From the NCBI GenBank assembly GCA_002269645.1, contig NIVC01001883.1, forward strand, positions 1 to 64,000: a stretch of DNA of 64,000 bases. The letters are read 5' to 3'. Position 1 is the first letter of the stretch; the number at the start of each line of letters is the position of its first letter. The notes beneath the pieces were generated by a model. That model saw only the letters and a list, made by a program, of their open reading frames with translations. It ran no database searches and was not told the origin of the DNA. The translations under genes and the position numbers were made by a program. Of this stretch, positions 1-64,000 are shown piece by piece. The stretch comes from Macrostomum lignano (lineage: Eukaryota).

Positions 1-389
1 TCATTTGATTGAAGTTCTATAGCTTCATCAGCCGCGTAGTCCCTGCAGCTTCCCCGATCACTTCACCAATGAGAAGATTTTGAAAAATGTTCTGATTGAC
101 AAAGCAGCAAGTTGAGGCGAGCTGGATCAGAATGTTTAGGAAGTTCCATTCAGGTGTGCTTGCAAAGCCTCACATTCTTGAGCTGCCTCTCATGATTGAC
201 GCTTTTAGCTTTAATGCTCAGCGTGCAATTTTATCGATCGGAGTCTGTGATTGGGTGGCAATCATCTTCCCACGGATTTCCACTGTGGGCTGAGGAGGCT
301 GCCCCAATCTCCCACATGGGTGCACTCTGGGCTGAGTCCCAACCCAGGGTAAAGTCTTTCGATCACGAGCCCTCCCAGCGACTTGCCCA

Positions 390-855
390 GCTCTTCCCGT
401 TGATGATGGGGCCGCCGCAGTGAGCGCAGATGGTCAGCACGCGAAGCAGCGCTGACAGCAGATCCGGTTGCCCAGCCGGAAGGCGCGCAGGCCCAGCATC
501 ACCGAGCAGCAGATGCAGCAGCGAAAGCACTCAATGTGGCAGGCCATGAGGTCGTGCGGATGAACTGGTCTCCGGAGATCAAGTCCTTGCAGAAGTGGCA
601 CCGCGAGCCGCTGTTCAAGGAGCCGAGCCGGGTGGACGCGATATTGACCCGGCTGACCCCCACACGACCATCGCTTGCTGTTGCTGTTGCTGCTGCCGTT
701 GTTGTTGCTGTGGCGGCTGCTGCTGCGGGATCTGCGGTGGCGGCAGCTGCTGTGGGATCTGCGGAGGCGGCAGCTGCTGCTGCATCTGCGGAGGCTGCAA
801 CGGTGGCTGCTGCGGCCAGCCCGCCATAGGCGCGGCCATGAGACAGGAGTGCCAA
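390..855 (-). CDS. LIM-domain protein fragment with two -1 frameshifts (one complete LIM domain plus start of a second); pseudogene or assembly error
   Basis: Joining frame 499..855 (RCHFCKDLISGDQFIRT) to frame 434..901 (DLMACHIECFRCCICCSVMLGLRAFRLGNRICCQRC) gives the LIM pattern C-x2-C-x17-H-x2-C-x2-C-x2-C-x17-C-x2-C. A further -1 shift at ~440 continues as VLTICAHCGGPIING, the start of a second LIM. Confidence 0.7.
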
Positions 856-1060
856 GTTCAGTCAGCGCAATTCCTCCACAGGCCGTCCCGTGTTGCGACA
901 AGAAAGAAATGACTGATCATGACTGACTGAGCATATGGGGATCGCATCAGACTTGGCTGAATGCATCAAAACCAGAATCATATAGTAGGAGTCACTCGGA
1001 GCCATAGACGACTGCAATGAAGTGAAACATGCAAAACTTCGAGCAAACAATGGATAAACC

Positions 1061-1464
1061 AAGGAATTCTAAATCTAGCAACTGGAATAACAACTGAAAT
1101 AGCGGTGAGGACTTTTTTATACAAGATGAGGCTACTGCGATTGCCACAGACATAGGATTTGTTTGCCGCATCAACTTATTTAGATTGCCACTAAGAAGAA
1201 TCAGCTTCGTTCGCCTTATTTGTCTTAGCCTGTAAGCACTAATATGCCAGAGTGACTTTGCTGAAGCAAGTCTCTGCAGAAGTTTTGCGTCCTCTGCATG
1301 CCAAATAAATGCGCCGTTTTTGGCTGCAAGTCCGGCAGCGAGTCGGAAACGCGCACGTTTGTTTACGTGTTTACGTCGCACACTTGCGATCTCTAATCTT
1401 GGCCTCATCTTGTATATAGCTGATATTTCAGTTGTCATTCCAGTTGCTAGATTTAGAATTCCTT
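1061..1464. mobile_element. MITE with ~28-bp terminal inverted repeats
   Basis: AAGGAATTCTAAATCTAGCAACTGGAAT at 1061 and its reverse complement ending at 1464. No clean TSD, so superfamily is unassigned. Confidence 0.7.
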
Positions 1465-2956
1465 AGATAAGTAATCAGTGGTCGAGCGCCATAGAAATGT
1501 TGTCACGTGCTGCGACGCTGATTCTTTGCATTGTTTTGCTGCCTGACGTAGTAATGCATAAAAATGCGTATATTGATCGTCAAATTGCTAGACAATGCTT
1601 TCAGGAAGTGATTTTCCCGCTGTATTACGCACATTGAGAACTATGTTTTGTCCCATGCTGCGGGCACTCATTTCCTGGAAAACGATCTACGCGAACAAGT
1701 TGAGATTACAGCACCTGAGGTCAGCGGAAAGTGGAAGCATTATAATTTCAATTCTCCGCGATCCCCTTGCAGCATCGATTTGAACTCAATTCGCCCAGAA
1801 CTGCCGTCAGTTGTGGTCGGACAGTCTGATGATAGAACTTCAGGCTGCTGCTGTGTCCCCAGCCCGCTGACTCAGGGCAAACAATCAATTCCACTCGGCT
1901 GCCCAGCCAGATACGCTAATAAAATTGCTGGGAGCCAAAACACAGCTGGGCGGAGTGACCAGTCAATATCGGATATTTGACTTCCAGTTTAGACAGCCAA
2001 ATTCCTGACTAAACACAGCAGCCCTGGCCGCGGCTTCCGCTTGGCAACGGCAAAGCTGCGGCGCTGTTACTCTCAGCGGCCGAATTGTTTGTTATAGTCC
2101 AGTCGATAGCCGAAAAAAATTGTTGGAGCCGGTGGCCATTGGTTAATCGATACTCCAGCTTCGTTACGATCGTATACGTTTCTCGTAGAGATTGTTAATC
2201 CAGTCCCCTCAGAGTTTTCCACCAGTGGGTGCTTCAACAATGGACAATCTCCTATATGGGTTGACTGACGTACATTTTAAATCAATTAGTCGGTTGCTTC
2301 ACCAGAAATTACAGTATATAATTGATCTGAAGTAAAATCCTCGGCGAAATTAAAAAACTCGGCTAGTGCCTCATTATTCAGTACGCTTCGGCCGATCCAA
2401 ATACGAATACCATTTATGTTACGCCATTAAACCGTAAGCCAAATATGAATTATTCTCAATGTACTAGACTATGGGGGATTCCATCCGGTAGCGGCGCCCA
2501 GCAGACCTGGGGCGGCCTTCCAATTCATCCGGGCCGTCGGCAGGCCGTGTCCCAGAGAGCCCAGCTGCAACGACAGTGTCCACCAGACCATCATCTTGCG
2601 CCGGCGGTGACTCCCAGCTGCAGGCGGGCCACGTGATCCAGACCAAGAGCTACATGTACATGTAACTGCCCCCCAGCCTCTGCAGGATGTCGCTGCTCAA
2701 CATTCAAGGGCCATTTACGAGTTGACGGGGCCAGGCGCGACACGGGAACTGCCTGCTGTGTTGGACCTGCCAACACAAACACTGGTCCGCTCGATCGCGC
2801 TACAGCGTGCAGTGCCATCTGACGCACTCTCTGACCGCATGACTACTTTTAAGGTTGCACCTGTTTTTACTGCGATTTCTATCGACTGCTGACAAGGGAC
2901 AAGTGTCAACGGGTTGCCGACACTGGGAAATTTTCAGGTTGCTCACAAGACGCTCG

Positions 2957-3838
2957 TATGTCATTCCAATGGGTGGCTGATAATAGGTCATTCCCAATGG
3001 TTAGCTGATAATAGGTCATTCCCAATAGGTGGCTGATAATAGGTCATTCCAATGGTTAGCTGATAATAGGTCATTCCCAATAGGTGGCTGATAATAGGTT
3101 ATTCCCGATGGGTGGCTGATAATAGGTCATTCCCGATGGGTGGCTGATAATAGGTCATTCCCAATAGGTGGCTGATAATAGGTCATTCCGATGGGTGGCT
3201 GATAATAGGTTATTCCCGATGGGTGGCTGATAATAGGTCATTCCCGATGGGTGGCTGATAATAGGTCATTCCGATGGGTGGCTGATAATAGGTCATTCCC
3301 GATAGGTGGCTGATAATAGGTCATTCCCAATAGGTGGCTGATAATAGGTCATTCCCGATGGGTGGCTGATAATAGGTCATTCCCGATGGGTGGCTGATAA
3401 TAGGTCATTCCCGATGGGTGGCTGATAATAGGTCATTCCCAATGGGTGGCTGATAATAGGTCATTCCCGATGGTGGCTGATAATAGGTCATTCCCAATGG
3501 TGGCTGATAATAGGTCATTCCCGATGGTGGCTGATAATAGGTCATTCCCAATGGGTGGCTGATAATAGGTCATTCCCGATGGTGGCTGATAATAGGTTAT
3601 TCCCAATGGTTAGCTGATAATAGGTCATTCCCGATGGGTGGCTGATAATAGGTTATTCCCAATGGTTAGCTGATAATAGGACATTCCCAATGGGAGGCTA
3701 ATACATGTAATAGGTCATTCCCAATAGGTGGCTGATAATAGGTCATTCCCGATGGGTGGCTGATAATAGGTTATTCCCAATGGTTAGCTGATAATAGGAC
3801 ATTCCCAATGGGAGGCTAATAATAGGTCATTCCCAATG
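2957..3838. repeat. ~29-bp minisatellite (GGGTGGCTGATAATAGGTCATTCCCGAT)n
   Basis: About 30 directly visible tandem copies. Confidence 0.95.
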
Positions 3839-4740
3839 AGAGGCCCAATAACCGGACAATCTCAAGGATATGCCAATCTGGTGGATTCTAAAAAAACAGG
3901 TTGCGTTCTGCACTGTGGCAATGGTGAAAACCGATTACAATTGTAGATCAGAAGAATCTCAACTCGAATCTCAGAACAGAAGCAGCTTGGCTTGAAGCAG
4001 GCAGGTCACTGGAAAAATTTGCAATATTTCAGAACCATTTCCAGTTGCTAAGTGGTTGAGATTAATAATTCAGTAACTGACTTAACGATAAGAGAAATAT
4101 CTGGGTCTGTAGGGAGCAGTAAATTTCATTTCTTCAGTTCATAAAATCAATTTCCATGCCATTTTAGAGACAATTTCAAATGAAACAGAGTTTTAACCCA
4201 GTTTTAAACTTTTAAGGTTGTTTCCATTAAAAAGGCAAAATGAAAGTGCTAATTTCATTTATTAAAATCGCTAAATAATTAATAATCCCATTTTTATTTT
4301 CACACAAACTCCAATAAAGCAGAGCCGCCGCTCCGCAAAAAGACAAGCGGGCACAAATAAGAAAAACAAAATTCATCTTTCAGGGCCGTAGGAAAATTAT
4401 GCCAGCGGACAGTTTGATGGTTTTGGGAAAATAAATGAGCAGAACAAACAGCAAAATGTCCTAAGCATGCTACTTACTGTTAAGTAGTAAGCGAAAGCCA
4501 ATACTACTTATCTAATTGGTAGATCTATCAGCCCATCAGCTCGTAAGAAGGGGGCCGGAATTAACTAAGGGGGCCGGAAAAGCAGATTAACACGCACTCT
4601 GGATTCGAATGCAAAGTCACCATCCATGCTGTGCTCTGCTGCTAATCCGGAGAAACTCCAGCAATTCAAGTTGCGATTGCTACCTGCCCAAGATATCTCT
4701 TGTGTAATAAATAAAATGGGGTAGCCGAGGGGAGGGCAGC

Positions 4741-6331
4741 TCAGTGCTGCCGATTCAGCAGTCGGTCGATAAGCGAGTGCAGAGCCTCACTGGCCGGCAC
4801 AGCGGGCAGCTGGCTGAGCTGCCAGTGGGCCTCGCGGCAGTGCAGCTGGGCCAGCATCCGGTCTGGCCAACGCCGTCGGCGCGGGCCACGCTGTCCAGAG
4901 CCAGCTGGAGGTCACCTGGACGGGAGAGCCGGCGGGCAACGGCGGCCCGCAGTTGCGGACAGGTCTGCATGGCAAACAGCACCGGCCCAGTGAGGACGCC
5001 GCGGCGCAGGTCGGCAGCACCAGCAGGCTTGCCCAGCTGGACGTCAGAGGCCTCAAAATCTAGCAAGTCGTCAACCTGCGGGTCCGAGTAGGGTTGACGG
5101 GAGAGCGACAGGGTCAGCTGGGCCGGGTTTTTTGAGTTTCGAAAGCAGATTTTGATATTAAAAACGTCTTGAGAAGTTGGCATCAGTCTGGTAGGTGGTA
5201 GATACAGCGGAGTCTTCATCTGGACTCGAGAGTGGTGCATGAATTCATCATCTGGCATCAATATGTGGAATGGAACAGTGAGATGTTGCTGTGCTTCAGC
5301 AATATACCGAAATCCCCCGACGGGACTACTCAGCTATTAGTGGTAAAGAAAGCATTTTCTGAATCTTGGAAATCTCTCAGACGCTCACCAGCTGGAACGC
5401 CATGCCGATGCTGCGCCCGAGTTCGAATGCGGCTGCCGCGGTAGCCGGACTGGAGCCTGGCGCCAGAACTGCGGCGCACTTGGCCGAGTGCGCCAGCAGC
5501 GCGGCGGTCTTCCTATAAGTCCTGGCCAGGTAGCGGCTGAGGTCGCCGGTCTCGCCAAGCTGGTCGAGCTCGCCGCGCACCAGGTCGCTGATGGCTGTGG
5601 CCATGCCGCGGACAACCAGCGGGTGGCCAGTGCCGGCCAGCAGCTGAGAGGCCACGCCAATCATGTGATCGCCGGCCAGGACAGCGTCGCGATGGCCGAA
5701 TCGGCTCTGCACGGAGGCGGCGCCGCGGCGCAGGTCGGAGCCGTCGATGAGATCGTCGTGGATCAGCGAGGCGGAGTGGATCATCTCTGTCACTATGGCG
5801 ACGGTGCGCTGCCGCTGGCAGGCCGGCAGACCGGCATTGCAGACGTGCGACACCAGCAGGACAAGCAGGGGCCTAACCAGCTTCCCGGGCGCGTCCAGAT
5901 GGTGCCGCATCATTAGGCTGAGTTTATCGGGCGCCGAATCGGGCGTCAGGTGAGTCCGCATGTCGGCCGCCAGGGTCGCCGTCTGGGCTTGGAGCTCCGA
6001 GAGCAGCCGCTCCGACTCTGGCGTAGGCGGCGTTGAGGATGAAGCGTCTTGGGCGCCGATGGCGGTGGCGCTGACGCGGGCGCGAACCGGCGCGCTAAAG
6101 CAGAAGCGGCGAGCGCAAGCGGCGCAGACGCGAAGCCTGCGTCAGTAAATGGAATTCAAACCGAATGAAAATAAATGCGGTGAAAATTGTACCAAGACTC
6201 GAGTGGCCAGGCACTGTCAGTGGGTAAAGCTTGACCTCACAATGGGTCGGAATAGCGTATATTTTAGCATCATAAAATATAATATTCAGAGTGCAATAAA
6301 TCATATTATCGAGAACTCACCGAGAGTACAT
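4741..6331 (-). CDS. PDSS1: All-trans polyprenyl (decaprenyl) diphosphate synthase subunit 1-like; 3 coding exons
   Basis: Exons 6331-6321 (ATGTACTCTCG|gtgagt), 6136-5389 (branch TACTGAC, cag| ... FQL|gtgagc) and 5075-4741. Motifs: GKLVRP, FARM HDDLID..LRRG, second Asp-rich motif FQL|VDDLLD; Arg-rich N-terminus resembles a mitochondrial presequence. One -1 frameshift near 4868 restores the C-terminus MLAQLHCREAHWQLSQLP..LIDRLLNRQH*. Upstream non-coding exon at 6661-6604. Confidence 0.88.
5179..5255 (-). ncRNA. Intronic box C/D snoRNA, copy 1 (predicted 18S Gm1271 yeast / Gm1328 human guide, SNORD32/snR40-like)
   Basis: C box ATGATGA (5251-5245), D box CTGA (5186-5183), internal C'-like TGAAGA. 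Guide CATGCACCAC is antisense to the conserved 18S GTGGTGCATG. Lies inside PDSS1 intron 5388-5076. Confidence 0.8.
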
Positions 6332-6477
6332 GTGGATACTACTGGTAGCTCTCTTGAACACAGGCAGAAAATCGAAGGCCTAATCGCGGTGCTCAGCTGA
6401 AGCAGAGAAAAAAAAATATAGTTTTTATAATAGAGAAAAAGAACAAATTTTCTAAGTAAAAATGTTTGACTGCTAGT

Positions 6478-6553
6478 TGCATCAGACTGGTAGGTGGTAG
6501 ATATACCGTCCTCATTATTCAATAGGAGTGGTGCATGATTTATCATCACATGA
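6478..6553 (-). ncRNA. Intronic box C/D snoRNA, copy 2
   Basis: C box GTGATGA (6549-6543), D box CTGA (6485-6482), same two guide blocks (CATGCACCAC; ATCTACCACCTACCAG). Lies in 5'-UTR intron 6603-6397. Confidence 0.8.
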
Positions 6554-6745
6554 ATCATAGCACAGGCCTAGGCCTTAGCCTAACAGAAATGATTGGAACT
6601 CACATCAAATTGATCTGGCCATAGCCATCCGAGACCTGCCTTTTGATGACGACGATGGAGGCTGCAAGACAAATTGTTGTTTAAAGTATTAGCAAACAAA
6701 TCTAACACAATCCTATAATCCAAAAGTCGGATATTATACAATAAA

Positions 6746-6823
6746 TAGCTCAGTCTGGTAGGTGGTAGATCAAAGGAGTCTTCATGTTAACTAGAGAGTG
6801 TCGTGCATGAATTCATCATTTAG
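6746..6823 (-). ncRNA. Intronic box C/D snoRNA, copy 3
   Basis: C box ATGATGA (6819-6813), D box CTGA (6753-6750). The D-adjacent block is identical to copies 1 and 2; the 18S guide is altered (CATGCACGACAC). Lies upstream of the acceptor at 6662. Confidence 0.72.
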
Positions 6824-6852
6824 ACAAGTAACACGCAGGGCAATATACAATA

Positions 6853-9800
6853 CGAGTGGAAACTCCTCCTTCGGAGGAGAAAGGGAAAGAACTCCCATCA
6901 CCGGAATTTCCATTCCCTGAAATCCATCAGACCTGAAACTCCATGACTTGAATCCCATCTTCCAAATCGTCTCCAAATTCTTTACAAAACCTTTGAAAGA
7001 CCATAGCTCAAAGACTCTCAAGTCTCTCATATCTCCTCCTCCTCTTTCGCTATTATCATGACTCTCTTCTCTCTCCTCTCTCTCATCTCATCTCTACCCT
7101 ACTCCTTATTTATATCTTCTCCCTGGTCTTTCGTCTCTACTCGTACTACCTGTCTCATTTTCCCCTCTTTTCTCATCTCTTCTCTCTCCCCTCTCCTCCA
7201 TCATCTCTCATCCTTCATTCTCACTTCTTTCTTTCTCTTACTCTCCCCTCTCTTCTATTTCCCCTGTACGCTCTTATCCCTCATCTCTATTCTCTCTCTA
7301 TCATCTCTCAAATTCTTTACAAAACCTTTCAAAGACCAATAGCTCAAAGACTCTCACGTCTCTCATATCTCCTCTCTCATATCTCTTCCCTCATCTCACT
7401 CTTTCTTCTCCTCTACTCTCCCCTCCTTCTATTTCCTCTGTACGCTCTTATCCGTCATCTATTCTCTTTCTATTATCTCTCTTGTCTCCCTCTGCTATCT
7501 CATATCTCCCCTCTCATCTCTCTCTCCTCTTCTCTTCTCTCTCCCTCTTCGTTTCGCTTACTCCTCTTCTCTTCCATCGCGTCATGTCTAATCTATCATG
7601 CATTTCTACTCTGTTTTATACCATCTCATGTCTCTTCTCTTTTCGATCTTCTCTTTACTCTCTTTTATGACTGATGAAGATGCAAATCTATCAAGATCCT
7701 CTCGCAAAGCAGAAATCCTCTCGTGAAACTGAAAACCATTGAAATCCTCTCCGCGAAACAGAAATCCTCTCCGTGAAACTGAAAACCATCGAAATTATCT
7801 CTTTAAAACTGGACTCAATCGAAAATTTTCTCCGTCAAAAAAATAAATTAGGATTCACTGCGTTAGGTTATGTTAGGGTTAGGGTTAGGGTTAGAGCTAC
7901 ACACAGCTGCGTGTTTAAATAAAAAATTGAGCCAATTGAATCAATTGATAGCGCAACCGATTTCAAGTCAGTCAGTATCCAGTCTCAGGTAAAGTGAACA
8001 AAAAGATTGCGCAATTTAATCAACCCCCAGTACACAGAGACCGGCCCCTTTTCAATACGCAGTGGCAGTTAGAAATTGAACCGGTGTTGGGGCATTGAAC
8101 TAAAAATGAGTACAATCTTTGCAGAAAGCTAAAAGTATGGAAATATAGTTTTTGTATGCTGTGCTTTTAGTCTTTTTATTTAAAGCAAACAATTTATATC
8201 CTCGAACTCAGCGTTGCAAGATCTTTTCAGCAGTATAACGTTCTCTTCTCTTAAAGTTTAACTCGAAGAGAGTTAGCGTTTGAAAGTTCCCTTTAAAGCA
8301 TTAAATGTCGCTGTACGTTCACTGCCTGCCAAAGAGGCTCGCAACGTTTATTCATTCATTACACAGGCGGCTATTACACAGGGCAGCTATTAAAAGGCAC
8401 AGATAATGAAACAAATTGATGTCGCAACGATTTCACGAGTCAGTCATTATCAGTCTCAGTTAAGTTAACAAAAACATTGCGCAATATAAATCAACCTCCA
8501 ATCCACAGCAGTTGAGAAGTTGAACCCTCCCCCCAACTTTATCTATTTCGTCTCGCAAAACTGAGTACAATATTTGCAAAAAGTTAAAAGTATGGAAATA
8601 GTTTTTCAAATGCTGTGCTTTTTCTTTTCATATTTAAAGCAAACAATTTATATCCCCGAACTCAGCGTTGCAAGATCTTTCCAGCAATATAAGTCTCTTC
8701 TTTCAAAGTTTAAAACTCGAGGAACAGTTAGCGTTTGAAACTGTCTGATTTATAGCATTGAAGTATCGAGTGTACGTTCACTGCCTGCTTGCAAGTTGAT
8801 GCATTGAATTTCAATGTCCAACAAATACACAGGACTGCCCATTGAAAGGCAGGAAAACTTATCAGTAGCCATATCATTGCGCAATTATCTATACAGTCAG
8901 CCAGTGAGCCAGGGTCCAAGTGTACACACGCAGCCACTGAGAACGCTCCCACCCCCCACTGGAAAGAAAATACACTGCATAGATAGGGAAAAGTTGTGGC
9001 GCAATCACTTGAAATTCATGCAAATTTTCAGCTCCAAGCAGAAAGAGGGGACAATTAAGATTATCAAAGGTCAAGACCGCCGTTTTCTGCTTTTTTGAGG
9101 ATCTTAGAAATTAAAATTTCAGAATTAAAATAGCCTATAGCCGACCTCGGATAATTTCCAATCTTCCCATATAAGTTTCAACGCTGAGTTGCACTATTCA
9201 AGGAGGAGTTGTCGAAATGACAACACACAGACACACACACACAGACAGACAGACAAACAACACGTCAACTTTAGTATATAGAGTGGAACTCCTCCTTCGG
9301 AGGAGAAAGGGGAAGAACTCCCATCACCGGAATTCTATTCCCTGAAATATCCATCAACTGAAATTCCATGTCTTTAACCCTATCTTCCAAATCGTCTCCA
9401 AATTCTTTACAAAATCTTTCAAAGACCATAGCTCAAAGACTCTTACGTCTCTCATATCTACTCTCTCCTCTCTTCGCTATTATCGTGACTCGCTTCTCTC
9501 TCCTCTCTCTCATCTCATCTCTACCCCTACTCTCTTATTTATCTCTACTCCCTTATTTATCTCTTCTCCCTCGTCTTTCGTCTGTACCCTATCCTGTCTA
9601 CTCTCCTATCTTCTATCTTATCTCTCCCCTTTTCTCTCCTCTCTCATATCTAATCTCTAATCACTTATCTATCGTCTCCGCTCTACTTTCTCTCTTCTTT
9701 TTTCTCTCTTCTCTCTGCTCTCATTTCTCGTATCTCTTATACGCTCTCACCCTCTCCTTTCTTATCTCCCATCTTTCTTCCCTCCTTTCTACTGCATCAC

Positions 9801-12800
9801 CTGTCTCCTCTCTTCTCTTTTCTCTCCTCTCCATTCTCTCTTCTCTACTCTCATCTCCCCTCATCTCTTCTCTAATCTCTAATCTCTTCTCTCTCTTATT
9901 TTCTCACTCATCTCTTTTCTCATTGCATCTCTCATCTCTCCTCTCTCTCTCTCCTCTCATCTGTACTATCTTTTTTATCTCTTCTCCCAGGTCTTTCAAA
10001 TTTACTCTCTCCTGTCTCCTCTCTCCCCTCGTCTTTCCTCTCTCATATCTCTTCTCTACTCACTTATATATTCTCTCTCCTCTGCTCCCCTTTTACACTT
10101 TCCTATATGCTCTCACTCTCACCCTCCCCTTTCTTATCTGCTGTTTTTACACTCCTTTCTACCACCTGTCTCCTCTCGTTTCTCTCCTCTCTGCACTCTC
10201 ATCTTTACCCTCTTCTTTCTCCTCACTACTTTCTTCTCTTAAATCTCTGATCTCTGATCTTTCATCTCTCTCCTCTCACCTCTCACCTCTCTCCTCTCTT
10301 TCCTCTCTTCTATTGCCTCTGTACGCTCTTGTCCCTCCTTTCTTCTCCATCCTGTCTCCTCTCTGCAATCTCATATCTCCTCTCTCATATCCTCTCCCTT
10401 CATCTCCTCTCTCCTCTTCTCTTCTCTCTCCTTCGTTCCCGCCTTACTTTCCTCTTCTCTCCCATCTGTCATGTCTAATCTCTCCACTCATTTCTACTCT
10501 GTTTTCTATCATCTCATCTCTCTTCTCTTTTCATTCTTCTCTTTACTCTCTTCTCTGACTGATTGAAGATGCCAAATCCATCAAATCCTCTCCGCGAAGC
10601 AGAAATCCTGTCCGTGCAACTGAAAACCATCGAAATCCTCTCCGTGAAACTGGACTCCTTCGAAATCCTCTCCTTGAAACTTAAATCCATCAAAATCGTC
10701 TCCATAAAACAGAAATCAATCATAAATTATCTCCGCGAAACAGAAATCCTCTCCGTGAAGCTGAACATCATCGAAATCCTCTCCGTGAAACTGAACACCT
10801 TCGAAATCCTCTCCGTGAAACTGAACACCTTCGAAATCCTCTCCGTGAACTGACTCCTTCGAAATCCTCTCCTTGAAACTTAAATCTATCAAAATCGTCT
10901 CCATAAAGCAGAAATCAATCATAAATTTAACTCCGCGAAACAGAAATCCTCTCCGTGAAGCTGAACATCATCAAAATCCTCTCCGTGAAACTGAGCACCA
11001 TCGAAATCCTCTCCACGAAACAGAAATCCTCTTTGTCAAAATTAAAACATTGAAATCGTCTCCGCTAAACTGGACTCAATCAATTTTTTCCGTCAAACAA
11101 CTCAACTCTCCGGATTCATTGGTTAGGGTTAGGGTTAGGGTTAGAACTACGCACAGCTTCGTGTTAAAAGGCACTGATAAACTATTGAACTAATTGAATC
11201 AATTCATTGCGCAACCGATTTCACAGTCAGTCAGTATCAGTCTCAGTTAAAGTTAACAAAAACATTGCGCAATCTAAATCAACCCTCCAATACAAAGCAA
11301 CTGACCCCCTTCCTATACACAGCGCCAGTTGGAAGTCGAAACCCCCAACTTTATCTCTCACCTCTCGCCAAAATGAGTACAATCTTTGCAGAAAGTTTAA
11401 AGTATGGAAATAGTTTTTGCAATGCAGAGCTTTTAGTTTTCATATTTGAAGCAAACAATTTATATCCCTGAAATCAGCTTTGCAAGTTCTTTCCAGCAAT
11501 ATAAATTTTTTCTCTCAAAGTTAAAAACTCGAGCAACAGTTTGCGTTTGAAACTTTCTGATTTAAAGCATTGAAATATCGATTGTACGTTCACTGCCTGC
11601 TAAAGAGGCCCGCAAGTTTATGCATTGAATTTCAACGTTCAACAAAATCACAGGGCTGCCTATTGAAAATTAGAACACAAATCTTTGCGCAATTGTCTAT
11701 ACAGTCAGCCAGTGAGCCAGGGTCCGATTGTACACAGGCAGCCATTTAGAACGCCCCATCCCCCCACTGGAGAGAAAATACACTGCAGAGATAGGGAAAA
11801 GTTGTGGCGCAATCACTTGAAATTCATGCAAATTTTCAGCTCCAAGCAGAAAGAGGGGACAATTAAGATTATCAAAGGTCAAGACCGCCGTTTTCTGCTT
11901 TTTTGAGGATTTAGAAATTAAAATTTCAGAATTAAAATAGCCTATAGCCGACCTCGGATAATTTCCAATCTTCCCATATAAGTTTCAACGCTGAGTTGCC
12001 ACTATTCAAGGAGGAGTTGTCGAAATGACAGACAGACACACAGACAGACAGACAAACAACGCGTCAACTTTAGTATATACGAGTGGAACTCCTCCTTCGG
12101 AGGAGAAAGGGGAAGAACTCCCATCACCGGAATTCTATTCCTGAAATATCCATCAACTGAAATTCCATGTCTTTAACCCTATCTTCCAAATCGTCTCCAA
12201 ATTCTTTACAAAATCTTTCAAAGACCATGCTCAAAGACTCTCAAGTCTCTCATATCTCCTCTCTCCTCTCTCTCATCTCATCTCTACCCTGCTCCCTTAT
12301 TTATCTCTTCTCCCTCGTCTTTCGTCTGTACCTTCTCCTGTCTTCTGTCTCCTCTCTTCACTCTTATCTCTCCCTCTTCTCTCCTCTCTCATATGTCATC
12401 TCTACTCACTTATCTATCGTCTCTCTTAACCCTCTCTCTCTCTTCTCTTTTCTCTTCTCTCTGCTCTCATTTCTCATATTCATATACGCTCTGACACTCT
12501 ACTTTCTTGTCTCCCATCTTTCTTCCTCCTTCACTATCCCTGTCTCTTCTCTTCTCTCTTTTTATTCTCTCCATTCTCTCTTTTCTCCTTTCCTTGCTCC
12601 TTTCATCTCTCTCCTCTCTCCTCACTCTCTTCTCCTTTCGCTTCTCTCTCCTCTCTCTCCTCTCATCTTTACTACCTATTTATATCTTCTCCCTAGTCTT
12701 TCGTCTGTACTCTCTCCTGTCTCCTCTCTCCCCTGCTCTCTCATCCCTCATCTCCTCATCTCACTCTTTCTTTCTCCTCTACTCTCCCCTCTCTTCTATT

Positions 12801-15800
12801 GCCTCTGTACGCTCTTATCCCTCATCTATTCTCTCTCCTATCATCTCCAATCTGTCATGTCTAATCTCTCCACTCAATTATACTCTGTTTTCTATCATCT
12901 CTTCTCTCTTTTCTTTTCAGTCTTCTCTTTACTCTCTTCTCTGACTGATTGAATATGCCAAATCCATCAAGATCCTCTCCGCGAAGCAAAAATCCTGTCT
13001 GTGCAACTAAAAACCATCGAAATCCTCTCAGTGAAACTGGACTCCTTCGAAATCCTCTCCTTGAAACTTAAATCCATCAAAATTGTTTCCATAAAACAGA
13101 AATCAATCATAAATTATCTCCGCGAAACAGAAAGCCTCTCCGTGAAGCTGAACATGATCGAAATCCTCTCCGTGAAACTGAACACCATGGAAATCCTTTC
13201 GTGAAACTGAACATCATCGAAATCCTCTCCACGAAACAGAAATCTTCTCCGTCAGAATTTAAACATTGAAATCGTCTCCGCTAAACTTGACTTAATCGAA
13301 TTTTTTCCGTCAAACAACTCAACTCGCCAGATTCATTAGGGTTAGGGTTAGGGTTAGAACTACGCACAGCTTCGTGTTAAAAGGCACAGATAAAAATATT
13401 GAACTAATTGAATCAATTCATTGCGCAACCGATTTCACAGTCAGTCAGAATCAGCCTCAGGTAAAGTTAACAAAAACATTGCGCAATCTAAATCAACCCT
13501 CCAATACACAGCAGCAGTGAGAAGTTGAACCCTCCCCCAACAATCTTTGCAGATTAAAGTACAATCTTTGCAGAAAGTTAAAAGTATGGAAATAGTTTTT
13601 CAAATGCTGTGCTTTTTCTTTTCATATTTAAAGCAAACAACTTATATCCCCGAACTCAGCGTTGCAAGATCTTGCCAGCAATATAAGTTTCTCCTCTCAA
13701 AGTTTAAAACTCGAGGAACAGTTAGCGTTTGAAACTGTCTGATTTATAGCATTGAAGTATCGAGTGTACGTTCACTGCCTGCTTGCAAGATGATGCATTG
13801 AATTTCAATGTCCAACAAATACACAGGGCTGCCCATTGAAAGGCAGGAAAACTTATCAGTAGCCATATCATTGCGCAATTATCTATAAAGTCAGCCAGTG
13901 AGCCAGGGTCCAAGTGTACACACGCAGCCACTGAGAACGCTCCCACCCCCCACTGGAAAGAAAATACACTACAGAGATAGGGAAAAGTTGTGGCGCAATC
14001 ACTAAAAATTCATGCATTTTTTCAGCTCCAAGCAGAAAGAGGGGACAATTAAGATTATCAAAGGTCAAGATTCAAGTTTTCTGCTTTTTTGAGGATCTTA
14101 GAAATTAAAATTTCAGAATTAAAATAGCCTATAGCCGACCTCGGATTATTTCCAATCTTCCCATATAAGTTTCAACGCTGAGTTGCCACTATTCAAGGAG
14201 GAGTTGTCGAAATGACAGACAGACAGACAGACAAACAACACGTCAACTTTAGTATATAAGTGGAACTCCTCCTTCGGAGGAGAAAGGGGAAGAACTCCCA
14301 TCACCGGAATTCTATTCCCTGAAATATCCATCAACTGAAATTCCATGTCTTTAACCCTATCTTCCAAATCGTCTCCAAATTCTTTACAAAATCTTTCAAA
14401 GACCATAGCTCAAAGACTCTTACGTCTCTCATATCTACTCTCTCCTCTCTTCGCTATTATCGTGACTCGCTTCTCTCTCCTCTCTCTCATCTCATCTCTA
14501 CCCCTACTCTCTTATTTATCTCTACTCCCTTATTTATCTCTTCTCCCTCGTCTTTCGTCTGTACCCTATCCTGTCTACTCTCCTATCTTCTATCTTATCT
14601 CTCCCCTTTTCTCTCCTCTCTCATATCTAATCTCTAATCACTTATCTATCGTCTCCGCTCTACTTTCTCTCTTCTTTTTTCTCTCTTCTCTCTGCTCTCA
14701 TTTCTCGTATCTCTTATACGCTCTCACCCTCTCCTTTCTTATCTCCCATCTTTCTTCCCTCCTTTCTACTGCATCACCTGTCTCCTCTCTTCTCTTTTCT
14801 CTCCTCTCCATTCTCTCTTCTCTACTCTCATCTCCCCTCATCTCTTCTCTAATCTCTAATCTCTTCTCTCTCTTATTTTCTCACTCATCTCTTTTCTCAT
14901 TGCATCTCTCATCTCTCCTCTCTCTCTCTCCTCTCATCTGTACTATCTTTTTTATCTCTTCTCCCAGGTCTTTCAAATTTACTCTCTCCTGTCTCCTCTC
15001 TCCCCTCGTCTTTCCTCTCTCATATCTCTTCTCTACTCACTTATATATTCTCTCTCCTCTGCTCCCCTTTTACACTTTCCTATATGCTCTCACTCTCACC
15101 CTCCCCTTTCTTATCTGCTGTTTTTACACTCCTTTCTACCACCTGTCTCCTCTCGTTTCTCTCCTCTCTGCACTCTCATCTTTACCCTCTTCTTTCTCCT
15201 CACTACTTTCTTCTCTTAAATCTCTGATCTCTGATCTTTCATCTCTCTCCTCTCACCTCTCACCTCTCTCCTCTCTTTCCTCTCTTCTATTGCCTCTGTA
15301 CGCTCTTGTCCCTCCTTTCTTCTCCATCCTGTCTCCTCTCTGCAATCTCATATCTCCTCTCTCATATCCTCTCCCTTCATCTCCTCTCTCCTCTTCTCTT
15401 CTCTCTCCTTCGTTCCCGCCTTACTTTCCTCTTCTCTCCCATCTGTCATGTCTAATCTCTCCACTCATTTCTACTCTGTTTTCTATCATCTCATCTCTCT
15501 TCTCTTTTCATTCTTCTCTTTACTCTCTTCTCTGACTGATTTAAGATGCCAAATCCATCAAAATCCTCTCCGCGAAGCAGAAATCCTGTCCGTGCAACTG
15601 AAAACCATCGAAATCCTCTCCGTGAAACTGGACTCCTTCGAAATCCTCTCCTTGAAACTTAAATCCATCAAAATCGTCTCCATAAAACAGAAATCAATCA
15701 TAAATTATCTCCGCGAAACAGAAATCCTCTCCGTGAAGCTGAACATCATCGAAATCCTCTCCGTGAAACTGAACACCTTCGAAATCCTCTCCGTGAAACT

Positions 15801-18800
15801 GAACACCTTCGAAATCCTCTCCTTGAAACTTAAATCTATCAAAATCGTCTCCATAAAGCAGAAATCAATCATAAATTTAACTCCGCGAAACAGAAATCCT
15901 CTCCGTGAAGCTGAACATCATCAAAATCCTCTCCGTGAAACTGAGCACCATCGAAATCCTCTCCACGAAACAGAAATCCTCTTTGTCAAAATTAAAACAT
16001 TGAAATCGTCTCCGCTAAACTGGACTCAATCAATTTTTTCCGTCAAACAACTCAACTCTCCGGATTCATTGGTTAGGGTTAGGGTTAGGGTTAGAACTAC
16101 GCACAGCTTCGTGTTAAAAGGCACTGATAAACTATTGAACTAATTGAATCAATTCATTGCGCAACCGATTTCACAGTCAGTCAGTATCAGTCTCAGTTAA
16201 AGTTAACAAAAACATTGCGCAATCTAAATCAACCCTCCAATACAAAGCAACTGACCCCCTTCCTATACACAGCGCCAGTTGGAAGTCGAAACCCCCAACT
16301 TTATCTCTCACCTCTCGCCAAAATGAGTACAATCTTTGCAGAAAGTTTAAAGTATGGAAATAGTTTTTGCAATGCAGAGCTTTTAGTTTTCATATTTGAA
16401 GCAAACAATTTATATCCCTGAAATCAGCTTTGCAAGTTCTTTCCAGCAATATAAATTTTTTCTCTCAAAGTTAAAAACTCGAGCAACAGTTTGCGTTTGA
16501 AACTTTCTGATTTAAAGCATTGAAATATCGATTGTACGTTCACTGTCTGCTAAAGAGGCCCGCAAGTTTATGCATTGAATTTCAACGTTCAACAAAATCA
16601 CAGGGCTGCCTATTGAAAATTAGAACACAAATCTTTGCGCAATTGTCTATACAGTCAGCCAGTGAGCCAGGGTCCGATTGTACACAGGCAGCCATTTAGA
16701 ACGCCCCATCCCCCACTGGAGAGAAAATACACTGCAGAGATAGGGAAAAGTTGTGGCGCAATCACTTGAAATTCATGCAAATTTTCAGCTCCAAGCAGAA
16801 AGAGGGGACAATTAAGATTATCAAAGGTCAAGACCGCCGTTTTCTGCTTTTTTGAGGATTTTAGAAATTATAATTTCAGAATTAAAATAGCCTATAGCCG
16901 ACCTCGGATAATTTCCAATCTTCCCATATAAGTTTCAACGCTGAGTTGCCACTATTCAAGGAGGAGTTGTCGAAATGACAGACAGACACACAGACAGACA
17001 GACAAACAACGCGTCAACTTTAGTATATATAGATAGACGAGGCCAACTCCTCCTTCGGAGAAGAAAGGGGAAGAACTCCAATCAGCGGAATTCCATTCCC
17101 TGAACTCCATCAGCGGAATCCCATTTTCCAACACCTCTCCGCGCAACAGAAATCGTCTCCGTGAAACTGAACACTATCGAAATCCTCTCCGTGAAACTGA
17201 ACACCATCGAAATATTCTCCGCGAAATAGAAATCCTCTCCGTGAAACTGGACTAAATCGAAATTTCTACGTCAAATAGCCCAGCTCTCAGAATTCATTGG
17301 TTAGGGTTAGGGTTAGGGTTGACAGCTGCGTGTTGAAAGGCGCCGTAAAAACATTGAACCAATTAAATTGCGCAACTTATTTCTCAGGCAGTCAGTATCA
17401 GCCTCAGTTAAAGTTAACAAAAAGATTGCGCAATCTAAATCAACCCTCAAATACACAGCAACCGACCCCCCTTCCAATACGCAGTGCAGCTAGAAATTGA
17501 ACTCCCCCCACCAACTATTGGGGGGTCGGTCGAACCCCCATTGAACTCCAAAATGAGCACAATCTTTGCAGAAAGCTAAAAGTATGAAAATCTTTTCTTG
17601 AATGCTGTGAATTTAATTTTCATATTTAAAGCAAAAAACTTATATCCCCGAACTCATTGCAGCAAGATCTTTCCAGCAATATAAGTCTCTCCTCTCTAAG
17701 TTCAAAACTCGAGCAACAGTTAGTGTTTGAAACTTTCTGATTTTAAGCATTGAAATATCGAGTGTACGTTCACTGCCTGCTAAAGATGCTCGCAAGTTTA
17801 TGCATTAAAATGCACTGAATTTCACTGTGCAAAAAATACACAGGGCTTCCTGTTAAAAAACAGAACACAAATAGTTGCGCAATTGTCTATAAAGTCAGTC
17901 AGTGAGCCAGGGTTCAAGTGTACACACGCAGCCACTGAGAACGCGACCATCCCCCCACTTGAGAGAAAATACACTGCCAAGATAGAAAAATTTTATGGCG
18001 CAATCACTAAAATTGATGCAAATTTTCAGCTCCAAGCAGAAAGAGGGGACAATTAAGATTATCAAAGGTCAAGACCGCCATTTTCTGCTTTTTTAGGGAT
18101 CTTAAAAATTGAAAATGAAAGATTAAAATAGCCTAAAGCCATCCTCGGAAAATTTGCAGTTTTCCCATATAAGTTTCAACGCTGAGTTGCAAGTATTCTA
18201 GGAGGAGTTATCGAACTGACATACATACAGACAAACAACGCACCACTTTTAGTATTAACGAGGCCAACTCCTCCGATGGAGGAGAAAGGGGAAGAACTCC
18301 CATCACCGGAATTCCATTCCCTGAACTCCATCAGCTGAATCCCAAGACCCGAATCCCATTATCTAACTGTTCTCCAAATCCATCAAAATCCTCTCTGTGA
18401 AACTGAACACGATCGAAATCCTCTCCGCGAAACAGAAATCCTCTCCGTGAAACTGGACTCAATCGAAAGTTTCTCCGTCAAACAACTAAACTCTCAGGAT
18501 TCAGTGGTTAGGGTTAGGGTTAGGGTTGGAGCTGCACAGAGCTGCGTGTTGAAAAGGTCCGATAAAAAATGAGATAATTGAATCAAAAGATTGCGCAATT
18601 TACGCTCGTATTTCTAAGTCAGTCAGTATCAGTCTCAGTTAAAGTTAACAAAAATATTGCGCAATCTAAATCAACCCTCCATCCAATACACAGCGACCGA
18701 CCCCTTCCAATACGCAGTGGCAATTAGAAATTGAACCCCCCCCCCCAACTGTTGGGGGTCAGTCGAACACCATTGAACTCCTAAAATGAGTACAATCTTT

Positions 18801-19547
18801 TCAATAAGTTAAAAGTATGGAAATAGTTTTTCCAATGCAGAGCATTTAGTTTTCATATTTAAAGCAAACAATTTATATCCCCGAACTCAGCGTTGCAAGT
18901 TCTTTCCAGCAATATAAGTCTCTCCTCTCAAAGTTAAAAACTCCAGCAACAGTCTGAGTTTGAAATTTGCCGATTTATAGCATTGCAATATTGAGTGTAC
19001 GTTCATACGTTCACTGCCTGCTAAAGAGGCCCGCAAGTTTATTCATTGAATTTCACTGTCTAACCAATGCACAGGGCAGTCAATTGAAAGGCGCTGATAA
19101 TAAAACCAATTGAATCTCAGCACAATAGCCATATAATTGCGCTTACTTACCCACCACCCCACGAAATACACACAGTTCAATTTTTCAGCCGGGGTCCGCT
19201 TGTACACACGCTGCCACTGAGAACGCGACCAACCCCCACTGGCGAGAAAATACACTACAGAGATAGGAGAAAGTTGTGGCGCAATCGCTCAAAATCATGC
19301 AAATTTTCGGCTCCGAGCAGAAAAAGTGTCCAGAGAAGGTTAGGAAATCAGTTTTCTGCTTTTTTAGGGATCTTAAAATGTGAAAATAAAAAATTGAAAT
19401 AGCCCACTGCAGTCCCCGGAAAATTTGCAGTTTCCCCATATAAGTTTCAACGCTGACTTGCAAGTATTCTAGGAGGAGTTATGCAACACACAAACAAACA
19501 GACAAACAAACAAACAATCATCGCACCAACTTTAGTATTAGGAGAGA
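6853..19547 (-). mobile_element. Head-to-tail tandem array of six non-autonomous Helitron-like units (boundaries ~6853/9281/12080/14259/17038/18259/19547)
   Basis: On the minus strand, 5' ends read (A|TC)TATA(T)ACTAAAG followed by (TGTC/TG)n; A|TC is clear at 17033 and 19547. 3' ends carry a CTCCTCC-NNN-GGAGGAG hairpin, usually followed by ...CTCG|T (6853, 12080, 17038, 18259). Internal ~30-bp GAAATCCTCTCCGTGAAACTG subrepeats, CT-rich tracts in the first four units, and (TTAGGG)3 in five units plus the duplicate. No Rep/Hel ORF. Confidence 0.75.
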
Positions 19548-20074
19548 TAGAAGAGATAGATTCTTACAAAAAATTAAATAATTATTTTAAGATCATAATA
19601 CATAGACTCAGAATGTTTGTCGCACTTACTAAACAAGCTGCATTGCTGCGGCAGAAAGTTGGGATTGCAAAACTGCGAGCAAAAAAACCTGGGCCGCAGC
19701 AAAACTGATTCAGCGCCAGTTCACACACAACACGCAAGAACTCGCATAGAGCACGGCCTTCGTGTTTTATAAGAGTTGGCTGAATAATATGTGGGGTTTG
19801 ACGGGGCTTGAGTTTGCGGGGTATGGGGGGAGGCCCGCGTGGGGTGTGCGTACATTGTATGGAAAAAATCGATAACAGTTTAGGCCTTGGGGTGAACGGT
19901 GAAGGGGGTACACAGTGAAGGGGGCAATGTCCATATATGGAAAGAAAGAAGAGCACCATTCCACCAATAGGCAATAAAGACCGACCAACACTATCCTTCC
20001 TGGCTTTAGCACACTCATGCAACGCCCCAACCCCAAGCCAGACAACTAAAGCTTGGCCTGTCCCGGGTGGCCCC

Positions 20075-21361
20075 CACAGACCATATAGAATATAGATCAG
20101 TAAAGTGAAGAAAAAAGTGGGCCATTTTCCCCAATAAGAAACTGGTCCCTCTCACCCACCCCAGCTCGATCGATATGTGGTACAGGGCGGGCCTCTTTTC
20201 CATTGTGCTCCTATTGGACACATGCAATTGAGATACATTTTTTCTTCTTTTTTACATAAAACGCCATGAAAACCAAATACATAAAAGTAATGAAATTAAT
20301 TTAAATTACCCCGAAATGTCCTTCAAAGTCCAAGCTTTCAGATTGAAAAAAATTGCTGTGCGCAGCAGCTTCTGTCTCCTTCCTGCCTTTCTTAATAAGT
20401 GCGACATGTCTTTCGCAATTTTCTTCATGCGAATTCTGATGTAAAAAATGCTCATAACTTTCTTGACTCAATACCTGTGCTAACAGCTGCAGCTTGTGTG
20501 ACTCAATACCTGTGCAAAGTCTCTTGAACAGCGATTGAGCTTGAAAATCAGCTATCAAAGCTGGAGCGGCGAATAATCGTTTCGGTGTTCAGCAGAATAC
20601 GTATAGTTCTTGGAGTGCTTGGACGCAGAATCCTGGAAGGCATCGTACACACTTGAGATCCATTTCTGTAAAGAAGATGGATGCACGGAAGCTGGAAAAA
20701 GTTTCTCACGTATTTGTATGCCTTAGGACCGTAATAGTGCAACGTGGAAGCAAATCGCCGAACTTCAGGAGGAATTTATTTATCCTCTTGTTTTTAGTTG
20801 GCACTAGACAGCTCAACAATGAATTTGATGACAGAACCTGCAGACGGGATGCTGCAGCTTCATCCACAATATTCTTTGCCTACAGCACTCACAATTTCTG
20901 TCAGTGACTTTGACCGCGCCCTTAGTCGCTGGTGCTTCTTGTTCAGCTCCCTGAGCACAGCAATAGTTGCCACATTTTCTGGCGCTTTTCTCTTTTTTTG
21001 ATACACTATAGAAGCTGGCTGAGGCTTCATGGATAAGAATGCTTTAATTGGTTTTTTGCTGGATATTTTTGCAAGGAAATTCTAATTCATATCAAATTCA
21101 AATTCAATACAATTCAATTTCAATTCAATTCAATCAATTCAATTCAAATATAATTTACATTTATTTTGCCTCCCTGGGGTTTTAAACTTTTTATAATAAG
21201 TAAATTTTAAGCTTGAAAACTTGCACTTGCCTATTTTTTGTCCCACATATCGATCGAAGTTGGGGCTTTGTGGAAGGACCATTTTTTGTGTTGCTTTTTT
21301 GTCCCACAATGCGCCTGGGCAAGCCCCCGAGATTCGCAGTCTATATTCTATATGGTCTGTG
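20075..21361 (-). mobile_element. Internally deleted P-element/THAP9-superfamily DNA transposon (1287 bp)
   Basis: 22-bp TIR CACAGACCATATAGAATATAGA; perfect 8-bp TSD GTGGCCCC (20067-20074, 21362-21369). Frameshifted transposase remnants PEVRRFASTLHYYGPKAYKYVRNFFQLP / HPSSLQKWISSV / PGFCVQAL resemble the THAP9 N-terminal region. Confidence 0.82.
21085..21150. repeat. (AATTC)n microsatellite inside the P-like element
   Basis: Direct inspection. Confidence 0.8.
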
Positions 21362-21689
21362 GTGGCCCCTAGGGAATACAAAATTCCGCTTTGGCAATCC
21401 TAGGTTTGAAAAAGTTTTTTTTCCCAGGACCCTGGGGAAAAAGCTGCAAATTCCCTGTCTCCCCCACATTTTAAAAGTCCAGGGAATTGGCACTACCTTT
21501 GATAGTGCAATTTTGGGTTACAAAGTCATCTAATTTGATTATAAATGCACACTATATTTTACATATGGAGTGTGACAATTGTACGGGCTGGTAACAATAG
21601 ATGTGCTTTTTTACTCATGTATAAGCTCATCAAAATTGGAACATCAAGCACACTTGATTGCGATGTAAATTGGGGAATGATAGGCTCTT

Positions 21690-21895
21690 ACAGAGCTATG
21701 GCCTGACCCGAGGTACTGATACCAGGGTAGAAGGAAGGGGATCAGGCCTCACCCTCCTGAGGCACCCGCCCTAGATGTAAAATAATTGGTAGCTTGGGTT
21801 GTGGGTAGTCCAATGGCAAGGTCAAGGTCCCACTGTTCTAATCTCAGCTACGACCAAGGAGTTTTGAAGGTAGGGACTGCTTAAAGTAAGTAAAT
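21690..21895 (+). repeat. Dispersed ~200-bp repeat, possibly the 3' end of a truncated LINE (ends AAGTAAGTAA)
   Basis: A diverged second copy lies at ~24800-24990 (shared AGGTCCCACTGTT..TAATC..CAAGGA..TTTTGAA..GGACT.CTTAAAGTA). Confidence 0.4.
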
Positions 21896-22046
21896 ACCCT
21901 TATGTTACGACCTGCTAACAGCTTCTGTTTTGTATCCCTGCAGGCTGGAGCCCTATAGCCTTCTACGAGTACTCAGTAGACTACACTGCTTGCTTAGAAG
22001 ATTAAGAAATCAAAGTAGGACAACTGGGTTGATTTTCACTATACTA

Positions 22047-22619
22047 CGAGGGTCATCCCAAAAGTTCTCTGTATCACTGAATTACTCCTACAAACTGGCA
22101 CCAATTTTGAAGAAACTGCACACAAACTTGCACCAATATCTGCACACAACATTGATGAATTTTCATAAAAAAATCTCCATGCAATTAGAAATAACAAGCT
22201 GAGTTGTCCAACACCTTCAGAGCAAATGGACAGCTCTCACATTGACTTCTTTAATTGGCACAGTGCAGCTCGTGCAGCATCACCGACTGAATAGGCAAGT
22301 GTCACAAGCAGAAAAGTGAATGAACTTGACAAGAATTCCATCATTTATTCTTGAATGACTGGCTGACTCACATGACTGGTCGGTGATGCTGCACGAGCTG
22401 CACTGTGCCAGTTAAAGAAGTCAATGTGAGAGCTGTCCATTTGCTCTGAAGGTGTTGGACAACTCAGCTTGTTATTTCTAATTGCATGGAGATTTTTTTA
22501 TGAAAATTCATCAATGTTGTGTGCAGATATTGGTGCAAGTTTGTGTGCAGTTTCTTCAAAATTGGTGCCAGTTCGTAGGAGTAATTCAGTGATACAGAGA
22601 ACTTTTGGGATGACCCTCG
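22047..22619. mobile_element. Mariner/Tc1-type fold-back MITE, 573 bp, ~240-bp near-perfect inverted arms
   Basis: TA|CGAGGGTCATCCCAAAAG ... CTTTTGGGATGACCCTCG|TA. Arms 22047-22287 and 22378-22619. Confidence 0.9.
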
Positions 22620-22989
22620 TATACTACACCTTTTCACATTCAATTTTGATCAAAGTCCAGTTCTAAAAAAACTTAGTGGAAATTCAATTCAGACTGAGGA
22701 TAATTTTGTCTATGGCTAAACCTTACTTTGGTTAGGTTAGAATGTTTTGAGCTGGGGTTAGACTGGGCCCAAGTCTAAATTGTCTGAATTTAATTTCTGC
22801 TAGTTTTTTTAGAACTGGACTACTCTAGAATGAATGATTGAATTATTGAAGTGGAATCAGGATCCAGTTGGTCAATCCCAGGATTTAGGCCTAATCCCGG
22901 GATCCCAGGATTTTATTCACTATCCAGCCCAAAACCCTGGGGTCAAAATCCCCAAAAAATTTTCGGGGTCCTCAGGGAGGGCTCCCCAT

Positions 22990-23230
22990 GGTTGACATCC
23001 TAGACAGACAGACAGACAGACAGGAGACAGGATGGCAGACAGACAGGAGACAGACAGACAGACAGACAGGAGACAGGATGGCAGACAGACAGGAGACAGG
23101 ATGGCAGACAGACAGGAGATAGGATGGCAGACAGACAGGAGACAGGATGGCAGACAGACAGGAGACAGGATGGCAGACAGACAGGAGACAGGATAGCAGA
23201 CAGACAAGCAGTTCAGATAGGCAGACAGAC
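22990..23230. repeat. ~23-bp minisatellite (GACAGGAGACAGGATGGCAGACA)n
   Basis: Direct inspection. Confidence 0.85.
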
Positions 23231-23265
23231 AACCTGTCACATCACAATTTGGGTGGCATTGCAGC

Positions 23266-24262
23266 TAGGGGTCACAATCCCGGGATCCTAGGATTCACAG
23301 GGTTAGGATTCAATCCTGGAAAGTTAATGCTGTTTTTATAATGTCTGATATCCTTATAAGAAAAAGTTGAAGTCAAAATTTTGGAAGTGTGTAAGAGTGG
23401 CTAAAAATAAACTAAATTGTGCTACATATACATGTATTTTGTTTTGCATAAGCAGTAAATCAAGAGTAAAAAATGAGTTTTGGTCATACTAAATTTTGTT
23501 TTTCTGAATTTTGATTTTGGAAAATTTCAATTACGATTTTGGAAAGTTAGCAGAGTTTGATTTTGACAGTAGAATGATTTCTAATCTAATAATCCTAAAG
23601 CATGGTAAAATAATTTGACTTTTTTTCTAAAGCGCGTATTTGCAAGTTTCCAACATTTATTTCAATAAGGTCTAATATAATAGCAATTGGCAAGACAATT
23701 AGGTAAAATATAGAACATACATGCATCCATGTCCACTCTCTGCTACCCACTTTGTAAAATCTTTGATGTTTGAGAGTTCAGTCTTGTTTAAATAATTTAA
23801 CATTGATTTTAAATTTTGAACTCATCGTGCATATTGTGACAACCTTGACAACCTGAATGCCCACTGCCCAGACAGTAGTAGGTTGTGATTGTGAATGTAT
23901 ATATAGATTCATATTGCTTTGCACAGTGATACATGTACATTACATAATCTAATATATGTTATACATAATATATATTATATATGCATATTACAATATTGAT
24001 ATTATAAGTAGTAATATACTACTATAATATTAATTATACTACAAGTATATTAACATCATTGTTATAATGTTATATATTACATTACCAGCCTAGCATTACT
24101 CCTTTAGCTCCTACCATAATTGTAGGTGTTATAAAAATGTTAGTCGCAGCATTTTTATGACACTATAACAATTTTATAACAAGGATGGTACTGGAAAATA
24201 TTGATCTTGGGATTAATCCTGGGATCCCAGGATTGACAGAATATGGGATTTTGTGACCCCTA
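23266..24262. mobile_element. hAT-type MITE
   Basis: TIR TAGGGGTCACAA(T/A)..CCC / GGGATTTTGTGACCCCTA; 8-bp TSD ATTGCAGC / AGTGCAGC (7/8 match). Confidence 0.75.
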
Positions 24263-26444
24263 AGTGCAGCATTTTTACTTTGTTTTTTTTTTCTCTGCCA
24301 GTGAGCTTTGCACTCTATATGATATTGTTACAGTACCAGCAATTACACAATCAAAGCATATATAGCAGGGGCCAGGTAGACTGTACTTTTGTACCTTAGG
24401 GGCCAGATAGAGAACCTAGCGCATGACTGCAGGTCAGAGGGAAAGAGAGGAAGAGAAGAGAAATAGGAGAAAGGTGACATGAGGGAATAAAGAGAGGTGG
24501 GATGAACTCGAAGATAAGAGAAGAAGGGAGAGGAGAGGACAGGAGATAAGAGAGAGAAGAGAGGAGATAAGAAAGCAGGGAGCTAAGAAAAGACAATAAC
24601 CTTGAGCAGGCCAGATTGCTATTGTGAAGGACTTGTAGGCCAGATACAGAGAGGCTTCATGGGCTAAAGTTTGCCAACCCATGATATACACAGTCAAACT
24701 GCTATATATCTGCAACTTTCTTTTGGTTTTGAACTTTAGATAGATACTCTGTTGTATTCAAATTCTTTACTGGGGACTTGTTACTATGTGACACAATAGG
24801 AACACAATAGTATCAGACCTCACCTCCCAAGGGCACCTAACATAGATGGAGAATTAGTAGTTTGGGGTTGTATTGTAGTTGTGGTCTGATTCCAATAATA
24901 AGGTCCCACTGTTTTAATCCCAACTGTAGCCAAGGAATTTTGAAATTAAGGACTACTTAAAGTAGTTCTATTACCCCCACTATGATAGGCAACTAAAGGG
25001 TGCATTGACAGTGCTAACAATGAGGTTTTTTTGCATAAGGGGACTTTTGATCTGCACAAGGTTGAGACCTAATTTTAGCTGGGTTAGAGATAGAGAAAGT
25101 TTACATTTGAGCTTTGAATCAGCCTTTAACCTTAATGGTTAATTAAGAAATCTATTAGTGAGTTCTGAATAAATATTTTAAGAAGTGTTTTTCTATATTA
25201 ATTCATTTTCTAAGTGAAGTGAAGTAGTAATGAAGTGCTATGCATACAATATATACTATTGAAAAGCAGAACATTAGAAGGAGAAGAAATACAAAGTAGA
25301 TCTTGAAATATATAAGGGCTGTGACCTAATCCTAGTAATGCTCAGGACTGGAGAGAACATGCATGCAGTACATATACCAGTAGACCATATACTGCTCAGG
25401 CCAGGATAACAGAAGAATGCTACTATAATAACAGTAGAACACTACCAGAATAACAATAGAATGCTACCTGTAAGAGTTTAATTAATACTTAGATCAATAC
25501 TCAGAATAATTCTCAGACAAATACTCAGACCTATGCTTAGATAAATACTCAGACAAATATTCAGATATATATGCAGACTGATTCGAAGAAATTTTCTAAG
25601 ACTTATTCTAGGATAATAAATTTATAATAGAATAGTCTTGGTGGCAGCTACCAGCATTAGGAAATTAATAGAGAGAAATAAAGCCCTAGCACAACTTTGG
25701 TAGCATTTTGTGTGATTTAATTAAAGACAAAGGAAGACCCCTACACCAGTATATGTTTCAGAGATAAAATAGATCTATTATTTTATGAGTAGAAAAAATA
25801 TGCATAAAATAAAAAGTTGACAAATAATTCTAACCTTCTGTGAGCAAAACTCAGACATGGAAAAGTTGATAGAAAAAAATTAATGGAATACTTTATAGTT
25901 AATGTGATAGTTGACTAAATAGTTAATAGAAAATGATAAAAAGGTTGACAAAAAGTGTGAAAAATTAAATAAAAAAGTTAATGGCCAAAGTTATACTTAT
26001 AACTTTTAGACCACTGCTAAATCATACGCTAAACTTTTATAGACACTAAAGAGAAGTTTTATTTTTTAAATTTAGGTCTAGCAATTGCTTAGTGGATATA
26101 GTTTATTGAAGGCTATAAGTAAAATAAATAAACCCGACTAAACAAATCTAATATATTTAAAAAAATTTAACAAATGCAAGTCTAAAATTTTGATTGTTAC
26201 CCTTTTGACGATTGCCTTTATGACTGTTGCCCTTTTTATTAATACCCTATATTACATGATCTAAAATGTAGTGCTTGCCATACCTAATGCTATACACAAG
26301 TAAAAATTGAAAAAAGTTTAGCCTGCTAAAGTTGGCTTGTACTAAGAAAGTCAGGCTCTTACAAAAACTTATCAATACCCAAGATCTGCAATAGCAATTT
26401 TGCTATGATACATTAGATGATTTGCCAAAAACCTTTTGGCTAAA

Positions 26445-26734
26445 CATACATGCACAACAATCGGCCAAGTCAGCCAATCTGGCTGACCAATTTGGTGGCC
26501 AACCAAGGAAAGTTGCAAAAATGCCCACCTGAATAAATTAGTACTAAGTAGATGACAAGGCATTTTGCCTTAATAAGACAGTCATAATTACTCTTGCCAT
26601 TTACCCAAAGTTGCATTAATTTTACTTTAGGGTTTCTTTTACATGTAAGTTGCATTTGTGGCCCAAAACTATGTTGCATTTTTGTTAAAACTAAGTTGCA
26701 TGGCTGACTGAATTTTGGAGGTTGTGCATGTATG
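26445..26734 (-). mobile_element. hAT MITE carrying a 28S-rRNA-like core, copy 1 (most decayed)
   Basis: TIR CATACATGC(A)CAAC; perfect 8-bp TSD TGGCTAAA. Confidence 0.88.
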
Positions 26735-27044
26735 TGGCTAAAAGTCAATTCACCAAATGTCTTTTTGTCAAAAGTCAATTCACCAAATGCCTTTTTGTCA
26801 AAAGTCAATTTACCAAAAACCTGATTGGGAAACTGATATCTAATAATTCAAATTGCAATATTAGCATTTAGCAATACTGCTCATAAGTTTTTTTCTGGCA
26901 TCATAGGATGGTACCTATGGTCATTTGCAGGCGCATGACCAAGATGGCCATAGCTTTAAATGTCTAAATAGATAATAATAAGACTAGGTACATATATTTA
27001 ACTCCTTTCCTTTTTTAGCAATTAGGAAAATAGATGTTATAATA

Positions 27045-27342
27045 CATACATGCGCAACAGTTGGCTGAGTCGGCCGATCTAGCCGACCAATTTGGCAGCC
27101 AATCAAGGAAGTCGCAAAAATGCCCACCCAAAAAATACCAAAGTAGTAGTACTAAGTAGCTGATAAGACATTTTGACTTAATAAGACAGTCATAGTTACT
27201 CTTGCCATTTATCTAAAGTTGCGTTAATTTTGCTTTAGGGTTTTTTTTACATGTAAGGCACATTTTTGGCCAAAAACTACGTTGCATTTTTGTTAAAACT
27301 AAGTTGCATGGCCAACCGAATTTTGGAGTTTGCGCATGTATA
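27045..27342 (-). mobile_element. hAT MITE carrying a 28S-rRNA-like core, copy 2
   Basis: TIR CATACATGCGCAAC; perfect 8-bp TSD TTATAATA. Confidence 0.9.
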
Positions 27343-28229
27343 TTATAATAGAATTGTATTATAATCATTCCCTTTGGACTTAGGCCTAGCTTTTATTGTA
27401 GCCTGACCTGTAGGAGCTTACTTATTTATCTACTATGTGAAGCAAGTAACCTAGCACAAAATAAATACCCTATGACATTCATATATTTATCCTAATTATT
27501 TGCATAGCTAGCATTACCATTAGCAATAGTTCTTAATAAACAGATTGTGATAGATTTGATAGATGTGATGATAGAGAATAAATTGGCACAAACACTAAAA
27601 AGATTAAATGTTTTATATTATAAGTAGGCCTAATTAGTTTCAAATCTATTTTTGTATTAGTATTTATGAATATAATTGATTAAACAAAAATAATTTAATA
27701 TATTATACAAGCTGTTGAAACCCGCGGATTTTGAACCCGGGGAATTCCAATACCCGGAACTACTTTTGCATGCATTCTGAAATCTAAGGCCATACACAAA
27801 CAAAAACTTGTTAATAGTTAGTAGGATAGAGGCAGACATAAAATGGAGCACATTCATGTAAAATTAGGGTTTGAGACATTGTTGGCTGGGGTACTGCGCA
27901 GAATGTCAGGCAATGTCTGTCTGACTCTAAAACATATATAGCTAAACTCTGGTCTCTCCCTGACTCTCCCTACGTCCCTTGGATCCTTTAAAATTTCTAT
28001 CGTCTCTCTGTTTCCTTTCTTCTTTCATCCCTCGTCTCTCGTCTCTCCTCTCTCTTCTCTCCTCTCTTCTTTCGTATCTTCCCTCATCTCTCTTCTCTTT
28101 CATACATGCGCAACTTCCAAAATTCGGTCAGCCGTGCGACCCAGTTCCAACAAAAATGCGACGTAGTTTTTGGCCAAAAATGCGACTTCCATGTAAAAAA
28201 ACCTTAAAATTAAAAATTAACGCAACTTT

Positions 28230-28293
28230 GGGTAAACGGCAGGAGTAACTATGACTGTCTTATTAACCAAAAATGCCTCGTCAGCTACTTAGT
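28230..28293 (+). other. 28S rRNA-derived segment (helix 69-71 region) embedded in a MITE; not a functional rRNA gene
   Basis: GGGTAAACGGCAGGAGTAACTATGACTGTCTTA-TTAACCAA-AAATGCCTCGTCAGCTACTTAGT versus the recalled eukaryotic consensus GGGTAAACGGCGGGAGTAACTATGACTCTCTTA-AGGTAGCC-AAATGCCTCGTCATCTAATTAGT: 52/64 identical, ungapped. Confidence 0.8.
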
Positions 28294-28478
28294 ACTACTA
28301 CTTGGTGTTTTTCTTGGGTGGCATTTTTGCGACTTCCTTGGTTGGCTGCCAAATTGGTCGGCCGGATCGGCCGACTCGGCCGACTGTTACTTACTTACTT
28401 ACTACTGACGGGGGGCGCAGGCGCCGCGAATAGGCCGCGAGGCCCCTATCGCAACCCCAAGGTAAAAGAGCACAAGGA

Positions 28479-33562
<5,084 letters not shown>

Positions 33563-33790
33563 TTAGCCAGCAGCCAACTACTTAGCAGCCACCTGCCCCG
33601 CAAAAAAGCAGCAGGGGGGATCCGTCCCCCACCAGCAGACCAAGACGAGGAAGCTAGCCGCTTCCACGCCAGGCCAGAACGAAAAGGAGGGGGAAGAGCC
33701 TCCTCGAAAAACGAAAAGCTGGCGGATGTCACAGAGTCCCTCGGTTTAAGTTGCCGTTTGCCCCCCTCGGCCGACTGTTGCGCATGTATG

Positions 33791-34780
33791 TTCTCTTTCA
33801 TCTCTTGTCTCTTCTTTTCTCTCTCCTCTCTCTCCTCTCCTCTCTCCTCACTCCCTCTCCTCTCTCCTCTCACCCCCTCTTCTTTCTTATCTTCCTTCTC
33901 CTTTCTATTCTTTTCTCTCTTCTCTTAACTCTCTCCTCTAGTCTCTCATCTCTCCCCTCTTCTCTCGTCTCTTCCCTCACCTCTTTTCTCTCTCGTCTTT
34001 GCTCTCTCATCTTTCCTTTCTCTTCTTTTATCTTTTCTCTCTTATTTCTTCTCATTTCTCTCTGCTCCTCTCTCTCTCTCTCTCTCTCTTATCTCTCCTC
34101 CTCTCTCTACTCTCTCCCCTCTCCATTCTCCTATTTCCTCTCCTCTCTCCTCACTCACTTCTCTACTTTTGTCTCTTCTCTCTCCTCTGTTCTCTCTACT
34201 CTCCCATCTTTTATCTGTTCACTCTCGTCTCTGCTCTCTCATCCCCCTCTTTAATCTGGCATCTGTCTTATGTTCTCTCACCTCTCTCCTCTGTACTCTT
34301 TTCTTTCCCCTCTTTTGACTCCTCACTTTCCTTTCTCCTTTCTTCTTTTCTCTTCTCTTCCCTTTTCTATACTCTGTCTCCCTCTCTTCTCTCACTCCAC
34401 TCTCTTCTATCCGTTATCTCTCATCTCTCATCTCTCCTTCCACCTCTCATCTCTACAACCTTAGAGATGTAGAGATGTATCTTTATCTCTTCTCTCTTCC
34501 CTGTACTCTCTCATCTCTTCTTTCACCTGTTTCCTCTTTGCTCTCCTCTCTGCTGTCTCCTCTCTCCTCTCATCTGCAGCTCTCTGCTCTCTCATCTCTA
34601 CTCTCTACTCTCGCTTTTCCTCTCTCCCCTCTTCTCTCCCTCTCTCTCATCGTCATCACCCCCTCATCTCTCCTATTATCTTTTATCTTTTCTTTTATCC
34701 CCTCTTTCGCTTCTCTTCTCTTCGAATCGTCTATTCCTTCTTCTTTCCACTCTCATCTGCCCCTCAGCCATGAGCTGGAT
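33791..34780. repeat. CT-rich low-complexity tract (continues to the left of the MITE at ~27950-28100)
   Basis: Direct inspection. Confidence 0.85.
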
Positions 34781-35239
34781 TCTTTATCTGGCCTTTGAGG
34801 TAAAAGTCTGCCCATCCCTGCTTGGAAAGCCAGTTTGTGAGACGTAGTACTCTCATGGTTGTTATCATGCTTTGATCATGTCATTTTTCTTGCAAATTTG
34901 CAGCCCTGAAAGGAATTTGGGTATCTTCAGCTCCACTGCAGTCTGCATCAGTCTAACAACCAAGGAAATACGCATTTCTTAGAAGGCCATTTAAAATTTA
35001 CACGGTACCTTTAAACAAAACCTAAAATTTCCATGGTGTGCCTAATTTAGTAGGGTTGTATGTATTTCATTGCATCGCATCGCCTTTTCATAAATCTTTC
35101 GCTTTTACAAACCATGCTGGTTAGTGGATTCCCTCGATTTGCCAATTGCCAATTGCCATCCACTGTTAAACTGCTGCAGAGTTTGCCAATACAGAGGGAA
35201 GGGCAGTGGTTAGAATTTCTCACTAAACTGTCATGGCTA

Positions 35240-36006
35240 AACGTAGCCTCTCCACTCTGGGGGTGCAAAGAAGGCTATTAAAAAGTTATTCCAAAACACT
35301 GTACATTCGCTATGTACATTCAGTCCTATTGCCTGACCCTTCGTCTGGCTCTGGGGGAATGAGTGAGTGAGTGGCACAAACAACAGAAAAAGCAGACAAA
35401 CTTCACATGCTTACAGTTTCTTTTTCTGTTGAGTTACAGAGTTGAAACTTTACATTTAGATAGAGAATGAGTCAATGAAGAATTGTGTCAAGTTTGAAGT
35501 CAATCGCTTTACGTGGAGCAAACTTATGGCAGCTGAAAGTTAGTCAATTTTGAAACCCTTTTACACATCTGGGCCCAGATCGGGAAAGAGAGGCAGGCGG
35601 GCGGAGGTTGGGGTGGTTGCTACGCTGAAAAAAGCAGCCTAACTTTAAAAGTGCACAGCGCCGTTCAGGATTACCTTTGAAACTCGAAAATTTACATGAT
35701 TGTTCCAAAATAGTTGAAGATTATCTGTGTCAAATTTGAAGATAATCGGTAAAAGTGGAGCGGCGCTATGGAGGATTTAGTGAAAAAATCGCGCATTTTG
35801 AGCAGTTTTTTGTACTTTTAGGTAGGAAGACTTGAGTCTAGGAAATTAAAAGGTAGCCTAAGACATTCTCCGTAGTGAGTTTAGGGTGGGTGTAAAGTTT
35901 GGTGTAATTTGGTTGAGTGGTTTGGGAGTCCATAGCGATCAAAATTGTCCACACACAGACACACACACACACAGACACACAGAGTTTTGATTTTTATAGT
36001 TAGAGA
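35240..36006 (-). mobile_element. Non-autonomous Helitron-like element; 3' boundary approximate
   Basis: 5' end A|TCTCTAACTATAAAAATC followed by (TG/TGTC)n, same architecture as the array units. Possible terminal hairpin TAGCCT..AGGCTA near 35245-35278. Confidence 0.5.
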
Positions 36007-38347
36007 TTGCTAATTAATGATAGATAGAAAGAGAATAGATATAATAAATATTCAATATTGTAGCCATCTTGGTATATGGTCATCTTGGTCTTATACCCTT
36101 TTGCATAAGGTTATAAATTTGATTTTTTATTAATTGTCATTGCCAAGAATTTTTTATTGATTATCAATTATAAAACACTTGTTCCTATTGGTGAAATTCT
36201 TTTAATTTTATAAAAAAATATTTGGAAAATAATTTTTGTGTAACAACTACCACATGCTGTATTGTAGTTAAGCTGATATATATTGAAAGATATTTTTCCT
36301 TCCTAAAAAGACATTTTTCATATTAATAAGCAATATACTAATAGTAATACAAAATATTATTATTTTCTCCTTTACTCAACAAATCAATAATGAATTAAGA
36401 GTAGCTTACAATGCAATAAAATGAGTAAACTCCTTGTAATTTGTAGGCCTAGGCTATTGTTCTATAAGCCACAATGTGCATGTATTTTATATTGTGTTAC
36501 TATGTTACTATTATGTAATAAGTTTTCAATATCTTACTTTTGAAAAATGGTATCCAGAAAGTAGATAACTAATATAACTTAGTTCAAAAACCTTAGTAGT
36601 AGTCTCAAAGGAATACAATCCACTTCAGTACTCAGCCATTTTGGTCACAGCCACTTTGGTAACAAAGCAGAGCAACACTTTATTTTTATGATATTTAGGT
36701 TTAGGCTTTAGCAATAATTAGTTTAATAATTTTCATCTCAAATATCTTATTGCCACATATGGCTAAACTTTCTAGTTGAACTGCATTATAATTCGTTTAA
36801 ACTTGCGCATTAACTTTGTGAAAAAAAATTGAAGGCAAAGAAAATTAAGCAACCAGTGAGCTCAAGCATACATAGTCATAGAAATTGAAAAATTAAATAA
36901 TGAATGAAAAAGAAAGTAGATTCTATAATTTTAAGTCAGAGATTCTAATGTAAATGATAGGCCTACACAATATTTGGTCAACTACAGGATGTCTCGGGTG
37001 CATGTATCTGACTCATCTGAAAATTAAAATAGATCGGCTAAAAATGGTTCACTTTTAAACAAGTTAAACAGATGCAGGTACGCATGTGTTTTGTCGTTCT
37101 TTTTTTCAAGTTTGTTCGCACATTCTTTCAGAGCATATCAATTAATACATCTTTGTATTAACTCAGATCTATATTATATTATTCTAACTTGCTGTTGTTA
37201 CCGAAGTGGACTGTTACCAATAATACAATAATACATCTAGAGGTAGTAGAGGGTTCTAGGCGCCTATAACAAATAATAAATAATAAAACTTTAATAAGTT
37301 AGGCCTAGTATTCTACTATATCAAGTTATTTGTGAAATCTAACGGGCACCCATACCCAAATCTTCGAAGTCAACTTTGAACACAAAACGTAAAACCGACC
37401 GACCGAACGTACGTCCCGTGAAGTGCAAGCCGGGCCAGATTTTGTATAAAAAACAAAAGTATAACAATTTTTTTACTTTATTTTGTCTACCAAGTTATTG
37501 ACACAAAACACTAAATTTTCATAAACTATAATTCTTTAGTGCGCATATTTTTCAACACGATTTGTTTAGTCGCCATGCTTTTCGTCGTCTTAGTATCAAG
37601 GAGGACTTAAGTGCAAGGACTACTTGAGTGGTCATTTTTGCCTAGTATATGATTTTCGACTTTGGTTTCGACTTAAGATCTATACTGATTGAGCGACTAA
37701 GTGAGGTGAGGTCGTCCCAGATCTCGATGGAAGTAATGGGAATGCTTGTTAAAAATGATGGAAAAGAATTCCTCAACTTTTTTAAGACGACAATAGAACA
37801 AACAGCCAATGCTGACAGTTTGCGAACAAAATTTAAAAAATATATATTTCTCCACAGGAATTAATAATGATTGTACCACAGGTGATGCCTGTTTAAACTT
37901 TAGTAAAAAATAACGCTAAGCAACAGAGCCAGTGCATGGGAATTATAACCTTATTTAGTAATGTATATTAGGAGTATTTTAAGACTTAAGAGACAGCATG
38001 TCCTACTTGAACTTAAATAATGACTATGATTTTTGTTTAAAAGAGCAATAATATGAAGCACTTATAAAGTAAAATCAGTTAAAAACTTACCTAAAAACAC
38101 TAGACAGACCAGCATTACTTGATAGACGTACAGCTCCGCAAAGATGCGCACAATAACCGATATTCGGGCGCATAAAACTTGATTTATCTAAATCTACGTA
38201 TATCTTCAACCTGCTAGGATGAGAGCAGACAGAGAGCGCGGTAGGGTATAGGGATGGGCAAGAGTATTGAGATTAAAACTTTATAATAGTTCGTAAAAAT
38301 TAGAAAAATCGATAAACATAATCGACCGATATTAAAACCAGCAGTTA

Positions 38348-38353
38348 TTTATT
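38348..38353 (-). terminator. Probable poly(A) signal of the decarboxylase gene
   Basis: AATAAA about 160 nt downstream of the stop at 38510. Confidence 0.5.
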
Positions 38354-38509
38354 TTTAATTATACTAAATCCTAGATCCTGAAGAGCATAAAAAGGGCAAA
38401 ATGAGCTAAGTTGATCATCCATGCAGCAGAGAAAGCGTGATATTGAATACGTAACTTAAATGTATATAAATAAATATTATTCAGCCTGGGCCCTGGCTGG
38501 GTTGGCTGC

Positions 38510-41500
38510 TCAGTCGTGCACCTCCTCGGTTACTGAATCAGCAGATGGCACAGGTAGCTGCTCCAGCTGCTGCACCTTCTGCTGCTGCTGACGGTCACCG
38601 TCACCCGCTTTCTCATCGTCCTGCAGAAAAAGCGAGCGGGAGGGCGCGGCCTCGAGCTCCTCCTGAGTGAGCACCCGCACCGCATACTCCCCATCAATAT
38701 CGGCCAGTCCGTGCACCTCCACCGGCTTGTTGCCCTTCAGCAGCTTGGCCAGGTAGGACGTGATGGGTGGGGTGATCACCTGGCCTGGCACTAGCACCGG
38801 GATGCCGGGTGGGTAGGCCAGCACCTGGTCGCAGCAGACGCGGCCGGTAAGAGCCTCGTTCGGCCTGCGGATAGATAGCGGATGGGCGGGGTAGATAGCG
38901 GATGGTGGGGTAGATAGTGGATAGGCGGGGTAGATAGCGGATGGGCGGGGTAGATAGCGGATGGTGGGGTAGATAGTGGATGGGCGGGGTAGATAGCGGA
39001 TGGGCGGGGTAGATAGCGGATGGTGGGGTAGATAGTGGATGGGCGGGGTAGATAGCGGATAGGCGGGGTAGATAGCGGATAGGCAGGGTAGATAGCGGAT
39101 GGGCGGGGTAGATAGCGGATGGTGGGGTAGATAGTGGATAGGCGGGGTAGATAGCGGATGGGCGGGGTAGATAGTGGATAGGCGGGGTAGATAGTGGATA
39201 GGCGGGGTAGATAGCGGATGGGCGGGGTAGATAGCGGATGGGCGGGGTAGATAGCGGATGGGCGGGGTAGATAGCGGATGGTGGGGTAGATAGTGGATGG
39301 GCGGGGTAGATAGTGGATGGCGAGGTAGATAGTGGATAGGCGGGGTAGATAGTGGATAGGCGGGGTAGATAGTGGATAGGCGGGGTAGATAGTGGATAGG
39401 CGGGGTAGATAGCGGATGGCGGGGTAGATAGTGGATAGGCGGGGTTGGAGAGCGGGCGTGTCACTCACCGGCCATCATCGTCCAGCAGGTAGAGACACTC
39501 GCCCGACTCGTAGAAAGCGCTGCGCGGCAGGCAGGCCAGCCGGCTGAAGTGCGGCACCTCCGCCATGCGGTAGGACTGCTTCGGCACCCGGCGCCGGTCC
39601 TTGGCCAGGCGGAACATGGCGTCGCACAGGCGGGACACCTTGCTGCGGGTGGTGCCCACGCCCAGCAGCAGCGTCAGCGTGCTGAATGTCGACTTCTCGC
39701 CCTGGATGTTGTACTTGTCGAACAGCACCTGGCATTGATGGTCGGGAAGGTTTTACAATTCTGTATAGTCAGTGCATTCGACTTTTCTACTTTGATTCCT
39801 TAGGCGCGACACAAAGTTCTTTTTTTAATTTTACAGTGAGAATCCTTTCAAATCCAACAATGGAAACTCATATTCACTGACATCCCAAAGTGAGGACAAA
39901 AACTCGCTCAAATCCCACAAACCTGTTCCATCTCGTCGGCGCTGTAGCCGGACTTGGAGATGTCCACAGTCAGCTTGGTGGGGTCCAGCCGAACCCCGTC
40001 ATTGCGCACCTCATCGGGCAGGAGGTCGCCGATGTCCAGTACGCGGAAGACGCCGGTGGAGTTGATTTTCTGGCGAAGTTCAGCGCCCAGTTTGAGGATC
40101 CGGTCCAGCAGCTTGTAGCCCTCCATCATTGCCTGCTTCCGGCCAACGTCCAGGCTGGCGATGAGAGCATACTGTGGGCTCGTGGAGGCGTACATGTTGA
40201 AGTTCTCACGGAACAGGTGCTCGTCGAACTCCGGGTCGTTGACGTGGACCATGCTGGCCTGCGAGAAGGAGGTCAACGTCTTGTGGATGCTCTGCGTTAC
40301 GTAGTCGGCGCCGCACTCCAGCGCGGTGGGCCGGAAGGCCGGATGGAAGCGGGCGAAGGCGTACCAGGCCTCGTCAATGATCACCTGCGGGATTTGGTGG
40401 CGTTGGGAGCGCGGGTTCCGAAATTGCAAAGTGGCATCCCGGTTATGAAAGGTTCATGAGATGCTTTGAAACACATTGACTATAACAACGGCACCAAGCC
40501 GATTCAAGCGTTTAAAGGCAGCACTAAAGTACTCAGGCGGCATCCGTATAAACAAACCTTGATGCCGGCCTTGTGCGCAGCCTCAACAATGGGCTTCAGG
40601 TCGTACAGCATACCATCGTAGGTGCAGCAGGTGAGAATGAGCGCCTTGGCGTCCGGATTCTCCTTGATAGCCCGGTAGATGGTGGCCTTCGGCACAGGGC
40701 CGAAGATGCCGAACTCCCTGCACACGGAGGAGTCCAAGTAGACGGGCCGAGCGTCCGACAGGATCACGCCGTGGTGGACGGACTTGTGGCAGTTGCGGTC
40801 CAGCAGGAGCTTGTCGCCCGGGGCCAGCAGAGTCTGGAAGATGATCTTATTGGTGGTGGAGGTGCCGTTGGTGGCCAGATAGGTCTTGCGGGCGCCGAAG
40901 GCCGTGGCGGCCAGGTTCTGGGCGGTGGCGATGACCCCAGTGGGGTGCAGCAGCGAGTCCAGCATGGGCACGGAGACCGACAGGTCGGCCCTGAGCAGAT
41001 TCTCCCCCACGAACTCGTAAAAATCGCTGACCCAGGGCGAGTTCTTGAGCGAGTCGCCGCCAGAGTGACCGGGCGAGTGCCAGGAATCCTTGGCCATCTT
41101 CACATAGGCCTGCAGCGCATCGTAGAACGGCGTGGCGGACTTCTCGGCCAGCTCGGCGGACAGGATGCGGAACCAGCCGTGGTAGTCGGGCTCGTCCCGG
41201 TCGAAGTAGCCGTCCACGGCGTGGCTGACCAGCTCCTCCACCATGGCGCGCTCGTCATCGCTGAGCACAACATAGAGGGACAGCTCCGGCCGCCAGGAGT
41301 TGATGCGGTTGGCCAGGTCCAAGGCCGCCTGGCCGGGGCCGAGGCCGGCCAGCGACTTGTCAATCACCACCAGCTGCAGGTCGCCGTCCGCCTTCACCGT
41401 CTGCATGGCGTGGTCTCCGGTGCGCGCGGACACGAATGCGATGCCGAACGGGTTGTCAAGGCGAGCGCTGGCCGAGGCCAGGCCGCTCAGAGCCGGCTCC

Positions 41501-41559
41501 AGCCAGGCCGCGTCGTTGCTGACGACCAGCGCACGGCTTACCGGCTTTAGCGACGGCAT
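38510..41559 (-). CDS. Bacterial-type PLP-dependent Lys/Arg/Orn decarboxylase (AAT-fold, N-terminal receiver-like wing domain), 4 exons, 692 aa, intact
   Basis: Exons 41559-40558, 40384-39923, 39728-39469 and 38864-38510; all introns GT-AG and phases consistent (0,0,2). Motifs SWHSPGHSGG, RADLSVS..LDSLLHPTGVI, NGTSTTNK, LLDRNCHKSVHHG, TCCTYDG, IK|VIIDEAW, PLP-lysine TQSIHK, STSPQY, DPTKLT, YPPGIPVLVPG. Substrate is not assignable by eye. Confidence 0.93.
38868..39445. repeat. ~20-bp G-rich minisatellite (GGGCGGGGTAGATAGCGGAT)n filling decarboxylase intron 3
   Basis: Direct inspection. Confidence 0.95.
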
Positions 41560-41562
41560 GGC

Positions 41563-41590
41563 CTGCTGCGAGCAGCAGAAGGAGATTTGA
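41563..41590 (-). promoter_or_regulatory. 3' splice acceptor (NAGNAG) 3-6 nt upstream of the decarboxylase ATG; cis or SL trans-splice site
   Basis: Minus strand reads tcaaatctccttctgctgctcgcag|cag|gccATG. Confidence 0.6.
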
Positions 41591-41607
41591 GTCCGGCTCT
41601 GCCACTG

Positions 41608-42020
41608 CAGGGGTCTGGCTTTATTTACTGCTGGGGTCTGGCTTTATTTACTGCTGGGGTCTGGCTTTATTTACTGCAGGGGTCTGGCTTTATTTACTGC
41701 TGGGGTCTGGCTTTATTTACTGCTGGGGTCTGGCTTTATTTACTGCTGGGGTCTGGCTTTATTTACTGCTGGGGTCTGGCTTTGCCACTGCTGGGGTCTG
41801 GCTTTATTTACTGCAGGGGTCTGGCTTTATTTACTGCTGGGGTCTGGCATTATTTACTGCTGGGGTCTGGCTTTATTTACTGCTGGGGTCTGGCATTATT
41901 TACTGCTGGGGTCTGGCTTTATTTACTGCTGGGGTCTGGCTTTATTTACTGCTGGGGTCTGGCATTATTTACTGCTGGGGTCTGGCTTTATTTACTGCTG
42001 GGGTCTGGCTTTATTTACTG
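41608..42020. repeat. 23-bp minisatellite (GGGGTCTGGCTTTATTTACTGCT)n
   Basis: About 17 copies; most units contain AATAAA on the minus strand. Confidence 0.95.
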
Positions 42021-42034
42021 CTGGGATGGGGCCT

Positions 42035-42385
42035 GATTCCGCTGGGGTGGGGTCTGATTCTGCTGGGGTGGGGTCTGATTCTGCTGGGGGGGGTCTGATT
42101 CTGCTGGGGTGGGGTCTGATTCTGCTGGGGTGGGGTCTGATTCTGCTGGGGGGGTCTGATTCTGCTGGGGGGGTCTGATTCTGCTGGGGTGGGGTCTGAT
42201 TCTGCTGGGGTGGGGTCTGATTCTGCTGGGGGGGGTCTGATTCTGCTGGGGGGGGTCTGATTCTGCTGGGGTGGGGTCTGATTCTGCTGGGGAGGGGTCT
42301 GATTCTGCTGGGGGGTCTGATTCTGCTGGGGAGGGGTCTGATTCTGCTGGGGGGGTCTGATTCTGCTGGGGTGGGGTCTGATTCT
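42035..42385. repeat. ~21-bp G-rich minisatellite (GGGGTCTGATTCTGCTGGGGT)n
   Basis: Direct inspection; shares GGGGTCTG..CTGCTGGGG with the adjacent 23-bp array. Confidence 0.95.
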
Positions 42386-42496
42386 ACTATCAACTAAGAC
42401 AGTGAAAATACAGACAACACAAAGACCGCTGAGTTCCTGATCCAGACTAAAACACTGTCCTTGGTCCAAAGACAAAAGGATGAAATTATCAATAAA

Positions 42497-42502
42497 TTTA
42501 TT
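42497..42502 (-). terminator. Candidate poly(A) signal of KANK
   Basis: AATAAA followed by a U-rich tract (TTTTGTCTTTGG), about 930 nt after the predicted stop. Confidence 0.45.
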
Positions 42503-43436
42503 AATAAACAGGAATTAGCAAAATGGTGAATACAAAGCGGAATACTAGAGCGCGCCGGCTGCCGAAAACAGTATAGGGAAGTCGGCACTGGCAGGCATAA
42601 AATATAAGGCGTTTTCTATCCTAAATTGGAATCACGTAGAAAAATTTACATCATTTTTCTCCTTACGCATCACCCTACTACTATTAAGTAGGAATAAGTG
42701 AAAATAGAAATTAAAAAAAGGCGGAGGCCGCTGCCAGAGCCGGAAATGTTAATAAATGGAGACAGAGGAAGACGGTGACTCGAGTGCGGAATGAGCTGCT
42801 GGGCCCTGCCTCAGTTTACTGATAGGCTTGAATACAATAGAAACTAAACTGCTGAAAAAGTGGCTCTCAGTAAAACTCCTAAAGGTTCGTTGAGTTCAGT
42901 GCGATTGAAAAAGTTCACTGAAATGAGGCTCTGGGTGAGACGACACAACAGGACAGGGAGCTGCGCAATGCTGCTAATCGTGTATGGGATAAAGACTGAG
43001 TATGCTGAGTACAGTACGCTGAGCACGTGCAGTATGCACAGCAAATATACAGTATGCTGAGTAGCTGAGTAGCTCAGGCGGGCCGGGCAGCGCCAGTCTC
43101 AATTTTCTGCTTCATTCTCCGAGCCGCTGGTGCTGCTAAAGCGTTGTGGAGCCAAAGAGGAGCTTGGCCTGCGGGTTGCAATGGGGCGATTTGGGACCCG
43201 TCAATAAGATGTAAGCTGGTCAGACTGGCTGCGGAATTAGTCCATAAATTTGGCCTGCACAAAGCGGTAACTACTACTATAAATACGAGTTTGCTTAGAT
43301 GCGTGAACTCTGCAGGCTGGCGGCTTGAAATGGTTAGGCATGTGAGCGATAGGTTGGGGATAGACTTTGCGGCCAGGGAGGCCCTTCTACATGTACATGG
43401 AGTAGATAGCAACCAATTTACAGGTGCTGTGAGGCG

Positions 43437-46400
43437 CTAGGGTGAGCTAGGATTGACGCCACAGCTGCATCCTTGAGGTCCTCCACCTGAGCTCAGACCA
43501 CGTCCCGACCTGCGGCCGTTCGCAGAACGAGAAATCGCGGAAATCGGCGACGAACTTGAGCGGGGCCGGATGCGGAACCGGATGCGGAACCGGATGCGGA
43601 ACCGGATGCGGAACCGGATGCGGAACCAGATTCGTAACTGAATATGGAACTAGATCCGGAACCAGATACGGATCCGGAACCAGATACGGATACAGATACG
43701 GAACCAGATACGGATCCGGAACCAGATACGGATCCGGAACCAGATCCGGAACCAGATCCGGAACCAGATCCGGAACCAGATGCGGAACCAGATGCGGAAC
43801 CAACAGCGTCGATTGCCGGCAGTGGCGGCTGCAGTTATCAAAATTCAGCACCGATTATGAGTAAGTAGGATAAGAGAAATTAGAAAGAAGATTCTGGAGC
43901 TTGATTTGAGTCGCAATTTTGGTAAGCTACGGCAGAGAAATAAAAATTCTGCATCCGAGTTATGGATCCTCAGACAGCACGAATATTGGAATTAAAAAAA
44001 TCAAATGAGAAATTTCTGGCAAAAAACCATAATGCGATTATGACAAAGCAAGCCAATACGTAGTAAGAAAGCACTACTTCGAGTAGGACATCAGGGCACG
44101 GCAAAGTGTGCAATCCGACAACATAAACAGAAACGATTCCGATTTCCATCTTCCTCTACTGTAAGTAGGCTTTTCAGAATAAAATAACAAACAATCGACC
44201 ATTTCTCAGGCCAATTGAATCGGCAAAAAAACTACAAATCGCTGCAAAACAGTTCGCCCCGCCCTGCCCGCATGTTGCGGACTTGCGCGTCCACCTGGCC
44301 GGGGCTCACCTGGCCCACCTACCTCTGGCCAAGCCGGTCGAACTTCCTAGACAGCGACGGCGAGCGCTTCTGCTTGAATTGGTGCGCGGGTTTTCGGGCT
44401 AAACAGGCTGGGCGAGGACTTGCACACTGCTGGCTAATTGGCTAATTGGCTAATTGGCTAATTGGCTAATTGCTTGATTGGCACAACACCCGGGAGCAGC
44501 GTGCGGTGGCTCAAAGAAGCAAAATGGAACATAAAAATCAATTTTTCTCTTCAAAACCCAAGGTTGAAAAAGAAACAGTGGCAATGAGAAGGAACTGGAG
44601 CAAACCGAGCACAACACATTCTAGTAAAACAAAAGGTGCAGTTTTCTGTTTAAATGTAACCGAATACCAAATTAAAAGTGGAAGAGTGCCGGAGGGAGCT
44701 TTTCTTTACCGTCATCTCGTCCACGGGAATGCTGGACCAGCTCCTCAGGCTGGGGGTGAAGTAGCGAGGGTGGGAGGATGAGAGACGCTCACACACAAAC
44801 ACAGACACACACTCTAGTCACACATTCACATAAACTAATCATATAATCATACAATTCACACAAACTAGTCACACATTCACAAAACTATTCACAAATTCAC
44901 ACAAACTAGTCACACATTCACACAAACTAGTCACACATTCACAAAAACTAGTCATGCATTCACACAAACTAGTCACATATTCACACAAAATAGTCACACA
45001 TTCACACAACTAGTCACACATTCACACAAACTAGTCACATATTTACACAAACTAGTCACACATTCACACAAACTAGTCACAAATTCACACAAACTAGTCA
45101 AATATTCACAAAAACTAGTCACACATTCACACAAACTAGTCACATATTCACACAAAATAGTCACACATTCACACAACTAGTCACACATTCACACAAACTA
45201 GTCACATATTCACACAAACTAGTCACACATTCACACAAACTAGTCAAATATTCACACAAACTAGTCACAAATTCACACAAACTAGTCAAATATTCACACA
45301 AACTAGTCACACATTCACACAAACTAGTCACATATTCACACAAACCAATCAACGCGCAATCACACAAGCCGTGTGACGCACCTCATCGAGACGGTGGCAG
45401 CCACCTGAATGCTGGTGACAGATGCGAAGTCAAGCTGAAAAGGCCGGGCGGTTTCTTAGAATTGAGAAACCCGCTAGCAACTGTCCTGCCATTCGCTGGA
45501 TTCACATCAAGTTAAATGCCAAATATGTCAGGTGCGAGCTCAGGCGTGGATTTATTAATATTGAAACACAGGAAAAATGTACTTTAATTGGCACAAATAA
45601 TTGGATGCGCAGAAATTCTACGAGCAATTTGGGGCAAATATCAGATACTACACATGACAGCAATAGCTGCCTGTTAGGGTGGTGAGTTATCACATCACTG
45701 GTTAGAACGAGCTAATATAAATATGAATTAAAACTGACCTTATGGACAATGGACAATGAGATTAACAAAGACTATGGACAGTGAGATGAACAAAGGCTAT
45801 GAACAGTCGGATAAACAAAGAATATGAATAGTGAGTTGAAAACAAATACTATGGACAGTGAGATGAACAAAGACTATGGGCAGGGAGAGGAACAAAGACT
45901 ATGGGCAGGGAGAGGAACAAAGACTATGGACAGTGAGATGAACAAAGACTATGGACAGTGAGATGAACAAAGACTTATGAACAGTCGGATGAACAAAGAA
46001 TATGAACAGTGAGTTGAAAACAAAGACTATGGACAGTGAGATGAACAGATTATGGACAGTGAGATGGAATCGATACAGTACTAGACAAAGGATTTGCAGC
46101 CCTAAAACGCAGGGATCTGTGATCTCAGAAACTCCGAAGCCGGACTCACCTCGCCCTTGTTCGGCAGGTTCACCCGGGCGTAGATGAGCAGCGCCACGTC
46201 CCGGTGCCCGGACGCCATGGCGATGGAGAGCGCCGTGGAGCCCTCGTTATCCTCCAACTCCGTGGATGTCTGCGGCCGGGCCAGCAGCTCCCTGGCGCAC
46301 TCCAGATTGCCGTGCTCGGCGGCAAACATCAAAGCCGTGGAGCCCTCGTCGTCCTGGGCGTTCGGATCGGCGCCGGCCTCCAGCAGCAGCCGCAGGATGG

Positions 46401-46696
46401 CCAGGCGGCCGTGGCTGGCGGACAGCATCAGCGCCGTGTGACCCACCGAGGTCGCCTTTCTGTTGACGTCGCTGCGGCGAAGGAGGTCGCGAAGGGTCTC
46501 CCGACCTTCGGCGTCCTCGTCGGACAGGTGGCTGAGGCCGGTGAGCATGGCGGCCGAGTAGCCCGACAGGTTGCTGCGGTCCGCGTCCGCCCGGCCGGCG
46601 GCCAGCAGGACTCGAACCACCGACCAGCGGCCGTGGCTGACGGAGTAGTGCAGGCTGGTGTTGCCCTGCGGCGGGGAGGGCAGGACGGGCAAGGAT

Positions 46697-46738
<42 letters not shown>

Positions 46739-46863
46739 TGGACAGACAGACAGACAGACAGACAGACACACAGACAGACAGACAGACAGACAGACAGGCA
46801 GACAGGCAGACAGACAGACAGACAGACAGACACTAAGACAGACAGACAGACAGACAGACACTA

Positions 46864-46908
<45 letters not shown>

Positions 46909-46935
46909 CTAAGACAGACAGACAGACAGACAGAC

Positions 46936-46968
<33 letters not shown>

Positions 46969-46971
46969 CTA

Positions 46972-47020
<49 letters not shown>

Positions 47021-47023
47021 GGC

Positions 47024-47056
<33 letters not shown>

Positions 47057-47059
47057 GGC

Positions 47060-47112
<53 letters not shown>

Positions 47113-50100
47113 TCCCATGTACATAAAGGGCCAGCCAAGGTGTTAATTAAACACGGGCACAATGCTCTGAAGAAGCAGCTGTGCGGAAATTCTGCAAAGT
47201 AATTTCAGAGCCCGAACTGTGATAATCCAATCACCGAGGGAGAGAGTTGGTGAAATAAAATTGATGCGGGGAGAGGCTAAGCAGCCGGCACCTGTGCGGG
47301 TTGCAATTGCTGTGCCAGGGTGCGCTGTATAGCGCGGAGCAGCTTACGGAAACTGCCAGCGATTGCCGGTTGCCTGCAGATCGACATGACGGGTGCGCAA
47401 TTTCAGCCGATTCACTCAAGCCATAATTGATGTTATAAACGATCATTTTTGTTACAGTTTGCATTACTAATAATAATAACAATAACTATTACTAATACTA
47501 AAATACTGATAAGCAAATAATAATTATTGCACATATCGTATGCTCAAGAAGCATTATTTTATCGAAATCTACGTGTACATTGCTATGCTAAATTTTATTC
47601 TACTCTAAATCTACTCTATGAATTCTATTAGACAATCATCCTAGTGTAGCGTATCCTACTTTTATTCTATCCTATTCTACCCTATCCTACTCTATCCTAT
47701 CCTACTCTACCCTATCCTACTCTATCCTATCCTACTCTATCCTATCCTACTCTATCCTATCCTACTCTGTCCTATCCTACTCTGTCCTATCCTACTCTGT
47801 CCTATCCTACTCTGTCCTATCCTACTCTATCCTATCCTACTCTGTCGTCCTATCCTACTCTGTCCTATCCTACTCTGTCCTATCCTACTCTATCCTATCC
47901 CACTCTGTCCTATCCTACTCTATCCTATCCTACTCTGTCCTATCCTACTCTGTCCTATCCTACTCTGTCCTATCCTACTCTGTCCTATCCTACTATGTCC
48001 TATCCTACTCTGTCGTCCTATCCTACTCTGTCCTATCCTACTCTGTCCTATCCTACTCTATCCTATCCCACTCTGTCCTATCCTACTCTATCCTATCCTA
48101 CTCTGTCCTATCCTACTCTGTCCTATCCTACTCTGCCCTATGTCCTATCCTACTCTGTCCTATCCTACTCTGTCCTATCCTACTCTGCCCTATGTCCTAT
48201 CCTACTCCAGCTCTATTCTCTATTCTACACAAGCGCATATTCCAATCAACTTGAACATGACTGTGAAAGCCGCAGTTCCGAACAAGGAAGCGCAGAGTGA
48301 ATGCATGCCAATGCAATGCACAATCTGGCCAATAAGCCACGGAGCTGCGCAAGTCACGCAAGCTCAGTGCACTGCAGCGGCTATTGCGCATTCGCGGTGC
48401 ACAGAATGCATGCCCTTTATCTGTTTGTGACAGATAGGAGATAAAAGAGAGTAAGCTTTGGGCAGATATTTTGCCATTGACAAACTGCACGGACTCCGTT
48501 CATTTCAGACCCGTCAATGGGGGCAAGAGTCCGGCCGCTTTATTTATAGGGGGAAGGGGCCCAAGCCAGCTGCAAATGCTTGCAGAGGGATTCGATGCTT
48601 AATGAATTGATGACGCTGAGAACCAATATAATGGCAGCACATTGGAGAGTCAGGGAGGGGCAGCAGCCACTGAAGAATCAGGGAGGGGGCAGCAGCCACT
48701 GAAGAATCAGGGAGGGGGCAGCAGCCACTGAAGAATCAGGGAGGGGCAGCAGCCCATTGGAGAGTCAGGGAGGGGGCAGCAGCCTATTGGAGAGTCAGGG
48801 AGGGGCAGCAGACACAGGAGAGTCAGGGAGGGGGCAGCAGCCTATTGGAGAGTCAGGGAGGGGGCAGCAGCCACAGGAGAGTCAGGGAGGGGCAGCAGCC
48901 ACAGGAGAGTCAGGGAGGGGCAGCAGCCACTGGAGAGTCAGGGAGGGGGCAGCAGCCTATTGGAGAGTCAGGGAGGGGGCAGCAGCCACAGGAGAGTCAG
49001 GGAGGGGCAGCAGCCACAGGAGAGTCAGGGAGGGCAGCAGCCACTGGAGAGTCAGGGAGGGGCAGCAGCCACTGAAGAATCAGGGAGGGGGCAGCAGCCA
49101 CTGAAGAATCAGGGAGGGGCAGCAGCCACAGGAGAGTCAGGGAGGGGGCAGCAGCCACTGAAGAATCAGGGAGGGGCAGCAGCCACTGAAGAATCAGGGA
49201 GGGGCAGCAGCCACAGGAGAGTCAGGGAGGGGCAGCAGCCACTGGAGAGTCAGGGAGGGGCAGCAGCCCATTGGAGAGTCAGGGAGGGGGCAGCAGCCAC
49301 TGGAGAGTCAGGGTCAGGAGTCACTGACACTTACATTGTCATCGGCCATGTTGACGACTTTGTCCAGCAGGTGCTCGGACTTGGCAGCGAAGTAATCGCA
49401 GTAGGCCTTCACCTGGCTGGCGCTGGCCTCGCGGACGCTGCTGACGCGGAACCAGTCGCGGCGGATCAGCGACAGGGCGTCGTTCTGTGGAGGGGCAGCG
49501 CGCTTTATGGATTAGAGCGCAGCTTTTAAAAATATCCCATCCTACTGTTTTCCCACGTATTCTCCGAAACTCACGTTCGTAAGTTTTCCTTTTAGAGCAA
49601 AATCCATCCTCTGGGCTTCCCAATCGACAAATCCCATCCTCTGGGCTTCCCAATCGACAAATCCCATCCTCTGGGCTTCCCAATCGACAAATCCCATCCT
49701 CTGGGCTTCCCAATCGACAAATCCCATCCTCTGGGCTTCCCAATCGACAAATCCCATCCTCTGAGTTTCCCATTCGACAAATCCCATCCTCTGGGTTGTC
49801 GAATCAACAAATCCCATCCTCTGAGTTTCCCATTCGACAAATCCCATCCTCTGAGTTTCCCATTCGACAAATCCCATCCTCTGAGTTTCCCATTCGACAA
49901 ATCCCATCCTCTGAGTTTCCCATTCGACAAATCCCATCCTCTGAGTTTCCCTTTCGACAAATCCCATCCTCTGAGTTTCCCATTCGACAAATCCCATCCT
50001 CTGAGTTTCCCTTTCGACAAATCCTATCCTCTGAGTTTCCCAATCGCCAAATCTCATCCTCTGGGTTTCCCATTCGACAATCCCATTCTCAGGTTTCCCA

Positions 50101-53100
50101 TTGGAAAAGTTCAGTTGTCAGAAATTCAGAGAGTCATACATTTTTTCCTAGTGCTAAACTTAATTCCTCCCCAGATATTTCAATATTTGAAGCGTTGAAT
50201 CGCTCCAACTCTGAAGATCCCACAGGAAATGTTCCCATTCCAAAACTTCCAAGCATCCGAAGCTTGCAAGCCGCCAGGACCCGTCAGTAAACGGGAGCAT
50301 GCACAGTGCGGGGAGCAATAGTACTTTTGTTAAAACTGTGCAGCTGGGCAGTGCAGTTAAACTACAGTTGAACAAAGCGGAAGTCCCTCATCAATTATCG
50401 GACTCGGCTCTGTTTTAAACAAATAATTGCTTTATCGATCCTGATAGCTAAACGGCAATTTAAAACAAACAATAAAATGAATGCTGCATAATCTTGATTG
50501 TAAACAGATTATTGTCGGTGCAGATAAGTCCTGCTTCAACTGTATGATACATTTAGTAACTATGGTAAATAGTCCGTTGCTAGGGCCTCAGCGGCCCATT
50601 GCTGCTGGGGTAAAATTTAACGGCAGTCTTTATAGTAAAAACATAAAAATTCAGGATAAAGTGAGCGGAAATGGTTTTTTCTTGTCCATCCTAGGGTGAG
50701 TTGCAAGTTCGTGGCTGCCGACTGTCCACTGGCTGTCAGGAGTATCAATTGATCAACCACTGGCTGTCAGGAGTATCAATTGATCAACCACTGGCTGTCA
50801 GGAGTATCAATTGATCAACCACTGGCTGTCAGGAGTATCAATTGATCAACCACTGGCTGTCAGGAGTATCAATTGATCAACCACTGGCTGTCAGGAGTAT
50901 CAATTGATCAACCACTGGCTGTCAGGAGTATCAATTGATCAACCACTGGCTGTCAGGAGTATCAGTTGATCAACCACTGGCTGTCAGGAGTATCAATTGA
51001 TCAATCACTGGCTGTCAGGAGTATCAATTGATCAACCACTGGCTGTCAGGAGTATCAATTGATCAACCACTGGCTATCAGGAGTATCAATTGATCAACCA
51101 CTGGCTGTCAGGAGTATCAATTGATCAACCACTGGCTGTCAGGAGTATCAATTGATCAATTATTCACTGTCTGGGGTACAGCAAGATCTCAGTGAGGCGG
51201 GCAGGCCCTGTGATGCCAGCAGCAGCCAGCGTGGGAGTCGCAGGACGCGCTGTGCACCAGCATCCGCTGCTGCTGCTGGCGGCGCCCGCGCTGCTGCCGG
51301 TGCTGCCAGTGGCAGCAGTCCCGGCGAATTGCCGAACGCTGACGCTCCATCAGCAGCTCCTCCTGGTTGAATATTCGAGAAATTCACAGCTTACGAGTGA
51401 AAATCGAGTTTTCACTTCGAATGCCTACTGGAGATCAATCGCAGAGTTCCGTGCGAAATTTTGAAGCGCAGTTGGCCGACGAAGATTTTGGCAGACATGG
51501 ATATACTTAGACGGCTGCCATCCTAGCATGTACACACCCCAACAGGTACCCATCCCAACAGGTACCCATCACAACAGGTACACACCCCAACAGGTAGCAT
51601 TCCAACAGGTACCCATCACAACAGGTACCCATCCCAACAGGTACCCATCACAACAAGTACCCATCACAACAGGTACCCATCACAACAGGTACCCATCACA
51701 ACAGGTACCCATCACAACAGGTACCCATCACAACAGGTACCCATCACAACAGGTACCCATCATACCCATCACAACAGGTAGCATCCCAACAGGTAGCATC
51801 CCAACAGGTACCCATCCCAACAGGTACCCATCACAACAGGTACCCATCCCAACAGGTACCCATCACAACAGGTACCAATCCCAACAAGTACCCATCACAA
51901 CAGGTACCCATCACAACAGGTACCCATCACAACAGGTACCCATCACAACAGGTACCCATCACAACAGGTACCCATCACAACAGGTAGCATCCCAACAGGT
52001 AGCATCCCAACAGGTAGCATCCCAACAGGTAGCATCCCAACAGGTAGCATCCCAACAGGTAGCATCCCAACAGGTAGCATCCCAACAGGTAGCATCCCAA
52101 CAGGTAGCATCCCAACAGGTAGCATCCCAACAGGTAGCATCCCAACAGGTAGCATCCCAACAGGTAGCATCCCAACAGGTAGCATCCCAACAGGTACCCA
52201 TCACAACAGGTACCCATCACAACAGGTACCCATCGCAACAGGTACACATCACAACAGGTACCCATCCCAACAGGTAATCGCTCCAACGAGCAATCACCAC
52301 ATCAGTCACCCAGACTCCTCACAGCTTCATCACTCACCAGCTCGGCGGCGCTGACACCGGTCGAGTCGTGCCGCCAGGCCTCGTAGGTCGAGCAGGCCTT
52401 CTCGACATCTTGCGGCACCTGCAGCGGCGCTGGCGAAGGCGACAACTGCGAAGCGGCCTCTACGCCGGCGGCGCTGCCTTCGGATTCGAACGCCGAGGCA
52501 GACGCGGCCTCCTCGCCGCGCTCGTACAGCAGCTCGATGCGCCCGTCGGCCCCGAAGTAGCTGCCCTCGATCGGGCTGCCCACCATGTCGTCGTCGTCGT
52601 CTTCGTCGTCCAGGTCGTCGTCGTCGGCGGAGCTGCTCGATGGCGACCTGAGGGGCAGGGATTTCGACAAGGGGACTGGGGATTCGTTTGAGGTGAGACT
52701 GCACCATCAATCACACCCCGCACACCTTCACACCCCGCACACCTTCACACCCCGACCCTTCACACCCCGACCCTTCACACCCCGACCCTTCACACCCCGA
52801 CCCTTCACACCCCGACCCTTCACACCCCGACCCTTCACACCCCGACCCTTCACACCCCGACCCTTCACACCCCGACCCTTCACACCCCGACCCTTCACAC
52901 CCCGACCCTTCACACCCCGACCCTTCACACCCCGACCCTTCACACCCCGACCCTTCACACCCCGACCCTTCACACCCCGACCCTTCACACCCCGACCCTT
53001 CACACCCCGACCCTTCACACCCCGACCCTTCACACCCCGACCCTTCACACCCCGACCCTTCACACCCCGACCCTTCACACCCCGACCCTTCACACCCCGA

Positions 53101-56100
53101 CCCTTCACACCCCGACCCTTCACACCCCGACCCTTCACACCCCGACCCTTCACACCCCGACCCTTCACACCCGACCCTTCGCATCCGCAAACCTTCACAC
53201 CTCAACCCTTCATCACCACGATTCACACCCCAGCCCACCACATTCACTCAATTCTAATTGTTTCATTTAGACAACTGATTGAAGCCAGAGCTGGTTGCTC
53301 AGCAGCGGGAGAATCGGCAAGGCACAAGCGGAGCGGCAGTGAGTCACCGCAGACGGCGAGTCCGCATGGCGAAGCTGTTTCAAATTGGCCAGAATCAGCC
53401 AGCCCGCCGGCACAAAAATGGGACAGAGAGAGAAAACTGCGCTGTACCAAAACTGACTGAGCTTTCACTGCTCACATGCTTTTAGGCCACTTTCGCCTAG
53501 CAGGGCAATTAACCACCGACTCGAGACCGAGTGCTGAGATTATGAGTCAGAATGCTGAAGCACTGGGCTGAGATTGGGAGGGCAGGCTGAGGTTGGGAGG
53601 GCAGGCTGAGATTGGGAGGGCAGGCTGAGATTGGGAAAGCAGGCTGAGATTGGGAAAGCAGGCTGAGGTTGGGAGGTCAGGCTGAGATTGGGAGGACAGG
53701 CTGAGGTTGGGAGGGCAGGTTGAGGTTGGGAGGGCAGGCTGAGGTTGGGAGGGCAGGCTGAGGTTGGGAGGGCAGGTTGAGGTTGGGAGGGCAGGCTGAG
53801 GTTGGGAGGGCAGGCTGAGGTTGGGAGGGCAGGCTGAGGTTTAGAGGTCAGGCTGAGGTTGGGAGGGCCGGCAAGGCGCTCACCCGCCAACAACGTCAGG
53901 CTGAAACCTGACGCCCTTCTTGGAGTCCCGCGACCGCTGCTCGGCGGGGTCCGGCCGGTTCCGCTTCAGGATGGAGCGCGGGCTGCCCGGAGACGCCAGG
54001 GCGCCGGCAGCGGCGGCAGCCTCGGCGACGGAAAATTGGTGAATCGGCGAGTCAGTGCCGGCGCCAGGTGGCATCTGCGTGCGCGCGTAGCCGGCGGTGT
54101 CGGGCAGCGGCCGGCCGGGCTGTGGGTGAATCGCTGGACGGCCGGCCGGTTCCGGAAGCGTCGGCAGGGACTGCTCCAGCGGCGGAGTCGGCGGGGTGGG
54201 CGGCGAATCGGTGCCAGGGGAGTCGGGGATGGCGGCGACATCCGTAGTGACAGTCAGCGGCCAGGCGGGGCCGCAGGCGACGCTGTGCTGCAGCAGAGAC
54301 CGCTCGGGCGAGGTGAACTGGTCGCGCAGCTGCGGCCTGGGAAAAGAGGAAACAGCCACTGAATGTAAGGACAGCTGCGGGTCGGACTCAGTTCCGCCCA
54401 TGCTTATCTCATAGCATCTCTGCTATCCCATAGCATCTCTGCTTATCTCATAGCATCTCCGCTATCCCATAGCATCTCCGCTTATCTCATAGCATCTCTG
54501 CTATCCCATAGCATCTCTGCTTATCTAATAGCATCTCCGCTTATCTCATAGCATCTCTGCTATCCCATAGCATCTCTGCTTATCTCATAGCATCTCCGCT
54601 ATCCCATAGCATCTCCGCTTATCTCATAGCATCTCTGCTATCCCATAGCATCTCTGCTTATCTCATAGCATCTCCGCTTATCTCATAGCATCTCTGCTAT
54701 CCCATAGCATCTCCGCTTATCTCATAGCATCTCTGCTATCCCATATCATCTCCGCTTATCTCATAGCATCTCCGCTTATCTCATAACATCTCCACTTATC
54801 TCATAGCATCTCCGCTTATCTCATAGCATCTCCGCTTATCTCGTCTCCTACCGCTTGAACATGGCGCCCGCCCCTTTTACCTGCAGGTGTTGGTGGCGGC
54901 CTCAAAGTTGTGCAGCCGCTCAGTGAAGGCGAACTTGTTAGCCGCAGCCGGCCGGCACTGCACCGCGGCCTCCGCAGATTTCGTCCGCGCGACTGACGAG
55001 TCGTCGTTGTCTCCGCCGACGCAGCGCGACACCATCAGGCCGGAGCCGGTGGCAGCCGAGGTCGACGCCGTGTCCGGCCGCGCCTGGGAAGCGGCGCTCT
55101 TCACGTCACGGCGAAGAAGTTCGCCGACAAGCTGGGCGAGCTCGCCGGCGCCAAGACCGTAGCTGCGGCGGAGCTGCCGGATTTGCGTCTGGACGGACTG
55201 GCGGCGGTGCACCAGCGTCAGACCCAGCAGACTCGCTGGCAGAGCAAAGAGAAAACCCAGTTAGTGTAACTGCATCAGGACTAGTAGCGAAAGATACTGA
55301 CACAGCGGCACTGCACACACTGACACAGCGGCACTGCACACACTGACACAGCGGCACTGCACACACTGACACAGCGGTGCCTGAAGACTCTAGCAGACAC
55401 CAAACACCCTCACCTTCAGCAGCTTCCGAAGCTTCGTCGACATCGTCAGCGGCATCCAGCGTGGAGACAGCGGCATCGACCAGCGCAGCCGTCGTCCGGT
55501 CGTCGAAGTCGCACGCGTCGAGGCCGACTGAGCGGCGCTCCGGTGGCGCGGCGCAGAAGCTGAGAGACACGTCGCGACAGGCGGGTCGCGCAGTGACGCC
55601 TGCGTGCCGACGACCGGCGCCGCTGCGCCGCCGGCTCCGCTCGTCCTGCTGCTCTGGCGCCGCGTCGGTGCCGACGCACTGATCGACGCCGGGGGCTTCG
55701 TCAGATCGGCAGTCGGCCTGCTGGCTGGCGTCCGCGGTGGGCATAACGGCGACCGCGCAGTCCACGGCAGCATCCTGGCAGGTCGGCCGGGCCTGGGCGG
55801 CGGCCGTCGTCAGCTGCGGCCGACACTCGGAGATTGCGTCGACAACCTCGACGGCGGTGCTTGCGGCCGACGACGTGGACTGCTGAACGGGCGGCTCTTC
55901 GACCGCTTCGGTCTCCGTGGCAATGCAGGACAGCGCGACACGTTCAGTTTCCGAGGCAACGTGCGAGCGGCCGACATCGTCAGTTGCTATGGCTACGCTA
56001 GTAAACGTGGCGGCATCTGTCAGCATTGAAGTGCTGATATACTTTAGTGCCATTGTCTCCATGGCAACGTCGCGAAAGAATTGACGCTCGGTTTCAATGG

Positions 56101-59100
56101 CAACATTGGAATGACCAACGGGAGACGTTGCGAAGGCAAAATCCGACTTTGCGACGGGCACCGTCTCCATGGAAACGTCCGACAGACAAACTGAATCCGT
56201 TTCTATGGAAGCATCGGCAAACAGCGCTTCCCTTGCCTGTTCGTGTGGCTTCTCCGTTCCTATAGCAACGCTGAGAAAGCTGACCACCCGCGTAACCGAA
56301 TTGTCCGGCTCCGTCTGGGTGGCCGTGCCCGGCAGCATCCAGGCAAAGTTCGGCGCCGAGTGCGCCTGCGGACCGGCCTGGCGCTCCACCGGCTCCTCCA
56401 CGGCCTCTCCTTTGAGGTCGTCTTCGTCGCCGATGAGGTCCACGCGAGGGTCGTCCGGGACTTCAATAACGGGCAGTTCGATTTTCGTATCCCGACGCGA
56501 TCGCTCTGGCCGCCTCGATGGTGGCGCCGACTCCTCTGGCCCGGCGGCGCGAGCATCGACAATCAGCTCCTCCATGGCGGATTCCTCGCCGTCAGCAACG
56601 CACACCTGCTGGGAGAAGTCGCGCTGAGCCGGCGGCAGCCGGAGCGGCTCCGTCTGGGTGGCCATGCCCGGCAGCATCCAGGCGAAGTTCGGCGTCGACT
56701 GCGCCTGCGGACAGGTGTGGCACTCAACCGGCTCCTCCACGGCCTCGCCATCGTAATCCTCATCCTCGCCGAGGTGCTGCACGCGCGGATCATCCGGGAC
56801 CTCGATGATCGGCAGCTCGATCATCTTTCTGTCGAAGCCGCGGTGTTGGAATGCGGACCTCGGAGCCGGTGACGACTCCGCTGCCCCGGCGGCGCGGGCA
56901 TCGACGACCAGCTCCTCCATGGCGGATTCCTTGCCGTCAGCGGCACATACCTGCTGGGAGAAGTCGCGCTTCTGAGGGGGCAGCATGAAGGCGAAGCTGA
57001 CCTCCGCCAAGGCTCCGCTGCCAGACTCTGTGGGCTTCTCCGCCTGAGCGGCCATTAGCGGCTCCTCGGCGGCCTCGCCGGCAGCGGCCAGAACGGCCTC
57101 CTCGGCCTCGAGCCGGCGAAGAAGGGCCTCGTCCCAGCCCATGTCTGGCAGCGCCGCCATGGCAGCCGGCACTCGGGCCTCCGTCGCCGGCCGCGGTTCG
57201 TCAGCGGGTCTCGGCGTCGCCGCCCGCGCGCTGACCGGCTCGTCCAAGGAGCCGTCCTCGCTGGCGAACACCGTCTGGCCGAAGTCGACGCCGCCGCTTG
57301 AGCTGCCATCAGCGGCATCTGTGGCGGCATCCGAGAAGGCCTTCAACGCAGCCTGCGTCTCAGCCGATGGTGGCGCCGTGCGAACTGCCGCCTCGCAGCT
57401 GGCGGCGCGGGCCTCCCAGAGCGAGGATGTAGAGACGCCGGAGGCTGAGGGTGGGCCAAAATAAAAAAGTATGTTTGAACTCGACTTAGTATATGCGCAA
57501 TGCTACAGGCATGTTGCTTTCGGCTTGCTTTATTAGTTTTACATTACTGCCTTTGTTGCTTAATCTGTACAGAAGGGGCACTGCTAGCCTGATCTGCACA
57601 GGGCACTGCTAGCCTGATCTGCACAGGACACTGCTAGCCTGATCTGTACAGGGCACTGCTAGCCTGATCTGCACAGGGCACTGCTAGCCTGATCTGCACA
57701 GGGCACTGCTAGCCTGATCTGTACTGGAAGGGCACTGCTAGCCTGATCTGCACAGGGCACTGCTAGCCTGATCTGCACAGGGCACTGCTAGCCTGATCTG
57801 TACTGGAAGGGCACTGCTAGCCTGATCTGCACAGGGCACTGCTAGCCTGATCTGTACTGGAAGGGCACTGCTAGCCTGATCTGTACAGGAAGGGCACTGC
57901 TAGCCTGATCTGTACTGGAAGGGCACTGCTAGCCTGATCTGTACAGGAAGGGCACTGCTAGCCTGATCTGTACTGGAAGGGCACTGCTAGCCTGATCTGC
58001 ACAGGGCACTGCTAGCCTGATCTGTACTGGAAGGGCACTGCTAGCCTGATCTGTACAGGAAGGGCACTGCTAGCCTGATCTGCACAGGGCACTGCTAGCC
58101 TGATCTGTACTGGAAGGGCACTGCTAGCCTGATCTGTACAGGAAGGGCACTGCTAGCCTGATCTGTACAGGAAGGGCACTGCTAGCCTGATCTGTACAGG
58201 AAGGGCACTGCTAGCCTGATCTGTACTGGAAGGGCACTGCTAGCCTGATCTGCACAGGGCACTGCTAGCCTGATCTGTACTGGAAGGGCACTGCTAGCCT
58301 GATCTGTACAGGAAGGGCACTGCTAGCCTGATCTGCACAGGGCACTGCTAGCCTGATCTGTACTGGAAGGGCACTGCTAGCCTGATCTGTACAGGAAGGG
58401 CACTGCTAGCCTGATCTGTACAGGAAGGGCACTGCTAGCCTGATCTGTACAGGAAGGGCACTGCTAGCCTGATCTGTACTGGAAGGGCACTGCTAGCCTG
58501 ATCTGTACAGGGCACTGCTAGCCTGATCTGTACTGGAAGGGCACTGCTAGCCTGATCTGTACAGGAAGGGCACTGCTAGCCTGATCTGTACTGGAAGGGC
58601 ACTGCTAGCCTGATCTGTACTGGAAGGGCACTGCTAGCCTGATCGGCACCCACCACCTGCAACCCGAATATTAGTCAGTTCATTCCCATTTGCTCAATTT
58701 GTTCAGTTCTTTGTGACGCGCAGAATGCAAACACAATTAAATAATGGCATTACGACTATTCAATAACTGATGATAACAGATGGGCAATCTGCACACAGCT
58801 AAACAGTTGAGAAATCTTCCATATAACTAATATTTAACTATTCGAATAATTACATGTGTGCCGAGCACCGCACCAGCTGCCGCCCAAATGCAGCCAGAAC
58901 CAATTAATCGCTCAACTGCAAACAGTTGACATCCCGCAACTTTTCTATCTAAGGCCGCTTTTACAAAGTTGTCACGTGACCCCATATTTGTGGCGAAAAA
59001 AGGCCGGCACAGCAGATGAGCTTGGGAAAAACTGGCAGCCCAAATCAAAGGCTCACTTGCAAACTGAACAGTCGGTGCGGGGCGCTGAAGCCGCTGCAGC

Positions 59101-59687
59101 AGCAAATCCTCCTGCTGCTCCTGCGGCTGCCGAGGCGGAGGCGACAGGGTTGAGTTTTCCCGACGTCCGCTGACGCTGTGAGGCCGCCGACTTTGCCGCG
59201 GCGGCTGACGTTCAGCGGAGGCCTCCTCTGAGGCTTCCAGCTGTTGATACGGCTGCACCGTCAGTCGCCGCTGGGTGGTGCCAAAAGTGGCGAATGTGTC
59301 CTGATCCTTGGGGTCTGGCCGCGGAGCTGGCGACGGCGACAGCGGCGACATGGGCGAGCCGCTGGTCAAGGAGGTGAGCTCGTCGATGAGGTCCTGCACG
59401 CTGCCGCCGCCTGTGGAGGCTGAGGGTCCCACTGGCCCGCGCAGGCCCGAAGCTGGCGGCGGCGGCGGCGGCTTGCGTCGATCCGGGACGGCGCCGACGC
59501 TGCCACCGCGGGCGCGTCGGCGGGCTGGACGGGCGGCGCCATTGGCGCCACTAGGAGAGGGGCTGCCAGCGTTCACAGAGCGCGCGAAGCTCACAAAGCT
59601 GCTGTCGATGTGGTAGCCGAAGGGGCAGCAGCTGCAGCGGTGGCTGTCAGCAGGGCCGGAACTGCGGGCCCCGACTGACTGCATCAT
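43437..59687 (-). CDS. KANK: KN motif and ankyrin repeat domain protein (KANK/vab-19 family), 10 exons, ~1544 aa
   Basis: Phase-consistent GT-AG exons: 59687-59057, 57444-55414, 55235-54881, 54336-53884, 52647-52338, 49484-49335, 46665-46150, and tentatively 44749-44710, 44398-44323, 43509-43437. KN motif CCPFGYHIDSSFVSF; RSILK..KKGVRF..GG plus acidic tract; RDWFRVSS..VVNMADDN|GNTSLHYSVSHG; ankyrin repeats GHTALMLSASHG, GSTALMFAAEHG, GSTALSIAMASG. The last three exons are less certain. Confidence 0.9.
43565..43800. repeat. 12-bp minisatellite (GGAACCRGATSC)n, KANK intron 9
   Basis: Direct inspection. Confidence 0.9.
44815..45345. repeat. 19-bp minisatellite (CACATTCACACAAACTAGT)n, KANK intron 7
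   Basis: Direct inspection. Confidence 0.92.
45740..46060. repeat. ~25-bp repeat (GAACAAAGACTATGGACAGTGAGAT)n
   Basis: Direct inspection. Confidence 0.85.
46696..47110. repeat. (GACA)n microsatellite next to the ankyrin-exon acceptor
   Basis: Direct inspection. Confidence 0.97.
47655..48205. repeat. 15-bp minisatellite (CCTATCCTACTCTGT)n
   Basis: Direct inspection. Confidence 0.95.
48645..49310. repeat. ~28-bp minisatellite (GCAGCAGCCACTGGAGAGTCAGGGAGGG)n
   Basis: Direct inspection. Confidence 0.95.
49595..50090. repeat. 30-bp minisatellite (ATCCCATCCTCTGAGTTTCCCATTCGACAA)n
   Basis: Direct inspection; two sub-variants (GGGCTTCCCAAT and GAGTTTCCCATT) occur in blocks. Confidence 0.95.
50725..51158. 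repeat. 31-bp minisatellite (CCACTGGCTGTCAGGAGTATCAATTGATCAA)n
   Basis: About 13 near-identical copies, each containing the palindrome ATCAATTGAT. Confidence 0.95.
51528..52275. repeat. 15-16-bp minisatellite (CAACAGGTACCCATCA / CAACAGGTAGCATCC)n
   Basis: Direct inspection. Confidence 0.95.
52712..53190. repeat. 15-bp minisatellite (CACACCCCGACCCTT)n
   Basis: Direct inspection; highly homogeneous. Confidence 0.97.
53563..53865. repeat. ~19-bp G-rich minisatellite (GGGAGGGCAGGCTGAGGTT)n
   Basis: Direct inspection. Confidence 0.93.
54402..54842. repeat. ~20-bp minisatellite (TATCTCATAGCATCTCCGCT)n
   Basis: Direct inspection. Confidence 0.93.
55298..55380. repeat. ~23-bp repeat (TGACACAGCGGCACTGCACACAC)x3-4 in the 178-nt KANK intron 2
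   Basis: Direct inspection. Explains the out-of-character CVQC segment in ORF 55106..57346. Confidence 0.85.
57582..58645. repeat. 25-29-bp minisatellite (GGGCACTGCTAGCCTGATCTGTACAGGAA)n, KANK intron 1
   Basis: About 38 copies; constant 21-bp core with a few recurring linkers. Confidence 0.97.
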
Positions 59688-59760
59688 GGCTGCACTGGCT
59701 CTGTAGGCGGCTACATGAATCAGTATTGAGTGGTTGCTATGGAAATTAAAAATTGTTCCA

Positions 59761-60200
59761 AATCCATGATACTAAAAATAGTTTGTCAGTATCTAGGTAA
59801 GTATCTATGTGATTGATTTCAGAAAAAACGGCTCAACCAATTTTCTTCAAACTTGCACCATTTTATCATTTTTCCTTTGGGACTAAAAATAACTTTTTAG
59901 CAAGGAATAGTTGTTCGTTTTTAATTCTGTTTCAAAGAAAGCAATTGCATATTTTAAGTAAAAGCTCAAAACAATATATTCAATTCATATAGATTATTTA
60001 CTTATACATTACAAGTTAACCACTGAACTTCTTTGAATAAAAGCATAATGAAAAAAACTAATACATACCATTAAAAATCTTATAAAAAACAAATATATAT
60101 ATTTATAGAATTAGAAGTTTGAAGAAAACTGGTTCAGCAGTTTTTTCTAAAATAGATCACACACATACCTACGGACAAACCATTTTTAGTATATGGAAAT
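59761..60200. mobile_element. Fold-back element with ~90-bp imperfect inverted ends
   Basis: CCATGATACTAAAAATAGTTTGTC..AAAAAACGGCTCAACCAATTTTCTTCAAACTT mirrored by AAGTTTGAAGAAAACTGGTTCAGCAGTTTTTT..GACAAACCATTTTTAGTATATGG. Confidence 0.65.
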
Positions 60201-61334
60201 AGTTGGGCATCAGTGAAAGACTTGCCAAAATACTATTTAGTTTAAGCAAATAGAAATTCATAACTGTAATGAAAACTCATAATAACTTAGATATTTAATT
60301 CAATACAATGATGTAGCTTTGAATAGGTTAAAGCCAAAGAAAGGGTGGGGTGGCCATCGCAAGGAGATAAAATGTAAAAAATGGAGCTACTTTTGAAGTA
60401 GCTCAAAAATTTGTGAGACAAGTCGATTTTTACTAAAGTACCTATTTTCCCTTGGCTCCCTTTTCGGTATTGACCTCTTATAGTGATCTAATTCCATAGC
60501 TCAAACTGACTGGATTTGTATGTTGCATTATTAATATTAATCATGAAATTTAGCTAGGAATATACTGTGCATACTAGAAACAAATAGATAAATAAAATTA
60601 AATTTATAAAATATTGAAACTAAATTCGCTATTTAATAAGCTTAAAACAAAATATCAAGACTGCAGTGTGGGTCTCGGTCAGGTCAGGTCTAATTCAATT
60701 CCAAAGTAAGGAAAATACTCGTAACTTGCATGTAATTTGAAAAAAGAGACTACTCTTGTTTAAATTTATAACAAGTCATATAGAATTAAGTAAGCTCTTT
60801 ATATACATTGAAATTTCCATTTTTAATACATAAGAAAAAATACATTTAAGATCATTTTATTCAAAGATTAGGTGTTCTTTTTTCGTAACAGTAAAAAAGC
60901 ATAATTTGCGCTCGTTTCCAAAACTACACAAAAATCAAGGACTACTCTAGTAGAAGGAATGACCTCGTGTCTTAGAAATTTCTAGAAGGCTTTTTCCGTC
61001 CTTCTAGTTTGGTAGTCATTGGCATGAATTTGCAAGACAGCATGAATTTGTGTGTTGACGTTCGATCCACTGCATGTGGAGGCCAGACTGTCTAGCCATC
61101 TTTGAGTGCCCTTGAAAATCTGCCTTTTAAATTTCACAGGATAATGTACAGTATGGTTGAACCAATTAGTAAGCTGTTTACGTCTGCAAATAGCTTGGCT
61201 TCTAAACTTATTAAAATAATCGCAGCTGCCTTTCATTTATTCTTATGAAATATCATACTGCATGCATTCTTCATTGCTATTAAACTGAAAGTAGAAAGCT
61301 GTTTTGCTAAGTATATATTATGCAGGAGTGGCCC

Positions 61335-61655
61335 GGGTCCATAAGAATTTCCCGCAGACGAATTGCCCGCCGAGTTTTTTCCCGCCAAGGTTTGCCCGCA
61401 ATGCTTTTTCCTGCAGCGCATTTGGTAGCTAGATTCTGTCTGCATTGCCCCCCCCCCAAAAAAATACGCATTTGATATATGCATGCAGTTACTATCAAAA
61501 CGTTTTGATCGGGTAAATCTCTTTATTAAAACTTACTAAGCATTGGGGAGGCAATGCAGACAAAATCTGCCGCGTGGCCAAATGCGCTGCAGGAAAAAAG
61601 CAATGCGGGCAAATCTCGGCGGGCAGTTCGTCTGCGGGCATTTCTCGTGCTCTCG
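61335..61655. mobile_element. Palindromic MITE with ~115-bp inverted arms
   Basis: CCCGCAGACGAATTGCCCGCCGAG..CTGCAGCGCATTTGG..GTCTGCATTGCC mirrored at 61545-61650. Confidence 0.75.
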
Positions 61656-62888
61656 ATCAGTGGCCCATCCAGTTATTCTACAGGGGTCAACAAACCTTTT
61701 ACCTCAAGGGCTAGATGAAGAATCCGGCTCATTCTGCGGAGTGGAAAGGATCGAGGTAATTAGAAGATGAGAGATTGGAGAGAGAGTGGAGATGGTAGAG
61801 AGGAAAGGATCAGAGAGGAGAGGAGAGAGGAACAGGGAGAGGGGAGAGAAGAGAGAAGAGAGGGTGTCTGGTGTCTGAACTTAACGAGACACCAACCTTG
61901 AGCGGACGGGATTGCTATTGTGAAGTTTCAATGAACCATGCAGAATTGTGTACATGACTAATTGAGTAGTCCCTGCATGAATGTAACATACATGTACATG
62001 TACATATTGTACACGTACAACAGTACATGTGTTTTTTTGCAGTCGATCAATCATTGCCCTTCGCAAGCCATATTTCATATCCTGGAAAAGCATATTGGAA
62101 GATGGCTCATAATCGCGCGGGTTAGAAATACTGCAAGGTCTTGCAAAAACATTTAAGATTTGCCACCAGTAACTTTTCGATGCTTTTAGTTGGCCTCCTC
62201 TCACAATTTTCACGATTCCGCTTTAGTGAAGCCCTCGATGGAATGATGAAAAAACACTGCAAAACACGATCAACACTTCAATTTGAAATGAAATTTTACG
62301 AGTGAAAGTCCACGACTCGTCCACTACAAGTCGCGATCTTGTATGATAATCATGAGTATTTATGAATATTGTAAGAATTATCTACAATCATTCTCAGTTG
62401 ACATCAGGCATCGATGATTTTTGTCACAATGCCAGCTTGTAAGTCCTATCAAAATTAAGAATTTGTACTTCAATTTTCGGCGGCTACGAGATTTATTTTT
62501 GCGCGAAGGAAAATGGGGACAGGCCACCTAAAAATATTATAAATTCAGTGCTGAAACTGAAATCACTCGAATTAACTCAGTGCTGAGGGTATAGTTTCAA
62601 TATATTTGAAACTTCTAGACAAAAAACTGAATTACAAATTACAAGAGTCCACTGGAGTTGCTTGCTGCAAGCATGTTCGAAAACGATAAGTAGCTGTTAA
62701 AAACAGCTGCATTGCTGCTCTTCAGGGTTCCTCCTCCATCAGCATGTCGAATCTCACTTCTGCAAGGTAAATCAAAATAATAAGCACACAAGTAAAAGAC
62801 CTCTTAGAAAAAAGACCAGTTATGATCAAGACCAAAATATTGGCGAGAAAAGCCGCCTGCAGACCGCACTGCATTCTCAGTTTACGAA

Positions 62889-63358
62889 TAGGGATCGCAA
62901 TCGAATCCCAGGATAAATTTTTGCGTTTTTTACAAAGTGTTATAAAATGAACAAATTGGGCCCAAAACTACGCTCGTAGTTCATTATTTATACTGCGCTA
63001 ATCTCCGTAGTTGTCTCACATCGTGTGGTGTTTTTTTCAACCCGAGTGACAACTAAAAGTCTGTTAGAATTTTCGTTTTCGCTTTTCAAATTACGAGTAC
63101 TTAATGGCTACACTTGGTATTGGTTGGTAGTTGCTAGTTGCTAGATTTGATGCTGTATGAGAGTGAGAGTAGATAGTCTCAACAGAGTCAATTTAGAGCT
63201 TTAGAAACTTTAACAAAATCTTTTACACTTTTTCTACTCTACTATCAACATTCGACATACAGTACACAATACACACATGTATCTCGCATTACATACAAGC
63301 TTAAAAATCAGTGTTTTTCTGATTACGGAATCGCAAAAACGGGATTTTGCGATCCCTA
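62889..63358. mobile_element. hAT-type MITE
   Basis: TIR TAGGGATCGCAA / TTGCGATCCCTA; perfect 8-bp TSD TTTACGAA (62881-62888, 63359-63366). Confidence 0.9.
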
Positions 63359-63769
63359 TTTACGAATTGAATCATTCAAGCCAATCTTGCGAATATAATA
63401 TTGCTAGCAAAAGAAAATTTAAACTTCTAAATGTATTGATCGTATAGGGCTCTGTGGTCTGTGGAGAGAAAGCATTGCGTGTTCACCAAACCAATCAGAC
63501 AGAAGCAAACGGCAGCACCCGCACAGCACAGACCAATAAGTATAGCTAGACTGCGCATCCAGCATTGCTTGCCTTGGACTCGTTTTTTTGACAAAATGAC
63601 AAAGCAAAAAATGGTCCTCTGTACCCCAGCCCAAAACGATCGATATTTATGGCCTGGGGAAGGGGGGTTTCGATCACAAACTCGAAATTTCACAACGTCG
63701 AAAGCACCTTTCACTAAATCGAAATTTCACAAGGTCGAAATTTCAGAACATCGAAAACTCAAATAGCAA

Positions 63770-64000
63770 CCACTTTCACAAGGTCGAAACTTCACAAGGT
63801 CGAAACTTCACAAGGTCGAAACTTCACAAGGTCGAAACTTCACAAGGTCGAAACTTCACAAGGTCGAAACTTCACAAGGTCGAAACTTCACAACATTGAA
63901 AACTTTAGCAAGGGACTTCATCGAAAACTCAAATAGCAGCCACTTTCACAAGGTCGAAACTTCACAAGGTCGAAACTTCACAAGGTCGAAACTTCACAAC
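63770..64000. repeat. 16-bp minisatellite (CACAAGGTCGAAACTT)n running off the window
   Basis: Direct inspection. Confidence 0.92.

What the first reader, a model, noticed from the sequence alone, without database searches (positions are those of the whole stretch)
38510..41559. Intronised bacterial-type Lys/Arg/Orn decarboxylase in an animal genome: candidate domesticated horizontal gene transfer
Seen: an intact 692-aa ORF over four exons with canonical GT-AG introns, embedded in host repeats next to KANK, with a poly(A) signal and host-like GC-rich codons. It has the full architecture of a wing-containing AAT-fold (fold type I) basic amino-acid decarboxylase: wing, PLP domain (DEAW, TQSIHK) and C-terminal YPPGIP domain. 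Established: this family (CadA/LdcC/AdiA/SpeC/SpeF/LdcA type) is essentially prokaryotic; animals make putrescine with the unrelated fold type III ODC and lack a canonical lysine or arginine decarboxylase of this fold. Inference: an old bacteria-to-animal transfer under purifying selection that may give the host cadaverine or agmatine synthesis, an antizyme-independent polyamine route, or acid/oxidative-stress resistance.
Basis: partly seen in the sequence, partly recalled or inferred. Interest (0 to 1): 0.92.

Follow-up and report, generated by a model that had tools for sequence, protein, structure and literature searches.

The report
Bacterial decarboxylase gene in a flatworm
The flatworm Macrostomum lignano carries, next to its own KANK gene, a working-looking gene for a vitamin-B6-dependent amino-acid decarboxylase that it took from a betaproteobacterium, then gave three introns and duplicated; which amino acid the enzyme acts on is still unknown.

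Summary
On the minus strand, 41559..38510, four exons joined by three GT-AG introns encode an intact 692-aa protein with an OKR_DC_1 domain (Pfam 3.8e-101), an OKR_DC_1_C domain and a CheY-like wing.

The window is Macrostomum lignano. The protein is exactly GenBank PAA62975.1 (Mlig029890.g3, "hypothetical protein"). Two 99%-identical copies lie on other long contigs, with the same introns and the same upstream KANK-like gene. A fourth, 77%-identical paralogue ("type B") exists in UniProt.

The nearest relatives are 652-aa proteins of Chromobacteriaceae-type betaproteobacteria (72-76% identity). In a bootstrapped NJ tree the flatworm copies group together (100%) and sit beside two bacterial sequences (99%).

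Exon junctions are seamless against the bacterial proteins, and no other donor gene was transferred. Selection is purifying: omega is about 0.22 among the recent copies, and there are about 4-fold fewer changes at bacterially invariant sites between the old paralogues.

So a bacteria-to-animal transfer that was then domesticated is well supported.
- GC-rich codons do not separate host from donor.
- The protein belongs to an uncharacterised subfamily, not to CadA, LdcC, AdiA, SpeC or SpeF.
- Its closest solved relative, Rv2531c, is a glutamate decarboxylase, so the substrate is open; a basic amino acid is favoured.

I found no paper reporting this transfer.

The parts
40558..41559 (-). Exon 1 (ATG at 41559..41557). 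Codes aa 1-334: the CheY-like wing (aa 8-141), a linker, and the first half of the PLP domain, including H258-K259 (CHK) and NGTST.
40385..40557 (-). Intron 1: 173 nt, GTTTGT..CAG, phase 0. It is identical in all three paralogous copies. It sits at an AAG|GT proto-splice site that is already present in the bacterial homologues.
39923..40384 (-). Exon 2, aa 335-488. Contains DEAW (D338), TQSIHK (PLP lysine K369 at 40282..40280) and YASTSP (Y399 replaces a His conserved across the family).
39729..39922 (-). Intron 2: 194 nt, GTTTGT..CAG, phase 0. It is 995/996 nt in paralogues g1 and g2.
39469..39728 (-). Exon 3, aa 489-575 (first two bases of codon 575). Includes E499 of the 'EK' motif.
38865..39468 (-). 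Intron 3: 604 nt, GTGAGT..CAG, phase 2. It is almost entirely a 20-nt tandem array (38872-39445). It is 746 and 811 nt in the paralogues.
38510..38864 (-). Exon 4, aa 575-692 plus the stop (38512..38510). Contains YPPGIPVLVPGQ. The last 39 aa (38629..38513) are an extension beyond the bacterial stop and have low model confidence.
38348..38359 (-). ATTAAA and AATAAA poly(A)-signal hexamers, 151-162 nt after the stop, in a 35% GC flank.
   Evidence: This is a weak consensus match only.
41560..41585 (-). Pyrimidine-rich tract plus CAGCAG ending 3 nt before the ATG (..CTCCTTCTGCTGCTCGCAGCAG|GCCATG). It is a candidate 3' splice or SL trans-splice acceptor.
   Evidence: The g2 CDS is annotated 5'-partial, starting exactly at GCC. 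The published SL-acceptor motif [T/C]TNCAG (PMC8629364) is only partly matched. This is an inference.
41604..42385 (.). Two tandem arrays (23-nt and 21-nt units) directly upstream of the gene. On the sense strand the 23-nt unit carries AATAAA (14 copies, the last 66 nt before the ATG).
43074..59687 (-). Upstream host gene, KANK-like. Exons seen: an N-terminal exon, a large exon 57346-55106, an ankyrin exon 46665-46147, and small 3' exons down to 44319 or 43074. The same neighbour lies upstream of all three decarboxylase copies.

Best explanation
This is one of three near-identical copies (Mlig029890.g3) of a Macrostomum lignano nuclear gene descended from a single ORF. The ORF was acquired horizontally from a Chromobacteriaceae-like betaproteobacterium.

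**Shown.**
- Only the decarboxylase ORF was integrated. In the donor family it sits between a DinG-like helicase gene and argF-argG.
- It landed downstream of a KANK-like gene.
- In the animal it gained three spliceosomal introns. At least one sits at a pre-existing AAG|GT site.
- It lost the bacterial stop, adding 39 aa.
- It duplicated early into two lineages (A and B, about 23% diverged). Lineage A was triplicated recently with the surrounding chromosome block.
- The protein keeps the full winged fold-type-I architecture and every PLP and catalytic residue I could map.
- It has evolved under purifying selection inside the animal.

**Inferred.**
- It is a cytosolic, active PLP-dependent amino-acid alpha-decarboxylase.
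- The substrate is most likely a basic amino acid (ornithine or arginine, or lysine), giving a diamine or agmatine. This rests on three things: it keeps the acidic E499 and the FSQASM serine typical of Lys/Orn/Arg enzymes; it lacks the arginines that Rv2531c uses for glutamate; and its bacterial orthologues sit next to argF-argG.
- It is transcribed and spliced as predicted, possibly through an acceptor 3 nt upstream of the ATG.
For: **Identity.** The protein is an exact match to PAA62975.1. Copies g1 and g2 lie on 369-kb and 359-kb contigs.

**Structure across copies.** Intron positions are identical, the ORFs are intact and the flanks are collinear in all three copies.

**Bacterial origin.** The only hits above 76% identity are M. 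lignano. The next hits are Chromobacterium, Gulbenkiania, Aquitalea, Pseudogulbenkiania and Vogesella at 70-76%. The contigs holding the closest hits are plainly bacterial.

**NJ bootstraps.**
- Type A with P0003/P0004: 92.5%.
- With type B added: (A,B) 100% and (A,B,P0003,P0004) 99%.

**Single transfer.** A and B share 9 residues absent from all 123 bacterial sequences. They are changed at 8 of the same 223 invariant columns, where about 0.9 would be expected by chance.

**Exon junctions** are gap-free against the bacterial proteins.

**Selection.**
- Among g1-g3 there are 9 synonymous and 6 nonsynonymous events, omega 0.22, binomial p=0.004.
- A-B differences are 16/223 at invariant columns against about 133/424 at variable columns.

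**Catalytic residues conserved.** H258, K259, D338, W341, S366, H368, K369 and S401-T402.

**Fold.** AF2 and Foldseek support it.

**Glutamate determinants absent.** Rv2531c R576, R718 and N731 correspond to S375, M486 and E499 here (PMC13506015).

**Donor synteny** with argF-argG.

**Expression.** The annotation pipeline is RNA-seq based (PMC5730564).
Against: - No RNA-seq reads, enzyme assay or genomes of other Macrostomum species could be examined.
- The flatworm branch is about 2.2 times longer than its bacterial sister.
- It carries 14 changes at columns invariant in 123 bacteria (5 or fewer in any bacterium). These include T367I, two residues before the PLP lysine, and H399Y at a His conserved in LdcI, LdcC, LdcA and Rv2531c. 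Activity or specificity may therefore have shifted.
- The bacterial subfamily itself is uncharacterised. NCBIfam scores fall far below all curated cut-offs.
- Gene context is a poor predictor of substrate in this family: ldcA of Pseudomonas is in the arginine regulon but decarboxylates lysine (PMC6257575).
- The omega estimate rests on only 15 substitutions.
- The tree is NJ with a simple distance correction.
- Type B is known only from old gene models, without DNA.
Confidence: 0.8

Rival explanations
1. The transfer is real and the enzyme is functional, but the substrate is not Lys, Arg or Orn. It could be glutamate (giving GABA) or another amino acid, so the gene gives the worm something other than a polyamine route.
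For: - The closest solved structure by sequence is Rv2531c (274 bits, against 229 for LdcA). Rv2531c decarboxylates L-glutamate and no basic amino acid (PMC13506015).
- The same paper argues that most clusters of IPR000310 have unknown substrates.
- The subfamily fails all curated Lys/Arg/Orn family cut-offs.
- The core is shorter than in the classical extended enzymes.
- There are animal-specific changes near the active site, T367I and H399Y.
Against: - The residues proposed to bind the glutamate side chain in Rv2531c (R576, R718, N731) are S, M and E here, as in the Lys/Orn/Arg enzymes.
- The protein lacks the extra N-terminal domain of Rv2531c.
- The bacterial orthologues are adjacent to argF-argG.
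Confidence: 0.2
2. The transfer is real, but the gene is a transcribed relic or has lost catalysis. It would then be neutral or neofunctionalised as a non-enzyme.
For: - The branch is accelerated (0.20 against 0.09 substitutions per site).
- There are 14 changes at bacterially invariant sites, several shared by or recurrent in both paralogues.
- There is no direct expression or activity data.
Against: - At least four intact copies exist.
- Omega is 0.22.
- There are 4-fold fewer A-B differences at invariant sites.
- All mapped PLP and catalytic residues are kept in type A.
- The splice sites are conserved.
Confidence: 0.1
3. Types A and B come from two independent transfers from similar donors, rather than one transfer followed by duplication.
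For: A-B identity (77%) is no higher than the identity of either to the nearest bacterium (76%).
Against: - (A,B) has 100% bootstrap support.
- Nine residues are shared that are absent from all 123 bacterial sequences, against 3 in control pairs.
- Four identical derived states fall at invariant columns: G269D, R318L, S372T and H399Y.
- Conflicting gene models of type B around ELQQ|ILFERF hint at an intron at the same place as intron 2.
Confidence: 0.07
4. The gene is bacterial contamination or a chimeric assembly.
For: Protein identity to bacteria is high (76%) and GC3 is bacterial-like.
Against: - Three spliceosomal introns interrupt the ORF.
- The same host flanks occur on three separate contigs of 197-369 kb.
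- No other bacterial gene is in the 64-kb window.
- The nearest bacterial DNA is only 77% identical.
Confidence: 0.01
5. The gene is an ancient eukaryotic gene inherited vertically and lost elsewhere.
For: Some eukaryotes (plants, Paulinella, apicomplexans) have members of this Pfam family (PMC8503589, PMC13506015).
Against: - The gene nests within one betaproteobacterial family at 72-76% identity.
- The outgroup Nitrosospira-type sequences are separated with 99-100% support.
- The eukaryotic members described in those papers are of different forms, either short or with an added N-terminal domain.
Confidence: 0.01

Closest known systems
Uncharacterised 652-aa winged OKR_DC_1 proteins of Chromobacteriaceae and Burkholderiales (e.g. 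Chromobacterium phragmitis, Gulbenkiania mobilis, Aquitalea magnusonii; variously labelled 'ornithine decarboxylase', 'arginine decarboxylase' or 'aminotransferase class I/II-fold PLP-dependent enzyme')
   Same: - 66-76% identity over the full length, and collinear with them.
- Same three-domain architecture.
- All but 14 of 223 invariant residues are kept.
   Different: - The flatworm gene has three introns, 3 extra N-terminal residues and a 39-aa C-terminal extension.
- It shows an accelerated rate.
- It has changes at T367, H399, G269, R318, P544, D558 and P591.
- It has a host genomic context instead of helicase | dc-argF-argG.
Mycobacterium tuberculosis Rv2531c (PDB 9N0O/9N0N/9N0P), an L-glutamate decarboxylase of the 'KOR' superfamily
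   Same: - It is the best solved-structure match by sequence (1.6e-80).
- It has a REC-like domain, a PLP core and a C-terminal domain.
- H-K (CHK), STHK-type lysine and STSP motifs are shared.
   Different: - Rv2531c has an extra N-terminal domain of about 200 aa (947 aa in total).
- It has R576, R718 and N731 where the flatworm protein has S375, M486 and E499.
- Identity is only about 28-31% (PMC13506015).
[quoted passage not shown]
   Same: - Same Pfam domains and fold.
- Full-length Foldseek alignments at E of about 1e-36.
- Conserved PLP lysine, stacking His, Asp-Trp, FSQASM and YPPG motifs.
   Different: - Identity is 21-26%.
- NCBIfam scores are 200-241 bits against cut-offs of 794-1310.
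- The flatworm and betaproteobacterial core is shorter, because the classical enzymes carry insertions (PMC8503589).
Other bacteria-to-animal transfers of metabolic genes that acquired introns (as known from bdelloid rotifers, plant-parasitic nematodes, insects and mites; e.g. PMC4011162, PMC11258130)
   Same: - A single bacterial ORF is integrated among host genes.
- Introns were gained.
- The gene was duplicated.
- It is under purifying selection.
   Different: - The recipient is a free-living flatworm.
- The gene is a winged fold-type-I decarboxylase, not reported in animals in the literature I could search.

Membership tests
Pfam OKR_DC_1 / winged (extended) AAT-fold PLP decarboxylases | Major PLP domain (PF01276) above the gathering score | tested here: met
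   339.3 bits against a cut-off of 27, model positions 1-417 of 417.
Pfam OKR_DC_1 / winged (extended) AAT-fold PLP decarboxylases | C-terminal domain (PF03711) | tested here: met
   34 bits against a cut-off of 24.2. The YPPGIPVLVPGQ motif is present.
Pfam OKR_DC_1 / winged (extended) AAT-fold PLP decarboxylases | N-terminal CheY/REC-like wing domain | tested here: met
   Not significant by Pfam (Response_reg E=0.19, no OKR_DC_1_N hit). The AF2 model gives a (beta-alpha)5 fold for aa 8-141 at pLDDT of about 90, and full-length Foldseek alignments to winged enzymes.
Pfam OKR_DC_1 / winged (extended) AAT-fold PLP decarboxylases | PLP-binding lysine and cofactor-binding residues (LdcI K367, H245, D330, W333, S364, H366, T398/T399; roles recalled from the LdcI literature) | tested here: met
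   K369, H258, D338, W341, S366, H368 and S401/T402 by HMMER alignment. Neighbouring T365 is I367 and H396 is Y399.
Pfam OKR_DC_1 / winged (extended) AAT-fold PLP decarboxylases | Decarboxylase activity on Lys, Arg or Orn | not testable with these tools
   Needs an enzyme assay.
Curated LdcC / CadA / AdiA / SpeC / SpeF families (NCBIfam) | Score above the curated family cut-off | tested here: not met
   Scores against cut-offs: LdcC 241 vs 968; CadA 222 vs 1056; SpeF 203 vs 1310; AdiA 201 vs 1167; ODC 200 vs 794.
Rv2531c-type L-glutamate decarboxylases | Additional N-terminal domain (four-domain, about 950-aa form) | tested here: not met
   The protein starts directly with the REC-like domain. 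It is 692 aa, and the alignment to Rv2531c begins at its residue 230.
Rv2531c-type L-glutamate decarboxylases | Positively charged or neutral side-chain pocket (R576, R718, N731) | tested here: not met
   The aligned residues are S375, M486 and E499 (PMC13506015).
Domesticated bacteria-to-animal horizontal gene transfer | Nested within a bacterial clade | tested here: met
   NJ bootstraps of 92.5-100%.
Domesticated bacteria-to-animal horizontal gene transfer | Physical linkage to bona fide host genes, and spliceosomal introns | tested here: met
   KANK-like gene, LINE element and polyprenyl-synthetase exon in the same window. Three contigs share the flanks. There are three GT-AG introns.
Domesticated bacteria-to-animal horizontal gene transfer | Absent from other animals | tested here: inconclusive
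   Only M. lignano appears among eukaryotes in three searches of 5.8 billion proteins. That collection shows no Logan-derived M. lignano members either, so its coverage of flatworm data is doubtful.
Domesticated bacteria-to-animal horizontal gene transfer | Transcribed and correctly spliced | tested here: inconclusive
   Indirect only. The GenBank product equals my spliced product exactly, and that annotation was built from RNA-seq with StringTie, TBONE and TransDecoder (PMC5730564). No reads were seen.
Domesticated bacteria-to-animal horizontal gene transfer | Purifying selection after transfer | tested here: met
   Omega 0.22, p=0.004. A-B differences are 7% at invariant columns against 31% at variable columns.
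SL trans-spliced downstream gene of a flatworm operon | Same-strand upstream gene within 1 kb (repeat-adjusted), and an SL acceptor at the 5' end | tested here: inconclusive
   From the KANK CDS end (43074 or 44319) to the ATG is 1.5-2.8 kb, or about 0.7-1.7 kb without tandem repeats. A CAG acceptor lies 3 nt before the ATG, and the g2 CDS is 5'-partial. The [T/C]TNCAG motif is only partly matched.

The most novel reading that the evidence does not exclude
The promoter-less bacterial ORF may have become expressible because it landed at the 3' end of the KANK transcription unit. It would then be matured as the downstream cistron of an operon by spliced-leader trans-splicing at the CAG 3 nt before its ATG. 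The M. lignano leader ends in ...ATG, in frame with GCC-ATG.

If so, SL trans-splicing acted as the capture mechanism for a horizontally transferred gene. The enzyme also belongs to an uncharacterised winged subfamily, and its product in the worm could be an amine other than the classical polyamines.
Probability: 0.3. Interest if true: 0.75.

Novelty: new member of a known kind. Interest (0 to 1): 0.62.

Why it matters
- **Rarity in this phylum.** Well-documented transfers from bacteria into animals are still few outside rotifers, nematodes and arthropods. I found none reported for Macrostomum.
- **Quality of the case.** It has introns, host linkage on three contigs, an old and a recent duplication, and a selection signature.
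- **Testability.** M. lignano has RNAi, in situ hybridisation and transgenesis, so function can be tested directly.
- **Biochemistry.** It is the first winged fold-type-I amino-acid decarboxylase seen in an animal. It belongs to a subfamily whose substrate is unknown even in bacteria, so characterising it would annotate thousands of bacterial genes too.
- **Possible physiology.** If it makes putrescine, agmatine or cadaverine, the worm has an amine route outside the usual ODC-antizyme control.
- **Mechanism of capture.** If the gene is expressed through an SL-resolved operon, it shows how foreign ORFs can become expressed in animals.

Tried and rejected
- **Codon usage and GC3 as a test of amelioration.** Rejected. 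Host exons and donor-like genes are equally GC3-rich (RSCU r 0.93 against 0.94).
- **Scan of 185,579 prokaryotic genomes with the flatworm protein.** The peptide patterns chosen were flatworm-specific, so it returned only 59-68% relatives (Nitrosospira, Burkholderiales MAGs). These served as outgroups but did not find the donor.
- **Remnants of donor neighbours in the window (helicase, argF, argG and others).** None found by tblastn or blastn.
- **Orthologues in other species, or transcript-derived fragments, using an exon-1 query.** This found only a second M. lignano paralogue. Its DNA is not on record, so I could not compute intron positions or dN/dS between A and B.
- **Look-up of the UniProt 99% variant P0001.** It has no contig.
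- **Literature and supplements.** Searches for 'Mlig029890', 'DRR199168', and Macrostomum with HGT or decarboxylase returned nothing relevant.
- **Rfam and tRNA scans of the window.** Empty.
- **Pfam on the isolated N-terminus.** Not significant. The wing rests on the structure model.
- **Origin of the samples holding the closest bacterial contigs (DRR199168, ERR10767065).** Could not be determined.
Full report
**1. What is in the sequence**

The feature lies on the minus strand. Four exons give a 2079-nt reading frame of 692 codons with no internal stop:
- 41559..40558
- 40384..39923
- 39728..39469
- 38864..38510

The three introns are 173, 194 and 604 nt. They start GTTTGT, GTTTGT and GTGAGT, and all end in CAG. 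Intron 3 is almost wholly a 20-nt tandem array.

Pfam finds the complete Orn/Lys/Arg decarboxylase major domain (3.8e-101, aa 143-518) and the family's C-terminal domain.

The N-terminal 'wing' is not significant by sequence. An AlphaFold2 model built on 34 homologues gives a confident (beta-alpha)5 CheY-like fold for residues 8-141. Foldseek aligns the whole chain to LdcI, Rv2531c, AdiA, LdcC, LdcF, LdcA and ODC at E of about 1e-36.

ATTAAA and AATAAA lie 151-162 nt after the stop.

**2. Whose genome it is**

The spliced protein is, residue for residue, GenBank PAA62975.1, 'hypothetical protein BOX15_Mlig029890g3' of the free-living flatworm Macrostomum lignano.

Copies g1 and g2 lie on two other contigs of assembly GCA_002269645.1, 369 kb and 359 kb long. 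In both:
- the ORF is intact;
- the three introns are at identical positions, though intron 2 is 995/996 nt and intron 3 is 746/811 nt;
- a KANK-like ankyrin gene of about 1525 aa sits directly upstream on the same strand.

The window also holds:
- the KANK exons;
- a polyprenyl-synthetase exon;
- a LINE-type RT/RNase H element, which is absent from the g1 contig;
- many tandem arrays.

There is no tRNA and no Rfam hit. Contamination or chimerism is excluded for practical purposes.

**3. Where the gene came from**

In a search of 5.8 billion proteins, the only hits above 76% identity are M. lignano entries. Next come:
- 652-aa proteins of Chromobacterium, Gulbenkiania, Aquitalea, Pseudogulbenkiania and Vogesella (70-76%);
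- then Ideonella, Leptothrix and other Burkholderiales (65-68%).

The two closest (P0003, P0004; 76%) sit on ordinary bacterial contigs. Their order, DUF3579 - DinG-like helicase | decarboxylase - argF - argG, is the same as in Chromobacterium and Pseudogulbenkiania. Their ArgG is 90-94% identical to those genera.

I built a neighbour-joining tree of 124 sequences (647 columns, 200 bootstraps), with Nitrosospira-type sequences as outgroup. It joins the flatworm protein to P0003/P0004 at 92.5%.

Against bacterial homologues the alignment has no gap at any exon junction. The flatworm protein differs in four ways:
- 3 extra N-terminal residues;
- a one-residue deletion;
- a one-residue insertion;
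- a 39-aa extension past the bacterial stop.

Only the ORF was transferred. No trace of the donor's neighbours is in the window, and nucleotide similarity (77%; third codon positions 61%) starts at codon 2 and fades near the bacterial stop.

Intron 1 sits at an AAG|GT site already present in the bacterial genes. This is what intron gain at a proto-splice site looks like.

**4. A second, older paralogue**

An exon-1 query turned up UniProt A0A1I8HG80 and A0A1I8FRD5 of M. lignano ('type B'). These are 77% identical to the window's 'type A' and 76% identical to P0003.

Several results point to a common ancestor after a single transfer:
- A and B group at 100% bootstrap, and (A,B,P0003,P0004) at 99%.
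- They share nine residues found in none of 123 bacterial sequences; control pairs share three.
- Both are altered at 8 of the same 223 bacterially invariant columns, where about 0.9 would be expected by chance.
- Four of those changes are to the same residue: G269D, R318L, S372T and H399Y.

The best reading is one transfer, then an early duplication, then the recent triplication of type A. The recent triplication matches the known redundancy of this assembly (PMC5730564). This gives real time depth, so 'old' is fair. How old needs other Macrostomum genomes, which I could not search.

**5. Is it maintained?**

Among g1-g3 there are 9 synonymous and 6 nonsynonymous changes. Omega is 0.22, and the binomial p against neutrality is 0.004.

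The A-B comparison is more telling. That divergence happened inside the animal, yet it hits only 16 of 223 columns (7%) that are invariant in bacteria, against about 31% of variable columns. The bacterial constraints are therefore still acting.

All mapped cofactor residues are present: H258-K259, D338, W341, S366, H368, K369 and S401-T402.

Against this:
- the flatworm branch is 2.2 times longer than its sister;
- it carries 14 changes at invariant columns, where no bacterium has more than 5;
- these include T367I next to the PLP lysine, and H399Y at a histidine conserved in LdcI, LdcC, LdcA and Rv2531c.

The specificity or kinetics may have shifted.

**6. Expression**

I could not see reads. 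However, the Mlig_3_7 gene set was made from RNA-seq (StringTie/TACO, TBONE cutting at trans-splice and poly(A) sites, TransDecoder; PMC5730564). Its product equals my conceptual splice exactly. This is indirect evidence that the three junctions are used.

The g2 CDS is annotated 5'-partial and begins at the GCC directly after ..CTCCTTCTGCTGCTCGCAGCAG|. This suggests the mature 5' end lies at a 3' splice site 3 nt before the ATG.

Other points bear on an operon:
- The M. lignano spliced leader ends in ATG (PMC8629364) and would be in frame.
- The KANK coding end lies 1.5-2.8 kb upstream, or about 0.7-1.7 kb once tandem arrays are removed.
- The 23-nt array just upstream carries AATAAA in 14 units on the sense strand.
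- An older gene model (UPI0007A2439E) even fuses KANK and the decarboxylase.

An SL-resolved KANK-decarboxylase operon is thus a live hypothesis. It is not shown, and the acceptor matches the published [T/C]TNCAG motif only in part.

**7. What the enzyme does**

It is a member of the Pfam family and has the winged architecture. It is not a member of any curated Lys, Arg or Orn family: NCBIfam scores are 200-241 bits against cut-offs of 794-1310.

The core is shorter than in the classical extended enzymes, which carry insertions relative to it (PMC8503589).

The closest solved structure by sequence is M. tuberculosis Rv2531c. In 2026 that protein was shown to decarboxylate L-glutamate and none of Lys, Orn or Arg. 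The same authors argue that most clusters of this superfamily have unknown substrates (PMC13506015).

Mapping their determinants onto the flatworm protein:
- R576, which forms a salt bridge to the gamma-carboxylate, is S375 here, within FSQASM as in LdcI.
- R718 is M486.
- N731 is E499, within the 'EK' motif of the basic-substrate enzymes.
- The extra N-terminal domain is absent.

Together with the argF-argG linkage in the donor family, this favours a basic amino acid, ornithine or arginine first. The Pseudomonas ldcA precedent shows that such context can mislead: that gene is in the arginine regulon yet is lysine-specific (PMC6257575). I put a basic substrate at about 55-65%.

**8. Comparison and novelty**

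The kind of event is known from rotifers, nematodes and arthropods: a bacterial metabolic ORF integrated into an animal genome, intronised, duplicated and kept.

What is new here:
- the recipient, a model flatworm;
- the gene, a winged fold-type-I decarboxylase, described in the literature as confined to Bacteria and a few Archaea, with plant, Paulinella and apicomplexan exceptions of other forms (PMC6257575, PMC8503589, PMC13506015);
- the apparent absence of any published account.

The gene model itself is already public as a hypothetical protein.

**9. Verdict**

It is a solid, testable, moderately surprising finding, not a categorically new one.

Noticed in passing
window 28389-33765: A non-LTR (LINE-type) retrotransposon of about 5.4 kb with an intact 813-aa RT/RNase H ORF (28479-30920, minus strand). 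It is absent from the otherwise collinear paralogous contig L002, so it is a copy-specific and probably recent insertion.
   Followed up: partly
window 8500-11200 and 13500-16100: A tandem duplication of about 4.95-4.98 kb at 97-100% identity. It carries identical 396-aa low-complexity Ser/Leu-rich ORFs (9368-10558 and 14345-15535), with a third, related partial copy near 12167-12952.
   Followed up: partly
window 41604-42385: The 23-nt tandem array directly upstream of the decarboxylase start has AATAAA on the sense strand in 14 units, the last 66 nt before the ATG. It might terminate KANK transcripts just before a trans-splice acceptor, as in nematode operons.
   Followed up: partly
UniProt A0A1I8FRD5 / A0A1I8HG80 (P0244, P0128); not in the window: A second M. 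lignano decarboxylase paralogue (type B), 77% identical to the window's copy. It shares derived residues with the window's copy and has T233A in the NGTST phosphate loop. It is known only from the older assembly's gene models, and no DNA is available here.
   Followed up: partly
UniParc UPI0007A2439E (P0002); window 41560-46665: An older gene model joins the KANK ankyrin exons, three small downstream exons (45437-45384, 44751-44707, 44426-44322) and the decarboxylase into one 1129-aa protein. This is either a mis-prediction or a trace of read-through transcription.
   Followed up: partly
window 38510-41559 compared with L002 and L003: Eight of the nine synonymous differences among the three copies are C/T or G/A changes at third positions. 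Synonymous divergence (1.4% for g3-g1) exceeds that of intron 1 (0%) and of the 3' flank (0.4%). This may reflect decay of the very high GC3, or CpG mutation.
   Followed up: no
window 39729-39922 compared with L002 11638-12632: Intron 2 is 194 nt here but 995/996 nt in the two paralogues, an indel of about 800 nt. Intron 3 array length also differs (604, 746 and 811 nt).
   Followed up: partly
window 5377-5961 (minus strand): An exon of a polyprenyl (decaprenyl-type) diphosphate synthase (Pfam 9.6e-45), another ordinary host gene in the window.
   Followed up: no
L001, L025, L026, L028: In Chromobacteriaceae the orthologous decarboxylase always sits between a divergently transcribed DinG-like helicase gene and argF-argG. 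In Ideonella (L027) it follows a KefB-type K+/H+ antiporter gene instead.
   Followed up: partly
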